Source: an uncultured Chloroflexia bacterium (GTDB lineage: Bacteria; Chloroflexota; Anaerolineae; JAAYZQ01). From it: a stretch of DNA of 64,000 nucleotides. This document shows positions 1 to 64,000 of this stretch, piece after piece. The position numbers and the translations under genes are program-made. The notes under the pieces are model-generated. The model saw only the letters and a program-made list of their open reading frames with translations. It was not told the origin of the DNA and made no database searches. Where the stretch lies: positions 64,001 to 128,000 of the forward strand of contig CAVOXA010000001.1 in the NCBI GenBank assembly GCA_963700285.1. Reading direction: 5' to 3'. The number at the start of each line of letters is the position of its first letter. Within the stretch, counting starts at the first letter, position 1.

Positions 1-306
1 GACTTGGCTGGCGAGATCGTCTACGCCGAGATGCCCCGGGTGGGCCGGGAAATCATACAGGGCCAGGCTTTCATGTCCTTGGAATCGGGCAAGTGGGTCG
101 GCCGTGTCAAGGCCATTGTCAGCGGCAAGATCACCGAGGCCAACGAAGAGATCGAGTGGGAGAGCACCGTCATCAACGAGGATCCATATGGGGAAGGCTG
201 GTTTGCCAAGGTGGAGCTTTCCGACCAGCCGGAGGGCCTCATGAAGCCATCTGACCCTGAATTTGCTGCGCTGATCGCTGCTGAACGGGAAAAGTACGGC
301 AAGTAG
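1..306 (+). CDS. gcvH: Glycine cleavage system H protein (5' truncated by window edge)
   Basis: ESGKW lipoyl-Lys region, 'SGKITEANEE', 'INEDPYGEGW' typical of GcvH. Confidence 0.85.
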   Translation, partial: DLAGEIVYAEMPRVGREIIQGQAFMSLESGKWVGRVKAIVSGKITEANEEIEWESTVINEDPYGEGWFAKVELSDQPEGLMKPSDPEFAALIAAEREKYGK

Positions 307-425
307 TTTCCACTGGCCAGATCGGGACTGCTCATGCTGTACTCAATGGAACGCTCCGTGCCAAAGCGTCACCTCGCTGGGACTGGGCGTGTGCTGTGTC
401 AGTTTTGGGGCAGGCTGGCATCTTG

Positions 426-434
426 TGGTATAAT
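426..434 (+). promoter_or_regulatory. Extended -10 promoter element upstream of the FDH operon
   Basis: TGgTATAAT (TATAAT at 429-434). Confidence 0.5.
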
Positions 435-440
435 GGCCAC

Positions 441-672
441 CGAACATAGTTTGTAGGGTACAGTCAGGAAAGTCTTGGGTTTCACCTTTCCTGACAAGCG
501 GCACGTCACGCCTACAATAGGTGGCAGGCAGGGCGGCCTGCCCAGAGGGGTATGGGGCCGCCCACGGCACTGAACTCTGGGGAAAGGGCCCCGGTCATAA
601 AGTCGATTGGGTCTAGCGAGAGTCAGATTGTCTGCCACCGTTCAGCGGCCATCCTCGCAGACCCCTTTTTTT
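441..672 (+). promoter_or_regulatory. Structured 5' leader with attenuator-like terminator (candidate riboswitch)
   Basis: Helices 451-457/511-517, 463-472/486-495, 520-530/629-639, 531-538/556-563; alternative hairpin 609-620/654-664 followed by T7 at 666-672. Confidence 0.5.
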
Positions 673-729
673 GTTGGCGGAAATGCAAGGTGGCTATTCT
701 TTGCCATCAAGTTGATAGGAGAAGCGCAG

Positions 730-1233
730 ATGTGTACGACGGCCAACAAGGCAATTGATCTTGATCTAATGAGTCCGATCTTTGAAAAGTACCGGGAGCA
801 AAAGGGGGCTCTGATCCCCATCCTGCAAAAGTCGCAGGATATCTATGGCTATCTGCCGCCTGAGGCCCTGCAGCTCATCGCCGACCAGCTTGGTGTGGCC
901 TTGGGCAAGGTCTATGGCGTGGCTACCTTTTATTCCCAGTTCTACCTGGAGCCCAGAGGGCGGCACGTGCTCAAACTGTGCGATGGTACGGCCTGCCACG
1001 TCAAAGGCACGCCTTCTCTGGCCACTGCTGTGGAACATGCCTTTGGTATCGGTCCGGGGGAGACATCCGAGGATGGCGAACTCACGATGGAGCTGGTCTA
1101 CTGTGTCGGGTCCTGTGCGCTGGCTCCTGTGACGGTTCTGGACGACCAAGTGATCGGGCGCGCCCAGCCGGCGGCGCTGGTGCGTCGTTTGGAGAAAGAG
1201 ATCGCCAAGGGGAAAGAAGCATCGGACGCCTGA
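730..1233 (+). CDS. NuoE/HydC-like 2Fe-2S subunit of NAD-linked formate dehydrogenase complex
   Basis: LIPILQ..Q..YGYLP, VATFYSQF, CDGTAC and CVGSC 2Fe-2S ligands; ATG 730 after AGGAGA RBS. Confidence 0.9.
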   Translation: MCTTANKAIDLDLMSPIFEKYREQKGALIPILQKSQDIYGYLPPEALQLIADQLGVALGKVYGVATFYSQFYLEPRGRHVLKLCDGTACHVKGTPSLATAVEHAFGIGPGETSEDGELTMELVYCVGSCALAPVTVLDDQVIGRAQPAALVRRLEKEIAKGKEASDA

Positions 1234-1251
1234 GCGGGATAGAAAGGAAAC

Positions 1252-3099
1252 ATGACGATGAAGGTTCCGGAGACAGCGACAGTGCTTGATGTCGCGGACA
1301 GTACAATAGCTCCAATGCCCTGGACAATCTCTGTCTGTATGGGCACAGGCTGCACCTCCTCCGCCAGCACGGAGCTACGCCAGGCGTTAAAGGAGGAGTT
1401 GGGCAATCATGACCTCGAAGGGCAGGTCGAAGTCCGGCGCACCGGCTGCTTTGGTTTCTGCGAACAGGGCCCTATTGTGATCGTCCAGCCCGGCGAGATC
1501 TTTTACTGCAAGGTCAAGCCGGGTGACGCCAAGGCTATCGTGGGAGAGCATATACTGGGCAACCAATTGGTGAACCGGCTCTTGTTTCGTGAGCCGTCAA
1601 GCGGTGCCACCATTGAAAAGTGGCACGACATTGGCTTCTACGGCAAGCAGAAACGCATCCTCCTTGAGAACTGTGGCGTCATCGATCCCGAAAACGTGAA
1701 CCACTACCTGGAGCGCGATGGATACCAGGCGCTCCGCAAGGCACTGACCGGGATGACACCGGAAGAGGTGATTCAAGAGGTTCTTGACTCGGGGATGCGC
1801 GGGCGCGGCGGGGCTGGCTTTCCCGCAGGGCTCAAGTGGCGTTTTGCCCGGCAGACTCAGAGTTGGCCCAAGTATGTCATCTGTAACGCCGATGAAGGCG
1901 ACCCCGGTGCATTCATGGACCGCTCGGTGTTGGAGGGCGATCCGCACTTGGTCATCGAAGGCATGATCATTGCTGGATATGCCATTGGTGCTCAGTACGG
2001 CTACGTCTACTGCCGCGCCGAGTATCCGCTGGCGATCCGCCGGCTCGACCGCGCGCTGGCTCAGGCCCGCGAACTTGGCATGCTAGGCAAGAATGTGCTT
2101 GGATCCGGTTTTGATTTTGACATAATCATAAAGGAGGGGGCCGGGGCCTTTGTGTGCGGCGAAGAAACGGCGCTTATGGCTTCGATTCAGGGGGACCGGG
2201 GGCAGCCCTGGCCGCGACCGCCCTATCCTGCCGTCGCTGGCCTGTGGCGACAACCCAGCAATGTCAACAATGTCAAGACCTATGGCTATACATCACACAT
2301 CATCCGCAAAGGTGCAGAGTGGTTCAAGAGCCTTGGCACCAAGGACAGCCCCGGTACGGCTGTCTTTGCCCTGACCGGTATGGTGAACTGTACTGGCCTG
2401 ATCGAGGTCCCAATGGGGATCACGCTGCGTGAGATCATCTACGATGTGGGTGGCGGCATCCCAGAGGGAAAACGATTCAAAGGCGTTCAGACTGGTGGAC
2501 CTCTGGGTGGTTGTCTGCCTGAAGAATACCTTGATACGCCAGTGGACTTTGATTCGCTGGTTGCTGCCGGCTCGGTCATGGGCTCTGGCGGGATGATCGT
2601 CGCCGACGAGAGTACCTGTATGGTCGAGTTTGCCAAGTACTTTATGCAGTTCGTCTGCGACGAAAGCTGCGGCAAATGCCCACCCTGCCGTACCGGAAGC
2701 CTCCGGATGCTGGAAGTCCTGGAGCGCATCACGGCCGGAGAGGGCAAGCCGGAGGATCTGGACGAGATCCGGCGGTTGGCGGAGGGCCTCGAAAAGGGCT
2801 CTCTGTGCGCACTGGGTCAGTTGGCCCCTGCGCCCGTGATATCTACCTTGCAGCATTTCGAGGACGAATACCGGCAGCATATCGAAGAAGGGCGGTGTCC
2901 GGCCGGCAAATGCAGCGCCTTGATCAGGTTTGAGATCATTGCCGACCTTTGTACCGGCTGTACCGTCTGCGCGCGCAATTGCCCCAGCAATGCCATCAGC
3001 GGTGAGAGGCGCGAACCCCACATCATCGATCAGGCGCTGTGCGTGCAGTGTGGTTTGTGCAAAGTAGTCTGCAAGTTCGACGCCATCGAGGTTTATTGA
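1252..3099 (+). CDS. NuoF/HydB-like FMN/NADH-binding subunit
   Basis: N-terminal thioredoxin-like 2Fe-2S (CMGTGC, CFGFC), RGRGGAGFP, NADEGDPGAFMDR, GAFVCGEET, ESCGKCPPCR, C-terminal 2x[4Fe-4S]. Confidence 0.93.
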   Translation: MTMKVPETATVLDVADSTIAPMPWTISVCMGTGCTSSASTELRQALKEELGNHDLEGQVEVRRTGCFGFCEQGPIVIVQPGEIFYCKVKPGDAKAIVGEHILGNQLVNRLLFREPSSGATIEKWHDIGFYGKQKRILLENCGVIDPENVNHYLERDGYQALRKALTGMTPEEVIQEVLDSGMRGRGGAGFPAGLKWRFARQTQSWPKYVICNADEGDPGAFMDRSVLEGDPHLVIEGMIIAGYAIGAQYGYVYCRAEYPLAIRRLDRALAQARELGMLGKNVLGSGFDFDIIIKEGAGAFVCGEETALMASIQGDRGQPWPRPPYPAVAGLWRQPSNVNNVKTYGYTSHIIRKGAEWFKSLGTKDSPGTAVFALTGMVNCTGLIEVPMGITLREIIYDVGGGIPEGKRFKGVQTGGPLGGCLPEEYLDTPVDFDSLVAAGSVMGSGGMIVADESTCMVEFAKYFMQFVCDESCGKCPPCRTGSLRMLEVLERITAGEGKPEDLDEIRRLAEGLEKGSLCALGQLAPAPVISTLQHFEDEYRQHIEEGRCPAGKCSALIRFEIIADLCTGCTVCARNCPSNAISGERREPHIIDQALCVQCGLCKVVCKFDAIEVY

Positions 3100-3117
3100 T
3101 CGGAGCAGGATAAGCAA

Positions 3118-5927
3118 ATGAACCTAGAACTAACCATCAACGGCAACAAGGTAACGGCTCCCGAGGGCAGTACAATCCTCGAAGCTGCGCGCATGGCGGG
3201 CATTCATATCCCTACTCTATGCCACCATCCTGACCTGAGCAATGTGGGCGCCTGCCGCATGTGCGTCGTCGCGGTAGAGAGAGCGCGGACCCTGCAAACC
3301 GCTTGTACGACACCTATCGCGGCAGGCATGGTGGTCAACACCGAAAGCGAACTAGTACGTGCAACTCGCAAATTTGTCCTGGAGATGCTGCTGACCGACC
3401 ATCCTAACGACTGCATGACCTGCGAGGTGAACGGCGACTGTGAACTGCAGGATCTGGTTTATGACTATGGCCTCCAGTGGCCCGAACACAGCGGTCAGCG
3501 CCACAACTACGAGATCGATTCAGACCCGAATCCTTTTGTGTTCATCGATCGCAACAAATGCATCGTTTGTGGCCGCTGTATCCGGGCCTGTAGCGAGATT
3601 CAAAACCGCGATGTCTGGAACTTTGCCCAACGCGGTTTTGAGACCAAGCTCGTCGCCGGCGCCGACCAGCTCATGCTCGATGCCCGTTGTGAAAGCTGTG
3701 GCCAGTGTGTGGCCTACTGCCCCGTCGGCGCCCTGTACGACAAGATGAGCCTGGGCCTGGGGCGGCCCAACCAGGTCAACAAAGTGCGGACCACCTGCTC
3801 CTACTGCGGTGTGGGCTGCACTTTTGATCTGAACGTGCGCGACGGCAAAGTTGTGCGCGTCACCAGTTCCGAGGATGCGCCGGTCAACGGCATGTCGCTC
3901 TGTGTCAAAGGCCGCTACGGTTACGACTACCTACACCACCCCGACCGCCTGACCCGGCCTCTGGTGCGGGCCAAGTGGTTGGATGGTGCCGAAGAGAGGT
4001 TGGCAAGCGGCGAGTGGCGAATCGTCGACTCCCAATCCACAACCCCCACGCCAGACGATATGGTTGAAACTGACTGGGATACCGCGCTGGACCTGGTAGC
4101 CAACCGCTTCGCCAAGGTCAAGCAGGAACATGGCAGCGATGCCTTTGCCGTGCTGGCTTCGGCCAAGTGCACCAACGAGGAGAACTATCTCTTTAACAAG
4201 TTCACGCGACAGATCCTGGCGACCAATACCATCGACCACTGTGCCCGTCTCTGACACAGCGCTACTGTCACCGGTCTGGTGACAAGCTTTGGCAGCGGTG
4301 CGATGACCAACTCCATCCGCGACATCGTCCAGGAGAGCGAGTGTTTCTTTATCATCGGCAGCAATACCACCGAGCAACATCCCGTCATCGGGACCAAGAT
4401 CCGGCAGGCGGTGCGGTACCGCGGAGCAAAGCTCATCGTGGCCGACCCCCGTCGCATCGACATCGCCGGTTATGCCGATCTGTTTCTGCAGCACAAGCCG
4501 GGTACCGACATTGCCCTGCTCAACGGCCTAATGCACGTCATTCTTCGTGAAGGTTGGCAGGACGAGGCATTTATCGCCGAGCGAACTGAAAATTTCGAGG
4601 CCCTCAAAGCTACCATCCAAGAGTACACCCCTGAGGTGGCCAGCCGGATCTGCGGCGTACCAGCCGAAGAGATCGAGAAGGCGGCCAGGATGCTGGCCGA
4701 AAACCGGCCCGGCTCCCTGCTATACTCGATGGGTATCACCCAGCATACCGATGGCGTGGCCAACGTGATGAGCTGCGCCAACTTGCAGATGCTGCTGGGA
4801 AATATGGGTGTGCCCGGGGGCGGCGTGAATCCTCTGCGCGGCCAAAACAACGTCCAGGGCGCCTGTGATATGGGGGGCTTGCCCAATGTTTACCCCAGCT
4901 ACCAACCGGTGACCTCTCCCCCGTCCAGAAAAAATTCGAGGAAGCCTGGGGCGTGCCCCTGTCGAATCGGGTCGGGCTGACCGTCACCGAGATGCTTCAC
5001 GCTGCCGAGGCAGGAACCGTGCGCTGCCTGTACGTCATCGGCGAGAATCCCATGACCAGTGACCCAGACCTGAATCACGTGCGCCATGCCCTCCAAAAAA
5101 CAGAGTTTCTGGTGTTGCAGGACATCTTTGTAACCGAGACGGGCCCCTTTGCCGACGTGATTCTGCCAGCAGCCAGCTTTGCCGAAAAGAACGGTACCTT
5201 TACCAACACCGAACGGCGCGTGCAGTTGGTGCGCCGGGCCATCGATCCGCCCGGCGAGGCCCGCTCAGATTCCTGGATCGTCACCGAACTGGCCCGGCGC
5301 TTGCTCGAACTCGGGGCGGCAATACCTGACCCGGAGGCGCCCCATGCCGGTTGGGACTATGCCTCCACCACTGACGTGCTGGTCGAGATCAACGCCCTGT
5401 CGCCCATCTATGCCGGCATCACCCCCGAGCGGCTGGCCATGGGCGAACAGCTCCAGTGGCCCGTGCCCAGTGCCGATCACCCCGGCACACCCATTCTGCA
5501 TGTGGGCAGATTCAGCCGCGGGGTGGGCCGCTTTGCCGCGGTGGATTATACGGAACCAGATGAACTGCCCGACGACGAATACCCGCTGATGATGACCACC
5601 GGACGCGTGCTTTATCACTGGCACGGCGGTGAGATGACACGCCGCGCTCGCGGTCTGGAGGAGGTTTATCCGGAGGCGCTAATCGAAATCAATCCCCATG
5701 ATGCCCACAAAGTAGGGATCATGGACGGCAACATGATGAAGGTCACTTCGCGCCGGGGCGAGATCGTGGCCAAAGCCGAGGTGACCGACCGGGTGGAGCC
5801 GGGATTGATCTTCTCCACCTTTCACTTCCCCGACTCGGCGGCCAACTTCCTGACCAACCCGGCCCTGGACCCAGTGGCCAAGATCCCCGAATTCAAGGTC
5901 TGCGCTGTCAAGGTGGAAGCCGTATAG
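3118..5927 (+). CDS. fdhF: Selenocysteine-containing formate dehydrogenase alpha subunit (N-terminal NuoG-like Fe-S module); UGA=Sec at 4252-4254; one frameshift near 4920
   Basis: [21 protein letters not shown] active-site motif, [14 protein letters not shown]-terminal [10 protein letters not shown]; frame change in C-run before [10 protein letters not shown]. Confidence 0.92.
4255..4300 (+). promoter_or_regulatory. Bacterial SECIS element
   Basis: Hairpin TGTCACC-GGTCT-GGTGACA (4266-4284) starting 12 nt after the UGA; GGUCU apex resembles the E. coli fdhF SECIS. Confidence 0.85.
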
Positions 5928-5939
5928 AGGAGGCGTCGA

Positions 5940-6431
5940 ATGGACATCCGCAAGATCTACGAGTACGCGTTGCAGCGTGAGCATGAGGGCAAGCGTTTCT
6001 TTGCCGAAAACGCAGATCGATTGAGCCACGCCGCGGCAGCGGGCGCCTTCAGACAACTGGCGGCCGAGGAGCAAACGCATATCAACTTTATCCAGGCCCA
6101 ACTCGATGCCCTGGATTTGGGCGAACAGCCCAGGATTTCCATGGGCATAGAGCTGGAACAGGATGGATTCTTTTCTCAACGGGCCGAGTCCGAGATGCTC
6201 GATCAGACCGTAGTGGAGGCCATGGTGCCCGATCTGCCTGTGCTCCGCATGGCCTACTTGATCGAGCGTGACTTTGCCGAATTCTACGAAATGGCGGCTG
6301 CCAAGTCCGAAGGCGAGGCGAAAAAAGTTCTGGGAATGTTGGCGACCTGGGAGCGCGGCCACGAAAGGCTATTCAAGGGCCTGCACGACAGGGCATTTGA
6401 GGAATACGCTCAGATGCCGTGGGGGGGCTGA
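5940..6431 (+). CDS. Rubrerythrin/ferritin-like di-iron protein
   Basis: ALQREHEG..F, EEQTH, AYLIE...FY, WERGH ExxH motifs. Confidence 0.8.
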   Translation: MDIRKIYEYALQREHEGKRFFAENADRLSHAAAAGAFRQLAAEEQTHINFIQAQLDALDLGEQPRISMGIELEQDGFFSQRAESEMLDQTVVEAMVPDLPVLRMAYLIERDFAEFYEMAAAKSEGEAKKVLGMLATWERGHERLFKGLHDRAFEEYAQMPWGG

Positions 6432-6646
6432 TCGTCCCCGCGCTGCGCCATGCTTGGTGAGAGCGCGCTACCGGGTCAAGATGCCATTCCACTCCCCAGT
6501 GGCTAGGCATAGAATACCTCGTACCCTACTCGGCCCCTGACTCCAGGGTGCCTGGGTATGGCTGGCAAAGGCATCGGCATCACCCACGTAAGTGCACAAC
6601 TCCGTCTGGCATCAAGAGTGAGGGCTGACCCGGAAAGGGATGGCCC

Positions 6647-8758
6647 TCACTCTGCATCTGGCGAAGGAGCGCCCGCGTTGTTGGGGTCCTGGTCTCCCAC
6701 CAGAAGCTGTTGCACCCTCGGGGCGCACTCGGAATCGACAAAGACCGTTACCCGATCTCCGCCTTTCAGTACCGTATACCCGTGGACCATGTGCAGCCTG
6801 CGGCCACGCCGCACCGAGACGAGTAGGCAATCTTCGGGTAGTCCGAGTTCGCTGATCCGCTGCCCAACGGCGGGCGAGTTGGGAGGAATCCTCATGTGAA
6901 GAAAGCTTGTACCATCCACCTGGCCCAGTCGCATTACCTCGGCCTGGTGTTGGTGGTGGGCGCGCGCGGCGATGGCTTGATCGTAGGCGCGGATGATGTC
7001 GGCGCGACGCACCGCCCCCACCAGTCGCCTGGATCCTTCCTCCTCGACTACGGGCAACCGGCCCACATCGCGACGACCCAACTGGCGCAATGCCTTCCAC
7101 ATTGGCTCGTAGGGATAAGCAACCAAGATGTCACTCTGTGTCGCAATATCGGCCACTGTCTTGCCGGTAGTGGTACCCGCCGCCCTGGCTCGTTCCATGT
7201 CCTGGATGCTAACCACGCCTGCCAGTTCGCCGGCCTCATCCACGACAGGAAAACCGTGATGGTGGGTGCGCGCGAACACGGCGGCCAGTTCGTCCAGCGA
7301 CATGTCCAGCGGGACCGTATCCACCTCGGTGGTCATCGCCTCGCGCACCGTGATCCCCTGCATGACGTCAATGTCCTGACCTTGGCTCAGATGGACCCCT
7401 CGCCGGGTGAGTTTGAGCGTGTAGATCGATTCGCTGCTGATGAGGCGGGAGACTAACGTGCTCATGACCGTGGTGAGCATTAGTGGCAAGATGATGTGAT
7501 AGTCCCCCGTCATTTCAAACAAGATGAGGATGGATGTGATAGGAGCGTGGGCCGTACCCGTAAAGAAGGCGGACATACCTACCAGGGCGTAGGCGCCCGG
7601 AGGGGCCGTGATGGCCGGAAAGAGGGTATGGACCACCACGCCAAAAGCCTCTCCCAGCATGGCTCCCATAAAGAGAGACGGAGCAAAGATACCACCAGAA
7701 CCGCCAGAGCCAAGGGTAATGATCGTGGCAAGGATCTTTGCCAAGAGCAGTACCATGGCCATCTGCAATGCCAATTCGCCAAACAGAGCCTGGGTAACGG
7801 TGGGGTAGCCAACGCCAAAGACCCGAGGAAAACCATCGATCTTGGGGGTGAGGATCCCCACGACTCCCAGAAGCACGCCACCAAGTACAGGCTTAAAGTA
7901 CTCGGGGAAGTGGAGCTTGTCCCAGAGATCCTCGGAGAGGTATAGCAGACGGGTGAATCCCACGGCACCCAGGGCAGCCAGCAGCCCCAGCAGGGTATAG
8001 AAAAGCAGCTCCCAGGGACTGACCAGAACATACTCTGGGGCCACAAAGGCACGTAGGTCGCCTTCAAAGGCGTGGGCGACCACGTCCGCCACCACGGCCG
8101 AGATGACGACCGCCCCAAAATAGGTGGCATGGAACTGGCCCAGGATCACCTCTAGGGCAAAGACAGATCCGGCGATAGGGGCGTTGAACGTGGCTGCGAC
8201 GCCACCTGCCGCGCCGCAGGCCACCAGGTTGCGTACCCGGTCATCCGAAAGACGAAAGAGCTGGCCGACGGCGGAGCCCAGCGCCGACCCGATCTGGGCG
8301 ATAGGGCCTTCCCGCCCAACCGAACCACCGGTACCAATGCAAATGGCTGAAGCCAGCGCCTTGACGACGGCCACGCGGGGCCGGATGCGACCCCCACGCA
8401 GGGCAACGGCCTCCATCACCTCCGGTACACCATGGCCCTTGGCCTCGCGGGCATAGCGATAGATGAGCGGCCCAAAGATCGCGCCGCCCAGGGCCGGGAT
8501 GATGAGAAGATAGAAGGGATAGATCCCCTCCATGGCCCCAGCTAGGCCATCGTAAGCCAGCCTGTGCACGCCCTCGATGAGCCGTCGAAAGACGACTGCG
8601 CCCAGGCCGGCGCCGATGCCCACAATGACGGCTGTAAACAGGATGACGCCTGACTCGGAGAGCCTGCGCTGATCCAGCCAACGCGGCAGGCGTTGCCGCC
8701 ATTGGTACTTGCTGGACCGGCCAGCATGATCATAAAAAGATGAAGAAACAACCGCCAT
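6647..8758 (-). CDS. CLC chloride channel/antiporter with CBS pair and TrkA-C domain
   Basis: GHGVPEV, GSVGREGP, GGIFAP CLC motifs; CBS repeats; C-terminal RCK_C. Confidence 0.92.
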   Translation of the reverse strand: MAVVSSSFYDHAGRSSKYQWRQRLPRWLDQRRLSESGVILFTAVIVGIGAGLGAVVFRRLIEGVHRLAYDGLAGAMEGIYPFYLLIIPALGGAIFGPLIYRYAREAKGHGVPEVMEAVALRGGRIRPRVAVVKALASAICIGTGGSVGREGPIAQIGSALGSAVGQLFRLSDDRVRNLVACGAAGGVAATFNAPIAGSVFALEVILGQFHATYFGAVVISAVVADVVAHAFEGDLRAFVAPEYVLVSPWELLFYTLLGLLAALGAVGFTRLLYLSEDLWDKLHFPEYFKPVLGGVLLGVVGILTPKIDGFPRVFGVGYPTVTQALFGELALQMAMVLLLAKILATIITLGSGGSGGIFAPSLFMGAMLGEAFGVVVHTLFPAITAPPGAYALVGMSAFFTGTAHAPITSILILFEMTGDYHIILPLMLTTVMSTLVSRLISSESIYTLKLTRRGVHLSQGQDIDVMQGITVREAMTTEVDTVPLDMSLDELAAVFARTHHHGFPVVDEAGELAGVVSIQDMERARAAGTTTGKTVADIATQSDILVAYPYEPMWKALRQLGRRDVGRLPVVEEEGSRRLVGAVRRADIIRAYDQAIAARAHHQHQAEVMRLGQVDGTSFLHMRIPPNSPAVGQRISELGLPEDCLLVSVRRGRRLHMVHGYTVLKGGDRVTVFVDSECAPRVQQLLVGDQDPNNAGAPSPDAE

Positions 8759-8902
8759 CGCGATTCCTCCCGCGCGAGAGGCTACTTGTTGTAAGTGTGG
8801 GCCGACGCCCCCGGCAGGTTCCGGCTAGCGCCCACGGCCATGGAGGCGATATCAGGGCTCACAGTGCTCTGGTGGCGGAAGCGCAATCCCTGGCCCGAAG
8901 AC

Positions 8903-8929
8903 AAAAGCCATCCCAAGTGGGATGGCTTT
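8903..8929 (-). terminator. Intrinsic terminator after rplL
   Basis: AAAGCCATCCC-AAGT-GGGATGGCTTT inverted repeat with T-run on the minus strand. Confidence 0.75.
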
Positions 8930-8954
8930 CATTTTGTGCTTCACAGTAGCCCGG

Positions 8955-9344
8955 CTAGACGATTTCGACGACCGCATCCTGCTCTTTGAGAGCATTGGCC
9001 GCTGTTTCAGCCTGTTCCTTCGGTGCGCCCTCCAGGACTTTGGTCGGAGCGCTATCGACCAACTCCTTGGCCTCTTTCAAGCCCAGGTCGCCGCGGAACG
9101 TACGTACAGCCTTGATGACCTGGATCTTTTTGGGGCCGATCTCCTTCAGGATTACGTCGAATTCGGTTTTTTCTTCCTCTTCCTCTGCGGCTTCAGCTGC
9201 GCCCGCTGCCGGCAAGCCAGCCATGGCCATCGGCGCTGCTGCTGAGACGCCCCACCTGTCCTGGAGCATCTTGGACAATTCGGCTGCTTCCAACAACGAT
9301 AGCTCGTCCAGAGCCTCCGCTAGTTTTTCCAGTTTCTCAGACAT
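8955..9344 (-). CDS. rplL: 50S ribosomal protein L7/L12
   Basis: [30 protein letters not shown]. Confidence 0.97.
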
Positions 9345-9395
9345 TGTGTCTTTTCCTCCCTAGTTTTCTCATATTCGAGTTTGTTGTTTTTGGGG

Positions 9396-9941
9396 CTACG
9401 CCGCGGCTTCCGTCGCGGACTCTGCGCCTTGCTCAGATCGTGCCTGCAAGACCTGTACCAGTTCGCGCAGCGGCGCAGCAATAGTACTTGCGATGCTACC
9501 CATGGGCCCCTGTATGGCCGCAAGCATCTCAGCCAGAAGGACCTCGCGCGGTGGCAGAGCCGCTAGGCTCTGAACCCTGCTGACGTCGAGAAAATCGGTG
9601 CCGAGAATCGCCCCTCTGATTTGCAGTGCACTCGACTTTTTGGCAAAGTCTGTCAGCGCTTTGGCAATGGGCGGAACTTCTTCCTGGCAATAGCCAACGG
9701 CAATTGTACCATTAAGCTGATCAGATGGGACCGGGATTTCGGCTCGCTCCAGGGCCAGCTTAAACAGTGTGTTTTTGACTATTTGAAAGGTGCCCCTGTC
9801 CTCCCGCAACTTGTTGCGCAGTTCCGTGAGTTCTGCAACAGTCAGCCCGCGGTAATCCGCTAGGATGAGTGCCTGGCTGTTGGACATCCTTTCCACATAG
9901 TCTGCCACCATCTGTTTCTTCTTTTCCTTGGTAATGGCCAA
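9396..9941 (-). CDS. rplJ: 50S ribosomal protein L10
   Basis: ADYRGLTVAELTELR, VKNTL, LAALPPREVL; TTG start. Confidence 0.96.
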   Translation of the reverse strand: MAITKEKKKQMVADYVERMSNSQALILADYRGLTVAELTELRNKLREDRGTFQIVKNTLFKLALERAEIPVPSDQLNGTIAVGYCQEEVPPIAKALTDFAKKSSALQIRGAILGTDFLDVSRVQSLAALPPREVLLAEMLAAIQGPMGSIASTIAAPLRELVQVLQARSEQGAESATEAAA

Positions 9942-10023
9942 TCTATCTCACCTCCTTCGTTCTGAACGTTCTCTCAAGAAACCCTTTTTTGATGCCTTGT
10001 TCTGCGCAAGCCCCAGTGGAACC

Positions 10024-10167
10024 AAAAAAGCCCTTGCGCCACCGCTGCAAAGGCTTCTGCCCGAGCGTTTGGGATCGGACTTGCCAAACCCCGCCTTCAA
10101 GGGCTCTTACTTTGCCTCGGCAGGCCTCACCGTTTGAGCGCCAATTGGCGCACCTGCTGTCTTGGGC
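10024..10167 (-). promoter_or_regulatory. L10 leader (autoregulatory RNA) with attenuator terminator
   Basis: Minus strand CCCAAGACAGCAGG...CCTGCCGAGG core (10114-10167), then hairpin AAGCCTTTGC...GCAAGGGCTT-TTTT (10024-10056) upstream of rplJ. Confidence 0.8.
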
Positions 10168-10201
10168 GCGATGCAATTGTCAGAGTACGGGTTCGTAGAG
10201 T

Positions 10202-10915
10202 CTAGGCCGTCTTCATGGCAACCGCCAGCATGGGGTCTACGCGGATACCAGGCCCCATCGTGTTGGTTACCGTCACCTTGCCGATATAAGTACCCTTCGA
10301 AGCGGCAGGACGGGCCTTGACGACGGCTTCCATGACAGTTGCCATGTTCTCCTTGAGGCTGTCCACGGGAAAGCTGGCCCTGCCAATGGGCACGTGGATG
10401 TTGGCTGTCTTGTCAATCCGATACTCCACGCGTCCCTGACGCGCTTCCCGTATCACCCTGTCCAGATCGTCCTCGGAAACGATGGTTCCTGCTTTGGGAC
10501 TGGGCATCAATCCTCGGGGGCCCAAGACCCGGCCCAATCGACCGACTTTACGCATCATAGGTGGCGTGGCAATGGCGATGTCAAAGTCGAACCACCCCTT
10601 TTGTATCTGCTCGATTAGCTCATCACTCCCGACATAGTCGGCGCCGGCATCGCGCGCGATCTTTTCACCTTCACCCTCGGCGAGAACCAGAATCCGGACT
10701 GTCTTGCCAGTACCTTTGGGCAGCAGAACGACCCCCCGCACCTGCTGATCCGCGTGCCTGGGATCAAGACCTGTTCGCAAATGTAATTCAATCGTAGCAT
10801 CGAATTGGCTATAGTTGGTTTTCTTGGCCAGATCCAGCGCATCTTCGGGCGTATATAGACGTCCCGGTTGGACCAGTTTCGCTGCTTCTTGATACTTTTT
10901 CCCTCGTCTTGCCAT
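10202..10915 (-). CDS. rplA: 50S ribosomal protein L1
   Basis: [35 protein letters not shown]. Confidence 0.97.
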
Positions 10916-10928
10916 TTCCATCTCCTCT

Positions 10929-10959
10929 GTGGTGCTGATGGGGGCTTTGCCCCTCCCAC
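10929..10959 (-). promoter_or_regulatory. Putative L1-binding leader hairpin
   Basis: GTGGGAGGGGC-AAA-GCCCCCATCAGCACCAC next to the rplA RBS; resembles L1 mRNA operators. Confidence 0.5.
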
Positions 10960-11055
10960 GCTTCCAAGATCCCTGAGGGCTTGTCTGCACCCCGCCATCA
11001 CCGGCGAAAGATCTCACCGTGGATGCAAGGATCACTCCCTCAGGGGTCCAATGGG

Positions 11056-11481
11056 CTATTCTACGACTTTGATCCCCATGCTCCGGGCTGTGCCCTCGAT
11101 CATGCGCATGGCACCCTCTATGTCGTAGGCATTCAGGTCTTGCATCTTTTGCTCGGCAATCTCGCGCACCTGCTGCCGCGACACAGTGCCCACCGTGGTT
11201 ATGGTTACTTCGGAGGCTCCTTTGGAGACACCCGCAGCCTTTTTCAAAAGATCCGTGGCCGGCGGGGTCTTTAGGTCAAAGCGGAATGAATTGTCCTGAA
11301 AGACAGTGATCTCGGCCGGGATGATACTGCCAGCTTGGTGAGCAGTTCGCGCGTTATAATCCTTGCAAAAGGCCATGATGTTGATTCCATGCTGGCCCAG
11401 CGCGGGACCCACTGGCGGCGCCGGTGTAGCTTTGCCTGCCGGTATCGCCAATTTGACGATTGCTTTAACTTTCTTTGCCAT
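11056..11481 (-). CDS. rplK: 50S ribosomal protein L11
   Basis: [34 protein letters not shown]. Confidence 0.97.
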
Positions 11482-11504
11482 TTAGCTTCTCCAACGATAC
11501 AGGG

Positions 11505-12383
11505 CTAGATCTTTTCTACCTGCAAGAAATCGAGTTCAACGGGAGTCTCCCGACCAAAGAAGGAGACCAGGATCCGTACCTTTCCCTTGTCAGGAAAGAT
11601 GTCATCTACACCGCCCACAAAATCCTCAAAGGGGCCGTCGCAGATGCGGACTTTTTCGCCGGGACGGAAGGTAACTGTGACCCGGGGCGTTTCGGCGCGC
11701 ATTCGCTTCAGGATTCTTTCTACGTCACGTTTGCGCAACGGTGTTGGTCTGCGGACCGAGCCTACAAAGCCAGTCACGCCTGGGGTGTTGCGGACGACGT
11801 ACCACGAATCCTCGTGCATGATCATTTCCACGAGGATATAGCCCGGAAAGATCCGGCGTTCAACCGTCCGCCGCTGTCCATCCTTAAGCTCGATTTCCTC
11901 CTCGGTAGGCACCAGGACCTGAAAAATCTTGTCCTGCATACCCAACGACTCGATCCGATGCTCCAGGTTTTTCTTGACTTTGTTCTCGTAGCCAGAGTAG
12001 CTGTGGATCACGAACCAGCTGTGGCCGCCAGGTGATTCTTCCTCCGGATCGCTCTCCCGTTTTCCCCCAGTTTCTTCATCGTCATCGCCCAGAAGCGCCA
12101 AGAAACCTAGACCAGCCTCATCTGCCTCGTCTTCTGAATCGGTGGCCTTGTCTGGGACCGGCTTTGACTCGGCCTCGGCTGGCTCAAGATAGGACGCAAA
12201 GAGCTGGCGGGCCATCTCCTCTGGCCTCAGCGGTGCCTCGGCGCCAGGCGTCTCGCTAGGTGACGCTGCGTCAGCCGGCGTCGCGTCGTCCGACGTCACG
12301 TCGGCAAGTTCCTCGAAAGCTGCAACGTCGTCCGCTTCGATCACTTCAGGCTCGATTGCGCTACTGCGTTCTTCTTCCATCAT
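11505..12383 (-). CDS. nusG: Transcription termination/antitermination factor NusG with acidic N-terminal extension
   Basis: WFVIHSYSGYENKVK, FPGYILVEM, VRNTPGVTGFVG, FGRETPVELDF. Confidence 0.96.
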   Translation of the reverse strand: MMEEERSSAIEPEVIEADDVAAFEELADVTSDDATPADAASPSETPGAEAPLRPEEMARQLFASYLEPAEAESKPVPDKATDSEDEADEAGLGFLALLGDDDEETGGKRESDPEEESPGGHSWFVIHSYSGYENKVKKNLEHRIESLGMQDKIFQVLVPTEEEIELKDGQRRTVERRIFPGYILVEMIMHEDSWYVVRNTPGVTGFVGSVRRPTPLRKRDVERILKRMRAETPRVTVTFRPGEKVRICDGPFEDFVGGVDDIFPDKGKVRILVSFFGRETPVELDFLQVEKI

Positions 12384-12393
12384 TACCCACTAG

Positions 12394-12606
12394 TTACAAG
12401 AACAGGCCAAAGATCAAGGAGTATACCCAGTCGATGAGGCCCAGCACGATAGCCAGGAATGTGGTTACCAAGATGACAATAACCGTCAAGTTGACTGCCT
12501 CTCTCCGGGTCGGCCAAGAGACCTTTTTCAACTCGAAATAGGTTTCTCGGAAATACCGGACGATGCCGTTTTCTTGCACTTTCCTGGCGGTCGCTGACCT
12601 TGCCAC
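12394..12606 (-). CDS. secE: Preprotein translocase subunit SecE
   Basis: ELKKVSWPTR followed by one TM helix; position before nusG. Confidence 0.93.
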   Translation of the reverse strand: MARSATARKVQENGIVRYFRETYFELKKVSWPTRREAVNLTVIVILVTTFLAIVLGLIDWVYSLIFGLFL

Positions 12607-12747
12607 GGATCCTCTTCTCCTTTACCTACTATGCAACATGGGATCCCACAAGGATGTGAGGATGTCACGCTGCCTCGAATATCTGATTCCTAGACTTGAA
12701 GACACCGCCCCATCGTGCTCCCATGAGACGGTGTCCGCTCTCCCAGG

Positions 12748-12821
12748 CAGGCCAGGCAGGACTTGAACCCGCAACCTACGGTTTTGGAGACCGTTGCTCT
12801 GCCAAATTGAGCTACTGGCCT
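12748..12821 (-). tRNA. tRNA-Trp(CCA)
   Basis: AGGCCAGTAGCTCAA...GGTCTCCAAAACC...GGTTCAAGTCC cloverleaf; canonical rpmG-tRNA-Trp-secE position. Confidence 0.95.
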
Positions 12822-12864
12822 GTGCAAGCCCAAGGCGGATCGAGATCCGCCCTGGGACCGAATC

Positions 12865-13029
12865 CTATTTCGTCTCTCGATGCAAGGTATGGGTTCGGCA
12901 GCGCGAACAGTACTTTTTCAACTCCATACGGTTCGGGTCGTTGCGCCGATTCTTGGAAGACGTGTAATTCCGTTCCTTGCACTCGGTACAAGCAAGGGTC
13001 ATGACGATGCGAACTGCTCTTTTAGCCAT
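12865..13029 (-). CDS. rpmG: 50S ribosomal protein L33 (Zn-binding form), 54 aa, absent from ORF track
   Basis: Manual translation [54 protein letters not shown]. Confidence 0.95.
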
Positions 13030-13039
13030 AGTCTAATCG

Positions 13040-14239
13040 CTATTTCAGAATCTCGGTGATGACACCCGAGCCAACGGTTCGGCCGCCTTCGCGCATGGCA
13101 AAGCGGGAACCGGCTTCCAGGGCCACCGGCACGATCAGCTTCACACCCAGGCTCACATAGTCCCCGGGCATGACCATCTCTACGCCTTCCGGCATCTCTA
13201 CGGCCCCTGTGACATCCAGGGTGCCGATGTAGAACTGCGGCCGGTAGCCGGCAAAGAAGGGCGTATGCCTGCCGCCCTCGTCCCGCCGCAAGACGTATAC
13301 CTCACCTGTAAACTCTGTGTGCGGCTTGATGCTTCCAGGCTTGGCCAGCACCTGTCCCCGCTCAACGTCCTCACGGTTTATGCCCCGCAGCAGACAGCCG
13401 ACATTGTCCCCGGCCATGCCCTCGTCGAGGATCTTGCGGAACATCTCCACCCCGGTGCAAACGGTCTTGACCGTCTCTTTGATGCCAATGATCTCGACTT
13501 CGTCCATGGTATGGATCATGCCCCGGTCCACGCGGCCGGTGACCACGGTGCCCCGCCCCTTGATGCTGAAGACGTCCTCAATGGGCATCAAGAAGGGCTT
13601 GTCGATCTCGCGCTCGGGCGTGGGGATGTACTCGTCCACGACCCGCATCAGCTCCCAGATGCAAGCATACTCGGGGGCGTTCGGATCTGTGCTGGTGCTC
13701 TCCAGGGCGTCGCGGGCGCTGCCGCGGACGATGGGAATGTCATCGCCGGGGAAGCCATAGCTGGAGAGCAACTCGCGAAGCTCCAACTCGACCAGTTCGA
13801 GCAGTTCGGGGTCGTCCATCATGTCGACTTTGTTCAAAAAGACAACCATGGCCGGCACTTCTACCTGACGCGCCAGCAAGACGTGCTCGCGGGTCTGGGG
13901 CATGGGCCCATCAGGAGCAGCCACGACCAGGATGGCGCCATCCATCTGTGCGGCGCCGGTGATCATGTTCTTGATATAGTCGACGTGTCCAGGGCAATCG
14001 ACGTGGGCATAGTGCCGGTTCTCGGTCTCGTACTCGACGTGGGCGATGGCGATGGTGATGCCGCGGGCTTTTTCCTCAGGTGCGTTGTCAATGGAATCAA
14101 AGGCTCGGAAATCGGCCCAGCCCTTCATCCCCAGGGTCTTGGTGATAGCCGCGGTCAAGGTTGTTTTGCCGTGGTCGATGTGGCCAATCGTGCCCACGTT
14201 CACATGTGGTTTTGTTCGCTCGAACTTTGCCTTTCCCAT
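13040..14239 (-). CDS. tuf: Elongation factor Tu
   Basis: [34 protein letters not shown]. Confidence 0.99.
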
Positions 14240-14281
14240 ACTAGAACCTCCTGGTGCTGTTCAAAATCGTTGCCTTGTTCA

Positions 14282-14354
14282 AGCCCACGATGGGATTTGA
14301 ACCCATGACCTCGCCCTTACCAAGGGAGTGCTCTGCCGTCTGAGCTACGTGGGC
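14282..14354 (-). tRNA. tRNA-Thr(GGT)
   Basis: GCCCACGTAGCTCAG...CCCTTGGTAAGGG...GGTTCAAATCC. Confidence 0.95.
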
Positions 14355-14366
14355 ATACTTTCCTAG

Positions 14367-14439
14367 AGCCACCCGTCGGATTCGAACCGACGACCCAGCG
14401 CTTACAAGGCGCTTGCTCTGCCATCTGAGCTAGGGTGGC
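14367..14439 (-). tRNA. tRNA-Thr(TGT)
   Basis: GCCACCCTAGCTCAG...GCGCCTTGTAAGCGC...GGTTCGAATCC. Confidence 0.95.
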
Positions 14440-14527
14440 CTGTGTTCGAACTCTCCCCAGACCGCCACCCTGAATTACTGCGCAAAAAAACCGCGGCGCA
14501 AAGCACGCCAGGGTCATGTGGCGGCTT

Positions 14528-14556
14528 AGTATACTGACATTCAATACAAATGTCAA
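14528..14556 (-). promoter_or_regulatory. Sigma70-type promoter of the tRNA-Thr/tuf operon
   Basis: TTGACA-17 nt-TATACT on the minus strand. Confidence 0.85.
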
Positions 14557-14619
14557 ATCATGCCTGTCGTCTTACGTGACAGATGGTGCCATTAGCCAGG
14601 CAGTATCGCTGGCGACAGG

Positions 14620-14706
14620 CGGAGGGGGTGGGATTCGAACCCACGGAGCATTGCTGCTCACACGTTTTCGAGACGCGCGCATTCGACCGGACTATGCTAC
14701 CCCTCC
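14620..14706 (-). tRNA. tRNA-Ser(CGA)
   Basis: GGAGGGGTAGCATAG...CGTCTCGAAAACG, long variable arm, GGTTCGAATCCC. Confidence 0.94.
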
Positions 14707-14818
14707 TCGCAAAGAACCATTATAGCACAGAAGCTTAGGGCCAGCAAAACCCCCAGCCCTGTTGTCCAGCCCGTCGGTAGGTGTGTTTCAGATTTCTGGA
14801 TGGCAAAGCCCGGCGTAT

Positions 14819-14878
14819 GTCATCCTTCGGCTCCGCTCAGGACATGCTCAGGGCATGCTTCACTTGGTTCAGGATGAC
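14819..14878. repeat. REP-like palindromic element with nested insert
   Basis: GTCATCCT...AGGATGAC ends enclosing TCCTTCGGCTCCGCTCAGGACATGC (near-identical reverse complement at 23170-23194). Confidence 0.65.
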
Positions 14879-15134
14879 GGTCCACGGGGAAAGTTTTTGC
14901 ACATCGAGAGGCTTTCTGGGTCGTGAGCCGCCTAGAACGAAGGCATCTCTGCCCAAGTCACCCAGAATGTTGAACTACTCCCCCCGCCGGTCTGGTTTTT
15001 CCCGGTGCTTGCTGCCCGACAGCTTTTGGAGTATAATGCTGGTTCTACCCAATCGAGGCGGTCTGGCCCGTTCACCAGCCTAGGGCGAGGACCGTTCGAT
15101 TCTGACGGAACAAAAACAAAGGAGCAGGTCTAGA

Positions 15135-16118
15135 ATGGCGAAAAAGGGACGGGTTTTCAGCGGGGCACGACCGACCGGCCGCCAGCACCTGGGCAACTAT
15201 TTGGGCGCGATCCGCAACTATGTGGCGCTCCAGGATGAGTACGAGTGCGTCTATTGCGTGGTCGATCTCCACGCCTTGACGACCCTGGAGGACACGGACA
15301 AGCTGACAGAGTGGACGCGCGAGATGACCCTCGACTGGCTGGCCGCGGGGATGCGTCCCGAGGAAACGATCATCTTTGTGCAGTCCCACGTGCCGCAGGT
15401 CACCGAGCTGCACACGATCTTGTCGATGGTCACGCCGCTGGGCTGGCTGACGCGTCTGCCGACCTTCAAGGAGAAGGTCCGCCAGAATCCCGACAACGTC
15501 AACTATGGCCTGGTAGGCTATCCGGTGCTCATGGCTGCCGACATTGCCCTCTACAAAGCGGACACGGTGCCGGTGGGCGTGGACCAGGCGCCCCACCTGG
15601 AGTTCACCCGCGAGATTGTCCGCCGCTTCAACCACCACTTTGGCGAGGTGCTGGTCGAGCCGCAGGCCAAGCACACCGAGTTCACCAAGGTGCTGGGCCT
15701 CGACGGCAAGGCCAAGATGAGCAAGTCGCTGGACAACCACATCGAGATCGCCGCCACGCCCGGACGAGATCTGGCAGCGGGTGCGGATGATGGTCACCGA
15801 CCCAGCGCGCCGCTACCGGAACGACCCCGGCCATCCGGAGGTCTGCAACGTATTCAGCCTCCACAGCTTCTTCTCGCGCCGACGAGGTCGGCCAGATCGA
15901 GGCGGATTGCCGCTCGGCAGCGATCGGCTGTGTGGACTGCAAGAAGATGTTCGCCCAGAACCTGAGCGACTATTTTGCCCCCTTCCGTGAGCGACGCGCC
16001 CAGTTGGCAGCGGATCCCGATTACGTGTGGGACGTGCTGGCCGACGGCGCCCGCCGGGCCGGCGTCATTGCCGACGAGGTAATCGGCAGAGGTCAAGGAG
16101 GCGGTGGGACTGCCATAG
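15135..16118 (+). CDS. trpS: Tryptophan--tRNA ligase (frameshifts near 15765, 15880, 16085; probably sequence errors)
   Basis: [13 protein letters not shown] (HIGH), [28 protein letters not shown]. Confidence 0.93.
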
Positions 16119-16153
16119 CGGCCAACGCAGATCAGGGCGGAACGCATGCGAGC

Positions 16154-17962
16154 ATGGACAGCGACATCCGTAACTTTTGTATCATCGCCCATATCGATCA
16201 TGGCAAGAGCACCCTGGCCGACCGTTTGCTGGAGCGTACCGGTACGGTCAGCGAGCGGGAGATGATGGACCAGGTGCTGGATACCATGGATCTGGAGCGC
16301 GAAAAGGGCGTGACCATCAAGGCCTCGGCCGTGCGCATGGCCTACACGGCAGCCGATGGCCAGGAGTACGAGCTGAACCTGATCGACACTCCCGGGCACG
16401 TCGACTTTACCTACGAGGTGAGCCGCGCCCTGGTCGCCTGCGAGGGCGCGCTGCTGGTCGTCGATGCCAGCCAGGGGGTGCAGGCCCAGACCCTGGCCAA
16501 TCTGTACCTGGCCCTCGATGCCGGTCTGACCATCGTGCCCGTCATCAACAAGATCGACCTCGTCTCGGCCCAGCCAGAGGAGGTGGCTCAGGAGGTGGAG
16601 GACCTGCTGGCCATCCCCGCCGACGGACGCGATCTATACCTCGGCCAAAGAGGGCACCGGCGCCGAAGCCGTGCTGCAGGCTGTGGTGGACGCATTCCCG
16701 CCACCCGCGGGGCACGCCGGACCAGCCGCTGCGGGCCCTGATCTTTGATTCCCACTATGATTCCTACAAGGGTGTGATCGCCTACGTCCGCGTCGTGGAC
16801 GGCGCAGCTGCGTCGCGACGACGCTCTGCTGCTGATGTCAAACCTGCAGCCGGTGCTGACCCATCGAGGTCGGCGTCTTTCGCCCGGGCATGGAACCATG
16901 CGAGAGCCTGAATGCTGGCGAGGTGGGCTACGTGGCCACCGGCCTCAAGACGCTGCAGGATTGCCGCGTGGGCGACACCTTCACCCTCAGAGTCGAGCCC
17001 GGCCGCCGAGCCGCTGGCCGGCTACCGTCCGGCCAAGCCGATGGTCTTTGCCGGGCTCTATCCGGCCGAAGGCGAAGACTATACCCTGCTGCGCGACGCC
17101 CTGGCCAAGCTGCAGCTCAACGATGCCTCGCTCATCTACGAGCCCGAAACTTCTCAGGCTCTGGGCTTTGGCTTTCGCTGCGGTTTCCTGGGTCTCTTTC
17201 ACATGGACATCATCCAGGAACGGCTGGAGCGGGAGTATGATCTGGACATTGTCTTTACCTCGCCCAGCGTCGAGTATCAGGTGCTCAAGACCAATGGCGA
17301 ACGTGCTGGAAATAGACAACCCGGCCAAGCTGCCCCCTGAGAACGAGATCGAGCAGATCGAAGAACCCTGGATGCAGATCCAGATCTTTACCCCGGCCGA
17401 GTATCATCGGCCCGGTGATGGACCTGGTGATCAAGCGGCGGGGCGAGATGAAAAAGATGGAGTACCTCGATGCCAAGCGGGTGCTGCTGACCTACGAGAT
17501 CCCCCTGACCGAGATCCTGGTGGACTTTTACGACCAGCTCAAGAGCCGGACCAAGGGCTATGCCTCGCTGGACTATGCGCCCGCCGGCTACCGTCCCGGC
17601 GACATGGTCAAGCTGGAGGTGCTGGTGGGCGGTACGCCGGTGGATGCCCTGTCGATCATCGTCCATCGCGACCAGGCCTTTCACAAGGGGCAGCGTCTGG
17701 TGAGCAAGATGAAAGCAGGTCATCCCCCGCCAGATGTTCGACGTGGCCATCCAGGCGGCGGTTGGCAAGCCGGGTGATCAGCCGGGCCAATGTCAAGGCG
17801 CTGCGCAAGGACGTGCTGTCCAAGTGCTACGGCGGCGACGTGACGCGAAAGCGCAAACTGTTGGAAAAGCAGAAAAAGGGCAAAAAGCGCATGAAAAAGA
17901 TCGGCCACGTCGAGATCCCCCAGGAAGCCTTTATGACCGTGCTGCGGCTGGAAGAGGAATAG
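16154..17962 (+). CDS. lepA: Elongation factor 4 (LepA), split by multiple frameshifts (probably sequence errors)
   Basis: [76 protein letters not shown] in successive frames. Confidence 0.93.
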
Positions 17963-18044
17963 GCATCGGTCTACTGATACCCCCAAAAACAAAGGTCTTC
18001 CAATGGACTTGGAAGACCTCGAGTACCCCGGCGGAACAAACGAA

Positions 18045-19415
18045 CTAGGCTTGAGTTTCGGCTTCACCGGCGGCTGGTGAAGCGTGATGCTGGGCGTAGA
18101 GGGGGCAGCCACCACCGCAAAGGACCTGGTCGGGGCAGTCGTGGCACTTTTCCATCATGAAATCCCGGTTCCGTAGATAGCGGGCCAGTTCGTGGTCCCA
18201 GATGCTGTCCCAAGGGTCGTTGAGAAGGTTGCCCAGCGCCGAAAAATAGCTCTGGCAGGGGATTACGTCGCCGTTGGGTTCTACGCACATGTTGTACCTG
18301 GCTGCGGTGCAACCCTTGATGCCCAGCTCCATGCCGATGGGATCAAACTCGCAGTACTGGGTCGGCGTGTACCAGATGAGGCGCATGTGGTGTTCCTGCG
18401 CTGCCTCTTTGACCCGCTCCAGAATGGGCTCCAGCTCGTCCTCGCGCAGGCCGCTGCCTACGGCCACCGCCGAGCCCGAATAGATGAGGCTGTTGCAGCC
18501 AAAGGTAGGCACGCCCAGGGACGCGGCAAAGGCGATCGTTTCCACGATGCCGTCGACGTTCTCCGTGGTCATGGTCGTGTTGGTCATCATATAGACGTCG
18601 GCGTCTACCACCGTTTTGATGCCCGCTACCGTTTCTTCCCAGGCGCCCTCTACACCGACCATCCGGTCGTGGATGGCCGGGTCGTGGCTCTCCAGGGTGA
18701 TCTGGATGTGGTCGAGCCCCGCCACGAGGAGCTGGTCCAGGTAGTCCCGATCCCCCAACGCTCGCCCGTGGGTCTGCAAGCCCGTGATTAAGCCCACGTC
18801 CTGGGCGTACTGGGCGATCTCTACCAGGTCCGGCCGCAGGGTTGCTTCGCCGCCGGTGAAGGTGAGGTGAGGGATGCCCAGTTCCCAGCAGCGATCGATG
18901 ACGCGTTTCCACTGCTTGGTGGACATCTCGGGAAAATCAGCGGGCCGGCCCACGTAGCAGTGTGGGCAATCGTTCTGGCAGCGATAGGTCAGCGCCAGGT
19001 CCATGCGGTAAGGGGCCGAGATCTCGGCACTCATCGGTTCGATGCGATGCACATCCAGGTACGTGACCGGACAGACCTCCTCGTCCGCCTGGGCCAGGGC
19101 CCAGATGGTCTCCTCCAGTTCCTCATAGTCGGCGCGGGCCACCTGCTCGCTCACCTTGTAGCGCTTGGCCAGCTCGCGCGCCGCCTCCTGGGCCGATTTC
19201 CCCCGCAGGATCATGCTGGCGTGCTCCGTCGCCGTCTGATTGAGATGCAGCATCCTCGCCGCGTTGATGAGCAGCACGCCATGCCCGTCCTTCTCCACGC
19301 GCAGGTGCATGCGGTACTGCCGGGGTGAATCGGGCGGGGTGTGGTATTCGTAGAAGCCTGTGGTCAGTGGGTGAGGCGGCTCGAAATACTGCTTAACACG
19401 TTCCAGAATTGTCAT
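18045..19415 (-). CDS. Radical SAM/SPASM protein with N-terminal PqqD-like (RRE) domain
   Basis: LHLNQTA...AARELAKRYKVSEQVARADY (PqqD-like), CQNDCPHC, TGGEA, SPASM CTAA...VIPC...CHDC...CGGGCP. Confidence 0.88.
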   Translation of the reverse strand: MTILERVKQYFEPPHPLTTGFYEYHTPPDSPRQYRMHLRVEKDGHGVLLINAARMLHLNQTATEHASMILRGKSAQEAARELAKRYKVSEQVARADYEELEETIWALAQADEEVCPVTYLDVHRIEPMSAEISAPYRMDLALTYRCQNDCPHCYVGRPADFPEMSTKQWKRVIDRCWELGIPHLTFTGGEATLRPDLVEIAQYAQDVGLITGLQTHGRALGDRDYLDQLLVAGLDHIQITLESHDPAIHDRMVGVEGAWEETVAGIKTVVDADVYMMTNTTMTTENVDGIVETIAFAASLGVPTFGCNSLIYSGSAVAVGSGLREDELEPILERVKEAAQEHHMRLIWYTPTQYCEFDPIGMELGIKGCTAARYNMCVEPNGDVIPCQSYFSALGNLLNDPWDSIWDHELARYLRNRDFMMEKCHDCPDQVLCGGGCPLYAQHHASPAAGEAETQA

Positions 19416-19417
19416 GA

Positions 19418-21079
19418 TTATCTGCCTCCTCCGGCGCAGGCGCAGGCGCAACCGGCGCAGGCACAGGCGCAGGCGCAACTGTATCCCCCGCTGCGGCCAG
19501 ACCCGCTGGAGCTGGCCCTTTTGGGTGGTGGGTTGGTCTTGTTGGTCACCCCCCTGGTAAAACCTTCGATGCTGCTGACGACGGAGCTGGACGCGTTCTC
19601 GATGCCGCCGACTACGGTGTTGGCAAAGTCCGCTCCGGGCAGCGTGGGCAGCGTCACCGGGGTACCGCCGCCCGAGGGTGACGGTATTGGCGTCGATGAG
19701 GTTCTGGGAGCGCTGTGCGCCACCCAGGGCCGGTAGCCCCACCACCAGTTGGGGAGCATCACCGGGCGGTCGTGAAAGACGCGGCGCGTGCGGCCTTCCC
19801 AATTGTCGTCGAGCATCGTCCACTCCAGGCCCTCGCCCCAGCGGTCGCCCAGAACCTCCGGGGTATCGGCGGCCTCGACCTGCTTCCAGGCCCGCGCGGC
19901 AATGTCCTGGTAGTATTCGGTGGTCTCTTTGCGGCTAAAGCCGGCCAGTTTCTTGTTCACGTCGCCGATGAGGTCGATGACCATCTCCCGCAACTTGCTT
20001 TCATTTAGCATGCCATCGTCCCCTACCGCCTCTATAAAGCGGCGTTCATAGTACCACAGCTTGCTATCCTCCGGCAGTGGGTCCACGACCTCAACCTTGA
20101 GCGGTTTCTCGGACTCGACGGTGACAATGCCTTTCTTGACCAGGCCAAACAGGATCATGGTCATGATCTTGTTCAGGGGCGCTTCCAGCAGAACTGCCGC
20201 TTCGACGGCGGTCAGACCGCGCTTGATGCCGCTTCCCTCCACCGCAACCGCGGGTGGCAGATACTCCATCCTGCGCCGTTTCTTGGACCGTCCGTTGAAG
20301 AAACCGATTAGCAGCCAGGCGATGGGCAGCATGACAATAAAGATGCCGGGGCTGCTGCACAGGCCACCCAGGTTCAGGTTGAAGGCCGGTGGTGTCTGTA
20401 CCACGCCCTCGGCCAGGTACTGTCGGGGGAAGGAGGCGCCATAGACGTACTTTTTGTCGCCCCTGGCTTGCTCGTTGACCCAGGTATAGACGACCCTGTC
20501 ATCCTGGAAAGCAGCGCTGGTGAACTCGGTTCCGTGATAGCGGGGCTCCTCGGCGGTGACCCCCGGGGGCAGGTGGAGGTTGACCTCCAGACGGGTGGGG
20601 CCGTGTACAAACTGGCTGTCGAACCAGGTGGGTGCGAACTCGAAGCTGGCATAGGCGTCATCGTCGCTGTCTGGATAGACGAGATCCCGTACCGCGGCCT
20701 CCAGGTGCAGGGTGCCCGTCTGCCCCGGCTGGATGGTTTGGGGGCCCAGCTCCACAGCCACGCCCGGACTGACGTAGGGCGAGTTGCTGATGTCGGTCAG
20801 GGGCACGCCGTTGATGGAGGCCCGAATGTTAGAGATGCGGTAGCTGTCGTTGGGCAGGCCCACGTCGACGACGTCGATGGGGTGGGAGCCGGGGTCTGGA
20901 GCAAAGGTCAGGTCGTAGGCGAGGTATATGGTGCCGTCCTCCTCAATGTACACGTCAACCACGTTTTCTTGCAGGTTAAAGCGATAGTCCTGGGCCAGGC
21001 TCACCGGCGCCAGCAGCATGAAGGCCACGACGGCGAGCACGACCAGTGCCTGTATCCGCTTTGTTTTCTTGTTGAACAT
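19418..21079 (-). CDS. Exported/membrane protein (DUF2207-like architecture) with C-terminal CACACACAGCACACAGGGR tail
   Basis: Signal peptide (…SLA/QD), extracellular domain, TM helix, 'GIKRGLTAVEAAVLL', Ser/Gly linker, 7-Cys tail. Confidence 0.8.
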   Translation of the reverse strand: MFNKKTKRIQALVVLAVVAFMLLAPVSLAQDYRFNLQENVVDVYIEEDGTIYLAYDLTFAPDPGSHPIDVVDVGLPNDSYRISNIRASINGVPLTDISNSPYVSPGVAVELGPQTIQPGQTGTLHLEAAVRDLVYPDSDDDAYASFEFAPTWFDSQFVHGPTRLEVNLHLPPGVTAEEPRYHGTEFTSAAFQDDRVVYTWVNEQARGDKKYVYGASFPRQYLAEGVVQTPPAFNLNLGGLCSSPGIFIVMLPIAWLLIGFFNGRSKKRRRMEYLPPAVAVEGSGIKRGLTAVEAAVLLEAPLNKIMTMILFGLVKKGIVTVESEKPLKVEVVDPLPEDSKLWYYERRFIEAVGDDGMLNESKLREMVIDLIGDVNKKLAGFSRKETTEYYQDIAARAWKQVEAADTPEVLGDRWGEGLEWTMLDDNWEGRTRRVFHDRPVMLPNWWWGYRPWVAHSAPRTSSTPIPSPSGGGTPVTLPTLPGADFANTVVGGIENASSSVVSSIEGFTRGVTNKTNPPPKRASSSGSGRSGGYSCACACACAGCACACAGGGR

Positions 21080-21245
21080 CTCTGTTCCCTCCTCGAGGAC
21101 CTCCGTCAGTCCGGTCTTGCGTCCGGCCGTAGCCTGCTGCCTTGTCTTCCCCTGCTCGGGTCTGGTCCGCGCCCCGACGTTTTCTGCCCCATGCAACCGG
21201 TCACGGACCGGTTGTGAGCAGGCGGGAAGTATGGACCTGCCGCCC

Positions 21246-21611
21246 TCACCATTTGGGTTCTTCGACAATCTGGTAGGCGGCGTCGCAGTAGGGGCAGTTG
21301 ACCATGACCGCTCCCTGGACCACGCTGATGGCCTGTTTGTCGAGCTGGGCGCCGCAGCTTTCGCACTTCATGGCTTCCAGCTCCACGTCACCGGTCAGAT
21401 CGATCTCCTGGCGGATGGTAACCTTTTGCTCGGGTTTGGGTTCGCGCAGCCGGATGGCGACGATGATGCCCAGGCCAATGGCCACCAGCAGCCCGCCCAC
21501 CAGCAGCCGGCCGCCGGGACTGGCCGTGCCCGAGCCAAAAGCAGCCCACAGAAACAGCACGCCAAAAAAGATAAGGATCCCCGCCACGATGTAGCCAATG
21601 ATCTTGCCCAT
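21246..21611 (-). CDS. Small 2-TM protein with C-terminal Zn ribbon
   Basis: Two hydrophobic helices; CESC...CPYC. Confidence 0.75.
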   Translation of the reverse strand: MGKIIGYIVAGILIFFGVLFLWAAFGSGTASPGGRLLVGGLLVAIGLGIIVAIRLREPKPEQKVTIRQEIDLTGDVELEAMKCESCGAQLDKQAISVVQGAVMVNCPYCDAAYQIVEEPKW

Positions 21612-21643
21612 GCTCGTCTTCCCTCCCTACCACTTGCTATACG

Positions 21644-22912
21644 CTATCTCCAGGAAAAGGTTCGGGTCTCGCTGGACGGGCTGTGATCCTCGCCCAGCCA
21701 CGTCCCGTCATCGGCCACGCCGGTCTGTCGCATGATGGACACCTGCCAGCGGAAATGCTGCGGTTCCGTCCCCGCTCTGTACACCTCGGCCGGCACCCGC
21801 CACGAAGTAGCCTGGGTCCAGACGAGAGGTGGTTGCTCCGCCCTGGGATCCATGCTTCGCAAGCGGACGACGTAGAATTCGTCGGCGTCGAGGATGCCGA
21901 CCGAAGCCCAGTTGAGCATGACGACGGTCTCGGCGCCCTCAAAGGCTGCGCCGTCGGGGGGAGCCAGCAGGTAGGGGGCCGGTCGGGGTGGGCCGGGTGT
22001 TGGCGTCAGGGTTGGCGCCGGGGTGAGTGTGGGCGTTGGCGTGGCGGTGCCCACCGGGATCTTTAGTTCCTGGCCCACGCGCAGGTTGTTGCTATCCAGG
22101 CCGCTGGCCTCCTTGATCTCGTCCACCTTCACATTGTACTTGGCCGACAGGCTGAACAGGGTGTCGCCCGGCTGCACCTCGTGGATCTCGTAGGCCATGG
22201 TCGTGGTAAAGTCTGGCGGCTGGGCGATGATGATCTTGGTGCCGACGCGCAGGCTCGTGGCGTCGCTGATGTTGTTGATGGTCATGAGCGTCTCTACCGT
22301 GGTACCATACTTTTTGGCGATGGCGCTCAGCGTGTCACCGGTTTTTACCGCGTACTCAAAGGGCGTGGGCGAAGGCGTGGGGGTCACCGTTGGCGTAGAC
22401 GTGTTGGCCACCGGCAGGGGGATGATCAGCTCGTCGCCGATGCTGATGATCGACTGCGAATTGAGGCCATTGGCCGCCAGCACCTTGGCGATGGTCGTGC
22501 CATACTGTTTGGCGATGCTGGACACGGTCTCGCCCGACTCCACGGTGTGCCGGGTCTGGTTGGGCGGCAGGGTGATGGTCGGCGGCGGCGTGGGCGAATG
22601 CAGTGGCGTAGCGGAAGGCGCCACGACATAGGTCGCCGCGGGTGGCAGCGTGGCCTTTGTAGTGGCCGTTGCCGTGGGTACTGTCGTACTGGCCACCATG
22701 GCCAGTGGTTCATCGCGATCCCAGGGCTTCCACAGCCACAGGGCGGCGATGGCCGCGGCCAGCAGCAGGGGCAGCAGCAGGTCCCCTTGCGGCAGCCGCA
22801 AGTGCCTCTTTTTTTCTTCCTTCAATTGGGCCCCACACATCAGGCAGGTCTCGGCCCGCTGTGCCACAGGCGTCCCGCACTCGGGGCACTGCCTTTGGGG
22901 ACTCGGTTCCAT
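21644..22912 (-). CDS. Membrane-anchored 3x LysM protein with N-terminal Zn ribbon
   Basis: CPEC..CLMC, TM helix, PT-rich linkers, HTVESGETV / YAVKTGDTL / HEVQPGDTL LysM starts. Confidence 0.88.
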   Translation of the reverse strand: MEPSPQRQCPECGTPVAQRAETCLMCGAQLKEEKKRHLRLPQGDLLLPLLLAAAIAALWLWKPWDRDEPLAMVASTTVPTATATTKATLPPAATYVVAPSATPLHSPTPPPTITLPPNQTRHTVESGETVSSIAKQYGTTIAKVLAANGLNSQSIISIGDELIIPLPVANTSTPTVTPTPSPTPFEYAVKTGDTLSAIAKKYGTTVETLMTINNISDATSLRVGTKIIIAQPPDFTTTMAYEIHEVQPGDTLFSLSAKYNVKVDEIKEASGLDSNNLRVGQELKIPVGTATPTPTLTPAPTLTPTPGPPRPAPYLLAPPDGAAFEGAETVVMLNWASVGILDADEFYVVRLRSMDPRAEQPPLVWTQATSWRVPAEVYRAGTEPQHFRWQVSIMRQTGVADDGTWLGEDHSPSSETRTFSWR

Positions 22913-23100
22913 CGTCAATTCAACTCCAGTTTCAGGTGGATTCTCTGCACGATCAACTGGCAGCAATGCCTGGCTCCAAGCTGGTCCATGACCAGCGTTT
23001 CCTTGTCGAAAAACGCCGAATCACGGATTCGGCTCGAGCCGAGAGAGCAATCATCCTTCACAACGCACCCTTCAGGATGCTTCTAGCCAACCAAGGGCCC

Positions 23101-23208
23101 GTTCGTAGTGCGCGTTTCAACGCGCTTTCTGAGCCGCAAGTTGAGATCTTGACCCAGAACGGCGCTGAAGCATGTCCTGAGCGAAGCCGAAGGACGCCTA
23201 CTACGAAC
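23101..23208. repeat. Inverted pair of REP-like elements (…CTACGAAC family), the second carrying a nested insert
   Basis: GTTCGTAGTGCGCGTTTCAACGCGC (23101-23125) and GGCGCTGAAG[24 nt]CGCCTACTACGAAC (23161-23208); related copies at 26169 and 27076. Confidence 0.7.
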
Positions 23209-23369
23209 GGTTCTTGCCTCTGGGTATTGCCGGGTTACCTGGCAAAAGTACGACAGCGCGCTTTGAGTACGCCTGCCACGAACCCAGCTTGCAGCCCCCC
23301 GATTATATCAGACTGATCCTCTTTTGCCAAGCAGAACCGAGGGCACAACCAGGGCAGCAGCCATTCCCT

Positions 23370-23816
23370 CTCGAGATGGGCGATTCGCTCCTCATCGACA
23401 TCGGCGCCGCCTGGGCGGGCTACCAGGTGGATGTCACGCGCACGATGGTGCTGGGCGAGTCCAATCCGCTTCAGCGCAGGATCTGGGATACGATCCTGGA
23501 AGCCTACGAGGCCGTGGTCTCGATGGCCAGGCCGGGCGTTCCCTGCGTCCGTCTCCACCAGGCGGCGGAGCGCATCATCAACGGATCGGGCTTTGCCTTG
23601 AAGCACCGCATTGGCCACGGCTTCGGCCTGGCCACCTCTTTCGAGTGGCCCAGTCTGGATACGGAAACGGCCCCGCTGGAGCCGGGGATGACCATCGCCG
23701 TCGAGCCGGGCGTCTATGAGGTTGGGGCGGGCGCGATGAATCTGGAGGACAGCCTGGTGATCACGGATACGGGCTGTGAGGTGATCTCTGCCTGCTCGCG
23801 GGCGCTGGCGCCGTAG
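23370..23816 (+). pseudogene. C-terminal fragment of an M24 (Xaa-Pro) aminopeptidase
   Basis: DIGA..GYQVDVTRT, HRIGHGFGL, EPGVY, LEDSLVIT; N-terminal domain and a credible start are missing. Confidence 0.65.
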
Positions 23817-24008
23817 CTGGCTTTGCACGCATCGGCCGCCTTGGTCGGGAGCGCCTCGGTCGGGAGACCTTCGGCGATCAGGAAGCGCAGAAGAGATTTT
23901 TCGCCGCGCTCAGAATGACGTGCTCACGCTATTGCCTGATCATGTAGTCGAAGATCATCAGTGCCCACTACGAAACAAGCGACGGGAGTTCACCTTGTGG
24001 AGAAAAAT

Positions 24009-24056
24009 GGATGCCCGCCCCTCGACTTCTCGAGGGCAGGCTTGCGCGGGCATGAC
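24009..24056. repeat. REP-like palindrome with nested insert
   Basis: GGATGCCCGC...GCGGGCATGAC enclosing CCCTCGACTTCTCGAGGG. Confidence 0.6.
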
Positions 24057-24066
24057 AACCTGTCCG

Positions 24067-25925
24067 TTACTGCTCCAGCGCTTCTTTGGCCCGTTTGATC
24101 TGCTGGCCGCGCTCGTGCCTGTCCAGAATGTGCTTGCGGATGCGCAAGCTCTCTGGGGTCACTTCCAGCAGCTCGTCGTCACTCAGATACTCCATGCACC
24201 GGTCCAGGCTCATCTCCTGGGGCGTGGTTAGCCGGATCTCGATGTCCCGAATCGGGTTGCGCATGTTGGTCAGATGCTTGGTCTTGCAGACGTTGATGTC
24301 CAGATCGCCCGGCCGCTGGTGCTCGCCAATCACCATCCCCTGGTAGACCTCTGCCCCCGGACCGATGAACAGGCTGCCTCGCTCCTCGGCGTTTTTCAAC
24401 CCAAAGGTGGTGGCAACACCGGTTTCCCAGGCAACCAAAGAGCCGCGCGACCGGGAGCTGATCTGCCCGGCCAGGGGGCCATACCGGTAAAAGACGGTAC
24501 TCATCAGGCCCATGCCGCGGGTGGCGGTCAGGAACTGATAGCGAAAGCCCAACAAGCCCCGGATGGGCACGTGATAGGTGATCAGGACGCTGCCGTCGGA
24601 GGCATCGGTCATGTTGATCATCTCACCACGCCGCTTGCCCAGCATCTCCACCACCGCACCCACCGTGTCGGGCGGTGTCTGGATATGGACCTCTTCATAC
24701 GGTTCCAGGGTCTGGCCGTCCTGGTCTTGCTGCAAAATCACCCTGGGACGGGACACCTGAAACTCGTAGCCTTCGCGGCGCATGGTCTCGATCAGAATCG
24801 CCAGGTGCAGCTCGCCCCGGCCCGAGACGACAAACGTATCGGCCTGGTTCGTTTCTTCCACTTGCAGGGCGACATTGTGCCTGAGTTCCTCATAGAGGCG
24901 CTCGCGGAGCTTGCGCGAGGTGCCCCAGCGGCCTTCCTTGCCGGTCAAGGGGCGACGTGTTCACCCCAAAGGTCATCTGCACCGTAGGTTTTTCCACCTG
25001 GATGACCGGCAGGGCAACGGGGTGTTCCGGGTCGGCCAGCGTTTCCCCAATGGCGATTTCCTCCAGTCCGGCAATGGCCACAATGTCGCCCGCCTCGGCA
25101 GCCGGGACCTCCACTCGTCTCAGCCCCTCGTGCACGTAAAGGTAGCGGGCGCTTTCCAAAAGCTGCTCGCCATTCCGCGTGAGGCGAGTAATGGACTGCC
25201 CGGCCGTAATGCGGCCGGCAAAAACCCGGCCGATGGCAGTCAGGCCACGATAGTTATCATAGTCCAGCGTGGTCACCAGGATCTGAAGCGGGGCATCCAC
25301 GTCCACGGTTGGGCAGGGGATTTCTCGCAAGATGGTGTCAAAAAGTGGCTTCAGGTCCGGCCCGAGTTCGGGCGTCAGGCCTGCCTGGCCTGTGGTGGCA
25401 ACCGTGTAGACCACGGCGAAAGTCAGCCTGTGCGTCGGTGGCTCCCAACTCGATAAACAGATCAAAGGTCTCGTTGAGCACCCGATCGAGATCGGCGTTT
25501 CTGCGGTCCAGCTTGTTGATGACCACGACGGCGCGATGGCCCATTTCCAGCGCCTTCCGGAGTACGAAACGGGTTTGGGGCATGGGGCCTTCGGCTGCGT
25601 CCACCAGCAGCAGCACGCCGTCCACCATGTTGAGAACCCGCTCCACCTCGCCGCCAAAATCGGCATGCCCCGGGGTGTCCACGATGTTGATCTTGACCTG
25701 TTGGTCTCTCTCTGCATCGTAGATGCTGATGGCCGTGTTTTTGGCCAGGATGGTGATGCCACGCTCCCGTTCCAGATCGTTGGAATCCAGCACCCGCTCG
25801 GCTACCTGCTGGTTGCTGCGGAAGACGTGTGCCTGCTTGAGCAGGCTATCCACCAGCGTTGTTTTGCCATGATCTACGTGCGCAATGATGGCAATATTGC
25901 GCAGATCGGTTCGTTCGACGAGCAT
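24067..25925 (-). CDS. typA: Translational GTPase TypA/BipA (frameshifts near 25420 and 24950, probably errors)
   Basis: [53 protein letters not shown]. Confidence 0.93.
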
Positions 25926-25957
25926 TCGTACCGCGCCCCCTTATTCTAAACCATCTT

Positions 25958-26023
25958 ACCGCGGAGACACGGAGGACACGGAGTTTTTTGAGAAAAGCTC
26001 TGTGCTCTCTGTGTCTCTGTGGT
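25958..26023. repeat. Long imperfect inverted repeat (ACCGCGGAGACACGGAG…CTCTGTGTCTCTGTGGT)
   Basis: About 26-nt arms around a T/A-rich spacer. Confidence 0.65.
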
Positions 26024-26282
26024 TCATCAGATCCAGTGCAAAGACACACCAGTATAGTGCTTATGTTCCGATAGGTCAACTTTTTCCTCCTTGATGGTAG
26101 TGCGATTGCATCTGAGTTGGCGCCGGGGTGTTGGACTGTGGTCCAGCACGAGGAAGGGTGTGGCGCCGGGGCGCTGAAGCGCCCACTACGAACCGATGTT
26201 GCGGTCTACTGATCATGGAGGTGATGGAGGCTGAGGTGCGGGAGGAGAAGAAGGTCAGAGCTTGTCACAGGTCTCTCCAGGC

Positions 26283-26331
26283 TTGACGCGTTCACGTCCG
26301 ACTCTTACCATGAATCATAGAACAGGTGTTC
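26283..26331 (+). promoter_or_regulatory. Sigma70-type promoter with adjacent LexA-type box
   Basis: TTGACG-17 nt-TACCAT (26283-26311); GAAC-AGGT-GTTC at 26320-26331. Confidence 0.65.
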
Positions 26332-26408
26332 GTTTTGTTGTTCAGAAGAGGCAATCAGGCCCTGGGTGTACCAGCGGACTGCTGGGCACAGTTCGCGTGA
26401 GCAGGATC

Positions 26409-27098
26409 ATGAGTGGTACGCATCGATCAGGAAGACGGTGCGGCGCCGTGCGGGCCGATGGCAAGCGCTGCCGCCAGAAGGCGATCAATGGCCTGGAGCA
26501 GCCGCTGTGCCCGGTCCACGCTTTTGAGCACAAGGGCAATACCGACGGGAGCCCCCGGCATGGCTTCTACAGCCGGGGCGAGCCCACGGGCTTTGAGTAT
26601 CGGCGGCGCGTGGGGCCCGACGATTTCGTGCGGGGCGGGGGCCTGGCGTCTGTCAAAGGTACTCCACTGGAGATCCGGGAGCGGGAGATGGATGTGCATC
26701 CCCTGGAGCCGGAGCGGACGGACATCGACGTGGCCATCGCCGCCCTGGTGCACAAGATGGAGATCCTGGACGCGCTGATCTTTCGGGCTGAAGAGCACGG
26801 TCTGGACATTGTCACGCTGCTCGGCCTGTACCTGGCTGCTACGACGCGGTTGGGGCATTTGATCCGTGAGCGCCACGAGATGTCCAACAGGGAGGGCGAT
26901 GATCTGCTGGGGTTGCTGGAGCGGGCCAATGAGCTGCTTGAGCGTGGGGAAGGGGACTCGGGATCTTTTGGGGAATTGCACCGCCGTGAACAGGCGGTGC
27001 TGGACCGGTTCTGGTGTGAGGCTGGCCAGTGCGGGTCGTGCATGGCTTTCGGCGGGAATCACGGTGGGGGTGGAAGCGCGCTGAAGCGCGCACTATGA
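26409..27098 (+). CDS. Hypothetical phage-type protein with C-x9-C…CxxH (HGGxSTG-like) motif
   Basis: RCGAVRADGKRCRQKA…LCPVH…RHGFYS; 3' end runs into repeats. Confidence 0.6.
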   Translation: MSGTHRSGRRCGAVRADGKRCRQKAINGLEQPLCPVHAFEHKGNTDGSPRHGFYSRGEPTGFEYRRRVGPDDFVRGGGLASVKGTPLEIREREMDVHPLEPERTDIDVAIAALVHKMEILDALIFRAEEHGLDIVTLLGLYLAATTRLGHLIRERHEMSNREGDDLLGLLERANELLERGEGDSGSFGELHRREQAVLDRFWCEAGQCGSCMAFGGNHGGGGSALKRAL

Positions 27099-27290
27099 AC
27101 GGATCTGGCTATTGCTGGGCTGATTTCTTGGATTGCAAGAACCGGCGTGGCTGCGTAGTGCTGGGCGCGGCTGCGGTCGGGAGACCTTGCCGAACGGAAG
27201 TTGGGGATTGCTTCGCATCGGCGAAAGGCGCCTCGGCTCGCAATGACGGGGCAGGCATTCAACTCACCATGAAAGGAAAGGAAGCGGAAA

Positions 27291-28106
27291 ATGGCAACTT
27301 ATCGTCAGGTACACGTGCATATGTGGAAGGACCCGTGGTTTCTGGATCTGAGGCCGCCGTGGAAGCTGCTCTTTGTTTACTTGTTGAGCAACGAGCGGGC
27401 GCACCTGTCGGGGGTGTACGAGCTGCCCTTCCGGGCTATGCTTTTCGAGTCGGGGCTGAGGGCGAAGCAGGTGAGGGAAGCGCTGGCCTACTTTGAGGCA
27501 AGCGGGAAGGTGTGGTACGACGAGGAGAAGGGCCAGGTGTTTGTGCGCAACCTGATGCGCCACAACGCGCCAAACGCGATGAGCGCCAGGATCCTGGCCC
27601 ACCTGCGCAAGCACCGGGTATCGGCCGGGCGCGTGCAGTACTGGGCCATGTGGGAGGAGGTGTATCCCAAAGTGGCGGGAAGGTTATCGATGCCGTGCAT
27701 ACAGGAACAGGACAAAGAACAGGAGCAGCAGCAGGAGCAGGCCGGGCGCGGGGCGCCCGGTGGCAGCGGCGGCGGCAGGGGGATGGATGCGGTGGTCAAG
27801 ACGCTGGAACTGGCCGGGCAGGAGGCGGTGAATGCCCTGGACAGGCAGCGGATCAAGGAGATGATGGGGGCCGCGGAGGCGCACCGTTTGTCGCTGGACA
27901 GGGGCGTGGCGGGTGCCGGCCGCGCCGGGAGCGAGTGGGTGTGCGAGGCGGTGCGGGTGGCCAACGGGGCGCGGAAACGAGGGTCGCCGGTGAGCCTGAA
28001 TTTCGTCGAGTCGGTGCTGCGGCGCTGGATGGAGGAGGGATTCCGGGCACGGTGGGGTGGAGGGGAAGCAGTCCAGTTCGTGGATGTGGAGTACTGGGTG
28101 GACTGA
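27291..28106 (+). CDS. Phage-like replication initiator/replisome organizer with DnaD-like C-terminus
   Basis: MATYRQVHVHMWKDPWF…LFVYLLSN…SGVYELP…ESGL N-terminus; LNFVESVLRRWMEEG DnaD-like motif. Confidence 0.72.
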   Translation: MATYRQVHVHMWKDPWFLDLRPPWKLLFVYLLSNERAHLSGVYELPFRAMLFESGLRAKQVREALAYFEASGKVWYDEEKGQVFVRNLMRHNAPNAMSARILAHLRKHRVSAGRVQYWAMWEEVYPKVAGRLSMPCIQEQDKEQEQQQEQAGRGAPGGSGGGRGMDAVVKTLELAGQEAVNALDRQRIKEMMGAAEAHRLSLDRGVAGAGRAGSEWVCEAVRVANGARKRGSPVSLNFVESVLRRWMEEGFRARWGGGEAVQFVDVEYWVD

Positions 28107-28313
28107 GGGAAAGGTTCATGTTGGAGGTTGAGGTTCTGAATGGAGACTCGACCGCCCGGCGCTAAAGACGCCGGGCTGAGCAGCGAAGCCCCTTTGGGGC
28201 TGGATTCTAGCCCGCGGGGTACTGCAGGTGAGCTAGCGGCTCGCGCGCAACGCAGTCGGGGGCCGTTCCCGATTCAAAGATCAGATTTGGCCATGGACTG
28301 GCCAGGGTGAGGC

Positions 28314-29190
28314 ATGAAACTAGGCACAGCCGCGGAGCAGTTTAAGGAGATCAAGCCGTGGACGCGGAGCGGGATGGCGGCCTTTCTGGAAATCTGCCAG
28401 GTGGAGGACACGGCGGACCTGGAGCCGGCGGATCTGGCCGGCTACCTGCCGCGCCTGGCGACGAAGGGGTATGCAGCCGGCACGCTGAAGACGTACCGGA
28501 CACAGGCTAACGCCTTTTTGGGGGTGGCTGGTGGACAGGGGCCTGGTACGGTTTGGCCCGGAGGCGCTGGCGGAGATCGTGGCCGAGCAGTACAGGGACG
28601 TTCCCATGCTGACCCGGGAAGATCCCGTGGTTCCGGAAGAGAAGGAGGTGCGGGACCTGGTGGAGGCGGCGCACGAGGTGGCGCCCAGTATCAGCCCCGA
28701 TACGGCCAGGGGCCGGCGGCAGCGGTTGACCTATCTGCGCAATATCGCCATCGTGGAGACGCTGCGGGCGACGGGGATCCGGCCCGGGGAGCTGGTCTCG
28801 CTGCGGCGCTGTGACCTGGATGAGGGCAGCCAATGCGCCACGGCGCCGGATGGCCGGCGGCTGCACTTTGACCTGGAAAGCTGGGGCGCTCTGGCACGGT
28901 ACCTGGCGGCACGGGGGGACGCGACCGACCATCCGCTGCTGGTATGGCAAGCGCCGGTTTTTGCCCGGCACGATGCCAAGAGCGCCGGCCAGGACCTGGC
29001 GCCGTTGAGCCCGGAACGCGTGGGAAGGATCCTGGCCGGATTGAGGAGGGGCAGCAGGCTGAGGCCCAGAGATCTGCGGGCGCGCTTTGGGCAGCGCCTG
29101 CTGGAGGCGACGAAGGATGAGCGGGGGACGGGCAGGCTGCTGGGGCTGAAGAACAAGGTGGCGGTGCGGCGGTACCGGCCGGATGAATGA
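28314..29190 (+). CDS. Tyrosine recombinase/integrase-like protein (frameshift near 28520; degenerate catalytic motifs)
   Basis: N-terminal core-binding region, ATGIRPGELVSL box I, PRDLRARF, LLGL, C-terminal Tyr. Confidence 0.7.
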
Positions 29191-29311
29191 GGCCAAGTAC
29201 CAAAGCTAGTTGGCCAGCGGTTTGACGTCCACCGGATTCGAGGTTATGATGGGTCTGGCTGCACTGTGGCCGAGCCGTGGAGAGGCTGGCCGGGCGCAGC
29301 TGCCCGCATCG

Positions 29312-29380
29312 TTGCACCGCCGTGAAACAGGCGGTGCTGGCGTGGTGAAACGGGCGGTGATCGCACCGCCGTGAAACAAG
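29312..29380. repeat. Cluster of GCACCGCCGTGAAACAGGCGGTGC palindromes
   Basis: Near-identical copy at 26976-27003; partial copies follow. Confidence 0.65.
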
Positions 29381-29406
29381 CATGCACTAGATAGGAAGGT
29401 TGTCCG

Positions 29407-30636
29407 ATGGAACAGACGAGTTTCAAAGTGTATGGCTATCGCTGGATCGTGCTGCTGGCCTTTATGGCCATCGTTGTGGCCAACCAATCGTTGTGGATAA
29501 CCTTTGCGCCCATCACGGGCGCCGCGGCGACCTACTATGGGGTCTCGGATCTGGCCATCGGGCTGCTGTCGATGAGCTTTATGGTCGTCTATATCGTCGT
29601 CTCGATCCCGGCCTCATGGACCATTGACACCTATGGCATCCGGGTGGCGGTGGGCATCGGCGCGGTGCTGACGGGGGTCTTTGGCCTGCTGCGCGGGTTG
29701 CTGGCGCCTAGCTACACGCTGGTGCTGGTCTGCCAGATCGGGATCGCGGTGGGGCAGCCCTTTATCCTCAACGCCATCACCAAAGTGGCGGCGCGCTGGT
29801 ACCCCATCCAGGAGCGGGGCACGGCAGCGGGGTTGGGCTCGTTGGCCATGTACGTGGGCATCATGATCGGTTTGGCGCTGACGCCCTTCCTGACCCTTCG
29901 TTCCAGCATCGCTGACATGCTGCTGATCTATGGGGTCGCGGCCGTCATCGCCGCGGTATTTTTCTTCCTGTTCGCCAGGGAGCGCCCGCCAACGTCGCCC
30001 TGCCCGCCGGGCCAGGACGAGCGCACGCTGGTTTTCGACGGTCTGAGACAGATGGTACGCATGAAGGACTTTGTGCTGCTGATGTTCATCTTTTTTATCG
30101 GCTTGGGGGTCTTTAACGCGGTGACGACCTGGATCGAGGACATTGTGCGGCCCAGGGGCTTTTCCATCACGGAAGCGGGCCTGACCGGCGGCCTGATGGT
30201 GATGGGGGGCATCGTGGGCGCCCTGGTGCTGCCGGCGCTGTCGGATCGCGCGCGTAAAAGGGTGCCGTTCATGGTCTTGGCGCTGGCGGGGGCGACGCTG
30301 GGCCTGGTGGGCATCACCTACGCCACGAGCTACGGGCTGCTGCTGGCCTCGGCCTTTGCCCTGGGGTTCTTTTTGCTGGCAGCGGGGCCCATCGGGTTCC
30401 AATATGGGGCCGAGGTGGCCTATCCGGCCCCGGAGGGCACGTCGAACGGGTTGTTGCTGATGATGGGCCAGATCTCGGGCATCGCTTTTATCTTGGGGAT
30501 GGACGCGCTCAAGTCGCCGGCGACAGGCTCGATGACGCCGTCTTTGCTGCTGCTGATTGGGCTGATGGTTCTGGGCCTGCTGCTTTGTACGAGGCTGCGG
30601 GAATCGGCGTTGATCCGGGGGGAGTCGGGATCCTGA
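29407..30636 (+). CDS. MFS transporter
   Basis: About 12 TM helices; YGYRWIVLL, WITFAPI, EVAYPAPEG. Confidence 0.88.
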   Translation: MEQTSFKVYGYRWIVLLAFMAIVVANQSLWITFAPITGAAATYYGVSDLAIGLLSMSFMVVYIVVSIPASWTIDTYGIRVAVGIGAVLTGVFGLLRGLLAPSYTLVLVCQIGIAVGQPFILNAITKVAARWYPIQERGTAAGLGSLAMYVGIMIGLALTPFLTLRSSIADMLLIYGVAAVIAAVFFFLFARERPPTSPCPPGQDERTLVFDGLRQMVRMKDFVLLMFIFFIGLGVFNAVTTWIEDIVRPRGFSITEAGLTGGLMVMGGIVGALVLPALSDRARKRVPFMVLALAGATLGLVGITYATSYGLLLASAFALGFFLLAAGPIGFQYGAEVAYPAPEGTSNGLLLMMGQISGIAFILGMDALKSPATGSMTPSLLLLIGLMVLGLLLCTRLRESALIRGESGS

Positions 30637-30791
30637 TCGGCCATGAGGAGGTGGGAATCGACACCCTTTCCTATTGTGAGGTGTATGGCGTCGGCTGCTC
30701 GAGTTTGGATAAATGATCGGGGCGGTCTGCGACTTGCGCAAAACCGCCCCATGGTAGAAACTTGTGGCATCCCAACCAAGAGGTTTCTACC

Positions 30792-31045
30792 ATGCAACAG
30801 TTTAGCAACCTAATCGAGTTTCGTCAAACCGTCTACGACTATGTGCTCACTCGGGCCAGAGATGCGCAGTTCGAGTTGGTAGATGCCTTGCTTCTCAGCG
30901 CGCCCATCCATACCTTTCCCGAGTTGAGCCGTTCGCCCGCCTTTCGGCGTGAGTGGCACAGTGCCTATACCGCCTTTGAGGATGGACGTCAAGACCGGGA
31001 GCGGTTGGAGTGCTATCTCACTCAACTTCTGCCACCAGACGGCTG
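30792..31045 (+). mobile_element. N-terminal fragment of a DDE transposase (IS remnant)
   Basis: FRQTVY…DAQFELVDALL…ELS.SPAFRREWHSAY.A..DGR typical of the start of IS4/IS701-like transposases; truncated. Confidence 0.7.
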
Positions 31046-31625
31046 TCTAGGAGCATGTCGGCCAGCAGATGCTGCGGCGCCAGCACGGTCACCACGAATG
31101 GTCTCACATCATCATACTCGGACGCCACCAGTTCCCGACGTACCGCTACCTCTTCAAGCCGCCGATCGATGTCCACACGGACCTTCCCTTTGCCGCGATC
31201 CCGTCCGTCGTAAAGCGGCCCCTGGAAACTGGCGTCAAAGCTGTAGCTCACATCGGATACCCACTCGCGGCGCACCTCGGCGATGACACCAAAGTCTACC
31301 AATCGGGCGACGATCTCCTGCCAGGATGCCTGCAAGACACTCACATCGCCTTGACCACCTCGCCAATGCCTCCGGCATTCTGCATAAGATCGAGGCTGTC
31401 GACGATGGCCTTGGCCTCATCGGCAATGACGGTGGGCGGATCCGCGATTCTCTCCCGGAGGTAGCCAAAGAAGTTGTGCAGCTGTATCGTCACGAATCGG
31501 AAACGGTAGCCCCGATAGCTGACCGGGCGCTTTTTCCTCGTCGTCGCCACAAAGGTGGTCAGGGCACTTGCTCGGTGAATCCATAGTGGTGGAAAGCGGA
31601 CCAATAGGAAATGGGGACCGGTCAC
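31018..31625 (-). pseudogene. Degraded AbiEi/AbiEii-like type IV toxin-antitoxin remnants
   Basis: …FFGY…IADEAKAIVDSLD…AGGIGEVVKA (AbiEi-like) and QGPLY…VRVDIDRR…SEYDDV (AbiEii-like) fragments. Confidence 0.55.
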
Positions 31626-31903
31626 CTGGCCCAGGCGCCGGTGCGGGGTTGCCGCAGGACCGGCTTCCTACTGGGCGAGCGGTAGCAGAAACAGCGGGGC
31701 CTTGCCTGGGAGCTGGTGTCTGAGCAGCCGGGGGGCGGGAATCCAGGCAACCTGCAACCTAATGCATATCCAAAGCTGAACATTGGCATGGTGACTGGAC
31801 TTGATCCATTGGTCACAAGTTAAGGATCTGATGAATCTGTCAAGTTGCGCCGAAACATGCGTTACGTCAAACGAGACAGGCTGAATCTCCATTCAGGTCT
31901 TGG

Positions 31904-34900
31904 TCACTGGACCGTCAACGGCAGATACACCTCAAACCGCACATTCTCCACCTCCAGATCCACCTCGTGCGGCGTCAGATCGTTGGCCCAGGCCAGCTTT
32001 GTCCCTGCCTTCGCCGCCACCCCATTCACCCGGAAAGCCAGCCGCTCCCCGTCCCGGAAGCCGGGGATGGGCGGCTCGCCGGGGTCCTGGCCATAGACGT
32101 GTATGTAGCCGTACTCGCCCTCATGGCGGACCACGGTGCAGCCGGCGACCTCGCCGCGGGGCGTCAGGACCTCGACCATAGTCCCCAGCGGGGCCGGGTC
32201 GTCGCCGGCCGCCAGCTTGCCGTAGACCAGGGTGAAGGTGGGCGTGGGTGACACAGCGCCGCAGGCGGCCAGATCCTCTTCGGGATGGGTGACCTGGGCC
32301 AGGGCCGCGCCGGTGGGATAGACCAGGCTGGTCGCCTGCGTGGTGTGGATCATGTAGCCCTGGCCGGGCTCCATGTGGGTCAGGGTACTGTGTACCGGAT
32401 CGCCGGGGGAGTAGGTTTGGCTCAGGCTATGGACCAGGTCGTACTGGCCGTCGATGCTGGCCAGGGCGGTCTCGATGGGCAGGGTCGTGTCGGGCAGGTA
32501 GCCGATCCAGTTCCAGCCGGCAGCCAGGGGCAGCGGCATGTCGATGGGGATGGCAAAGCCCTGGACTTGAAGCCCCGCTTCAATCCCACCCTCGAGGCGC
32601 AGGTAATAGCTCGCCGCGCCGGGCAGTTCGTTGAGGGTCTGGTAGATGGGGTCCAGGTTGCAGTCGTGGACACCTGTCTGGCTCAGGACGCGGCAGTAGA
32701 GGCCGTCGATGGAGGCCAGGACAGCGGCCACAGAGGGGTCGGGCGGCTGCACCCGCCAGGAGGCCACGTTCCAACCAGGCGCCAGCGTCCGTGCCGTCTC
32801 GCAGAGTGGAGTAGTCTCGCTGGCGACGTTGGAGTAGGCGGAGTACCGGTTATCGCCAGACCAGTAGGCCCGGACGCGGTAATAGTAGGAGAAGCCGCAG
32901 TCCAGCCTGCTGTCCTGGTAGGTGGTCGTGTCCGCGGCCACGGTGACGATCTCGGTCCAGCCCGTGCTGCCATCAGGTGAGCGCTCAATGTGGAAGGCGG
33001 TCTCGTCGGGCGAGTTGTCCTGCCAGGTCAGGTCGATCTCAGTTTGTGAAGAGGCTGCAGCCGCCAGGCCGTCGGGAGCCGGGTAGTCGCCAGTCACCCG
33101 CACCTCGTCCAGAGCATAGCCGTCGGTGGTGATGGGATAGTTGTCGTAGAACTGGAACCGGATCAGGAAGTGATCGTTGAGGGCAAGTCCCCCGGCCGCG
33201 GCCGCGGCGTCCAGGTCGATGGTTTCGCTGCGGAAGGCGGCGCCCCCACCATTGAAGGACAGGGCCTGGTGCCAGGTACCGCCATAGTCGCCGCTGAGAA
33301 AGACGCCGTCGCCGGTATCGTTCTCGTCGCCGAACTCGCGCCAACGGAACTCGAGGGTGACGTCCGCTTGCCCGGCGAGGTCGACCATGAGGTCGGCGGC
33401 GGCATAGGAGTAGATGGTGTTTTCGGCATAGTCATCCAGGAGCAGGCTGTAGGAGCCGGCGTCGGGGTAGCCTGTCGAGACCTGTACCCGGCCCTCGTCG
33501 GTAGTATAGGGGAACCAGCCAGCATCTAGTGCGCCAGACTCAAAGCCGTCGTAGAAGGGCAGCGCTTCCCCAGCGGCCAGGACAAGGCTCCAGGTATCGG
33601 ACCAATCGGTGTCGCCGCCGGCCAGGGTGGCCTTTACGCGCCAGTGGTAGGTCCTCAGCGCCAGGGGAGCGGCAGGCGTGTAGGAGGTGGAGGCGGTGGG
33701 CTGGTCGACGAGGGGCGAGGAAAAGGCGGGGTCATCATCGACCTGGAGTTGATAGGCCGTGGCCCCTGACAGGGAGACCCACTCAAAGGTTGGTGTGGTG
33801 TTGTAGGTCCTCGCCCCATCGGCCGGCCGGTAGAGATAAGGGCGAGGGTTGCCCAGGCTGTTGATGGCGGCCTGGAGGTCGATGCGCGGTTTGGTGATGC
33901 CATTCCGGCTGTCGAGGATGGGTACGCCGGTGCTGGTCAGGGCGGCGAGGATCTCGGCCACCGATGCGCCGGGCTGGGTTGATTTGAGGACGGCCCAGGC
34001 CCCGGTCACGTGGGGGGTGGCCATGGAGGTGCCGGCCCAGGCCTCGAACCCGCCGCCGGGCACCGAGGACAGGATGTTGTCGCCGGGGGCCAGCAGATCC
34101 AGAAAGCTGGCGCTATTGGAGAAAGAGGAGACCGTGTCCGCCGGAGCGTGGGAAGTGCTGGACCCAACGCTGATCACCGTGGAAATACAGGCGGGTGCCA
34201 GCATGGAGTCGCTGTAGCCATTGTTGCCCGAGGCGGCGACAGTGGCAATGCCCACCGCGCGCAGGTTGTCGACGGCGGCCTTGCGGCTGGCCTCCGCGGC
34301 GTCACAGGCCGCATAGTAGCGATTTCCACCCAGGCTCAGGTTCACGGCGGCGATGTCGAAATCGTTGCGCAGCGCGTAGACGCGCTCCAGGGCGAGAATG
34401 ATGTCCGAGTTGTAGGCCAGGATGCAGGGGGCGGTCCTGGGACTGCAGATCGTCGCGTCGTCAAAGCGCGAGAAGACCTGGACGGCGATGACGTCCGCAG
34501 CCCGGGCGACGCCGTCAAAGCTGCCGCCGTCGCCGGCGGCGATGCCGGCGACGTGCGTGCCGTGCTCGCAGCCGCCGACAGACACGGAGCAGTTGATCCC
34601 GGCGCCCGGGCCGATCTGCTCGTCCAGGCCGTTGGGGCAGACGGTGATGGCGTCCGCGGTGGTCGAAGAATAGCAGGCTTCGGAAACGACCTTGCCGCTC
34701 AGGAAAGCGTGCGCGCCATCCACACCGCTGTCCAGGATGGCGACGGCCTGGCCCGCACCCTCATAGCCGGCCGTCCAGGCATCGTCGGCGTTGATCAGGG
34801 GGATGCTCAGATCGAGGCTGGGCGGGATCGCGATGTCTTCGACCAGGCTCTGGACCAGGGGGAAGGCGGCCAGGAATTGGAGCGCCCCGGCATCCACCTG

Positions 34901-35233
34901 CAGGGCCATGAAGGGGATGAACTGGAACTGTTTGACGGAGGTGACGTCATAGCTGGATAGCTGCTGCAGTAAGAAACTCTGTGTACCACCGATGGTCGCC
35001 CTTTGCTGGACGACGGCCTGGGGGCCGGATAGCGCGCCCTCGGGCTCAAAGGCCAGGTCCAGCCCGACGATGATGGGTACACTGCCCTGGCTCAGGGCCT
35101 TGGCCGCCAGGGTGGCGTAGACCTCCTGCCCTGCGGGTGCCCCGACAGGCGGCGGCGGCGTCTGGGCGCTGGCGACGGTCACCAGGCAGAGGATGCTCAG
35201 AAAGGTACTCAGGACCACGCTCCGTCGTTGCAT
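31904..35233 (-). CDS. Secreted S8 (subtilisin-like) serine peptidase with FN3/Ig-like accessory domains
   Basis: Signal peptide; ILDSG, HGTHVAG, GTSMATPHV triad; FN3 (LTWQDNS..ETAFHIERS); C-terminal VYLPL motif. Confidence 0.92.
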   Translation of the reverse strand: MQRRSVVLSTFLSILCLVTVASAQTPPPPVGAPAGQEVYATLAAKALSQGSVPIIVGLDLAFEPEGALSGPQAVVQQRATIGGTQSFLLQQLSSYDVTSVKQFQFIPFMALQVDAGALQFLAAFPLVQSLVEDIAIPPSLDLSIPLINADDAWTAGYEGAGQAVAILDSGVDGAHAFLSGKVVSEACYSSTTADAITVCPNGLDEQIGPGAGINCSVSVGGCEHGTHVAGIAAGDGGSFDGVARAADVIAVQVFSRFDDATICSPRTAPCILAYNSDIILALERVYALRNDFDIAAVNLSLGGNRYYAACDAAEASRKAAVDNLRAVGIATVAASGNNGYSDSMLAPACISTVISVGSSTSHAPADTVSSFSNSASFLDLLAPGDNILSSVPGGGFEAWAGTSMATPHVTGAWAVLKSTQPGASVAEILAALTSTGVPILDSRNGITKPRIDLQAAINSLGNPRPYLYRPADGARTYNTTPTFEWVSLSGATAYQLQVDDDPAFSSPLVDQPTASTSYTPAAPLALRTYHWRVKATLAGGDTDWSDTWSLVLAAGEALPFYDGFESGALDAGWFPYTTDEGRVQVSTGYPDAGSYSLLLDDYAENTIYSYAAADLMVDLAGQADVTLEFRWREFGDENDTGDGVFLSGDYGGTWHQALSFNGGGAAFRSETIDLDAAAAAGGLALNDHFLIRFQFYDNYPITTDGYALDEVRVTGDYPAPDGLAAAASSQTEIDLTWQDNSPDETAFHIERSPDGSTGWTEIVTVAADTTTYQDSRLDCGFSYYYRVRAYWSGDNRYSAYSNVASETTPLCETARTLAPGWNVASWRVQPPDPSVAAVLASIDGLYCRVLSQTGVHDCNLDPIYQTLNELPGAASYYLRLEGGIEAGLQVQGFAIPIDMPLPLAAGWNWIGYLPDTTLPIETALASIDGQYDLVHSLSQTYSPGDPVHSTLTHMEPGQGYMIHTTQATSLVYPTGAALAQVTHPEEDLAACGAVSPTPTFTLVYGKLAAGDDPAPLGTMVEVLTPRGEVAGCTVVRHEGEYGYIHVYGQDPGEPPIPGFRDGERLAFRVNGVAAKAGTKLAWANDLTPHEVDLEVENVRFEVYLPLTVQ

Positions 35234-35646
35234 AGCTCGGATCCTCCAGACCCTTTTCGTTCCGCAAAGCTCCTGCTGAGAGTATCAGTACACCACAATA
35301 CCCTGCTTCACGCTGGTCCGTGACCAGCGTTTTCTGTTCGAAAACCGGCGAATCCGTGATTCGCTTCAAGCCTGTAAGGACCCATTGCGGTGTACTGAGT
35401 ATAACACACTATGGGGGGTTGGATCAAGCAAGGGCATGGGGCGGGTGGGTGTGGGTTTTGGTGGAGGAAGGGGGTGAGCAAGGTGAGATTTGACCGCGAA
35501 TGGCTTTCGGTGTACAGTTGGTTGTCCTGAAGGTACAGGGTCGGGGCGTGGCTGCCCGGTATGCGAAGAGAGGATGGGTTCCTGAGCCGATGCCAAATCG
35601 GCTGGGATTGACGGCCAAAGCAAAGTGCTGGAACCAGGGGAGCATC

Positions 35647-36861
35647 GTGGCGGAACAGAGCTACAGGCCCAAAATAGACCGCAACCTGCGTACCGTAACG
35701 GGCAAGACCTTTCTCAACGGCTTGGCCTCGAGCATGACGCGCGCGGTCATACAGCCCTTTGTGCTCAGCCTGGGTGCGCCGATGAGCGCCCTGGGTTTTC
35801 TGGAGAGTCTGGGCGGGATGCACGGTCTCCTGCCTTCGGTTCTGCAGTACTACAGCGGCTGGCTGTCAGACCGCCTGGGACGAAAGCCCTTTCTACTCCT
35901 GGCCAACGCCTGTGGGGTGTTGGGCATCGGACTGCTGGTCGTTGCCGCCCTTACGGAAAACTGGCTGTGGCTGGCGCCAGGCTTTGTGCTAGCCTGGGCT
36001 ACGTTGATGGGCGATCCGGTCGACCGGTCGGTGGTCGCCGAGTCGTCGCCGATCAGCGGCCGGGGTGCGGCCTACAGCCTGCTGATGATGGCCCATGCGG
36101 CGCCCGGGATCTTTGCCCCGGCGCTGGGCGGCTGGATGGCTGTCCGTTGGGGGTTCGTTCCTGTCTTTGGCCTGGAGGCTCTGCTCTACGCGGCGGGCCT
36201 GCTGCTGGTCCTGCGCTTTCTGCGCGAGACCTTCCACCGTGCCGGCGAGCGGATCAGTTGGAGCAAGCTCAAGGCCGCTACCCGGCAATTGGTCGTACCC
36301 CCCCGAGGCCTGCGCGGCTACTATTGGACGATGGCCGTCGATAGCTTTTCCTGGGGACTGACCCTGTCGCTCCTGTTCGGCATGTTAACCAAGACCTATG
36401 GCTTTTCTACCTTCCAGTTGGGCATCATGTCGAGCCTGATGGCCCTGACCTGGACCCTCAGCCAATGGCCCGTAGGCAAGCTCATCGACCGCTTTGGGAG
36501 CAAGCCCATGATGCTCGTGTCCCAGTTGGGCGGCATTCCCATTGTTCTGAGCCTTGCCTTTGCTTCTACATTCCCCGCATTTGCCGCGATCTATGCCTGT
36601 GTCGGCGTAATGGCCGCGACTTGGCTGCCGGCTCAGATAGCGATCCTGGCCAACAGTACGTCCGAACGTGGGGTCGGGGAGGCGATGGGCCGGCTGGCGG
36701 CCTTCCAGGGGTTGGTTGGATTCCCTGCTCCGTTTGTCGCCGGCCTGCTGTACGATAGGTTTGGCTTCCGGGCGCCCCTCCTGGCCGGGCTGGCCGGGAT
36801 CGTGCTCACCATCGTAATGCTGGCCGTGCTGGTCAAGGAGCCGCAGCGGGAGAGCGGCTAG
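35647..36861 (+). CDS. MFS transporter
   Basis: GWLSDRLGRK and GKLIDRFGSK motif A repeats; about 12 TM helices. Confidence 0.88.
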   Translation: MAEQSYRPKIDRNLRTVTGKTFLNGLASSMTRAVIQPFVLSLGAPMSALGFLESLGGMHGLLPSVLQYYSGWLSDRLGRKPFLLLANACGVLGIGLLVVAALTENWLWLAPGFVLAWATLMGDPVDRSVVAESSPISGRGAAYSLLMMAHAAPGIFAPALGGWMAVRWGFVPVFGLEALLYAAGLLLVLRFLRETFHRAGERISWSKLKAATRQLVVPPRGLRGYYWTMAVDSFSWGLTLSLLFGMLTKTYGFSTFQLGIMSSLMALTWTLSQWPVGKLIDRFGSKPMMLVSQLGGIPIVLSLAFASTFPAFAAIYACVGVMAATWLPAQIAILANSTSERGVGEAMGRLAAFQGLVGFPAPFVAGLLYDRFGFRAPLLAGLAGIVLTIVMLAVLVKEPQRESG

Positions 36862-37097
36862 GTCGAGCCTCCCCTACTGTTCCTGGCCGGAATGGCCAAC
36901 AAGTGACGGTGCATGCATCATCTGGAGCTACACCACCGGCACATGGTCGCGGTTGCTTGCACGACGCGGAGCCTTGCAGCGCGAGCGCCCAAAACCTGGT
37001 TTCAGTGTCAGGTTCTAGGCGCTGTTGGTGGTGCCGGGCAATTGGTTTTTCGTTTCGCAGGTGTCGCCTTGCCGTTCCTTTGAGGTTCAGGTCAGCA

Positions 37098-37586
37098 TCA
37101 GCAAACCTCACAGGCTTGGTTTGCCACGGCCGCAGCACGGGCCTCGCGCTGCAAGGCAGCATAGTATTCGGAGGGGTCATTCCAGTTGCCTGCGCTGACC
37201 GCACCGGTTCCGGTGTCGCTGGCAGCAAGCTTCAGAGCACCGTAGGATCCGGCGAAACTCGGAAATGCCTCACCGACGGCAACCACTCCGGCGTCGACGG
37301 CAGCAAGCCTCAGAGCACCGTAGGACCCCGCAAAACTCCAGATCGCCTCTTTGGTGGCTGCTGCACTGGCCTCACGCTGTAGGGCGGCATAGTATTCGGA
37401 GGGGTCATCCCAAGGCACGTCATTACTGGCTGCTCCCCTGCTGGCCTCACGCTGCAGGGCAGCATAATACTCTGAGGGGTCATTCCAGTCCGCGTCGCCG
37501 GATCCCTCACCGGCCATGGCCACCGCACCAAGGGAAGCCATGGACATCACTGTGACCACGACGAAAAGGAACTTTTTGGTGTTCAT
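37098..37586 (-). CDS. Secreted hypothetical protein built of two repeat types
   Basis: GGAGG RBS, signal peptide; 3x W(N/D)DPSEYYAALQREA, 2x SFAGSYGAL(R/K)LAA; C-terminal CEVC. Confidence 0.75.
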   Translation of the reverse strand: MNTKKFLFVVVTVMSMASLGAVAMAGEGSGDADWNDPSEYYAALQREASRGAASNDVPWDDPSEYYAALQREASAAATKEAIWSFAGSYGALRLAAVDAGVVAVGEAFPSFAGSYGALKLAASDTGTGAVSAGNWNDPSEYYAALQREARAAAVANQACEVC

Positions 37587-37682
37587 CAGACTCTACCTCC
37601 GCTGCTTCTGGCTGGTTTTTCTCCATAGGAGGTCCAGAAGCCAAAGCCATTGTCCGCCAAGGGACTTTGGCTCTGCCCTTCT

Positions 37683-37730
37683 ACTATACAGCATGAGGGT
37701 ATACAGATTGCATACGGGATACATACAGGA
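37683..37730 (-). promoter_or_regulatory. -10 element plus three 11-bp-periodic direct repeats
   Basis: TATAGT on the minus strand (37683-37688); ATAC(A/G)G at 37701, 37712, 37723. Confidence 0.5.
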
Positions 37731-37835
37731 AGCTTGCAGGGAATTCTAGCGAGCCTGGGGCAGGGAATGTGGATTCACGGAGGATGGTGCGGAAGTGGCC
37801 ACCAAAGGCGGTCTGTGCAGTGCGGCGAAGGCGGA

Positions 37836-38444
37836 TCAGGAGCCAGTGTTGTGCCCAGGCTCGGTGCTTGCAGACTGCTTGGTCGTGCGCTGTGTCCTGG
37901 TGTTCAGGGTGTTGTACCGCGCAGATGCAAGGGGGTCCGCGTCGCGGCGGGCCCAGGTGGTCAGGGTCAGGCGGCCATTGGCGAAGGTGATGCGCCGGGG
38001 TAAGGCATCTGGCGCGAACCAGGCCGCGCCAGCGGCATCGTCACCGATCTGGAGTCGACGGGTCAGTGGGCGAGCCAGGTAGTATACGTTGACGGTCGGC
38101 CCGTCGACATACTCGTCCAACCACAAGCCGAGCAGGCCGGTCAGCTCGATCTCTAGGCCGGTTTCCTCAAAGGTTTCACGGATGGCCGTACCGGCGGGGT
38201 GCTCGTCCACCTCACAGAAGCCGCCCGGTATGTCCCAGTAGCCTTTTAAAGGCTCGATGCTGCGCCGGATGAGCAGAACCTTGCCGTTGCGGATGACCAG
38301 CGCGCCGGCGCAGGGGATGGCATTGTGCCAGTGGATGTGGCCGCAGTTGGGGCAGACGCGACGGGGACGTTCTTCGATCACCTGCTCCACCAAGGGCGCG
38401 CCACAGGTCGTTCAGAAAGCGGCGCCGGGCGGGGAAGGATCCAT
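37836..38444 (-). CDS. NUDIX hydrolase with N-terminal Zn ribbon; in-frame TGA at 38412-38414 at the first Cys position
   Basis: MDPSPPGAAF-TGA-TTCGAPL…VCPNCG; Nudix box GGFCEVDEHPAGTAIRETFEETG. Confidence 0.85.
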
Positions 38445-38454
38445 GGGGCGTCTC

Positions 38455-39231
38455 TCAGCTCGAGGGCAGGGGCAGACGATCCATCATCCAGGCGTAGCTT
38501 TGCTGCCAGACCGATTCCCGCTCGCCGTCGACCAGCAGATTGTGGCCCGAATGCTCGAGCCAGGTCAGCGTCTTGTCGGCCGAGGCCACACCCTGGTAGA
38601 CGATCTCTGCGGCCTCGGGGGACAAGGTGGCGTCGTGCCGGCCCTGGAAAATGAGAACGGGCTGCCGGATCCTGGACAGGCTGTCGCGAACCTTGCGCTG
38701 GAGCAGATAGGCCTCGGCAGCGCCCCAGAGGGGCGTTTCATCATAGCACCAGACACGGTCCTGCGCCTCTGGATCAACGAGATCGTCGTCGCCGATCTCA
38801 CCGGTGGGGCTGTACTTGAGAAAGTAACGCAATACCAACGACAGTGGCAGCAACCGGTTCTGGACCTTGATGGCGGGGGCCAAGGCGATCAGGCCCGCAA
38901 TTTCGGGGTGCTGTACACCAAGCCACAGGGCCAGCAGCGAGCCCAGCGACAGCCCGCCGACAAAGACGTGGTCACAACGGTCCTGCAGTTCTCGCAGGGC
39001 CGCTTCCACATCGGCGGTCCAGGCCTGCCAGCGGATGCGGGTCAGGTCTTTGGGGCTGGTGCCGTGACCGGGCAGCAGGGGGCAGCGCACAGACAGGCCC
39101 TGGCCGGCGAGGTATTCGCCCATGGGCCGCGTCTCGGCGGCAGAGCCGGTGTAGCCGTGGATAAGCAGCACGCCCACAGGGCCGCCATCGGCGGCGTAGG
39201 CCAAGGGAGACAGGTACGGAGGCTGGGGCAT
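38455..39231 (-). CDS. Alpha/beta-fold carboxylesterase
   Basis: LLIHGYTG, GLSLG nucleophile elbow, SGH. Confidence 0.88.
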   Translation of the reverse strand: MPQPPYLSPLAYAADGGPVGVLLIHGYTGSAAETRPMGEYLAGQGLSVRCPLLPGHGTSPKDLTRIRWQAWTADVEAALRELQDRCDHVFVGGLSLGSLLALWLGVQHPEIAGLIALAPAIKVQNRLLPLSLVLRYFLKYSPTGEIGDDDLVDPEAQDRVWCYDETPLWGAAEAYLLQRKVRDSLSRIRQPVLIFQGRHDATLSPEAAEIVYQGVASADKTLTWLEHSGHNLLVDGERESVWQQSYAWMMDRLPLPSS

Positions 39232-39234
39232 GGC

Positions 39235-40404
39235 TCAGGCGGCCTCAAGGGGCAGGGTGAAACTAAGGGTTGTGCCCTCACCCAGTTTGCTGTGGCAATA
39301 AGCCTGGCCGCCGTGCTGTTCGACGATGGCTTTGACAATGGAGAGGCCCAGGCCGGTGCCAGGGATCTGTTGCTGGCGGCTGGCGTCGGTGCGGAAGAAG
39401 CGCTGGAACAAGCGGGCCTGGTCCTCCTCGGAGATGCCAGGGCCGGTGTCGCTGACGTCGACGACGATCTGGCCCGGCTGCGCCTGGACATCGATGCGCA
39501 CCTGACCGCCACTGGGCGTGAACTTGATGGCGTTGCTCACCAAGTTGTGCAGCACCTGCACCAAGCGGCCGCGATCAGCCAGTGGCTGGGGACAGGCACC
39601 GGGCAGCCGCCAGCCCAAGGCCAGTTCCTGCTGCTGAGCGACCGGCTCAAAGCTGCGGCCTACCTCAGCCACCAGCGCAGCGATGTCTACCGGCCGGTGC
39701 TCCAGTATCACGGCACCCGACTCGATCTGTTCGACATCGAGCAGGTTGTTGATCAAATCCCGCATCTGCAGCGTGCGGCGGAGCACCACAGCCAGGGAGT
39801 CCATGGCTTCTTTGTCGGCGGCCGCCTCGGTGTCCTGCATGACCATTTCCACATAGCTGTGGATGACCGTCAGCGGGGCACGCAGGTCATGGGCGGCCAT
39901 CCTCATGAAGGCCGATTTCTCCTGGTCGAGGCGGAGCAACTCTTTGTTGGCCATTTCCAACTGGGCGCGGAGCAGGCGGACGTCGTTGAGCTGCTGCATG
40001 ACCTGCTGGTCGAGGCGACCCTCGGTTGTGACGTCCTGGACCAACCAGACCAGGTGATCCTGGACCTCCGGGTGGGGCAGCGCCGTCAAAGAGATATAGC
40101 GCCGCTCAAGGCCGTCGCGGCCCACGCGGTTGATCATGGGCAGGTCAAACCGCGGGGATGAACGACGGGCCACGGCCTCCAGCACTTCCTCAGAGCCGAC
40201 AAGCTCAGGACAGAGATCGCTGAGGCACTCGCCTACCAGGTCGTCCTGGGTTTCCTGGAGGCAGGAGCTCAAGCCCTGGGCATGGGCAGCGATGCGCAGA
40301 TCGGCAGTGGTGTACACGACCGAGACGCGCAGATCGTCGAGGATGGTCTGGGCCAGCTGTTCGGAAACGAGGGCTGCGGTCACCTCTTGTTCCGTGAGGT
40401 TCAT
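39235..40404 (-). CDS. PAS-like sensor histidine kinase (cytoplasmic)
   Basis: HDLRAPL H-box, NLVSNAIKF, DTGPGI, GTGLGL. Confidence 0.92.
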   Translation of the reverse strand: MNLTEQEVTAALVSEQLAQTILDDLRVSVVYTTADLRIAAHAQGLSSCLQETQDDLVGECLSDLCPELVGSEEVLEAVARRSSPRFDLPMINRVGRDGLERRYISLTALPHPEVQDHLVWLVQDVTTEGRLDQQVMQQLNDVRLLRAQLEMANKELLRLDQEKSAFMRMAAHDLRAPLTVIHSYVEMVMQDTEAAADKEAMDSLAVVLRRTLQMRDLINNLLDVEQIESGAVILEHRPVDIAALVAEVGRSFEPVAQQQELALGWRLPGACPQPLADRGRLVQVLHNLVSNAIKFTPSGGQVRIDVQAQPGQIVVDVSDTGPGISEEDQARLFQRFFRTDASRQQQIPGTGLGLSIVKAIVEQHGGQAYCHSKLGEGTTLSFTLPLEAA

Positions 40405-40419
40405 GGCATCACCGAGCGT

Positions 40420-40938
40420 CTATTTGGCCAGGAGGCGCGCGCCGAGTTCCTGGAACATGGCCTCCACCTGCTCGCCCGTTTTTGCGCTGGTGAGGAAAAA
40501 GGGAGCATCGAGGTTTGAGGAAACGCAGGCGAGCTCCTCGTCGCTCATCCGGCGGTCATGGACCAGGTCCACTTTGTTGGCGGCCAGTACCAATCGGGTA
40601 TTGGGGTTTGTTTCCCGAAATCCCTTGGCATACTTGACGATACCGGCCAGGGTTTCGGGGCGGGTGAGATCGCAGGCGATCACGGCCCCGGCTGCCCCGC
40701 GATAGTAGCTGGGGACGACGGGGCCTGCGTCGGGGCCGCCGGCGAGGTCCCAGAGCATGAGGTTCAGGGTCACGTCCCCGTCGCCGCTCGTCAGGTTCAT
40801 CACTTTTCGATCGACCTTGACGCCGATGGTGCTGAGGTATCTCTCGTCAAAACTGCCCTCGACGAAGCGGCGGATCAGGCTGGACTTGCCCACTGAATAG
40901 TCACCCAGCAGGCACACCTTTATGCTCAACTTGCGCAC
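40420..40938 (-). CDS. Small Rab/Ras-like GTPase
   Basis: KVCLLGDYSVGKSS (G1), YLSTIGV (G2), WDLAG (G3), NKVD (G4), TSAKTG (G5). Confidence 0.92.
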   Translation of the reverse strand: MRKLSIKVCLLGDYSVGKSSLIRRFVEGSFDERYLSTIGVKVDRKVMNLTSGDGDVTLNLMLWDLAGGPDAGPVVPSYYRGAAGAVIACDLTRPETLAGIVKYAKGFRETNPNTRLVLAANKVDLVHDRRMSDEELACVSSNLDAPFFLTSAKTGEQVEAMFQELGARLLAK

Positions 40939-40950
40939 GATCCTCGTCTC

Positions 40951-42387
40951 CTATGGATTTGGGGTAACGATGCTTGCCGGCGGTGGCGCCAGGACTCCCA
41001 CCCATCGGCCTGGCACCCAGCCGCTGGGTCCGGACGCATCACCCGGGGGCCACCGGATCAAGTACCAGTCTTGATAGACCGCCACGATTTCAACAGGTAG
41101 GGCGGTCAACGCCGACTCCCCGGTCAATGGGCTGTCGGCGCGCGGCTCGGCGCGGAGCCGCACATTGCCGATCATGACGCCGAGAGAAAGGGTTGGGGCG
41201 TCAGTGGGTGTCAAGGTTGGCGTTGGCGTCAGCGTTGGCGTATTTGTCGGGGTGTTGGTCGCCGTATTTGTTGGCGTGCTGGTGGGTGTATGCGTGGGCG
41301 TGGGTGTAAAAGTAGCAGTGGCTGTAGGGGCCGCGGTTGGCGTACCGGTCCAGGTCGCTGTAGCGGTCGGTAATGGGCTGGGAGTGGCGGTTGGCGTGGG
41401 CGTCGCGCGCCCCAATGTGAGGCTCCAGGCGCCCAGGCAGCCCAGGGTCAAGCACAGGAGCAGGATGAGGCCCCCGGCAGCGATGGCGAGCCAAGGGACC
41501 CTCGCGGCGGTATCCGCCTCATCTGGCCCGGCAGCGTCCGAGACCAGAAGCAAGGGCTTCAAGTAACCCTCGATGCCAGGCAGGCTATCGGGATCGCCGT
41601 CGTACTCGCGCAGTGCCTGCGGATAGGCCTGGTGGATGTCGCTCAGGGTTTCGTACACATGGTCGCTGAAACCTTCTGGTGCGATACCCTCGATGACGAC
41701 GGCCAGGTAGGCCCACGGCCCCGGTTCCAGCAGGATCCACAGCGTACCGTACTGGATGGCGTCCAGATCGCCCTCTTCTTCGTCACCAAAAGCGTCCTGG
41801 GCAAAATCCCTGATGGCGGTGAGCATGCCGCTGACCAGGTCGCGGTCTCTGGCTTGTTCAGGGTCCGAGGATAGATGGGACAGGAGCAGCCCTGATTCAC
41901 GGTGGATCAAAAAGACTTCGTCCACGCGAAAGGGGAACGACTCGCGGATCGCCAGATCGACCGTGGAAACGCCCTGCATGCGCGCCCGGATGGGGCGGGT
42001 CAGGCTCTGGACGCTGAGTGTGCGGCGCAGGTTTTGATCCACGCGGCGGGCCAGGTCGCGCATGGACTCGGCCACAGCCTTGCGTATCGTCTTGCCAATG
42101 ATGGGATACAGGGCAGCAACGATGTCATCCTGAGAGTCTTGAATCTGGCGACGGATGGCGGGACCGATGACGGGGGCCAGGGTGTCAGAGACCTCGTCCT
42201 GCGCAGCGTCGATCTTGCGGGCCAGCGCCGGGGTGATCGCCGACTTGACGGTTTCAATCAGGTACTCGTTATCTTCCCGCAGCAGGATATCGCGCAGTTC
42301 TGCCAGGGAGTCACCATCCCTATCCTGGCCGGAATCGGTGGGCGGGACGTCGTGCTGGCTTGAGGACACGTTGGCTCCTTGGTCCAT
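40951..42387 (-). CDS. Membrane protein: helical N-terminus, longin/roadblock-like domain, TM, PT linker, SH3b-like C-terminus
   Basis: [12 protein letters not shown]…[13 protein letters not shown]; TM helix; TP repeats; NVRLRAEP…DWYLIR…SGWVP. Confidence 0.72.
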
Positions 42388-42415
42388 AACAAACTGGCGC
42401 CTAAAGGATGGCGGG

Positions 42416-42877
42416 TCAATCAGAGAGGTCGCTGACGCCAGCTTTGTCCAACGAACCCAGAAGGTCGGCGACGCCGAATTGCTGCTTCAGCCGCGCTCCC
42501 ATCTCCAGGAGGATGTCGCCCATGTCGAGACGACTGGCTTTGCCTTCTTGGAGGGCATCGAGGGCCTGGGTGAACTCGACTCGGAGATCGTCGGCCAACT
42601 GGCGTGACTGGAGGCCAAGGCTGGACTCTAGCTGATCCAGCCGCTCAGAGAAGGTGCGATCCAGCTCGTCGTGACGCCTTTCCTGGTCGGCCTGCTGTCG
42701 ATCCAAGGTGGTTCTGAGTTCGTCTAATTGCTGGCTTAGCAAACCCAGTTCGGCTGCTATGCGACCGAACTGCCCCTGATAGTCCTGCATTTGCGGGCCA
42801 AAGATAATGTCGCGAATGCGATCCAGTTCGGTGATGGGGCGCTCGTCTACATCTGACTTTCCATCTTCTACACTCAT
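42416..42877 (-). CDS. Coiled-coil protein, first gene of the GTPase operon
   Basis: [12 protein letters not shown]-terminal motif, heptad-rich, '[15 protein letters not shown]'. Confidence 0.7.
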
Positions 42878-43072
42878 GCCTCTGCTCCTTCGGTCTGAGG
42901 TTGTACGGGGTGTAGAACAGTCCTCCCCATCATTATACATCAGAAAGGATTTCTCTGCAAAGGGTGAATTTTGCGGGAAAGCCCTGGGGTTTGGGCTGGA
43001 TGCCGGGAATCAGCAGCGCTCAATAGTTGTCAAACCATAAGGGGTCTTGTATAATGGGGATGGTGAAACCCT

Positions 43073-43771
43073 ATGGACTATGTGACATTGTTGTTGGTAG
43101 ATGACGACACCGATCTGCTTCGTTTGCTGCGGCGGCGCCTGGAACGGGATGGCTACGAGGTGATGGCCGTCGAAGGAGGGCGACAGGCTCTGCTCGCCCT
43201 GGAGCGACGATTTCCAGACCTGGCCATCGTGGATATCCTGATGCCAGATATGGACGGCTTTCAGGTCGCAGCCGAGATCAAGAAACAGGGAGACATCCCC
43301 CTCATCTTTCTAACCAGCGTCGCTGAAACCCAGACCCGGGTCGAGGGCATTCGCCGCTACGCCGAAGATTATGTCGTTAAGCCTTTCGATTACCAGGAAC
43401 TCCTGGCCCGCGTACAGCGGGTCCTGCGCCGCACGGCCGGACCGCGGGCCATTCACGAGCCATTGGTGGTCGTGGACGAGGGCTTGAGCATCGATTTTCA
43501 CCGATCAGAGGCGCACACGGCGGCTGGAACGGTCAAGCTGTCGGTCACCGAGGCCAGATTGCTTTACCACCTGGTCTGCAATGCCGGGCAGACGCTGCCG
43601 GTGAGCACCCTGGTGGCCAGGATCTGGGGCTATGCCGACGAGACCGGTCCAGAGACCTTGCGCGTGGCCATCTATCGCCTGCGCCGCAAACTGGAGCCGA
43701 AACCCTCCAAACCAGCCTATATCCTCACCATTCGTGAGGTGGGCTATCGCTTTGTCGCATTCGACGGCTAG
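43073..43771 (+). CDS. OmpR/PhoB-family response regulator
   Basis: LLVDDD, DILMPDMDG, KPF, winged helix RLRRKLE…TIREVGYRF; TATAAT at about 43050. Confidence 0.93.
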   Translation: MDYVTLLLVDDDTDLLRLLRRRLERDGYEVMAVEGGRQALLALERRFPDLAIVDILMPDMDGFQVAAEIKKQGDIPLIFLTSVAETQTRVEGIRRYAEDYVVKPFDYQELLARVQRVLRRTAGPRAIHEPLVVVDEGLSIDFHRSEAHTAAGTVKLSVTEARLLYHLVCNAGQTLPVSTLVARIWGYADETGPETLRVAIYRLRRKLEPKPSKPAYILTIREVGYRFVAFDG

Positions 43772-43935
43772 TAGGCCGCAGCTTTTGCCGCTTCTCGACG
43801 GGTACTGCAGGCGGTGCCCGTTTTTGTTTTCCTCACCGGCTTGTGTCTCAAGGTACCCGGTAATATCCCACGCGCCGAGTCTGTAATTTGCGATGTAACG
43901 GGTGTGTGCTACCATGGCCTGTGGAGGACGCCTGG

Positions 43936-44349
43936 ATGCGGGTTGAACAGTTGCCCCACATGGAAGCAGAACAGATCACCCGACTGCGGGCTGCCGGCAT
44001 CAACAGCTGCCGGCAGCTACTGCGCGCCTGGCAGCGGCCGGAGCGATTCCAAAGGGTCGTCATCGCCACGGGGTTGTCGAAGGACACGCTCAAGGGCGTG
44101 GTGCGGAGGGCTGAGGTGAGCCAGATCCGGGGGGTGGGCACGACAACCCTGGCCTACCTGTTCGAAGTGGGGATCGATTCCCTGGACGCGCTGGCGGCCC
44201 GCACACCAGAATCGTTGCGAGCAGACTTGCAGCGGGTGTGTGCCCGGCCGCCCAACCTGGCCGTGATCGAGGATTGGATCCTTCAGGCGGGGCAGATGGC
44301 TGGCTATCTCGAGGCGCCACCCTTGCAGGCTAGCCTGACTCCCAGATAG
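43936..44349 (+). CDS. DUF4332-like helix-hairpin-helix protein
   Basis: LRAAGI…LL, IRGVG…L.EVGIDSL..LA, P….IEDWI. Confidence 0.7.
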   Translation: MRVEQLPHMEAEQITRLRAAGINSCRQLLRAWQRPERFQRVVIATGLSKDTLKGVVRRAEVSQIRGVGTTTLAYLFEVGIDSLDALAARTPESLRADLQRVCARPPNLAVIEDWILQAGQMAGYLEAPPLQASLTPR

Positions 44350-44388
44350 GGCGAGGGCCAACCGGTGTCTACCGAATCCCTGGTAATG

Positions 44389-44427
44389 CAAGAGCCCGCT
44401 GTTCCTCTCGGGAACAGCGGGCTCTTG
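44389..44427. terminator. Strong hairpin (possible terminator)
   Basis: CAAGAGCCCGCTGTTCC-TCTCG-GGAACAGCGGGCTCTTG, 17-bp stem. Confidence 0.55.
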
Positions 44428-44662
44428 GGTAATAGGTAGACGAGGGCTAGTTGCGCTGGCAACCGTGCAGTGGAGGGGCAGACGTGTCCCAAACCGACGG
44501 GACGTCCAGTGCCGTCCACGGTTTTTGCCGCAGAGTGGGTTGCGCCACCACCAGAGCCGTGATATACTTGTTTCACCTGGGCAGGACCCTCGACCAGGAA
44601 TAGGGCTGTACGCTAGACGTGGAGTTGGCCGCTGAGGGCCAGACTGCATGTGAGGAGAAAAG

Positions 44663-45649
44663 ATGAAAAAACAAGCACGTTTTCCCCTGGCACACCTACC
44701 GACGCCGCTGGAACCGATGCAAAGGCTCAGTGAGGCATTGGGCGGGGCCGAGATCTGGATCAAGCGGGACGATCAGACCGGCCTGGCAACGGGCGGCAAC
44801 AAGACCCGCAAGCTGGAGTACCTCATCGCCGATGCACTAGCTCAGGGAGCCGACCTTGTCCTGACCGTTGGTGCAGCGCAGTCGAACCACTGCCGCCAGA
44901 CGGCGGCCGCCGCGGCCAGGGCAGGCCTGGCGTGCGTGGTGGTCCTGGGCGGTGAGCCCTTGCCCCGCGAGCGATGGACGGGCAATCTGCTGCTAGATGA
45001 CCTTCTGGGCGCGCGGGTTGAGTGGGCGCGTGATGAGGAACCTCTGGTGGTCATGGCAGCGGTAGCGGAGGCCGAGCGTGCCGCGGGCCGGAATGCCTAC
45101 ACCATCCCCTACGGTGGCTCCAACGCGATTGGAGCGTCTGCCTATGCCCTGGCTTTCCAGGAAATGGCGGACCAGGTCGCCGCAGAGGGAATGGCGCCTT
45201 TTGACCGTGTCGTGTTTGCCAGCAGCTCTGGTGGAACGCAGGCGGGGTTGGTCATTGGCGCCAAGGCCTGTGGCTACGAAGGGCAGGTACTGGGGATCAG
45301 CGTGCACAGGACCAACGCCCAACTGCGCGAGATCGTGACGACTCTGTTCGCCCCAACGACGGCGTACTTGGGCCTGGAACTGAGCCTGGGACCTGGGGAC
45401 GTGCACGTCGACGACGGCTATGTGGGCCCTGGCTATGGAATCATGACCGAGGTCGTGCGAGGCGCCGTCCGGCAGGTGGCGGAACTGGAGGGCATCCTCC
45501 TGGATCCGGTTTACGCCGGCAAGGCGATGAGCGGGTTGCTAGACTTCGTCCGCCGGGATGAGATTGGCGCTGACGAGAAGGTGTTGTTCTGGCATACGGG
45601 CGGAACGCCCGCGCTATTTGCCTACGCGCCAGATTTACTGGGTGGGTAG
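44663..45649 (+). CDS. D-cysteine desulfhydrase/ACC deaminase family PLP enzyme
   Basis: IKRDDQTG, GGNKTRKLEY, QSNHCR, LDPVYAGK, FWHTGG. Confidence 0.9.
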   Translation: MKKQARFPLAHLPTPLEPMQRLSEALGGAEIWIKRDDQTGLATGGNKTRKLEYLIADALAQGADLVLTVGAAQSNHCRQTAAAAARAGLACVVVLGGEPLPRERWTGNLLLDDLLGARVEWARDEEPLVVMAAVAEAERAAGRNAYTIPYGGSNAIGASAYALAFQEMADQVAAEGMAPFDRVVFASSSGGTQAGLVIGAKACGYEGQVLGISVHRTNAQLREIVTTLFAPTTAYLGLELSLGPGDVHVDDGYVGPGYGIMTEVVRGAVRQVAELEGILLDPVYAGKAMSGLLDFVRRDEIGADEKVLFWHTGGTPALFAYAPDLLGG

Positions 45650-45739
45650 AGCAACACGGCCTGCTAGCTCAACTGATTGTCTCTTCTGTTCCGGAAGTTG
45701 AATTTCCCGAGGGACCCGGGCGCCCCGCTCGGGTCCCTG

Positions 45740-47755
45740 CTATTCGACCCAAGGCATGGAACGGGTGGTACGATCCAGCAGGATATACTCGCGCCGGCCC
45801 AGGGTCGGGCCTAGGCGCCATTTGTGGAGCCTTTCAACAGGCCGGGCCTGATCGTCGTAGCGATAGCCCCGGGCTTCATAAGGCAGTACCAGCCGGACCT
45901 GGGCCGTGTTGGGGCCGATATGGTAGTGGAACACAGTCTGTCCGGTGACAACCCGGTAACCCGGCTGGGGATTGGTCAGACCCAGCACCTCATTCCAAAA
46001 ACCCGAGAGCACGTCGTGTCGCTTGTCCTCAAAGAGGACGGCGACGCCCTTTTGGGCGATGTAGAGGCTTCCCCTCTTTTCGATCAGACCATCATGTACC
46101 AATTCATGCTCGGTGGGACCGCCCGAGAATGAACCGGCGGGATCACTGAGCAATGCGGCCCCTAGTTGCGGGGAAGTTAAGAGCCTGCCGCCTTGCTGCA
46201 AGTAGGTGTCCAGAGTTGCCATGTCGTTGTCTGACAAATAGTCCGCGGCCGGCGAGAGGACCACAATGGCCCGCACTTGGGCCAACGGCCACCCATCCAG
46301 GGAGCTGACGACGGCCGCGTTCACACCTTCCTTGGCCAGGATAGCCAGCCCCCAGTAGGGCTGGACCTCCAGCCGCACCGCTTCCCGCGCGGCGCCGATC
46401 TCCTGGTGCGAGACTGTTGGTGGGGCCAGGATGAGCACATCAGGCTGGTCTGGAGGCGCTGCCATCAGCCACCGCAGCCGGGGCAACGCGGCCGATACGT
46501 GGGCGAACATGGTCTCCGGGTCGTAGGCGGTGTCGTGCGTGTCATTGTACAGCCCCTGTTCCTTGACGTTATAGTTCCAATAGGCAATGCCCTGCAGGTT
46601 GCCGCCAGCCTGTCGAACCAGCAGTGCCAGGGTCAGGCCGTTGGCCACGGCGTCAGAAATGGTGCCCGGGTCGGCGCTGGCCTGGCTCAGCCCCCAACTG
46701 TTGGCCGCCCCCCAGAGCCAGAGCGGCTTGTCGTAGCGCGCGGAATAGAGGCCCAGCGAGCGGGCCAGCAGGAAGAGCCCTACCAGGTTCTTGTCGCTCA
46801 GGGGGATGTCAGGCAGGCCGTCGCGCGGATATGCGTCAAAGGTGGCGGCAAAGTTGGCCGGGGTGTCACGGAACAGAGCTTCCACGTCCGGCAGGGTGAA
46901 GGTCTTGCGCGCCTGCGCGCCGTCGAAGGACATGGTCACGGGCAGGCCGGGGTGGATCTCCTGCCACAGCCCGGCGCTGTAGATGGCATATTCGACCACG
47001 TAGCGCGACTGGAACTCGCCCAGGAGGCGCTGGCGGGCCGGGTCGGAGCCTACATCGTCAAAGCCAAGGCCGTGCCGGCGGCGGAACTCGGCCTCGGCGT
47101 GGGAGGAATAGTCGCCGCCGATGGGCTCGTCGGCCAGGTTGAGCATGAGCAGCACATCAGCGTAGGGCTGCACGAATTCGGCGTCCAGCCAGCGGTAGTA
47201 GGCTTCGATGTCGCGCCGGTAGGCCGGGGCATAGAAAGAGGCGCTGACCCCGCCGCCATAGATGTCCAGTGGCTGGCCGCCAGCATCCCGGCGCAGGTCG
47301 CCAGGATGGTTCGTGTTCCAGACCTCGCCCATCTGGATCTGGTAGCCCACGGGCAGTACGGCCTTGACGCCCACCGCACGGCAAGCCTCAAGTATCCGGT
47401 GCTGGGCCTGGATCACGGCCACGGCGGCCTCGTGGCGTGGATCGCCGGGGTCCAGGTGGGCTTCGTAGACGGCGTAGGACAGCCCCGGCTCTACCTTGTC
47501 CGGGTCCACCTCGCCAGGATTGTTGTGGCCGATCCATACCAGATTGGATCCGGCATCGACCATCCGCTGTACCATGGCCTCTATTTCGGAGGCTGAAGCC
47601 TCCGGGTAAGCCTCTGCGGCCCAGCCAGCATAGTGGCTGGGCGCGTCCTGGGCATGGGCTTTGGAAGCAGGCCAGGTGAGCAAGACGCACAAGACCAAGG
47701 CGGACAGGACTTTTCGTGCAAATTTATGTCTAGTCACCAACGTTTGTGGATACAT
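45740..47755 (-). CDS. Secreted glycoside-hydrolase-like protein (clan GH-A/GH42-like)
   Basis: Signal peptide (AHA/QD), ASFYAPAYR, LNLADEP, C-terminal GATase-like domain; start uncertain. Confidence 0.55.
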   Translation of the reverse strand: MYPQTLVTRHKFARKVLSALVLCVLLTWPASKAHAQDAPSHYAGWAAEAYPEASASEIEAMVQRMVDAGSNLVWIGHNNPGEVDPDKVEPGLSYAVYEAHLDPGDPRHEAAVAVIQAQHRILEACRAVGVKAVLPVGYQIQMGEVWNTNHPGDLRRDAGGQPLDIYGGGVSASFYAPAYRRDIEAYYRWLDAEFVQPYADVLLMLNLADEPIGGDYSSHAEAEFRRRHGLGFDDVGSDPARQRLLGEFQSRYVVEYAIYSAGLWQEIHPGLPVTMSFDGAQARKTFTLPDVEALFRDTPANFAATFDAYPRDGLPDIPLSDKNLVGLFLLARSLGLYSARYDKPLWLWGAANSWGLSQASADPGTISDAVANGLTLALLVRQAGGNLQGIAYWNYNVKEQGLYNDTHDTAYDPETMFAHVSAALPRLRWLMAAPPDQPDVLILAPPTVSHQEIGAAREAVRLEVQPYWGLAILAKEGVNAAVVSSLDGWPLAQVRAIVVLSPAADYLSDNDMATLDTYLQQGGRLLTSPQLGAALLSDPAGSFSGGPTEHELVHDGLIEKRGSLYIAQKGVAVLFEDKRHDVLSGFWNEVLGLTNPQPGYRVVTGQTVFHYHIGPNTAQVRLVLPYEARGYRYDDQARPVERLHKWRLGPTLGRREYILLDRTTRSMPWVE

Positions 47756-48170
47756 CAACGGCAGTTTTGTCTTGTTTCCGTTTCGCATTGCAGTGCCCGT
47801 GAGGACCAAGGCATTTCTGAATGTAGCACCAACGGCAGGATCCCAGTTGCCAGTATCAGTAAGCCGCAACGAACTTCCCGCAAGCTTGACACAGGCCTCA
47901 GTCTTGACTCGCGTTCGTCGATTTCAATGGATTCAATACGTTCGCCCGGGCACAGCTTCCGAGAAGTTGGGCTGCCCATGCGCCGCACTGCAGGCCCTGA
48001 GCATTGTATTTCGGGTTAAGGCCTCTGTCAATTCCTGGTATACTTGTGATTGGCTCCGTTCAGACTTCCGATGGAGCCCTGCTCTTCTTAACGCTGCTGG
48101 CAACGGCACGGTCAGTTCCTTGCCCCGGCAGGGTTCTTGGAGTACAATGCTCCACGGGCACTGATCTCCG

Positions 48171-49928
48171 ATGAAAGTGGACAAGCGGCTTCTGCGGCAG
48201 GCGTGGGCATCGCGCATAGACCTGGCCTTGACAGTGGGCCTGGGTTTATTGGCGGGCATTGTGATCGTCGGCCAGGCACGCCTCCTGAGCCTGGTCGTGA
48301 GCCAGGTTTTCCTGGCGGGGGGGACCCTGGAGGCGGTCCGGCCGCAGTTGGCTGGCTTTCTGGTCCTGAGTCTGACCCTGGCCGCATTGGTATGGGGCCG
48401 TGAGGTCGCGGCCAATCGCGTGGCCGGCCGGGTCAAGTACGACCTGCGGGCGCGGCTGGTGGCCCACCTGCTGGACCTGGGGCCGGCCTATGCCCGGGGC
48501 GAACGCAGCGGCGAGCTGACCAACACCGTGGTGGAGGGCATCGAGGCCCTGGACGTCTACTATCGCCAGTACCTGCCCCAGCTGGCGCTGGCCGCACTGG
48601 TGCCGCTCACCGTGCTCCTCTTTGTCTTTCCACTGGACTGGCCCTCTGGCCTGATCTTGCTGCTGACCGCCCCCCTCATTCCCCTGTTCATGTGGTTGAT
48701 CGGCAACGCCGCCGAGGCGCTAACCCGGCGCCAGTGGACATCCATGAGCCGGATGAATGCCCACTTTTTGGACGTGCTGCAGGGGCTGACAACCCTGAAG
48801 GTGCTGGGCCGCAGCCGGGAGCAGATCCAGACCATCGCCCAGATCAGCGACCGCTACCGGCATGCAACCATGGGCGTGTTGCGGGTGACATTCCTGTCGG
48901 CCCTGGTGCTCGAGATGGTAGCCACCCTCAGCACGGCAGTGGTGGCGGTCCAGATCGGCCTGCGCCTGCTCTACGGCAGCCTGCTCTTTGAAGACGCCCT
49001 ATTCATTCTGCTACTGACGCCCGAGTTCTACCTCCCGCTGCGTTTACTGGGCACGCGCTTTCACGCCGGCATGGCGGGCGTGGCCGCTGCACAGCGGATC
49101 TTTGAGGTTCTGGAGACTGAGGCCAAGGTGGAGCCCAGGATTGGGGATCGGCCCTCTCATCATCTTGGTCTGAACCTCAGCCTTGGCTTTAGCAATGTAC
49201 ACTATGCCTATGACGAGGGGCGGCGTGCTGCGCTCAGGGGCTTGACGCTGGAGGTACTGCCTGGTCAGACGGTGGCCCTGGTCGGCCCTAGCGGCGCGGG
49301 CAAGAGTACGATGGCCTACCTTTTGCTGCGTTTCATAGAACCGGACCAGGGGATGATTCTGGTGGATGGCCGGCCGCTTCGAGACCTCTCCCGGCGGGCC
49401 TGGCGCGAGCAGGTGGCCTGGGTGCCGCAGAACCCCTACCTGTTCCACGGAACGGTGGCCGAGAATATTCGCCTTGCCCGTCCCAAGGCAAGCCTCGATG
49501 AGATGGCATGGGCCGCCCGCCAGGCCCATGCCCAGGCCTTTATTGAATCGTTGCCCCAGGGTTACGACACCGTCATCGGCGAGCGCGGCGCCCGATTGAG
49601 CGGCGGCGAGGCGCAGCGCCTTGCCCTGGCGCGGGCGTTCCTCAAGGATGCCCCGCTGCTGATCCTGGATGAGGCGACGGCCAACCTGGATCCAGAAATC
49701 GAGGACCTGGTGCAGGAGGCGATGGCGCGGCTGTTGATGGGCCGTACGGCCCTCATCATCGCCCACCGGCTCAGTACCGTGTACCGGGCCGACCGGATCC
49801 TGGTCATGTCCGAGGGCCGGATCCAGCAAGAGGGGACCCACGCAGAGCTTTTGCAACAGGCTGGGTTGTACAAGCAGTTGGTACACGCTTTCGACGGGGT
49901 TGCTTCTCCTGTGGGGGAGGCGCCATGA
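48171..49928 (+). CDS. cydD: Thiol-reductant ABC exporter CydD
   Basis: YYRQYLPQ, PEFYLPLRLLGTRFHA, GPSGAGKS, LSGGEAQR. Confidence 0.9.
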   Translation: MKVDKRLLRQAWASRIDLALTVGLGLLAGIVIVGQARLLSLVVSQVFLAGGTLEAVRPQLAGFLVLSLTLAALVWGREVAANRVAGRVKYDLRARLVAHLLDLGPAYARGERSGELTNTVVEGIEALDVYYRQYLPQLALAALVPLTVLLFVFPLDWPSGLILLLTAPLIPLFMWLIGNAAEALTRRQWTSMSRMNAHFLDVLQGLTTLKVLGRSREQIQTIAQISDRYRHATMGVLRVTFLSALVLEMVATLSTAVVAVQIGLRLLYGSLLFEDALFILLLTPEFYLPLRLLGTRFHAGMAGVAAAQRIFEVLETEAKVEPRIGDRPSHHLGLNLSLGFSNVHYAYDEGRRAALRGLTLEVLPGQTVALVGPSGAGKSTMAYLLLRFIEPDQGMILVDGRPLRDLSRRAWREQVAWVPQNPYLFHGTVAENIRLARPKASLDEMAWAARQAHAQAFIESLPQGYDTVIGERGARLSGGEAQRLALARAFLKDAPLLILDEATANLDPEIEDLVQEAMARLLMGRTALIIAHRLSTVYRADRILVMSEGRIQQEGTHAELLQQAGLYKQLVHAFDGVASPVGEAP

Positions 49929-51697
49929 GGAGTACCCTTGGGCGACTGCTTCGGATGGCTGCCCCTTTCTGGCAGAGGATGGCACTGGCGGCGCTGTTGG
50001 GCTTTGCCACCATCAGCAGCAGCATTGGATTGCTGACAACGTCCGCCTATTTGATCTCCAAAGCTTCGCTCCAACCCTCTATCGCCGAACTACAGGTGGC
50101 CATCGTCGGCGTACGCTTTTTTGGCATCGCCCGCGGGGTCTTTCGTTACCTGGAGCGCTACGCTTCCCACGATGTGACCCTGCGCCTTCTGTCCAGGCTT
50201 CGCGTCTGGTTCTACACTGCATTGGAGCCATTGGCTCCAGCCCGGCTCATGCAATACCACAGTGGCGACCTGTTGACCCGCCTCGGAGCAGATATCGAGA
50301 CGCTGGAGAATCTCTACCTGCGGGCCATCGCCCCGCCGGTTGTGGCGGTACTGGCGGCCGTGTTGGCGGCAGCGATCATGGCCAGTTTTTCCCCAAGCTT
50401 GGCGCTAGCGCTGCTGTTCTTTTTCCTGCTGGCCGGGGCTGGTGTGCCACTGCTGGCGCGGGTACTGGGCCGCGGCCCAGGGCAGCAACTGATCCGGGTA
50501 CGCGCCGAATTGAACAGCACGTTGGTGGATGGCATCCAGGGCATGGCCGATCTATTGGCCTTTGGCCAGCAGGAGCGCTACCTGGGCAGGGTGGCGGATC
50601 TTGGCCGGCGTCTGGGCGATGCCCAGCGACGTATGGCCCGCGGCGGCGGGCTGCAGAGCGCGTTGATCGGCCTGCTGATGAACCTGGCGGTTCTGGCCGT
50701 GCTGGTCGTCGCCATCCCGCTGATCCGTGCCGCTCAACTCGATGGGGTGTATCTGGCCCTGCTGGTGATGGCCGTGATTGCCTGCTTTGAGGCAGTGCTG
50801 CCGTTGCCCCAGGCGGCCCAATACCTGGACAACAGCCTGGAAGCAGCGCGGCGATTGTTCGAGATCGTGGATGTGGATCCGGCTGTCGTCGATCCTCGAC
50901 TGCCACTGCCTGCTCCTGATGGGTATGGGCTGCGGGGCGCGGATCTCCGCTTCGCCTACAATGAAGGGGAGCCTTTGGCTGTGGACGGCATCGGTTTTGA
51001 CCTGCCGCAGGGCAACTGCCTGGCCATCGTCGGACCCAGTGGCGCGGGCAAGTCGACGCTGGCCCACTTGATACTACGCTTCTGGGACTATAACGAGGGA
51101 ACCATCACCCTGGGCGGCAAGGACCTGCGCCAACTTGGCCAGGAGGATGTACGCCATCTCATCGCCGTGGTGTCGCAACATACCCATCTCTTTGGGGCCA
51201 CTGTGCGGGAAAACCTGCTTCTCTCCAGGCCAGAGGCCACCGAGGCGGAGATGATCGGGGCAGCGCAGCAAGCGCAGGTCCACGAATTCATCCGATCCCT
51301 GCCCCAGGGCTACGATACCTGGATCGGCGAGCAGGGCTGGCAACTGAGCGGCGGCGAGCGCCAGCGACTGGCTATTGCCCGTGCCATCTTGAAGGATGCC
51401 CCTATCTTGATCCTGGACGAGCCGACGGCCAACCTGGACAGCGTGACCGAGCGCGAGGTAATGAAAACCCTCCTGTCCCTCAGCGCCGAGCGCACGACGT
51501 TGCTCATCACCCACCGGTTGGTGGGTCTGGAACAGGCCGACGAGATCCTGGTGCTGCGGGGTGGGCGCGTCATAGAGCGGGGCAGCCATCACGACCTGGT
51601 TCAGATGCAGGGATTCTACCAGCGCATGTGGGACATTCAGAATCAGAGGCTGGCTGCCAGCCAGCCTGCCCGGGCCAAAGCACCCGCAATACTTTGA
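49925..51697 (+). CDS. cydC: Thiol-reductant ABC exporter CydC
   Basis: VRFFGIARGVFRYLERYASH, GPSGAGKS, LSGGERQR. Confidence 0.9.
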   Translation: MRSTLGRLLRMAAPFWQRMALAALLGFATISSSIGLLTTSAYLISKASLQPSIAELQVAIVGVRFFGIARGVFRYLERYASHDVTLRLLSRLRVWFYTALEPLAPARLMQYHSGDLLTRLGADIETLENLYLRAIAPPVVAVLAAVLAAAIMASFSPSLALALLFFFLLAGAGVPLLARVLGRGPGQQLIRVRAELNSTLVDGIQGMADLLAFGQQERYLGRVADLGRRLGDAQRRMARGGGLQSALIGLLMNLAVLAVLVVAIPLIRAAQLDGVYLALLVMAVIACFEAVLPLPQAAQYLDNSLEAARRLFEIVDVDPAVVDPRLPLPAPDGYGLRGADLRFAYNEGEPLAVDGIGFDLPQGNCLAIVGPSGAGKSTLAHLILRFWDYNEGTITLGGKDLRQLGQEDVRHLIAVVSQHTHLFGATVRENLLLSRPEATEAEMIGAAQQAQVHEFIRSLPQGYDTWIGEQGWQLSGGERQRLAIARAILKDAPILILDEPTANLDSVTEREVMKTLLSLSAERTTLLITHRLVGLEQADEILVLRGGRVIERGSHHDLVQMQGFYQRMWDIQNQRLAASQPARAKAPAIL

Positions 51698-51722
51698 CAC
51701 CCAGCCCATTTCATGTTACAAT
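51694..51722 (+). promoter_or_regulatory. Sigma70-type promoter of the ECF/Tup operon
   Basis: TTGACA-17 nt-TACAAT with TG extension. Confidence 0.8.
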
Positions 51723-51765
51723 TTTCACAGTTCCTTAAACAAGCAAGTGAAATAGCGGGTTTGTA

Positions 51766-51870
51766 GCATCTCCGAGCCTCGCCGCCTAAGGGTCCGAGTA
51801 GGCCTATGGGGTGAGGCCGGTAGGGTCTAGCTGGAAACGGCTATGCCTCCCACGCTTGGAAAGGAGATGC
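51766..51870 (+). ncRNA. Moco/Wco (molybdenum/tungsten cofactor) riboswitch
   Basis: P1 GCATCTCC/GGAGATGC; conserved CTCCGAG, CCTAAG, TATGG, GGAAAC, GCCTCCC, TTGGAAAGGAG blocks. Confidence 0.88.
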
Positions 51871-51889
51871 GCCCAGGGTAGTCAGGGCG

Positions 51890-51979
51890 CGGCGTCTCCA
51901 TGAGACGCCGTTTTTGATCGCCCAGGTTGTTGGATGACCTACAGTGGCGTCTCTTTACCTCCGAGACGCCGCTTTTTTT
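51890..51979 (+). terminator. Two tandem intrinsic terminators (riboswitch expression platform)
   Basis: CGGCGTCTC-CAT-GAGACGCCG-T5 and AGTGGCGTCTC-9 nt-GAGACGCCGCT-T6. Confidence 0.8.
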
Positions 51980-52019
51980 GTGCCGGTACGAGGAACCTGC
52001 CTGCAAAAGGAAGAACAGG

Positions 52020-53381
52020 ATGGATCAAAGACGATACTATTTTTCTACGCGTGATCTGTTGATGATGGCTGCTCTGGCCGCCTTGGGCGGGGTGACCAGC
52101 ACCTACGTCAACGCCATCGGGGATCTCTTTCAGTCCGTTACTGGATTTGCCGGAACCACCCAGTGGGCCGCCGGCTTGCACGTCCTGTGGTTGACCCTGG
52201 CCGTGGGGCTGACTCGCAAGCAGGGGGCCGGTACCATCACCGGGCTGCTCAAGGGAGGGGTTGAGCTCCTTACCGGCAACACGCACGGCTTGTTGGTTGT
52301 GCTGGTGGATGTCGTGGCCGGCTTGCTGGTGGATCTAGGTTTCCTCCCTTTCAAAAAGAAGGACTCCCTGGCGGCCTACTGCCTGGCCGGAGGACTGGCC
52401 TCGGCCTCCAATGTGTTCGTCTTTCAGCTCTTTGCCTCGGTGCCCGCCGACACGCTGGCCTACTGGGCGCTGCTCTTGGTGGCGGCGGTGGCTTTTCTGT
52501 CTGGGGTGCTGTTCGCCGGGGTCCTGGCCCGAGCGCTGGTCAGTACCTTGCGCCGGGCAGGCGTAGTCAAAGACAGTTCTCCGGTCCCAATGAGCCGCAA
52601 AGCCTATCCCATCTTTCTGGTGGCCGGCACCCTGCTGGCAGTGGCTCTGACCCTATTCTTGCGACAGGCGCTGCGTGGTCCGACGACGGTGTACGTCGGT
52701 GGCGCGGTGGAGGCTGCCTACGACTATCCCCTGGAGAACGACGATATCGCGGAGGTCACCACCGAGGGTACACTGCGGAGTGTCACGACCAACTACACAG
52801 GCATACCGGTCCGTGAGCTCGTCGCCCGGGCCTTGCCGCGGCCCGGCGCTGCGCTGCTTCTGCTCCAGGCCTCCGATGGCTATGCCTTTTTCGTCAGTAT
52901 GTTGGAGGTGGACGAGAACGGCAGCCTGCTGCTGGCTCCGCAGGGCGAGGGCGAAGACGCTTCCTATAACGTGGTTGGAGCGCGAAACAGCAAGGCCTGG
53001 GTGCGGGGTGTCAGCGAGCTGGTTGTGATCGGCACGGCGACCCTGGAAGTGAGCGGCGCATTGGAGCAACCTGTACCCTTTGATCCAGATGATTGGCAGT
53101 TCGAGATGGACAGCATCCTCCTCAAGATAAGCGACAGCCCGCAAAAGTACCAGGGGGTTCCTCTGGGCAAGGTGTTGGGGGCAATGGAGCCACGGCCTGA
53201 GGCAGAGACCGTGGTGCTGGGCACAGAGGATGGGCCGGCCTCGCTTCCTCTGGACAAGGTACTAGGCGACGATAACCTGCGTCTATTCACCGTAATTGAT
53301 GGGGATCTGGTTTCCTTTGCCGTCGCTACTATGGACGGCGAGGTGATTGCCGCGCCGATAGTGTCCATCGAGGTGCGGTAG
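52020..53381 (+). CDS. ECF transporter S component fused to two molybdopterin-oxidoreductase-like domains
   Basis: FSTRDLLMMAALAALGG S-component start, about 6 TM plus an extra TM; YTGIPVREL, ASDGY, WVRGVSEL, YQGVPL. Confidence 0.78.
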   Translation: MDQRRYYFSTRDLLMMAALAALGGVTSTYVNAIGDLFQSVTGFAGTTQWAAGLHVLWLTLAVGLTRKQGAGTITGLLKGGVELLTGNTHGLLVVLVDVVAGLLVDLGFLPFKKKDSLAAYCLAGGLASASNVFVFQLFASVPADTLAYWALLLVAAVAFLSGVLFAGVLARALVSTLRRAGVVKDSSPVPMSRKAYPIFLVAGTLLAVALTLFLRQALRGPTTVYVGGAVEAAYDYPLENDDIAEVTTEGTLRSVTTNYTGIPVRELVARALPRPGAALLLLQASDGYAFFVSMLEVDENGSLLLAPQGEGEDASYNVVGARNSKAWVRGVSELVVIGTATLEVSGALEQPVPFDPDDWQFEMDSILLKISDSPQKYQGVPLGKVLGAMEPRPEAETVVLGTEDGPASLPLDKVLGDDNLRLFTVIDGDLVSFAVATMDGEVIAAPIVSIEVR

Positions 53382-53397
53382 GCTGTCTGGAACTCTG

Positions 53398-54870
53398 GTG
53401 GCTGTGGCAAAGATGATCGCCATTGAGGGGTTAAGCTACCGTTTTGAGGGCGGTAGGCGCGACGCCCTGTGCGATGTGACACTCTCGATCGTGCCAGGGG
53501 AATTTGTGGTTGTTACCGGGCCGTCGGGATGTGGCAAGTCGACCCTGGCCCTGGCCATTGGCGGCTACCTCTTTCGCCAGTATGATGGCCAGGCCAGCGG
53601 TACGGTGACTGTGGCTGGCATGGATGTGCAGGAACGTCCCATCTACGATGTGGCCGAGATCGTCGGATTGGTACAGCAGAATCCCGAGGCCCAGTTCTGC
53701 ACGCTTACGGTGCGGGACGAGGTAGCCTTTGGCCTGGAGAACCGATGCCTGCCCCGCGCCGAGATCCAGGAGCGCATCGCCTGGGCGCTGAGCATCGTCG
53801 GTGCGGAGCATCTGATCGAACGTTCTCTAGCAACTCTCTCGGGTGGGGAGAAGCAAAAAGTTGCTATCGCGGCCATGATGGCGGCCAAACCTCAGATTCT
53901 GATCTTTGACGAGCCGACCTCTAATCTGGATCCCTCGGCGACGGCCGAGGTGTTCGAGGTTATTGCCCACATCCGGGCCAAGGCTGGCATTACCGTACTG
54001 GTCATCGAGCACAAGGTGGACTATTTGCTATCCTTCGAGCCGCGGCTGCTGGCGATGGACGCCGGGTGCGTCGTCTACGATGGACCTTACGAAGGCTATG
54101 CCCGCCCCCTGGTCGGGCGGCCCAAGCAAGCGCTCCCCGTGCCTGACACTGGAGGGGAGCCGATCGTGCGGTTGCAGGGTGCCTGCCTGGGCTACAAGGG
54201 CCGCTCTGTGCTGAGGGATGTCTCCCTCGGCATCTGGCCGGGAGAGTTTGTGGCCGTGATGGGTGACAATGGTTCGGGCAAGACTACGTTTGTGCAGAGC
54301 TTGATGGGCTTGCTCAAGCCGGTGGAAGGCCGGGTCGAGGTTCTGGGCCAGGATATCCACGAGTCCTCCGTGTCGACGCTGGCCCGGAAGGTGGGCTTTG
54401 TCTTTCAGAACCCGGACCACCAGCTTTTCGCGGACAGCGTCTGGCAGGAAGCGGTGTTTGCCCTGCGCAATTTTGATCTCCTGGATGCTGCGGCCAGGGT
54501 ACGGGTTACAGAACTCCTGTCTCGCAGTGGCCTGGGCGACCGGGGCCAAGACCATCCTTACCGTCTGAGCTACGGACAGAAGCGCCGCTTGAACCTGATC
54601 TCTGTGCTGGGCTACGCGCCGCGCCTGATCTTGCTCGACGAAGTACTCATCGGGCAGGATCCGGACAACGCGGCTTTTCTGCTCGACCTGGTAAGAGAGC
54701 AGGTCGAGCAAGGCAGCGCGGCGGTCATGGTCAATCATGCGCCCAAGACGACCCGGCAGTATGCCAGCCGCGTGCTCTTTTTCGACGGCGGCAACGTTGT
54801 CGTGGATGCGGCTCCAGAGCAAGCTTTCGAGCAACTGAAATCGCTGGGAAAAGAAGCCTATGTCACCTGA
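53398..54870 (+). CDS. ECF transporter duplicated ATPase (A-A')
   Basis: GPSGCGKST, QNPEAQ, LSGGEKQK; GDNGSGKT, FQNPDHQ, LSYGQKRR. Confidence 0.9.
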   Translation: MAVAKMIAIEGLSYRFEGGRRDALCDVTLSIVPGEFVVVTGPSGCGKSTLALAIGGYLFRQYDGQASGTVTVAGMDVQERPIYDVAEIVGLVQQNPEAQFCTLTVRDEVAFGLENRCLPRAEIQERIAWALSIVGAEHLIERSLATLSGGEKQKVAIAAMMAAKPQILIFDEPTSNLDPSATAEVFEVIAHIRAKAGITVLVIEHKVDYLLSFEPRLLAMDAGCVVYDGPYEGYARPLVGRPKQALPVPDTGGEPIVRLQGACLGYKGRSVLRDVSLGIWPGEFVAVMGDNGSGKTTFVQSLMGLLKPVEGRVEVLGQDIHESSVSTLARKVGFVFQNPDHQLFADSVWQEAVFALRNFDLLDAAARVRVTELLSRSGLGDRGQDHPYRLSYGQKRRLNLISVLGYAPRLILLDEVLIGQDPDNAAFLLDLVREQVEQGSAAVMVNHAPKTTRQYASRVLFFDGGNVVVDAAPEQAFEQLKSLGKEAYVT

Positions 54871-55651
54871 CTCCCAGTTTGCCTACTCCCGAATCACCTT
54901 TCAGCCCGGCGACTCTTTTCTCCACCACCTGCACCCACTGGTCAAGGCGGCTTGGTTGCTCTTTGGCACCATCTTTGTCTTTGTCGTACGCAGCCCCTGG
55001 CCGGTGATGGTGATGGTAGCCCTGCTGCTGGTAGCCTTTCCCCTGATCGGTGTGCGCTTGGGGCGGTTGCGCGGGGCGCGGCTGTTCATCACGACCGCGC
55101 TGTTCTTGGGAATCCTTCAGGTCATTTTCCGGCAGGAGGGGGCCATCCTGTTCCAACTTGGTCCGCTGACCGTGACGGCGGGCGGCGTGGAGGCTGGGCT
55201 GTACGTGGCCGGGCGCTTTCTGAGCGTCATCCTGCTCAGCTACCTGTTCGTGCTGACCACTGAGCCCAACGACCTGGCCTTCGCCCTGATGCGCGCCGGG
55301 CTGCCCTACCGCTATGGCTTTACTCTGATTACCGCCCTGCGTCTGGTACCAACCTTCGAGCAGGAGGGTCAGATCGTCTACAACGCCCAACTGGCGCGCG
55401 GCGTCCGGTACGACGTGAGAAGCCCGCGCCGTTTTCTGACGCTGGCCCGCCAGTTCTTTCTACCGCTACTGGTCTCGGCGCTGGGCAAGGTGGACAGCCT
55501 GTCGGTGTCGATGGAGGGCCGCTGCTTTGGAAAGTATCGAACGCGGACCTTTCTGCGGGAAGTTCGGGCAACGTGGCGGGATGTGGTGGCACTTAGCCTG
55601 CTGGTGCTGGCGATTGGGTTGCTGGTGGGCTGGCGGCTGGTGAGTTGGTAG
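54860..55651 (+). CDS. ECF transporter T component
   Basis: SFLHHLHPLVK, ALRLVP, AQLARG and SMEGRC conserved Arg motifs. Confidence 0.9.
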   Translation: MSPDSQFAYSRITFQPGDSFLHHLHPLVKAAWLLFGTIFVFVVRSPWPVMVMVALLLVAFPLIGVRLGRLRGARLFITTALFLGILQVIFRQEGAILFQLGPLTVTAGGVEAGLYVAGRFLSVILLSYLFVLTTEPNDLAFALMRAGLPYRYGFTLITALRLVPTFEQEGQIVYNAQLARGVRYDVRSPRRFLTLARQFFLPLLVSALGKVDSLSVSMEGRCFGKYRTRTFLREVRATWRDVVALSLLVLAIGLLVGWRLVSW

Positions 55652-55690
55652 ATTGAGGACGTGGATACCCGGTACACGGGAGGGGAAGGC

Positions 55691-56614
55691 ATGTCAAAAC
55701 TGTGGTTGGTTCTACTGCTTGTCGGGGCATTGATCCTGGGTGGGATTGCCGTGGCGTTTGCGATGAATGCAAAAGCGATGGCGCCCGCACAGTCAGCGCT
55801 TCACTATCCATGGTCCCTGCTCGCCAAAGAGGCACAGACTATGAATGAGTGTGCCGAGTGCCACGAGACGGAGCATTTCCATACCTGCGCCTCGTGCCAC
55901 GACGACCACGGCTCGGCCGAGATGGCCAATGTGCCCTTTAACGCCCTGGTTCATCTGGCGGGTGATGTGCCTGAAGGCGGCTTTATCCCCGTTAATGAAA
56001 TCGTGCCCTACCGTGAGCAGCCCGGCACCCACGTGGCCCTCCTCGACTTTCTGTCCGCTAAGGGTGTGGACGACTTTGAAAGCGTCACCCTGGCCTCGCG
56101 CGATGGAGGGTTTGTGACGATCGACCGCGCCAATCTGACCGGAGAGGCGTTGTTGATGCCCCATGTGGATGGCATCCGCTTCGCTGCCGAGAACCTGCAC
56201 GTGTCCACGTGGCTCAAGGGCATCTCGCGTATTATCGTCGTGGGCGTGGATCGACCGCTGACGGTCGATGGCTACCACACATCGTTTGGGCGGTTGCTGA
56301 TGGGGCCGACCCGCTCGCTGACCATCGACCAGACCGACGTGATGCTCAAAAGCGAGGTCGATGGCGAGATTCGCAAAGCCAAGACAGCAGGCCGCATCGA
56401 GGGCGTACCTGTGGAAAAGATCGTCGAGGGGCCAGACTTTGGGCAACTGACCGTGTACGCTGCGGGTGGCCAAGAGCACGTCCTCTCGGCCAAAGACGCC
56501 AGAGGTGCGCTCCTGGCCCAACTGCGGGGCCGCCCCGAGGTCGTACTGGTGCTGCCGGAACTGGGCCGGGCAGAGTGGGTAACGGGCGTGGTAGAGATTT
56601 CGTCGGAGGAGTAG
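55691..56614 (+). CDS. Exported diheme (2x CxxCH) protein with molybdopterin-oxidoreductase-like domains
   Basis: N-terminal TM/signal; CAECH, CASCH; SRDG, WLKGISRI, WVTGVVEI. Confidence 0.65.
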   Translation: MSKLWLVLLLVGALILGGIAVAFAMNAKAMAPAQSALHYPWSLLAKEAQTMNECAECHETEHFHTCASCHDDHGSAEMANVPFNALVHLAGDVPEGGFIPVNEIVPYREQPGTHVALLDFLSAKGVDDFESVTLASRDGGFVTIDRANLTGEALLMPHVDGIRFAAENLHVSTWLKGISRIIVVGVDRPLTVDGYHTSFGRLLMGPTRSLTIDQTDVMLKSEVDGEIRKAKTAGRIEGVPVEKIVEGPDFGQLTVYAAGGQEHVLSAKDARGALLAQLRGRPEVVLVLPELGRAEWVTGVVEISSEE

Positions 56615-56617
56615 TCA

Positions 56618-57808
56618 ATGTCCCGTCATCTCAGTACACGGGCTGGTTCACAGTCCAGTAGTAGCGGCGGCGGACAGTGGTCCGCCGCGAGCATTCGAAT
56701 CGTATCCTTGGTTCTACTCGTTGTGTTATCGGGCTGTGGTTCTACCTGGAAAGCGACAGTGGTGGCGCCGGACGGTAGCGACTATTTTGTGGACAGCAAG
56801 GTCCTCGACGGCCTGGCCGACTTTGCCGAGGAAGACAAGGGCATGCCCCTGGAGCGCGTGCTGTACAGTGCGGGGCATCGCGCCATCGAGCACCTCGTGG
56901 TCGTGGATGCCGATGGAGTGCGCCGTGCGTTCGACTGGGCCGATGCAGCAGAAGAGGCATGGTGGCGACAGGATGGACAGATCGTCCTCAACGGTGAGGT
57001 ACTCCCGGCGGCGCGGATGGAGGTCGAGCCGCCAGCGCTGCTAGACCGGGTCAGTGCGGAAATCACCGACATCGCGCCGACGGCGGCTGCCGCCCTGGGC
57101 ATCCCAGCTCCGGTGCAGGCCAGTGGTCAGGCGCTGGATGAAGCTACGGCTGACCAGGTGCTGCTCCTGTTCCTGGATGGTTTTGGTTACTCGCGCTATC
57201 GCGAGGCCCTGGATGGTGGACTTGTCCCCAACCTGGCCGCCCTTGGCGAGCCGCAGGTGGCCCTGACCGTCTATCCGCCTTGTACCAGCGTCGGCTCGGC
57301 GGCCTTGCTCACTGGGGCACAGCCGGAAGCGAATGGGGTGGACCGGCGGGGCATTCGCAAGACAGAAACGGAGACTCTGTTCGATGTCGCCGAGGCAGCA
57401 GGGCTGGACGTCGTTGCCGTTGAGGGCGATGCGCTGGCCTTCAACCTGCGCAATTCAGACATGCAGCTTTCGGGAGACCGGGACGGGGATGGCAGCACCG
57501 ACGACAACGTGCTGGCCAATGCGCTGACAGTGCTGGACGAGGGAATGCCCGATCTGTTCTACGTACATTTTCACGGCATCGACGATGCCGGGCACACCTA
57601 CGGCCCAGGCACGCCAGCGGAAGAGGCTGTCATCCGCGAGGTAGACGCAGCCGTGGGCCAGCTACTGGGGAGGCTACCCTCGGATACGCTTATCATCGTT
57701 TTTGCTGACCACGGCATGCACCATGTGATAGAAGAAGGGAGGCTGGGAAATCACGGGCACCTGATCGAGCGGGACATGTTCATACCCATCTGGACAGTGG
57801 GGAAGTGA
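56618..57808 (+). CDS. Lipoprotein of the alkaline phosphatase/nucleotide pyrophosphatase superfamily
   Basis: LSGC lipobox; FLDGFG, PPCT, HGIDDAGH, ADHG, GNHG metal ligands. Confidence 0.8.
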   Translation: MSRHLSTRAGSQSSSSGGGQWSAASIRIVSLVLLVVLSGCGSTWKATVVAPDGSDYFVDSKVLDGLADFAEEDKGMPLERVLYSAGHRAIEHLVVVDADGVRRAFDWADAAEEAWWRQDGQIVLNGEVLPAARMEVEPPALLDRVSAEITDIAPTAAAALGIPAPVQASGQALDEATADQVLLLFLDGFGYSRYREALDGGLVPNLAALGEPQVALTVYPPCTSVGSAALLTGAQPEANGVDRRGIRKTETETLFDVAEAAGLDVVAVEGDALAFNLRNSDMQLSGDRDGDGSTDDNVLANALTVLDEGMPDLFYVHFHGIDDAGHTYGPGTPAEEAVIREVDAAVGQLLGRLPSDTLIIVFADHGMHHVIEEGRLGNHGHLIERDMFIPIWTVGK

Positions 57809-57894
57809 GGAAAAGGATATACTTGCGACAAGTAAACAGGCGAATATCAAGTGCGCAGCCAAGGAATGAAAGGATCATAAAGGGAGGCAAACAA

Positions 57895-58776
57895 ATGGAG
57901 AAAGTAAGAAGGTACTCTGTGTTGGGTGTGGTTGTGCTGGTAGGGGTTCTGCTGGCCGCGGGCCTGGCGGGCTGTGGGGGTGGCAGTGCGCCTGACGTGG
58001 ACTGGGAACTGGCGGTCAGCGGGGACGTTGCGACGCCTCTGACGCTAACCTACGCCAAGCTGGCCGAGATGCCCCAGACGGACCTGGAAAACATCCTGAT
58101 GGAAAAGTCGGTGGGCGAGGATACGACAGGTTCCTGGAGTGGCGTGGATCTGGCAAAGCTCCTTGAGGATGCGGGGGCAAGCGCCGAGTATGCCAGCATC
58201 ACCGCGATAGCCGCCGATGGCTATGCCGTCGAGATCTCTAACGAGGAAACGCAGGACGGTATCGTGGCCCTGAAGGAGAACGGGGAGTGGATCGCGGAGG
58301 CGGATCCGGACCACGGCCCCATCCGCCTGGTCTTTTCCCATACACCGGCCAACCGCTGGGTGTTCCAGATCCAGGAGATTCAGGTGAATGACATGGCCCA
58401 GGGGGGCGGGGGCATTCCCGAGGACGCAGCGCTCAAGATTACGGGCAGCGTCGAAACCGAGGTGGGATGGGCTGAGGACAAGCTGCGCAGCTTTGATACC
58501 ATCGAGGTTGAATCGACCAACAAGGATGGCGAGACCAAGACCTATACCGGCGTAGCTATCAACGACCTGTTGGGCAAAGCAGGGCCAACGAGCGAGGCGA
58601 CAACCCTAGTTCTGATCGCTGACGATGGCTATTCGGCGGAAGTGGCTCTGGTCGAGGTGCAAGCCTGTGAGGATTGTATCGTCTCCTTCCGCAACCAGGG
58701 CGGCTTTAGCACAGTCCTGCCAGGGTTCCCGGGCAATGCTCAGGTCAAGGGCGTAGTCGAGATCCAGGTCAAGTAG
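57895..58776 (+). CDS. Lipoprotein with two molybdopterin-oxidoreductase-like domains (no catalytic Cys)
   Basis: LAGC lipobox; WELAVSGDV, WSGVDLAKLL, AADGY, HGPIRLV; second domain YTGV, ADDGY, CEDC. Confidence 0.78.
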   Translation: MEKVRRYSVLGVVVLVGVLLAAGLAGCGGGSAPDVDWELAVSGDVATPLTLTYAKLAEMPQTDLENILMEKSVGEDTTGSWSGVDLAKLLEDAGASAEYASITAIAADGYAVEISNEETQDGIVALKENGEWIAEADPDHGPIRLVFSHTPANRWVFQIQEIQVNDMAQGGGGIPEDAALKITGSVETEVGWAEDKLRSFDTIEVESTNKDGETKTYTGVAINDLLGKAGPTSEATTLVLIADDGYSAEVALVEVQACEDCIVSFRNQGGFSTVLPGFPGNAQVKGVVEIQVK

Positions 58777-58786
58777 GAGAGATGTC

Positions 58787-59500
58787 ATCGACGAGATCTT
58801 GAGCGGCCTGCTCGAGGCCATCCGCCTGATTGTCACCCTGGACGAAGCCCTATTCGAGATCATAGGCCTATCGCTGCGCGTGTCGGGCACCGCGCTGCTG
58901 TTCAGCACTGTGATCGGCATCCCACTGGGCGCGGTTATGGGCATGAGCCGCTTTGCCGGGCGCAAAATGGTCATTGCCCTGCTCTACACTGGCATGGGCT
59001 TTCCGCCGGTGGTCGTCGGCCTGTTCGTCTACCTGATGCTGTCGCGCAGCGGCCCGCTGGGGCAACTCAACTCACCACTGATCCCGGCCCTGTTCACGCC
59101 GGCGGCTATGGTCGTGGCCCAGACGATCATCTCTTTTCCGCTGGTGGCCGGGTTCACCATGGCTGCCGTCATGGGCGTGGATCCGGCCTTGCGCCAGCAG
59201 GTCCAATCGCTGGGTGCCACCCGCTGGCAGACGACGGTGGCGATCCTGACCGAGGCGCGGATAGGCGTGATTGTATCGGTCATTGCCGGTTTTGGCAGCA
59301 TCATCTCCGAGGTGGGCGCAGTGATGATGGTCGGCGGCAACATCGAGGACCGCACGCGGGTGCTGACTACGGCCATCGTCCTGGAGACCCGCAAGGGCAA
59401 CTTTGACCTGGCCATCGCCATCGGTGTGGTCCTGCTGGGCATCGCGTTCCTGACCAACGTGGGCATGCTGCGCCTGCAAGGGAGGACGTTCGACGAATGA
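58787..59500 (+). CDS. tupB: Tungstate ABC transporter permease (start ATC 58787 or TTG 58799)
   Basis: MGFPPVVVGL, GFGSIISEVGAVMMVGGNI, TRVLTTAI. Confidence 0.88.
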   Translation: MDEILSGLLEAIRLIVTLDEALFEIIGLSLRVSGTALLFSTVIGIPLGAVMGMSRFAGRKMVIALLYTGMGFPPVVVGLFVYLMLSRSGPLGQLNSPLIPALFTPAAMVVAQTIISFPLVAGFTMAAVMGVDPALRQQVQSLGATRWQTTVAILTEARIGVIVSVIAGFGSIISEVGAVMMVGGNIEDRTRVLTTAIVLETRKGNFDLAIAIGVVLLGIAFLTNVGMLRLQGRTFDE

Positions 59501-60228
59501 GCGACACGGTCTATCGTGTGCAGAACGTCAGCAAAGAGTACAACGGCCGGCGCGTACTGCAGGTACAGGAGCTGGAGATCGAGCGTGGTGAGATCCTTGC
59601 CCTGGTCGGTCCCAGCGGCGCGGGCAAGAGTACGCTGCTGCGGCTGCTCAACTTTCTGGAGCCGCCCACCAGCGGAAGCATTCGCTTCCTGGACGCCGAG
59701 TTCAGCGCCAACCAGCCGATGCCTCTGAAACACCGACGTCGGGTGACAACGGTCTTTCAGCGGCCCCTGCTGCTCAACCGCAGCGTGCAGGCCAACGTTG
59801 GCTACGGTCTGAGCTTGCGTGGTCGCCGCAAATCAAGCGACGAGATCGAGAGAGCACTGGAGCAGGTTGGCCTGCTGCATCTGACGCACCAGCGGGCGCG
59901 GACCCTGTCGGGCGGCGAGGCACAGCGGGTGGCCCTGGCGCGTGCCATCGTCCTCCAACCAGATGTGTTGCTGCTGGACGAGCCGACGGCCAACCTGGAT
60001 CCCTACAACGTGGGCCTGATCGAAGAGATCGTGACCAACCTGAATCGAGAACGAGGTACCACGCTGGTGCTGGTGACCCACAACGTCTTTCAGGCCAAGC
60101 GGCTGGCCCACCGGGTAGCCTTGATGCTGGACAGCCAGATCGTGGAAGTGGCCGGAGCCAGGACCTTTTTCGAATCACCGCAGGACTCGCGCACGGCAGC
60201 ATTTGTGCGCGGCGAGATGGTCTATTGA
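59497..60228 (+). CDS. tupC: Tungstate ABC transporter ATPase
   Basis: GPSGAGKST, LSGGEAQR, DEPTANLDP; follows tupB. Confidence 0.85.
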   Translation: MSDTVYRVQNVSKEYNGRRVLQVQELEIERGEILALVGPSGAGKSTLLRLLNFLEPPTSGSIRFLDAEFSANQPMPLKHRRRVTTVFQRPLLLNRSVQANVGYGLSLRGRRKSSDEIERALEQVGLLHLTHQRARTLSGGEAQRVALARAIVLQPDVLLLDEPTANLDPYNVGLIEEIVTNLNRERGTTLVLVTHNVFQAKRLAHRVALMLDSQIVEVAGARTFFESPQDSRTAAFVRGEMVY

Positions 60229-60267
60229 GGCAAGAAATCCCATATCGCAAGAAACAAGGAGGAAACG

Positions 60268-61582
60268 ATGTCAAAGAAAGCATGGATCCTGTTGAGTGTT
60301 TTCGTGCTGTTGGCGAGCATCCTGGTTGGCTGCGGCAGTACCCCTGAGCCGGCCCAGGCGCCAGAGCCCACTGCTATCCCGCCGACAGAGGCGCCAGAGC
60401 CTACCGTTCCACCGCCGACCGAGGCGGCCGAACCAACGGAGCCAGGGAAGCTGATTCTGGCCACGACCACCAGCACCGAGAACTCGGGTTTGCTGGCCTA
60501 TCTCCTACCTCACTTTGAAGAGGAATTCGGTGTGGAGATAGAAGTCATTGCCGTGGGCACCGGCCAGGCTCTCCAGCTGGGCGAGGATGGCAATGCTGAC
60601 GTGCTGATGGTGCATGCCCGCACCAGGGAGGACGCCTTTATGGATGCGGGTCACGGCGTGCGCCGCGAGGACGTGATGTACAATGACTTTGTCATCGTCG
60701 GCCCGCCCGATGACCCGGCAGGCATCCAGGGAATGGGAAGAGCCACCACGGCCATGGCCATGATCGCTGAAGCCGAGGCTGCCCTTTGTCTCGCGCGGCG
60801 ACGATTCGGGCACCCATACCAAGGAGAAGGCGATCTGGGCAGAGACGGGCGTCGAGCCAGCAGGCGACTGGTACATCTCTGCCGGGCAGGGCATGGGCGC
60901 CGTGCTGACCATGGCCGACGAGCAGCAGGCTTATACCCTCAGCGACCGGGCTACCTATCTGGCCCGCACGCTGGAGGGAACCGACCTGGAGATCCTGGTC
61001 GAAGGCGACCCCATCCTGTTCAATCCGTACGGTGTCATGGCCGTCAACCCGGACAAGAATCCCCAGATCAACAACGAGCTGGCCAACAAGTTCATCGACT
61101 GGTTGGTCTCGATGCCTACCCAGGAAATGATCGGCGAGTTCGGCGTGGCCGAGTTTGGCGCGCCCCTCTTTACACCCGACTCGGTAGCCTGGCGCGAGGC
61201 GCAGGGAGGTGGCGAGGAGCCGGCCGGTGATATGGCCCTCAGGATAACGGGCAACGTCAGCCAGGAAGTTGGTTGGACTGAAGAAGAGGTGCGGGCCATG
61301 GAGACCATGGAGGCAGAGTCTACCAACAAGAGCGGTGAGACCAAGACCTACACCGGCGTGTCTGTGAACAAGTTGCTAGAAGAGGCCGGCGTCGCCGACG
61401 GTGCGACCGCGGTCGTCTTTGTCGCCGACGATGGCTACACCGGTGAGCTGACCTTGGAAGAGGTGCAAAACTGCGCCGACTGTATCGTCTCCTTCCGAGA
61501 GCAGGGGGGCTTTAGCACAGTAATGCCTGGTTTCCCCGGGAACGTCCAGGTGAAGGGCGTGATCGAGATCCAAGTCAAGTAG
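60268..61582 (+). CDS. tupA: Tungstate-binding lipoprotein fused to a C-terminal molybdopterin-oxidoreductase-like domain (frameshift near 60783)
   Basis: LVGC lipobox; ATTTSTENSGLL, VMYNDF, FVSRGDDSGTH after the frame change, YTLSDRATY, LFNPY. Confidence 0.88.
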
Positions 61583-61589
61583 GGGAATA

Positions 61590-61621
61590 GACCTGGCAGG
61601 TATTCTGATACCTGCCAGGTC
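61590..61621 (+). terminator. Hairpin after tupA
   Basis: GACCTGGCAGGTAT-TCTG-ATACCTGCCAGGTC. Confidence 0.6.
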
Positions 61622-61628
61622 GAAACGT

Positions 61629-61657
61629 TTGACGGCTTGCCCGATCCTCACTATACT
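61629..61657 (+). promoter_or_regulatory. Sigma70-type promoter
   Basis: TTGACG-17 nt-TATACT. Confidence 0.7.
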
Positions 61658-61709
61658 GTGCCTGCGCCACTCAGGCGCGCGACATCAGAGCCAGGAAAGT
61701 GAGATTGCT

Positions 61710-62537
61710 ATGAGCTTGAAACGAGACGAGAGCGGCCGGCTTCACATCGACACGCCGCTGATGGCCGAGTCGTTGATGGACAAGAAACTATTGCGAGATA
61801 CCGAGACCGAGACAGTCTTTCGCCCGCTACCGGACCTGAACGTGGTCAAGCTGGGCGGACAGAGCATCATCGACCGGGGGCGGAGCGTGGTACTGCCTTT
61901 GCTGGACGAGATCGTAGCTACTCGGGCTGAGCATCCGCTGTTGATCATGACGGGCGGGGGAACCCGCAGCCGCCATGCCTATGCCATCGCCCTGGATCTG
62001 GACATGCCCACCGGCGTGCTGGCCAAGCTGGGCGCCAGCATTAGCGAGCAGAACGCGTTGATGCTCTCGATCCTTTTGGCGCCGCACGGCGGGATCAAGA
62101 TCGGCCATGACGATGTGGTCAAGCTACCGGCCTATCTGGCCATGGGCATCATTCCCGTGATGCACGCCATGCCACCCTACAGCCTGTGGGAGGAGCCGGC
62201 AGAGCAGGGGCGCATTCCGCCGCACCGCACCGATTCCGGAGCTTTTCTTACCGCCGAGGTGATCGGCGCCCGGCGCTGCATTCTAGTCAAAGATGAGCCG
62301 GGGCTGTTCACCGCTGATCCCAAGAAGGATCCAGATGCCAACTTTATCTCAGAGGTTGAGGTGGGCGAACTGCTGGCCATGGATCTGCCCGATCTGCCTG
62401 TGGAGCGAGCAATGCTGCGCGCCCTGTCGGGCGCGCGCAGCGTGCACGAGGTGCTGCTGGTCAATGGCCGGGAGCCAGGCCAGTTGACCCGTGTACTGGC
62501 CGGGGAGAATCCCGGGACGCGCATTTACCGGGCTTGA
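61710..62537 (+). CDS. Molybdenum storage protein-like (amino-acid/uridylate kinase fold)
   Basis: LMAESL, VVKLGGQSIIDRG, GGGTRSRH, MPPYSLWE, IPPHRTDSG, LFTADPK. Confidence 0.82.
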   Translation: MSLKRDESGRLHIDTPLMAESLMDKKLLRDTETETVFRPLPDLNVVKLGGQSIIDRGRSVVLPLLDEIVATRAEHPLLIMTGGGTRSRHAYAIALDLDMPTGVLAKLGASISEQNALMLSILLAPHGGIKIGHDDVVKLPAYLAMGIIPVMHAMPPYSLWEEPAEQGRIPPHRTDSGAFLTAEVIGARRCILVKDEPGLFTADPKKDPDANFISEVEVGELLAMDLPDLPVERAMLRALSGARSVHEVLLVNGREPGQLTRVLAGENPGTRIYRA

Positions 62538-62579
62538 TGCCAGTTGGGCAAGGCCCGGTGTTGGCTGTTGCCGGTCAAG

Positions 62580-62912
62580 CTACTTGCGACCAGCGCGGCG
62601 AGGGCCGCGCGGCCGTGGGGGCTGCACGGTAAAGCTGCCGCCCTCGATCTGCAAGGCACGTCCTTCAACCAGCGCCTGGGCGACCTGGCGGCGGGCCTGG
62701 GCGACGATACGCTGAAAGGTGGAGCGAGAGATGGCCATCTGGGCCGCCGCCTCCGCCTGGGTGAGGCCTTCCAGGTCTGCCAGGCGGAGTGCTTCCAGCT
62801 CTTCGTAGAGCAGGTTGAGGCGCGTCAGCTCGTTCAGCGGTACGCCAGCCGGCTTGTAGATGGCTGGCCGGGGCCGATTCTCCAGGGAACGCTGCTTGCG
62901 GGGACGAGGCAT
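62580..62912 (-). CDS. DUF134 family DNA-binding protein
   Basis: MPRPRK.R, YKPAGVP, EELEALRLADLEGL.Q..AA..M.ISR.TF. Confidence 0.88.
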   Translation of the reverse strand: MPRPRKQRSLENRPRPAIYKPAGVPLNELTRLNLLYEELEALRLADLEGLTQAEAAAQMAISRSTFQRIVAQARRQVAQALVEGRALQIEGGSFTVQPPRPRGPRRAGRK

Positions 62913-62914
62913 GC

Positions 62915-63163
62915 CTAGCCTTTGTCCTTCTTTCGGCGACGCCGCCCCCGGCCGCCTTCGCCTTCAGGCTCATGGCCCTCTTCGCCGCGGGGCAGGTATA
63001 CGATCTCGGCACCAACTTCGGTGGCGATCTTTTCCAGTTCTGCTCGCCGAATGCGGGTCTTGAATACTTTTAGATCGGCGCCCTGGACTGCGATGATGGC
63101 AAAGCGGGGTCGCCCGGCACCCTGGCCAACGTGGCGACGGGAACGCACAAAGATTTTGCTCAT
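62915..63163 (-). CDS. Small basic hypothetical protein co-transcribed with DUF134
   Basis: GAGGAG RBS; 2-nt gap to DUF134 start. Confidence 0.65.
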   Translation of the reverse strand: MSKIFVRSRRHVGQGAGRPRFAIIAVQGADLKVFKTRIRRAELEKIATEVGAEIVYLPRGEEGHEPEGEGGRGRRRRKKDKG

Positions 63164-63209
63164 AGGGTTCTCCTCTCGGTCCGGCGCGCAAGCGCTCGGA
63201 TGATGATAG

Positions 63210-63237
63210 ATAGTTATGGGTATTTGCCCAAAACTAT
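63210..63237. promoter_or_regulatory. Palindromic operator between divergent genes
   Basis: ATAGTTATGGGTATTTGCCCAAAACTAT imperfect inverted repeat. Confidence 0.55.
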
Positions 63238-63267
63238 TATACCCTGAAGGAAGGGGTTTGTCAAGTC

Positions 63268-63954
63268 ATGCTCTTCATTGGTTTGGATGATACAGATACA
63301 CTTGAATCCCGGGGGACTGGACATCTGGCCCGGCAGATTGCTGCTACGCTGGCCGCCGACCATACCTTGTTGGGCGTGACGCGCCACCAGTTGTTGGTGG
63401 ACCCACGCGTGCCCTGTACCAGGAACAATAGCTGCGCGGCCATCGTTCTAGATGGGGACGGTGATGTTGATATGGCTAGTCTGCTGGCTCGCGTGTGGGC
63501 GCTGATGATGGATGACTTTCAGTTGGGCAGCGATCCGGGTCTGTGCATCGCCCACACGGTGCCCGATGCCGTCACCGCATTTGGGCGCAGGGCTCAGCGC
63601 CACCTGATCGCCCAGTCTGAAGCACGAAACCTGGCTGCCGCCCATCAGATTCCTCTGTTGGGGCTGGGCGGTACGGAGGATGGCGTGATTGGCGCCCTGG
63701 CGGCCGTAGGACTGGCGGCCAGTGGTGAAGATGGCCGCTACGTCTTGGTGGGCAGCTCTCGGGAACTGAACGGCTTGCGCCCGGTGTCTGAGCTCTTGCA
63801 GGCAGGCATCGCTGTCGTGCAGACCGCGGCCGGTGAACCGGTGCTGGATGGGCTGGTTCAGACTGACAAGTTGCGACCGGCGCGGCGCGGCACCCGCCCC
63901 ATCGCCGTCGTCGAGTGGGCAGGTGACCATTGGTTGCCACTCAAGCTTGACTAG
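63268..63954 (+). CDS. TiaS N-terminal-like (DUF1743-like) protein
   Basis: IGLDDTD, RGTG, RHQL, CTRNNS, SDPGL, GVIGALAAVG. Confidence 0.7.
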   Translation: MLFIGLDDTDTLESRGTGHLARQIAATLAADHTLLGVTRHQLLVDPRVPCTRNNSCAAIVLDGDGDVDMASLLARVWALMMDDFQLGSDPGLCIAHTVPDAVTAFGRRAQRHLIAQSEARNLAAAHQIPLLGLGGTEDGVIGALAAVGLAASGEDGRYVLVGSSRELNGLRPVSELLQAGIAVVQTAAGEPVLDGLVQTDKLRPARRGTRPIAVVEWAGDHWLPLKLD

Positions 63955-64000
63955 CGTGCTCACGTCTGGTCTGGAACGGGGGTGGGGCGGTTCGTGCTGA

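Follow-up and report, generated by a model that had tools for sequence, protein, structure and literature searches.

The window, which comprises 64,000 nucleotides, contains a run of four ORFs on the minus strand between positions 18045 and 22912. They encode a Zn-ribbon/LysM protein, a Zn-ribbon protein with two transmembrane (TM) spans, a membrane protein with a Cys-Ala tail and a radical SAM (rSAM) enzyme. This four-gene run had been described in the original prediction and was found as described. The features of the locus are the following:

23302..23330, minus strand: sigma-70-like promoter match, 11/12, extended TG (consensus match only)
21644..22912, minus strand: Zn ribbon-TM-three LysM protein, 422 aa, adjoining the cassette here
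21246..21611, minus strand: two-TM Zn-ribbon protein, 121 aa, core member of the cassette
19418..21079, minus strand: tail protein, 553 aa, with a signal peptide-like start, ectodomain, one TM helix, cytoplasmic domain, linker and Cys-Ala tail
20294..20362, minus strand: sole predicted TM helix, residues ~240-262, followed by RSKKRRR (prediction)
19418..19477, minus strand: Cys-Ala tail CACACACAGCACACAGGGR plus stop, residues 535-553, predicted modified core
19425..19432, minus strand: Shine-Dalgarno-like GGAGGAGG within the Gly codons of the tail, 9 nt 5′ of the rSAM ATG
18045..19415, minus strand: RRE-radical SAM-SPASM enzyme, 456 aa
17992..18020, minus strand: terminator-like hairpin, 12 pairs followed by a T run (consensus match only)

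The TAA stop codon of the tail gene is followed after 2 nt by the ATG of the rSAM gene, whose ribosome binding site, as had been noticed earlier, lies inside the Gly codons of the tail. The tail gene and the rSAM gene are likely to be translationally coupled at this locus. Since only 52 of 120 loci contain GGAGG in the six final codons of the tail gene, a Shine-Dalgarno function does not account for the invariant GGGR of the tail. The promoter match is situated about 390 nt 5′ of the LysM gene, which is possibly co-transcribed with the cassette here, and the hairpin directly past the rSAM stop separates this gene from the convergent lepA.

The C-terminus of the tail protein is YSCACACACAGCACACAGGGR. 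Seven of the eight Cys of this 553-aa protein are located in the tail, in agreement with the 7-Cys alternating tail originally reported for a membrane protein of about 550 aa. The reported absence of a short precursor also holds, for a precursor with this motif, at the genome level. When the 7.05-Mb genome was scanned in six frames, the Cys-Ala motif occurred only at the C-terminus of the 553-aa protein, the remaining nine regular-expression matches being other Cys-rich stretches. A short separate leader-core precursor of the sactipeptide or ranthipeptide type is thus not encoded with this motif. Among the clusters of at least 70 aa formed from neighbours of the GTDB loci, no conserved short-ORF precursor was recognised; the tail-protein family itself was present in 78 of 79 loci.

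All 120 listed homologues (query included), at 63-100% identity, have the same 19 C-terminal residues. All 120 distinct GTDB loci, retrieved with a DNA pattern for a shorter motif that fixes only part of the tail, end with CACACAGCACACAGGGR-stop, and their synonymous sites vary. The residues left free by the pattern, CA on its N-terminal side and GGR-stop on its C-terminal side, likewise never vary in the 120 loci, whose third codon positions vary freely. In 62 loci-derived proteins of 27-70% identity, residues 537-553 are 100% conserved, compared with a mean column conservation of 54% for the ectodomain and 61% for the cytoplasmic domain. This tail invariance is far beyond chance. TGA was found in none of the 120 loci at the two pattern-free Cys positions, the other five being fixed as TGY by the pattern, so that Sec variants are undetectable there. 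The tail contains no GGCG or GGUG core. With a pLDDT below 50 it is likely to be disordered by itself, and the Ser/Gly linker preceding it is variable and of low complexity.

The body of the tail protein is conserved, and the model shows it to be well folded (pLDDT 83). Its predicted fold comprises a ribophorin I/aminopeptidase-N-like ectodomain (residues ~31-224) and a GOLPH3/Vps74-like cytoplasmic domain (residues ~288-498). Amphipathic helices occupy residues 482-515, and a conserved amphipathic helix with a TNPxP motif directly precedes the Ser/Gly linker. The positive-inside rule is well established, and the RSKKRRR stretch after the TM helix assigns the C-terminal half to the cytoplasm. 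The protein is accordingly predicted to span the membrane once with a cytoplasmic Cys-Ala tail, the location that had been proposed for it. The window protein matched no family in either Pfam or NCBIfam at E 0.1 and therefore lies below the curated TIGR04222 and DUF2207 cut-offs. Weak matches were confined to relatives: TIGR04222 in 13 of 85 family members (best E 9.7e-9), DUF2207_C in three and DUF2207 in one. In the nearest Atlas clusters having a family, 20% and 88% of the members carry DUF2207. Like DUF2207/TIGR04222 proteins, the tail protein is a membrane protein with a Cys-containing, low-complexity Ser/Gly C-terminus, and it is a remote relative of them.

The enzyme matches the PqqD, Radical_SAM and SPASM families above the Pfam cut-offs, and its RRE additionally shows a profile match to the lasso-peptide RRE TfuB1. 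Invariant are C146, C150 and C153 and seven Cys of the SPASM region (355, 369, 387, 424, 427, 433, 437). An RRE, a CxxxCxxC rSAM motif and a SPASM/twitch region, the hallmarks of sactipeptide and ranthipeptide enzymes, are thus all present. The top Foldseek matches are SkfB, SuiB and CteB, and comparison with sactipeptide/ranthipeptide maturases and SuiB gave TMq values of 0.52-0.66; as judged from these models, the nearest structures are RiPP maturases. The enzyme scores below the cut-off of every named NCBIfam model. The best scores, all far below cut-off, were obtained with PqqE (142 bits), NirJ2 (130) and AhbD (125), two of which are haem-biosynthesis enzymes. Assignment to PqqE, AhbD or NirJ (142 of 381, 125 of 500 and 96 of 515 bits) was rejected, and no PQQ or haem operon genes were recognised among the conserved GTDB locus neighbours. 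SkfB, AlbA and StsB (78.4 of 300, 68.9 of 850 and 80.5 of 625 bits), SbtM (TIGR04082; 57.9 of 350) and HxsC4 (57.7 of 500) were rejected likewise. TIGR04115, which we take to be the maturase family of the CXXX-repeat rSAM target system, is not among the best 25 of 69 NCBIfam families and would score below 53 bits if present. We found no family model or paper covering the system of tail protein and rSAM.

An obvious objection to linking the two proteins would be frequent occurrence of the tail without the enzyme, which the original prediction had named as refuting. The pairing is instead near-perfect, although the genomes are related and the counts overstate independence. An intact rSAM gene lies directly downstream of the tail gene in 65 of the 75 GTDB loci with at least 1 kb of downstream DNA; the other ten have the same clade elsewhere in the locus or genome. 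Genome-wide inspection of ten MAGs revealed one without an rSAM match, in which the contig ends 89 nt past the stop. Among 301 Chloroflexota genomes, 26 contain a tail-protein match and 27 an rSAM-clade match, with 26 shared; the rSAM gene lies no more than 600 nt away from each of the 24 clear full-length tail genes. It is strongly disfavoured that this adjacency is merely inherited synteny: most sampled carriers are related Anaerolineae, but the same order occurs in Acidobacteriota, Aminicenantes, Planctomycetota, Zixibacteria, Coatesbacteria, Fermentibacterota, Clostridia and Asgard archaea, co-occurrence persists for unlinked copies, and within genera the genes share their gains and losses.

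Related tails provide further evidence. A CVS variant of the tail is followed directly by the same rSAM clade in 64 of 65 informative metagenome loci. A paralogous cassette encodes a related body with a (Cys-His-Ser-Ala)n, (CHSA)n, tail, in which Cys occupies every fourth position; one such paralogue passes the DUF2207 cut-off (25.5 of 24.4 bits). The (CHSA)n gene is followed by its own RRE-rSAM-SPASM gene in 19 of 28 loci, and in a quick tree these enzymes group apart as a sister clade (SH-aLRT 100). At 8 of the 28 loci no rSAM lies within 1.5 kb; three of these have one 2-5 kb away and five have none in the stretch fetched. Tail type tracks enzyme clade across the three tail classes CA, CVS and CHSA.

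The core cassette consists of the Zn-ribbon protein, the tail protein and the rSAM, together with a co-distributed SAM methyltransferase. The Zn-ribbon protein contains two hydrophobic spans and a C-terminal CxxC...CxxC Zn ribbon and ends with EEPKW. Its gene is found upstream in 62 of the 68 GTDB loci having sufficient DNA; 25 of the 26 genomes (of 301) encoding it carry the tail gene. The methyltransferase gene follows the distribution of the cassette and is unlinked in the window genome; its product resembles the DVU_1556 family, BioC and UbiE, which are small-molecule enzymes, with all scores below cut-off. The observations of the original prediction are thus confirmed, and its interpretation holds in part: the tail remains the favoured substrate, whereas neither membership of LysM in the cassette nor an envelope role based on it found support. 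The methyltransferase, an rSAM paralogue lacking the cluster Cys and the (CHSA)n sister cassette are additions to the original prediction. The LysM gene lies beside the cassette in only 2 of the 61 loci with enough upstream DNA, and these two are close relatives.

We propose, on sequence grounds, that the rSAM probably modifies the tail cysteines on the intact membrane protein. The enzyme would dock on the cytoplasmic part of this protein, where its RRE may bind, perhaps at the amphipathic helix and TNPxP or at the GOLPH3-like domain, and the 5′-deoxyadenosyl radical would attack the tail, leading to oxidation of the Cys. The methyltransferase may act second, e.g. on a freed thiol; it was not found within 4 kb of the CVS loci, so that methylation would not be a universal step. 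The modified core would stay on the full-size protein instead of being freed as a small peptide. As the weakest step of the proposal, the product could serve as a multivalent soft-metal-binding or signalling tail at the inner membrane face.

The type of chemistry can be suggested only tentatively. Oxidation in the manner of SbtM, turning every Ala-Cys into a thiooxazole-type unit, is one possibility and is slightly favoured over S-to-carbon thioether cross-links of -2 Da each, which are themselves rather unlikely; other radical chemistry, such as epimerisation, is improbable. Local X-Cys chemistry presumably accounts better than a sactipeptide hairpin for Cys in each half of the tail and for the four candidate AuxI Cys. 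Counted against the proposal as a whole were the haem-biosynthesis enzymes among the best NCBIfam scores, the score of only 57.9 of 350 with the SbtM model, and the closest solved structure, SkfB, being a thioether enzyme.

The most serious alternative, although rather unlikely, is that the tail is left unmodified as a ready-made Cys-x-Cys metal or Fe-S ligand, similar to metallothionein or phytochelatin. CxC arrays are established soft-metal ligands. The rSAM, the methyltransferase and the Zn-ribbon protein would then form a membrane complex with a different substrate, which could for instance be a lipid, a small molecule or the Zn-ribbon protein itself. The haem-biosynthesis models among the top HMM scores and the likeness of the methyltransferase to small-molecule enzymes would agree with this. 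In four split loci the intact rSAM stands beside a tail-less short paralogue, and an rSAM lacking all cluster Cys beside the tailed gene, an arrangement also compatible with a protein complex that acts on something else. Retention of the cluster-less paralogue in many Anaerolineales likewise suggests a structural complex. Against a mere ligand speak the RRE and the RiPP-maturase fold, the correspondence of enzyme clade and tail type, and the invariance of Ala and of GGGR-stop in 120/120 loci, which is probably tighter than metal tails usually need.

It is improbable that the tail is modified, cut in the Ser/Gly linker and released as a small RiPP, with the body as carrier or leader only. RRE-SPASM enzymes normally give released peptides, and a core-like tail behind a variable linker would suit such a fused precursor. 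However, no conserved peptidase or peptide exporter was seen by eye in the top 40 neighbour clusters (those in at least 3 of 79 loci) or among the CVS-locus neighbours, the folded, conserved body is unlike a leader, and the tail is predicted to be cytoplasmic.

An envelope defence system matured by rSAM as in HXS is very unlikely. The tail gene is often followed by a pair of rSAM paralogues, of which the cluster-less one would correspond to the second rSAM, and the cassette is patchy within genera (e.g. 3/6 and 1/4); HXS likewise combines two rSAM proteins with a protein effector that bears repeats (PMC13128918). PADLOC, however, gave no match for the tail, Zn-ribbon and LysM proteins and only generic viperin models for the rSAM, and the neighbours, inspected by eye, are housekeeping-like rather than defence islands.

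The proposed tail modification, which we favour, can be compared with several known systems. The enzyme shares its RRE-rSAM-SPASM architecture and a Cys-rich putative core with SkfB, AlbA, StsB, CteB and SuiB, which are the best structural matches. The locus differs from sactipeptide and ranthipeptide systems in lacking a short precursor and a conserved peptidase or exporter among the neighbours inspected, in missing the family cut-offs, and in having Cys in both core halves and four candidate AuxI Cys. In the CXXX-repeat rSAM target system (TIGR04114-TIGR04119) and QhpD/QhpC, rSAM enzymes have been proposed or demonstrated to act on Cys-repeat regions of longer proteins. The (CHSA)n paralogue resembles the former in its Cys spacing, whereas the Cys-Ala tail has Cys at every second position and resides on a DUF2207-like body. 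TIGR04114/TIGR04117-type models matched neither the window tail protein nor the 85-member alignment (E 0.1) nor four CHSA proteins (E 0.01).

In HXS (HxsABCD), HxsB/C mature a protein effector (PMC13128918). Common to both systems would be rSAM-dependent repeat modification on a full protein, often with two rSAM-like genes. As described there, the HXS effector is periplasmic, with basic His-x-Ser repeats and a peptidoglycan-binding domain; the Cys-Ala tail is neutral, predicted to be cytoplasmic and contains no His-x-Ser repeat, and the second rSAM here lacks the cluster Cys.

SbtM forms a thiooxazole at Gly-Cys that is still iodoacetamide-reactive; the mass change is -4 Da per Cys, and the product absorbs near 304 nm (PMC9204691). 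Like SbtM, the enzyme would be an rSAM/SPASM protein acting on a small-residue-Cys dipeptide of a ribosomal product; the SbtM substrate described in that source is a peptide bearing selenocysteine in a GGUG motif, which is missing here. By analogy, an SbtM-type enzyme may represent an oxygen-free route to MNIO-like chemistry.

TIGR04222 Cys tails have been proposed on bioinformatic grounds as substrates of MNIO (DUF692) enzymes, which are close to those of the thiooxazole-carrying bufferins; about one third of the TIGR04222 genomes lack an MNIO (PMC12452194). Both systems combine a homologous scaffold, Cys in a Ser/Gly-rich C-terminus and an adjacent enzyme of Cys-modifying type, with the whole protein as proposed substrate. 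They differ in the enzyme (RRE-rSAM-SPASM instead of MNIO), in the tail (invariant Ala-Cys alternation instead of a variable low-complexity stretch), in topology (one TM helix after the signal peptide and a predicted cytoplasmic tail instead of several spans and predicted periplasmic tails) and in the tighter co-occurrence here. No MNIO gene was recognised by eye among the conserved neighbour clusters. We tentatively suggest that DUF2207/TIGR04222-type proteins could be a shared scaffold for never-released RiPP-like tails. Some would be written by MNIO; in Anaerolineae, candidate phyla, and Bathyarchaeia-like and Asgard archaea, a dedicated rSAM clade would install a thiooxazole-type poly(Ala-Cys) array, subsequently methylated, at the cytoplasmic membrane face, with tail sequence and enzyme clade co-diversifying (CA, CVS, CHSA). 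The system is tractable: it needs a single soluble enzyme, its invariant core is 19 residues long, tail variants occur in nature together with their matching enzymes, and one or more carriers are in culture, e.g. Ornatilinea apprima. If true, this would give the first concrete handle on the purpose of the DUF2207/TIGR04222 low-complexity tails and would represent a cross-domain, multi-site rSAM modification of a full-size membrane protein, whereas most known cases are small secreted peptides.

The window carries four adjacent ORFs on the minus strand, and inspection of the sequence reproduced the arrangement described in the original prediction, including the 2-nt gap between the tail gene and the radical SAM (rSAM) gene and the GGAGG motif. 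The named features are as follows.

18045..19415, minus strand: RRE-radical SAM-SPASM enzyme, 456 aa
19418..21079, minus strand: tail protein, a 553-aa membrane protein ending in a Cys-Ala (CA) tail
21644..22912, minus strand: LysM gene

The window's genome comprises 7.05 Mb, and the closest relatives of the tail protein, among the matches listed, are labelled Anaerolineae. Near the cassette, the genes trpS, lepA and typA are broken across reading frames (window 15135-17962 and 24067-25925), which points to indel errors in the assembly. The four ORFs of the cassette region are unbroken and can be aligned over their full length with relatives. An ORF resembling a replication initiator and a split tyrosine recombinase, both identified by eye, lie at 26262-29190 of the window, and the GC skew jumps at 26-30 kb. 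This region is possibly an integrated element.

A word-indexed search yielded 3242 tail-protein relatives out of 7997 scored candidates, and the last 19 residues are identical in all of the best 120 listed, query included. Because these relatives are close and were picked partly on the tail itself, GTDB was scanned with a 12-codon pattern alone. The scan returned at least 121 loci, 120 of them distinct. In all 120 distinct loci listed, the pattern is preceded by CA and followed by GGR and a stop codon, positions that the pattern does not fix. These loci vary at third codon positions and in the stop codon used, and the run of CA units preceding the central Gly is not of constant length. The sequence comparison argues that the tail is under selection at the protein level. 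A DNA microsatellite is ruled out as its cause by the free synonymous sites, and a ribosome binding site by the presence of GGAGG in just 52 of the 120 loci. Clustering at 50% gave 918 representatives; of the best 150, 74 have the canonical tail and 57 a Cys-rich variant, including two whose ends look frameshifted (P0271 and P0290); the 19 tail-less representatives are for the most part short fragments. Carriers named in the records of the GTDB loci listed include Anaerolineae, Acidobacteriota, Aminicenantes, Planctomycetota, Zixibacteria, Coatesbacteria, Fermentibacterota, Clostridia and three Asgard archaea. Five representatives (P0144, P0145, P0151, P0155 and P0162) are longer, at 766-838 aa, and their ectodomain is duplicated.

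The co-occurrence of the tail with this rSAM clade, proposed as a check in the original prediction, was borne out by the flanking DNA of 79 distinct GTDB loci. At least 1 kb of downstream sequence is available in 75 of them, and in 65 of these an rSAM gene with the CxxxCxxC motif directly follows the tail gene. In the other ten, a paralogue without the cluster cysteines is directly downstream in five and neither gene in five; an intact member of the rSAM clade was found elsewhere in the locus or genome for all ten. Three of the four loci with short downstream DNA also carry the rSAM gene, and a genome-wide search of the 2.3-Mb MAG harbouring one of these four gave no rSAM match. Across 301 evenly sampled Chloroflexota genomes (rSAM threshold E 1e-50), the tail protein was detected in 26, the rSAM in 27 and both in 26; the sampled genomes are related and hence not independent, and the counts are given without a P value. 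The 27th rSAM-matching genome contains only the cluster-less paralogue. The enzyme is encoded within 600 nt of the tail gene in all 24 clear full-length cases. The 25th carrier (G233) has a divergent tail gene with the rSAM upstream in the same gene run, and the 26th match (G300) is a CHSA paralogue. Within genera the presence of the genes is patchy (3/6 and 1/4), and they are gained or lost together.

Two further tail classes were found. The CVS variant (for example CACVCACVSCACACASGG) was detected in 119 loci in a metagenome scan, 80 with flanks and 65 with 1 kb downstream. An rSAM of the same clade as that of the CA type is directly downstream in 64 of these 65; the remaining locus, L208, has a second tail-protein homologue in its place. 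The Zn-ribbon gene lies beside the CVS tail gene in 53 of the 80 flanked loci, and no methyltransferase was seen within 4 kb. The CVS contigs are likely to be of archaeal origin, since an Atlas cluster near the window's tail protein consists for the most part of Bathyarchaeota.

The CHSA paralogue shares 24% identity with the tail protein over the cytoplasmic half and has (CHSA)n repeats at its end. Of 401 genomes sampled from the class, 58 contain this motif, the window's genome not being among them; the reversed control pattern had no match. The cassettes are located as follows.

L148:1950-6808, L149:983-5794 and L279-L319: CHSA cassettes, with a DUF2207-like protein whose (CHSA)n/(CVHDA) tail ends in CVSxF

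The other genes of this cassette are its own RRE-rSAM-SPASM gene, a coiled-coil gene and a TM Zn-ribbon gene. Thirty CHSA loci were fetched, 28 of them informative. The enzyme is encoded directly downstream in 19, within 1.5 kb in one more and 2-5 kb away in three; it is absent from the fetched stretch in five, two of which are short contigs. In a tree of 57 rSAM proteins, a quick search with long outgroup branches, the CHSA enzymes form a sister group (support 100) to those of the CA type (91), within which the CVS enzymes (99) are nested. One genome, G015, carries both CA-type and CHSA cassettes. A common scaffold with differing tails and matched enzymes speaks, more than any other indirect evidence, for the tail being the substrate. 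Haem attachment at the CHSA-type CxxxCH is ruled out as a general explanation, as the CA type has no His and the tail is predicted to be cytoplasmic. In one family (L148 and L317-L319), the CHSA cassette is flanked by a SelA-like gene on one side and by glycosyltransferase and kinase-like genes on the other, as read from the sequence.

A two-TM Zn-ribbon gene is located upstream in 62 of the 68 loci with enough DNA, and its product is encoded in 26 of the 301 Chloroflexota genomes, 25 of which are carriers. A class I methyltransferase gene is present in 41 of the 79 GTDB loci, including the three Asgard loci, and in 25 of the 301 genomes, namely all 24 clear carriers and one 350-contig genome. 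G233 has a methyltransferase adjoining the cassette that scores below the threshold. The orthologue in the window's genome lies outside the window:

G000:C1:1183563-1184283: methyltransferase gene, unlinked to the cassette and split across frames, possibly by an assembly indel

The LysM gene, which the original prediction took as a hint of an envelope role, did not hold as a cassette member: of the 61 loci with 3.6 kb of upstream DNA, two have it adjacent, both of them close relatives. A 114-aa protein, PAS-like as read from the sequence by eye, is likewise ruled out as a core member, as it occurs in 19 of 79 loci, all of the Anaerolineales type. It lies between the rSAM gene and the cluster-less paralogue (L013, L021, L078 and 16 other loci) and is sometimes duplicated. 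No peptidase or exporter was recognised by eye among the recurring neighbours of the tail loci. Many Anaerolineales loci continue with the cluster-less paralogue (44 clean ORFs, e.g. L010:4123-5313), which has kept the RRE and lost the cluster cysteines; it branches inside the Chloroflexota enzymes in the quick tree and was not found in a search of the window's genome. A second cluster-less kind in G233 (L150:5314-6675) lacks CxxxCxxC and retains the AuxII cysteines. In four split loci (L062, L087, L157:6669-7664 and L158:7262-8128), a short tail-less paralogue without the ectodomain, with an end like ATYYG, directly follows the intact rSAM gene; the same loci contain the tailed gene followed by a cluster-less rSAM gene.

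Pfam, NCBIfam and PADLOC assigned the window's tail protein to no family, and a sequence search of the PDB gave one weak match (E 0.033). The AlphaFold2 model (pLDDT 83, pTM 0.48) predicts, from the N to the C terminus, an ectodomain folded as a beta-sandwich, a single long TM helix, a cytoplasmic domain made of helices, a pair of amphipathic helices and finally a disordered tail; hydropathy revealed no further strong TM segment. Ectodomain matches dominate the whole-model Foldseek search. The predicted ectodomain resembles yeast Ost1 (Z 15.0, rmsd 2.9, 179 aligned), human ribophorin I (Z 14.4) and M1-aminopeptidase N domains. The cytoplasmic domain weakly matches GOLPH3 (Z 7.7, rmsd 4.1, 158 aligned) and Vps74 (Z 5.6), scores that derive from the whole model and lie in the range where helical folds can match by chance. 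Weak TIGR04222 matches in 13 of 85 family members, weak DUF2207 matches and the Atlas neighbours suggest that the tail protein is a remote branch of the DUF2207/TIGR04222 superfamily.

The enzyme contains PqqD, Radical_SAM and SPASM domains, all above the Pfam cut-offs, and falls below every named NCBIfam cut-off shown, the best being PqqE (142 of 381). The structures nearest to its model (pLDDT 91) are SkfB, SuiB, CteB and PqqE. All 58 aligned enzymes share seven invariant cysteines in the SPASM region; many members, the window's enzyme not among them, have one extra Cys about 10 residues past the last. As judged from anSME and SuiB, full ligation of AuxI could presumably come from four of these seven. 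In the L179 enzyme, encoded downstream of a tail, Ala occupies the last four Cys columns of the SPASM region; loss of AuxII thus seems possible.

The genes, the constancy of the tail, the linkage and the pairing of tail class with enzyme clade are direct observations, and the topology and folds are model predictions. We infer, with somewhat better than even confidence, that the RRE of the enzyme docks on the cytoplasmic part of the tail protein and that the radical chemistry falls on the Cys-Ala tail. This chemistry may be local and of the thiooxazole type, at the Ala-Cys units, with the methyltransferase capping the thiol. Thiooxazoles are ranked slightly above thioethers because a tail in which Ala and Cys alternate and both halves contain Cys suits local chemistry and because a methyltransferase could cap the thiol; against this preference stand the closest structure, SkfB, and the low score for SbtM. 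The main rival, in which the tail binds metal unmodified within a complex working on another substrate, is rather unlikely given the matched tails and enzymes, and is kept alive by the four split loci, in which the intact enzyme has a tail-less paralogue as its neighbour.

No description of the cassette was found in the openly accessible literature searched, and no family model covers either protein; subscription papers and supplements could list the rSAM clade. The cassette belongs to none of the named systems tested. Precedents exist, proposed or shown, for proteins that bear a Cys tail and are encoded beside a modifying enzyme. According to PMC12452194, Cys-tailed TIGR04222 proteins are proposed substrates of MNIOs close to the bufferin enzymes, and bufferins bear Cu-binding thiooxazoles. 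The rSAM/SPASM enzyme SbtM forms the same ring at Gly-Cys, with a thiol that remains reactive (PMC9204691), and in HXS a repeat carried by a whole protein is matured by rSAM enzymes (PMC13128918). In its presumed mode of action, the cassette can be likened to a RiPP maturase system acting on a tethered core.

Follow-up and report, generated by a model that had tools for sequence, protein, structure and literature searches.

A Moco/Tuco-riboswitch-led ECF transporter locus in Anaerolineae as a probable route for salvage of a tungsten/molybdenum-pyranopterin cofactor

The question and the locus

What does an ECF transporter import when its genes stand behind an RNA of the molybdenum/tungsten cofactor class and among genes for exported proteins of an unusual kind? 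The question is raised by a locus in the 64,000-nucleotide stretch of DNA analysed here ("the window"), from an uncultured Chloroflexia bacterium, the host. The answer that the sequence data favour, and which we consider probable, is ATP-driven salvage of a metal-loaded W/Mo-pyranopterin, whose nucleotide would be trimmed outside and re-added by MobA. The features are:

51694..51722, + strand, sigma-70-type promoter, TTGACA-17-TGnTACAAT (11/12, extended -10 TG)
51758..51882, + strand, RF01055 Moco/Tuco riboswitch aptamer without P3 (73.4 bits, E 8e-16; fold)
51889..51915, + strand, intrinsic terminator 1 (terminator scan and folds)
about 51943..51979, + strand, intrinsic terminator 2 (folds)
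52020..53381, + strand, ECF S component (PF09819; structure match)
53398..54870, + strand, fused ECF ATPase A-A' (TIGR04520 354.5, cut-off 315; TIGR04521 340.8, cut-off 330)
54860..55651, + strand, ECF T component (PF02361, E 1e-30)
55691..56614, + strand, membrane-anchored c-type cytochrome, diheme (two CxxCH: CAECH, CASCH)
56618..57808, + strand, NPP-type (alkaline-phosphatase superfamily) lipoprotein (PF01663)
57895..58776, + strand, lipoprotein with two sulfite-oxidase-fold domains (2x PF00174)
58799..59500, + strand, TupB-like permease, not in every locus (below the NF041773 cut-off, E 2e-45)
59497..60228, + strand, TupC-like ATPase (profile matches)
60268..61582, + strand, TupA-like lipoprotein plus one sulfite-oxidase-fold domain, frameshifted (best family TupA, below cut-off; C-terminal PF00174)
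61629..61657, + strand, promoter-like site (10/12) 3' of a -26.9 kcal/mol hairpin (promoter scan)
61710..62537, + strand, molybdenum-storage-protein beta-like gene (252 bits to 2OGX_B)

The layout described in an earlier note on this DNA, a promoter, a Moco RNA and two terminators before a tight run of genes for S, A-A', T, a diheme protein, NPP, a two-domain lipoprotein and Tup, is confirmed by the promoter and RF01055 matches, by Pfam/TIGRFAM-type profiles and by the CxxCH motifs; intergenic gaps in the run from S to tupBCA are -11 to 86 nt. The Mo-storage-like gene does have the promoter of its own that was ascribed to it, behind a strong hairpin. The cydDC genes adjoin the locus in the window, an adjacency common only to the sister genome.

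The RNA and its expression platform

The RNA proposed to be a Moco motif matches that model far above the gathering threshold of 36 bits in an Rfam scan of the window. Its P1 is formed by 51766-51773 with 51863-51870 (fold), and the P3 stem is gapped in the match, as in the Tuco type, the P3-less form of RF01055 linked to tungsten metabolism in PMC2408646. P3 is lacking from 18 of the 24 RNAs of this ECF system, the other 6 having a P3-like insert. Of 24 other carrier genomes, 23 have RF01055 at the head of the unit that contains S (the remaining one is cut by a contig end), and it was not found near two distant, domain-less S genes. In five carriers without synthesis genes, 12 of 14 RF01055 matches are at the ECF or at ECF-system lipoprotein genes.

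The 5' arm of terminator 1 can alternatively pair with the 3' strand of P1, forming a predicted antiterminator. Terminator 2, which was missed by the scanner because of its 9-nt loop and is present in the folds, repeats the GGCGTCTC/GAGACGCC arms, and the ON structure is predicted to pair its 5' arm with the released 3' arm of terminator 1. Ligand would stabilise P1 so that both terminators form, and without it the P1 3' strand would pair with terminator 1, the arm so freed blocking terminator 2. The predicted antiterminator is favoured in the early transcript only (-73.9 versus -68.1 kcal/mol at 51900) and not at full length; its pairing is better than that of shuffles in 14 of 25 RNAs. Since the Tuco riboswitches of E. 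limosum are described in PMC11725836 as also leading iron transporters and a FocA, the RNA by itself does not fix the substrate.

A vitamin-type S component with an altered pocket

In ECF transporters the S component binds the substrate and the A-A'/T module transports it. In all 20 full-length loci S, A-A' and T stand side by side, an S gene next to its own A, A' and T being the group I arrangement, and A-A' scores above the cut-offs of both of its profiles; by sequence, the three likely form a group I module for ATP-driven micronutrient uptake. The S component has the YkoE fold (residues 7-190), followed by a seventh helix and two Cys-less sulfite-oxidase/PruR-fold domains. Its predicted model superimposes on YkoE (5EDL) with Z 18.9 and rmsd 3.0 over 179 residues, the six-helix S-component fold, and profile comparison with YkoE gives E 1e-20.

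YkoEDC, the group I thiamine/HMP transporter of B. subtilis with 5EDL as its S, is like this locus in having a riboswitch in front and an S, a fused A-A' and a T of its own. The ykoFEDC genes are under TPP control, whereas the locus has RF01055 in that place, and its S, unlike YkoE, has the extra helix and the two pterin-fold domains and is accompanied by lipoproteins, a phosphodiesterase and a cytochrome. Only one of five thiamine contacts is kept: Y46, W49, E77, Q95 and D131 of YkoE correspond to A51, H54, E82, A100 and Q136, and the last four of these are invariant in 54 of 54 close S homologs. YkoE is the solved protein closest to S, but with four of the five contacts changed.

Could the substrate be some other organic micronutrient for which demand follows that of the W-enzymes (thiamine/HMP, a corrinoid, heme, a simple pterin or folate fragment), the riboswitch only co-regulating its import? 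The kinship with a thiamine carrier, the control of non-cofactor transporters by Tuco riboswitches (PMC11725836), a cobalamin riboswitch that in 2 of 20 loci adjoins the Moco RNA in divergent orientation, and the neighbouring cydDC and cytochrome would suit this. However, among the replaced contacts is W49, and W49A abolishes the YkoE binding signal; the Rfam scan found no TPP or B12 riboswitch in the window, only RF01055 and tRNAs; the cydDC neighbourhood is confined to the host and its sister genome; and the enrichment of moaA and moaC loss among carriers (below) is left unexplained. Such a substrate is very unlikely.

Pterin-fold domains outside the cell

The "extracytoplasmic domains" noted earlier in S are present, and can now be specified as sulfite-oxidase-fold domains that recur in S, the diheme protein, the lipoprotein and TupA. 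The lipoprotein (57895-58776) is structurally closest to SoxC (Z 18.5, rmsd 2.1 over 139 residues) and SorA, with PruR at Z 16.0. The extracellular part of the S model matches SoxC (Z 14.0, domain 1) and PruR (Z 12.6). The diheme protein, which has no Pfam match, carries two degenerate domains of the same fold (hhalign to the lipoprotein, probability 92%, E 7e-7); its second CxxCH is conserved in 19 of 19 sequences and the other in 12 of 19.

While the sulfite oxidase family (SoxC 2XTS, SorA 2BLF, MsrP/YedY) gives the best structural match of the lipoprotein, the locus domains differ from it in having no catalytic Cys, no dimerisation domain and about 120-135 residues per repeat. Cys is absent from S 219-453 and cytochrome 75-307 by residue check, and in the lipoprotein domains only C258 and C261 occur, late in domain 2, domain 1 having none. 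As the Mo-ligating Cys is missing, the surface domains would act without catalysis. The lipoprotein conserves DGY...W in domain 1 and CxxC in domain 2. PruR (7KOS, 7RKB) is likewise a truncated, extracytoplasmic sulfite-oxidase fold without the Mo-ligating Cys, and its pterin-stacking Tyr aligns with the invariant DGY; a Trp conserved in 53 of 54 and 14 of 14 sequences probably corresponds to PruR W160, and the position of PruR Asn102 is Asp. PruR differs in binding monapterin and regulating DcpA, whereas at the locus the domains occur as repeats, form part of transporter subunits and are encoded behind a Moco/Tuco riboswitch.

That the surface proteins instead serve redox chemistry or sensing, as an enzyme like SorAB/SoxCD or a sensor like PruR with the ECF in its service, is hardly credible in view of the Cys-less domains of S, cytochrome and lipoprotein domain 1, the fusion of such domains to the transporter subunits S and TupA, and the lack of a DcpA-type gene beside the surface-domain proteins at the locus; in its favour are the closeness to SoxC and SorA, the c-type cytochrome, the conserved CxxC and a CCG/Fe-S membrane protein that two loci encode between T and the cytochrome. 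The cytochrome is absent from 2 of 20 full-length loci.

Phosphoesterase, tup and storage genes

The NPP lipoprotein, with the Xanthomonas-type NPP (7MW8/2GSN) as best solved match, has intact metal ligands and Thr nucleophile (D187, T223, D322, H326, D364, H365 and H379 are invariant in 14 of 14). It is absent from 6 of 20 full-length loci. Among 80 distant loci the NPP motif is matched in none and an unrelated calcineurin-like phosphoesterase occurs in 40, by which distant relatives appear to have replaced NPP; 33 have an APH/RIO-like kinase.

The tupBCA genes were reported in the earlier note and are present, though it had not noticed that tupA is split in the assembly by a frameshift near 60784. 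TupB against NF041773 and TupA against the TupA family both fall below NCBIfam cut-offs. The storage-protein gene is a single beta-like one; tblastn found no paralog in the genome and so no alpha plus beta pair. TupABC and MoSto, of which the locus has these homologues, act on the bare metal; their presence differs from locus to locus, and where the moa genes have been lost they are gone too, though the ECF remains. The argument that Tup already covers the oxyanion is weak, because tup is an optional companion, present in 5 of 20 full-length loci, and in the host tupA is frameshifted; the strong argument for such a substrate is that tup, too, has been lost from carriers without synthesis genes.

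Some ECFs do carry metals, the S components of Ni/Co transporters among them, and import of tungstate, molybdate or a small W-chelate alongside Tup would fit a riboswitch common to tup, the joining of ECF to tupBCA in those 5 loci, the TupA fused to the same domain, and the ECF in carriers without tupA. It is very unlikely indeed: a genome lacking moaA, moaC, moaE and moeA could do nothing with the metal alone, S has the vitamin-type fold of YkoE (Z 18.9), and an oxyanion would need neither pterin-fold domains nor a phosphoesterase.

Carriers that have lost cofactor synthesis

The survey covered 301 genomes of the class (assemblies 88-97% complete), 25 carriers of the ECF and 276 non-carriers. 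The moaC gene is missing from 12 of 25 carriers versus 22 of 276 non-carriers (Fisher p 1e-6, a value overstated by kinship); within the eight families concerned the figures are 12 of 22 versus 1 of 31. All 12 are also without moaA, moaE and tupA (mobA and tupA matches being below curated cut-offs), and 8 lack moeA and any ModA/WtpA-type match; in 5 of 5 moeA-less carriers checked, the MoCF_biosynth domain is that of CinA only. The homologous operons are in this way, as by the riboswitch at 23 of 24 loci, tied to Mo/W genes.

The 12 nevertheless keep 3-19 matches each to tungsten-type AOR. Non-carriers without moaA and moaC have at least three AOR matches in only 3 of 17. Against the salvage reading stand G124, G116 and G174, which have 4-10 AOR matches but neither moaA and moaC nor the ECF. 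G226, with a moaC fragment only, makes 13 carriers without synthesis genes. A mobA-like gene is kept in 12 of these, the exception, G241, being the sole one without a bis-MGD-enzyme match: mobA-like genes follow bis-MGD enzymes. Both moaA and moaC are present in 12 of 25 carriers, including the host.

In G094, tupABC-mosto-moeA-moaE-moaC-moaA lie within about 10 kb. In four related carriers both flanks of this cluster meet within a single contig, with 52 bp between them in G182, so that the moa/tup loss there is no assembly gap, and an internal tRNA-Sec kept in two of the four, with the contiguous flanks, suggests deletion; this empty site is seen in one family only. On the S tree moa loss needs 7 changes, at least 4 of them forced by strongly supported branches.

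The losses bear on whether a metal-free intermediate (cPMP, MPT or dephospho-MPT) might be imported and completed inside the cell. cPMP is a stable intermediate that C. elegans takes up from its diet (PMC7849362). PruR-type pockets suit small pterins; a surface phosphoesterase with the kinase of distant loci resembles dephosphorylate-import-rephosphorylate salvage, and moeA sequence, whole or partial, is kept in 4 of the 13. However, the other 9 have no moeA match, none of the 13 has moaE or tupA, and 8 fully moeA-less carriers are without a ModA/WtpA match, so that these could neither complete cPMP nor insert metal by known routes; nor was the kinase found in the host genome or in Anaerolineae loci. 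A metal-free substrate is accordingly unlikely. With about half of the carriers lacking recognisable synthesis genes and keeping many cofactor-needing enzymes, import of the ready-made cofactor is inferred. The pterin-cofactor substrate first proposed is supported, none of the three contrary findings named with it having turned up, and can be narrowed from MPT, Moco or Wco to a metal-loaded form, probably of tungsten, and not bare MPT.

A possible salvage pathway

Free Moco is labile (PMC7849362), and against binding of the whole cofactor by the surface domains stands that the truncated pocket of PruR is described as too small to take Moco (PMC11194511, PMC13259868). The DGY...W domains of lipoproteins, cytochrome and S would bind and shield the cofactor, in the way that SUOX and PruR domains bind pterins, and the NPP lipoprotein would strip GMP from a bis-MGD-type cofactor to leave nucleotide-free (bis-)W-MPT. 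By analogy with its family S would take this up and the A-A'/T module would move it inward, where AOR enzymes would use it directly and MobA would re-add GMP for FDH-type enzymes. More speculatively, the cytochrome may keep the pyranopterin reduced. The Sec-FDH suggested as client is a real gene, with an in-frame TGA in DHCARLU at about 4252, but AOR-family enzymes (17 matches in the genome) are more likely to be the main clients. As the host encodes moaA-moaC-MOSC and moeA, salvage would be optional there; in many relatives it would be the sole recognisable source.

A parallel exists in an animal: C. elegans obtains Moco ready-made from its diet, bypassing synthesis. As far as that account goes (PMC7849362), it is the only organism described with a dietary route, and an E. 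coli moaA mutant did not relay protein-bound Moco. No description of a system such as that proposed here was found in the literature searched. It is rather likely that we have here the first prokaryotic system for taking up W/Mo cofactor intact: pterin-fold proteins at the surface would collect the bis-pyranopterin cofactor set free in anoxic sediments, a phosphodiesterase would reduce all dinucleotide forms to one common currency and a dedicated ECF would import it. Several Anaerolineae lineages would then have deleted the whole synthesis and metal-uptake cluster independently, becoming auxotrophic for a cofactor that as many as about 19 AOR-type enzymes need, and from the relatives that Asgard archaea and other anaerobes have, the cofactor may be a vitamin shared across domains.

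The operon and its conservation

The system is an operon led by an RF01055 RNA, which the earlier note had read as a Moco motif and whose score is well clear of the Rfam cut-off. Its leader elements, and a selenocysteine (Sec) enzyme gene in the same window, are as follows.

51694..51722, + strand, promoter (11/12 match)
51758..51882, + strand, Moco/Tuco aptamer RF01055 (73.4 bits; Rfam cut-off 36)
51889..51915, + strand, terminator 1
about 51943..51979, + strand, terminator 2, with a 9-nt loop
3118..5927, Sec-containing FDH alpha gene, in-frame TGA in DHCARLU, split by a frame change near 4953-4980

Genes for an ECF S component (S), A-A', T, a diheme protein, an NPP lipoprotein, a two-domain lipoprotein and TupBCA follow in that order, with gaps of −11 to 86 nt. 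3′ of tupBCA is a MoSto-beta-like gene preceded by a hairpin and a promoter-like site. A frameshift near 60784 splits tupA and, since FDH and moeA genes are likewise split in this assembly, an assembly error is plausible. Four sequencing runs (no RNA run among those listed; best share 0.17) gave short tupA pieces from mixed organisms; one contig (depth 2.3, with 18 other differences) lacks the base at 60780, which is weak evidence on whether the frameshift is genuine. The Sec-FDH alpha gene is downstream of a NuoF-like flavoprotein gene.

Among the 301 genomes of the class compared, 25 including this host have close matches to the membrane part of S (the carriers), and two have distant ones. 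Of the 24 other carriers, 21 have RF01055 no more than 1.5 kb from S and 2 have it 5′ of tupB, within the unit that contains S; the last locus is cut off by a contig end. No RF01055 was found at the 2 distant S genes. With 4 loci that end just 3′ of S dropped, the 20 counted all have S-AA'-T, and 19 have the lipoprotein, 18 the cytochrome, 14 NPP and 5 tupBCA (tup is absent from the sister genome, G249). A lipoprotein gene on the opposite strand comes with an RF01055 of its own, and often with two. The cydDC genes were rejected as members, since only the sister genome shares them as neighbours.

A second dedicated ECF is present 3′ of the MoSto-like gene (63268-63954, continuing just beyond the window end at L150:1026-4435). 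Its members are a TiaS/methanogenesis-marker-11-like gene, then A-A' and T, then an anchored protein of 169 aa that falls in no Pfam family, and a small S of PF09819. In G249, G179 and G288 too, the marker-like gene, A-A' and T come after the MoSto-like gene in that order.

The leader RNA

The P3 stem of the Rfam model is gapped in the window RNA. Of the 24 RNAs of the system, 18 are P3-less and 6 have an insert; tungsten metabolism has been linked to P3-less RNAs (PMC2408646). Folding of the transcript to 51900 predicts that terminator 1 has its 5′ arm paired with the 3′ strand of P1 (−73.9 kcal/mol versus −68.1 with P1 enforced). With this pairing constrained, the 3′ arm of terminator 1 is released and pairs instead with the 5′ arm of terminator 2; this accounts for the two terminators having repeated arms. 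For the full-length transcript the terminated fold is the lower (−115.6 versus −103.7), so the predicted switch would be kinetic. Pairing between aptamer end and downstream sequence was better than in shuffles for 14 of 25 RNAs. One locus (L016, of G269) has three repeated terminators 3′ of the aptamer, extending the two-terminator cascade of the window.

The only other RF01055 of this genome (L009:1501-1635, P3-less, 61 bits) is 5′ of a Tat-exported formate-dehydrogenase-like gene. At two loci a cobalamin riboswitch is back to back with the Moco RNA (L033:986-1127 and L035:951-1109). Iron transporters in E. limosum are described as carrying Tuco riboswitches (PMC11725836), which counts against import of a metal-loaded cofactor.

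The transporter and its surface proteins

Residues 7-190 of the predicted S structure (mean pLDDT 79) match YkoE (Z 18.9); residues 221-339 match SoxC (Z 14.0) and PruR (Z 12.6). By the tests run, the importer is a group I ECF transporter. Five residues of YkoE are reported to contact thiamine (PMC5037267); of these S retains the Glu only, and all 54 aligned close homologs, among 120 matches listed, share the replacements His54, Ala100 and Gln136. With its thiamine site replaced, S is rejected as a YkoE thiamine carrier, and we give little credence to another vitamin being what a YkoE-like S component imports.

Domain 1 of the lipoprotein has the SoxC/PruR fold seen in S (SoxC Z 18.5, PruR Z 16.0; next unrelated fold 6.9), and a profile comparison matches the soluble part of the cytochrome to the lipoprotein (92%, E 7e-7). 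The Mo-ligating Cys is absent from all these pterin-fold domains, in S, lipoprotein and cytochrome, and a DGY...W pair is nearly invariant; its Tyr aligns with Tyr104, the pterin-stacking residue of PruR. Identity of the surface proteins with the SUOX enzyme, or with PruR, was rejected. The PruR pocket is described as too short for Moco (PMC11194511, PMC13259868), which counts against a simple reading of the surface domains as Moco binders and against the imported cofactor being metal-loaded.

The seven catalytic and metal residues of NPP are intact in 14 of 14 homologs. An atlas search with its N-terminal part gave no usable match, and the signal region was the sole match when NPP was aligned with the lipoprotein by hhalign. 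A search of the same atlas with the cytochrome found Chloroflexota clusters only, at 0.97, and as leads some PF00174 clusters at 0.75-0.76. Between T and cytochrome, two loci have a membrane protein of 630-640 aa that contains 4Fe-4S and two CCG domains (L043:8942-10870, the copy on which Pfam was run, and the same slot of L042), an insert that suggests a redox link. That the surface proteins form a redox or sensing module, to which the cytochrome might point, is highly improbable.

Missing cofactor-synthesis genes in carriers

A moaC gene was found in 267 of the 301 genomes. Carriers have no match in 12 of 25 cases and non-carriers in 22 of 276; within the 8 families holding such carriers the figures are 12 of 22 versus 1 of 31. 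Fisher values for this association overstate it since kin are not independent. Matches to moaA, moaE and tupA are likewise missing from the 12; a thirteenth carrier without synthesis genes has a moaC fragment only (G226). On a tree of 24 S proteins (that of the sister genome left out) loss is not clustered and takes 7 changes, at least 4 of them forced by well-supported branches.

All 13 retain matches to the tungsten-type oxidoreductase family AOR, 3-19 each (here and below, matches and not copy numbers). Among 17 non-carriers without moaA and moaC, 13 have none, one has 1 and 3 have 4-10. These last three (G124, G116, G174), with no S of this family, may have another uptake route or assembly gaps; they count against the metal-loaded reading. 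Near-complete genomes of three families (G076, G144, G110, G181 and kin, in f35, f29 and f4) keep moeA and have no moaA, moaC, moaE or AOR match. Of the 13 carriers without synthesis genes, 12 have a mobA-like gene (scoring below the curated cut-off), and the sole one lacking it is also the sole one with no bis-MGD-enzyme match.

These counts bear on the form imported. No moeA match was found in 8 of the 12 moaC-less carriers, and CinA is the sole PF00994 match in 5 of 5 of these that were checked. Uptake of a metal-free intermediate, with metal inserted afterwards, is unlikely. The 8 also have no ModA/WtpA-type match at E 1e-25, and tupA is in 0 of 13 carriers without synthesis genes versus 10 of 12 with them. 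An ECF that itself brings in the oxyanion, even with tupBCA in some of its operons, has a very slim chance of being correct. We think it likely that the system is an importer of the metal-loaded cofactor.

One assembly gap could remove all synthesis genes, since they are often in one cluster. In family f49, G094 has tupA/C/B, tRNA-Sec, the MoSto-like gene, moeA, moaE, moaC and moaA within about 10 kb. In four genomes (G182, G252, G272, G207) a single contig joins the two flanks of this cluster, with 52 bp between them in G182, and the internal tRNA-Sec is kept in G252 and G207. The absence of synthesis and tup genes at this site, in the one family of the 8 examined in this way, is therefore real and looks like a deletion.

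This host has moaA, moaC, a MOSC gene directly 3′ of moaC, moeA, a mobA-like gene and a PF13531 binding protein, with 17 AOR and 7 bis-MGD matches. No moaE match was found in its genome. MOSC would replace MoaE. Missing moaE was rejected as a sign of auxotrophy: moaC occurs without moaE in 68 of 301 genomes, MOSC follows moaC here, and in family f1 moaE is in 0 of 10. The moaA-moaC-MOSC set without moaE is at L148 (G000:C1:1834922-1837020). The host probably makes its own cofactor, so salvage there would serve to supplement supply where demand is large.

Distant relatives and the substrate

One-domain S forms also exist, and 2 of 10 looked up carry Asgard archaeal protein names. In the best 80 of 282 metagenome loci, many of them short or apparently archaeal, S is again 5′ of A-A' and T, with pterin-fold accessory proteins alongside. 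Moco RNA is in 10 of these 80 by a custom model (4 of 4 checked were confirmed by Rfam). The NPP motif is in none of the 80; a calcineurin-like phosphoesterase is in 40, fused to a pterin-fold domain in the examples examined. That this slot is filled by either of two unrelated phosphoesterases speaks for a substrate that is phosphorylated or nucleotidylated. An APH/RIO-like kinase in 33 of the 80 (e.g. L090:1208-1990), not found in this genome or the Anaerolineae loci, is a candidate re-phosphorylating enzyme. In vitro, a phosphodiesterase is reported to yield bis-Mo-MPT from bis-MGD, MobA to reverse this, and an AOR-family enzyme to require the phosphate (PMC9103625).

The gene set suggests a route in which the tungsten or molybdenum cofactor would be ligand of both riboswitch and importer. 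Surface domains would capture it, its GMP would be removed, the metal-loaded form would enter and MobA would re-guanylate it; a protective redox role for the cytochrome is speculative.

Significance

Being labile, Moco/Wco is thought to be made and used inside one cell. The sole exception described in the cited literature is C. elegans, its transporter unknown (PMC7849362). In open-access literature our search turned up no ECF, nor any other importer in prokaryotes, that takes up this cofactor (the transporter of PMC13119186 is a cobalt ECF, not relevant here). If the proposal is true, a defined bacterial importer would make the cofactor a vitamin that members of anoxic communities exchange, and would account for genomes that have many enzymes of tungsten type without moa genes. 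It would change how such enzymes are scored in genome-based metabolic models, hint at a culture additive for these organisms, and make available a transporter and small, soluble domains that bind the cofactor, with which the passage of Moco across membranes could be tested directly.

Follow-up and report, generated by a model that had tools for sequence, protein, structure and literature searches.

A repeated sulfite-oxidase-like domain without the molybdenum-ligand cysteine in a riboswitch-led ECF/Tup operon of a Chloroflexia bacterium, and its likely part in molybdo/tungstopterin salvage

What is a domain with the fold of the sulfite oxidases, but lacking the cysteine that ligates molybdenum, doing on several exported proteins of one importer operon? 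The question is raised by the window analysed here, a stretch of 64,000 nt from an uncultured Chloroflexia bacterium (CAVOXA010000001.1, GCA_963700285.1; contig positions 64,001-128,000, forward strand). The answer we favour, at a probability of roughly 60%, is that the domain is a non-catalytic, outward-facing module, likely a pterin binder of the Mo/W cofactor, and that the operon likely salvages molybdo/tungstopterin. To our knowledge, this pterin is regarded as self-made by every prokaryote, its free form being unstable, and C. elegans reportedly takes up the ready-made cofactor. A literature search found no prokaryotic importer of ready-made Mo/W cofactor and no description of such a route for bacteria or archaea. 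It is the system that is new here; exported pterin binders without the cysteine already have precedent.

Behind a Moco riboswitch without the P3 stem, the genes follow in the order ecfS-A-T, diheme protein, phosphatase lipoprotein of the NPP family, two-domain lipoprotein, tupBCA and molybdenum storage gene:

51694..51722, + strand: sigma-70-type promoter-like site (11/12 matches, extended -10; one found against a mean of 0.3 in shuffles)
51758..51882, + strand: Moco/Wco riboswitch aptamer RF01055 without P3 stem, the tungsten-associated type (73.4 bits, cut-off 36)
51889..51916, + strand: intrinsic-terminator-like hairpin directly 3' of the aptamer (stem 51889-51911, then a T run; shuffle mean 0.5, weak alone)
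52020..53381, + strand: ECF S component (YkoE-like, PF09819) with an extra membrane helix and two sulfite-oxidase-like domains (~52674-53033 and ~53034-53378)
53398..54870, + strand: ECF double ATPase (two ABC_tran stretches)
54860..55651, + strand: ECF T component (CbiQ, 107 bits)
55691..56614, + strand: membrane-anchored diheme protein with two divergent domains (~55937-56251 and ~56252-56611)
56618..57808, + strand: nucleotide pyrophosphatase/phosphodiesterase-family (NPP) lipoprotein, with a probable degenerate eighth domain at the N-terminus (~56732-57037)
57895..58776, + strand: lipoprotein 57895 with two sulfite-oxidase-like domains, d1 (57994-58392; D-G-Y, G-P-x-R, W-V) and d2 (58420-58773; CxxC)
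58799..59500, + strand: TupB-like permease (best specific model TupB, 155 bits, below its cut-off of 320)
59497..60228, + strand: TupC-like ABC ATPase (name taken from gene context)
60268..61582, + strand: TupA-like tungstate-binding lipoprotein with an apparent frameshift near 60780 and one CxxC-type domain at its end (61226-61579)
61710..62537, + strand: molybdenum storage protein beta-like gene (E 7e-74 to MoSto beta)

The original prediction held that one domain is reused in the ECF S fusion (twice), the diheme protein (twice, divergent), lipoprotein 57895 (twice) and TupA (once), and Pfam, profile and model evidence agree with it: the seven named copies are real. The lipoprotein holds two PF00174 stretches (78.7 bits, above the Pfam cut-off), the TupA tail scores 32.5 bits, the ECF S fusion 23.2 bits, slightly below cut-off, and the diheme protein gave no Pfam match. 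Profile-profile comparison linked the two lipoprotein and the two ECF domains at 88-98% probability in five of six pairs, the exception being ECF d2 against lipoprotein d1 (4%), while the diheme domains reached at most 50%. With a diverse domain profile, built without diheme or phosphatase homologues, diheme d1 scored 22.3 bits, diheme d2 23.5 and the phosphatase N-terminus 14.3, scores that none of 200 shuffles of each attained (maxima 3.3-5.7); the phosphatase N-terminus probably holds an eighth, degenerate copy.

The assignment to the Oxidored_molyb (sulfite oxidase/MsrP) fold, also part of that prediction, is borne out by structure prediction and structure search, the fold being called by model for the lipoprotein and diheme d2 and by profile for the ECF and TupA copies. 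The lipoprotein model matches SorA, SoxC and YedY, as well as PruR, and the predicted model of diheme d2 shows the same sulfite-oxidase/PruR fold (Z 10.2-12.2). Diheme d1 is the weakest copy, since its model yields no more than general beta-grasp matches (best Z for d1 alone 6.8); Foldseek with the diheme model returned no match at E < 0.001, the lipoprotein alone reached E 0.06-0.4 against solved structures by sequence search, and an Atlas search gave leads below 0.9 only. Signal and lipobox sequences, together with the positive charge on the inner side of the extra membrane helix, support the export of the domains.

Compared with SorA (2blf), SoxC (2xts) and MsrP/YedY (1xdq), the window domains have the same fold and share the C-terminal P-x-R-L and W-V motifs, but they lack the Mo-ligand cysteine of these enzymes, and nothing in them matched a dimerisation domain. 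No window copy has a cysteine in the hairpin before WxGV, whereas the MsrP-like protein of the same genome, taken as a control, does; only 14 of 322 domains carry any cysteine in this region. The Cys-bearing loop of the enzymes is replaced or deleted, with ~22 residues of the SorA/SoxC loop missing from the S-fused domain. The label "Cys-less" stands for the metal ligand and fails as a general description, since a CxxC is found at another place in lipoprotein d2 and in the TupA tail; all of 120 lipoprotein homologues have it. The motif pattern as first written is complete in the lipoprotein, the TupA tail and ECF d1 and incomplete in the other copies; parts of the pocket motif are lost in ECF d2, both diheme domains and the phosphatase N-terminus, which counts against the salvage reading.

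Since the fold search ranks enzymes of the sulfite-oxidase family highest, the domains could be read as a surface redox enzyme that holds Moco/Wco without a Cys ligand and exchanges electrons with the diheme protein, as in SorA-SorB, the ECF importer being secondary. Such an enzyme would fit the invariant motifs of the diheme protein (two CxxCH and two more His), the invariant CxxC of some copies and the NCBIfam diheme family NF041762, which contains the same domain. We consider it very improbable, given the loss of the Cys-bearing loop, the fusion to transporter subunits, the occurrence of as many as five copies in one protein, the finding of no diheme homologue at 80 distant loci in a profile and BLAST screen, and a terminator placed after the aptamer, which suggests, as far as sequence can tell, repression by the cofactor.

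A non-catalytic exported binder has its experimental precedent in PruR (PDB 7kos, 7kou, 7kom, 7kp2, 7rkb), which PMC11194511 describes as exported and Cys-less, with the same fold. The lipoprotein model aligns to PruR at TM 0.68-0.74 depending on the target, and diheme d2 at Z 10.7-10.8. The pterin contact N102-x-Y104 of PruR aligns with D108-x-Y110 of lipoprotein d1; this D-x-Y is present in lipoprotein d1 and d2, the TupA tail and ECF d1 and degenerate in the remaining copies, and 195 of the 313 non-redundant domains have the full D/N, aromatic, aromatic pattern. Among homologues of lipoprotein d1, W155 is kept in 120/120 and F157 in 119/120; the PruR alignments end before W160, the stacking residue of PruR. 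The differences are equally clear: PruR has a Pro-Trp plug and a truncated hairpin, whereas the window domains have no plug, and lipoprotein d1 has a hairpin about four residues longer and retains the G-x-P-x-R arginine of the enzymes. We take this arginine to be the residue that binds the cofactor phosphate in the enzymes; our literature search found no paper confirming which enzyme residues do so. PruR is a single small domain, partnered with a c-di-GMP or kinase sensor and set in an operon with a DcpA-type sensor (PMC11194511), while the window domain is repeated, fused to transport and phosphatase subunits, placed under a Moco riboswitch and surrounded by ECF, phosphatase and Tup genes.

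PruR is the one Cys-less member that has been characterised; its ligands are simple pterins, and its pocket is reported to be too short for Moco (PMC11194511). This is an objection to the salvage of the cofactor, and it opens the way to other cargo, bound as in PruR: neopterin or monapterin phosphates, cyclic pyranopterin monophosphate, methanopterin or folate fragments. Short-hairpin copies resembling PruR, archaeal loci with no riboswitch link and a phosphatase/kinase pair that would suit any phosphorylated pterin point the same way. Such cargo nevertheless seems unlikely beside a bacterial Moco/Wco riboswitch with Tup, Mo-storage and moa neighbours, the longer hairpin and retained arginine, and the lack of any folate riboswitch in the window and 15 Rfam-scanned loci. 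For salvage of the Mo/W cofactor, the fold matches to SorA, SoxC, YedY and PruR, the conserved D-x-Y and the three departures from PruR (hairpin, plug, arginine) all speak.

The riboswitch, which the original prediction had not mentioned, strengthens the cofactor link that it proposed for the domains. In the Rfam scans of the window and the 15 loci, RF01055 was the sole upstream element found, and no thiamine riboswitch was seen. As reported in PMC2408646, absence of P3 marks the tungsten-associated type. A Moco riboswitch precedes 14 of the 14 Anaerolineae cassettes with upstream DNA (in two cassettes the first genes behind it are tupBCA), and three of the 14 have a P3 insert; both types thus occur, which fits a ligand that Mo and W metabolism share. 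This favours salvage, together with its presence at 13 of 80 distant metagenome loci and ahead of fusions of the domain to class III binding proteins at L048, L051 and L053, and with the finding of none within 1.5 kb flanks of those loci among L157-L180 at which a YkoE-like S component stands alone; its absence from the other 67 distant loci tells against it.

Molybdate and tungstate transporters are known targets of this control (PMC2408646), so the riboswitch also suits a metal importer, in which tungstate, molybdate or an organic chelate bound by the domains would be passed on to TupA, to class III binding proteins and to an ECF importer of metal type. The domain is indeed fused to three transporter classes (ECF S, TupA and class III binding proteins). 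At some loci it adjoins genes that we take to be WtpA/ModA-like, a Mo-storage homologue lies at the 3' end of the operon, and moaA and moaC are kept in the genomes. Metal uptake is, in our judgement, improbable, although less so than other cargo or a redox enzyme: it leaves unexplained the two unrelated exported phosphatases and the kinase that travel with the importer, the conservation of the pterin-contacting D-x-Y, and a vitamin-type (YkoE) S component beside a complete Tup system.

That S component belongs to the YkoE family (E 1e-19), whose thiamine/HMP importers are under thiamine riboswitch control. It keeps one of the five YkoE thiamine ligands, Glu77, in alignment (Trp49 is replaced by His, Tyr46 by Ala, Gln95 by Ala and Asp131 by Gln), which again favours the salvage reading. 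The S, T and A genes stand together in one operon, as in group I ECF importers; YkoEDC, the group I thiamine importer (PDB 5edl), is described in PMC5037267 with the same dedicated A and T genes, single operon and cofactor riboswitch, but the S component here has in addition the extra helix, the external domains and a Moco riboswitch.

The S-component fusion recurs at 80 distant metagenome loci, many of them short, with the A component in 73 and the T component in 57. The NPP lipoprotein of the window has its metal ligands and Thr nucleophile intact; at 47 of the 52 distant loci that have 2 kb of upstream sequence, an unrelated exported phosphatase (calcineurin-like) is fused to the same domain instead, and a kinase is present at 26 of 38 fully covered distant loci. 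Both the swap and the kinase support salvage, and importer, phosphatase and kinase together follow the logic of vitamin salvage: capture, trim, import and re-phosphorylate. The original prediction had overlooked this pointer to salvage. Two observations on the kinase weigh on the other side: in structure it is closest to protein kinases of the Bud32/RIO type, and the family query gave only weak generic matches in the window genome and its relatives. The AA-kinase-family gene of the operon was rejected as the missing kinase, being a close homologue of the Mo-storage protein. Among 400 other genomes of a phylum sample the diheme protein was found in none, nor was any full S-plus-domain fusion, so the cassette is patchy.

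The window genome is no clear auxotroph, an argument against salvage: it has moaA, moaC and a MOSC-like gene in one place. With moaC in 13 of 15 cassette genomes against 44 of 46 others, we reject auxotrophy as the driver in this lineage. Matches to moaA and moaC are absent, and moeA kept, in two genomes with the cassette (G417, G419) and two in which it was not found (G402, G406); as the two genes are adjacent in the window genome, one missing contig could explain each of the four absences. No moaE was found in the window genome, in 13 of the 15 cassette genomes or in any of ten same-family genomes without the cassette, which makes moaE non-discriminating (family confounded). Demand, in turn, speaks for salvage, with 21 aldehyde-oxidoreductase-family matches in the genome.

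Salvage of the cofactor could then proceed as follows. Low cofactor would permit transcription through the riboswitch, and the lipoprotein and fused domains would capture and shield molybdopterin, or its metal and dinucleotide forms, from lysed cells. The NPP-type phosphatase would strip the dinucleotide form of its nucleotide and leave molybdopterin monophosphate; in distant lineages, removal of the phosphate would fall to the calcineurin-like enzyme and its restoration to the linked cytoplasmic kinase. The diheme protein may keep the oxidation-sensitive pterin-dithiolene reduced, the S-fused domains would deliver the pterin for ECF import, and the TupA-fused domains would allow freed tungstate to be caught on the spot. 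Once inside, the pterin would join metal insertion for the genome's many tungsten-family enzymes. That anaerobic bacteria and archaea share such a scheme, with a bucket line of surface domains that protects the labile cofactor, conditioning by phosphatase and cytochrome, ECF import, metal recovery by TupA and re-phosphorylation by a new kinase family, has in our estimate about even odds; if they do, molybdopterin would be a vitamin cross-fed within anoxic communities.

The same logic of exported trimming followed by import of the product is described for NAD salvage in Haemophilus, with the NadN/e(P4) phosphatases and the PnuC importer (PMC10694654). The transporter and substrate are unrelated to those of the operon, which makes this an analogy and not a homology. 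There, the NadR kinase is said to restore the cofactor.

If the salvage reading is correct, molybdopterin would be a new ECF substrate, anaerobes with tens of tungsten enzymes or incomplete synthesis genes would have a means of meeting their demand, and natural Moco-stabilising carrier proteins would be on offer. The candidate parts that the operon supplies are a binding domain related to one of solved structure, an S component, a pair of phosphatases that can replace each other, and what may be a pterin kinase.

As for TupA, the apparent frameshift splits its reading frame in the window, where one of the domains stands at its C-terminus; in the relatives, TupA is encoded by intact frames of 563-583 aa with two C-terminal domains.

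The Cys-less sulfite oxidase-like domain (PF00174) recurs in an operon that, with its surroundings in the window, comprises the following features:

45740-47869, minus strand: exported 709-aa protein without a confident Pfam match, glycoside-hydrolase-like by eye
48171-51697, directly upstream: two ABC exporter genes, presumably cydDC-like, which among the relatives' loci examined adjoin the cassette in a same-genus genome only
51758-51882: Moco/Wco riboswitch (RF01055) without the P3 stem, preceded by a near-consensus promoter and followed by a terminator-like hairpin
52020-62537: single co-directional run of genes, with the ECF S fusion (52020), a diheme protein (55691), an NPP-like phosphatase lipoprotein (56618), a two-domain lipoprotein (57895) and, downstream of it, tupBCA-like genes (tupA at 60268) followed by a Mo-storage homologue
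62580-62912, minus strand: small gene beside the Mo-storage gene, presumably DNA-binding and DUF134-like, a possible regulator

The original prediction counted seven copies of the domain in four of these proteins, and the count holds when Pfam, profile-profile and iterated-profile comparisons are taken together. For the molybdopterin-oxidoreductase domain, Pfam gives two matches to the 57895 lipoprotein, one to the TupA tail and a weak one to the ECF S fusion. These copies are linked to one another by pairwise scores against shuffles and by profile-profile comparison; the diheme protein has no Pfam match to any domain, and its copies are borderline in both comparisons. An iterated profile was built from about 500 domains, leaving aside 41 homologues of the diheme protein and the phosphatase. 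Against it, both diheme domains score 22–24 bits and the N-terminus of the phosphatase 14 bits, each exceeding 200 of 200 shuffles, so that an eighth copy, in a fifth protein, is probable; the scores of the remaining five copies against this profile are circular.

The predicted sulfite oxidase/MsrP fold is supported by structure prediction. The structure model of the lipoprotein (pLDDT 87.6) matches SorA, SoxC, sulfite oxidase, YedY and PruR, as do residues 186–307 of the diheme model (pLDDT 81.2; Z 10–12), whereas residues 83–187 of the latter give beta-grasp matches only (Z up to 6.8). The sulfite oxidase domain has been described as a beta-grasp derivative, akin to the ligand-binding SLBB domains (PMC1949818). 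The anticipated lack of a Cys at the Mo-ligand position is true of every copy, and a separate MsrP-like protein of the genome has a Cys there. Any Cys in the Mo-ligand region occurs in 14 of 322 non-redundant domains (from 508 hits, after redundant and gappy rows were dropped); an invariant CxxC lies beyond this region in the second lipoprotein domain and the TupA tail. The majority of the 14 represent a subtype of the domain in multi-copy surface proteins (L083, L099, L069, L117, L124 and the L050 and L056 repeat proteins) with a Cys, often in C-x-x-H or C-x-H, immediately ahead of the hairpin, which could bind metal. A surface redox enzyme is considered very improbable. The uncharacterised NCBIfam family NF041762 ('GEGP motif-containing diheme protein') has the same domain, another case in which c-type hemes are paired with Cys-less sulfite oxidase domains; the window's diheme protein does not match it.

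PruR, an exported Cys-less member of the fold, has been reported to hold simple pterins between Y104 and W160, plus N102, and to carry a Pro-Trp plug in its truncated hairpin (PMC11194511). D108 and Y110 of the lipoprotein align with N102 and Y104, whereas the window domains are without Pro-Trp and their hairpin is about four residues longer than that of a Vibrio PruR. The enzymes' G-x-P-x-R arginine, which may bind the cofactor phosphate, is retained in the first lipoprotein domain (119 of 120 homologues) and in at least 90% of 11 distant S fusions, and PruR has an aromatic residue in its place. Another pterin as cargo seems improbable.

The P3-less riboswitch is of a type tied to tungsten metabolism (PMC2408646). 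The S component is YkoE-like and retains one of five thiamine ligands; about five Lys/Arg precede the extra helix of the fusion and one follows it, a distribution that would place both fused domains outside. All six catalytic residues checked in the NPP-like lipoprotein are invariant in the 17–18 homologues spanning them. A frameshift interrupts tupA near 60780. It is likely to be an assembly error, since relatives have tupA intact, one related contig misses a base at that site and the assembly splits a second gene, moeA, as well.

Homologues carry Anaerolineae/Chloroflexota names, and the diheme family is present in 15 of 61 related genomes and in none of 400 other genomes of the phylum. The order S-A-T-diheme-phosphatase-lipoprotein is preserved wherever the contig spans it (27 loci, two being the same record); only L046 and L049 deviate, with a rearranged lipoprotein portion. 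Upstream DNA is available for 14 cassettes, the window's among them; in each the riboswitch heads the unit, in three with a P3 insert. The domain also occurs, mostly with the riboswitch upstream, as one or two copies fused to TupA or to class III binding proteins and as repeats in surface proteins adjoining tungstate/molybdate transporter and moa genes. In FecCD-type ABC systems at L048, L050, L051 and L053, the class III (Peripla_BP_2) binding proteins carry one to three fused copies, and the Moco riboswitch precedes three of these loci; their neighbours are presumably XdhC-like and AmmeMemoRadiSam-like proteins. Tandem Moco riboswitches occur at L041:1539-1885 and L077:4438-4732.

Among 50%-identity representatives, about 20 sequences of 330–380 residues fuse an S component with one domain; the names they bear include Bacillota and Asgard archaea. 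Scanning of metagenomes confirmed 359 places, of which the best 80 were analysed; these form 57 clusters at 90% identity and 17 clusters at 60%. Multi-copy domain proteins occur in these loci. An exported phosphoesterase of calcineurin-like type, itself fused to the domain, is encoded in 47 of the 52 loci that extend 2 kb upstream and in 10 of 17 clusters. Of the 38 loci covered in full, 26 encode a small Bud32/RIO-like kinase whose catalytic residues are invariant (8 of 17 clusters). The riboswitch is present in 13 of 80 loci and in 3 of 17 clusters. One operon slot is taken by two unrelated phosphatase families, NPP-like and calcineurin-like, each apparently with the domain, which argues for a phosphorylated organic cargo recognised by the domain. 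Uptake of a metal or chelate, despite the neighbouring tup and Mo-storage genes, is unlikely. The riboswitch, the fold, an S component of vitamin type, the phosphatases and the kinase are together most simply explained by salvage of molybdo/tungstopterin (probability about 0.6). Such salvage would operate in the manner of Haemophilus NAD salvage, whose described logic it resembles (PMC10694654), the steps past gene content and fold being ones that we infer. No member of the kinase family was found in the NPP-type lineage; this fits an enzyme leaving a monophosphate but leaves just as much of a gap in the model. Both the type of domain (PruR) and the class of transporter (group I ECF) are already known, the novelty being an undescribed substrate; a literature search that left most subscription journals outside its coverage found no published description of a prokaryotic Moco importer.

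The tungsten aldehyde-oxidoreductase family gives 21 matches in the genome, which also encodes moaA, moaC and a MOSC-like gene; moaE had no match in it. Loss of cofactor synthesis genes did not emerge as a general pattern within the phylum. In its family (f1), moaE was found in only 2 of 23 genomes despite 4–26 tungsten-enzyme matches per genome, and moaA-moaC adjoin the MOSC-like gene, which suggests another route for the sulfur insertion step. A second riboswitch of the genome (G000:C1:1378776-1378910; L009, L062), also P3-less, precedes an operon that we take, by appearance, to be of formate-dehydrogenase type.

A second ECF module lies at 63268-63954 and just past the window (L063:26-3432), with a TiaS/methanogenesis-marker-11-like gene, a double ATPase, a T component, a membrane-anchored protein of 169 aa scoring (23.8 bits) as a further degenerate domain copy, and a stand-alone S component. 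In other Chloroflexota, a lipoprotein of one CxxC-type domain precedes the same tiaS-like gene, once with a riboswitch ahead (L163).
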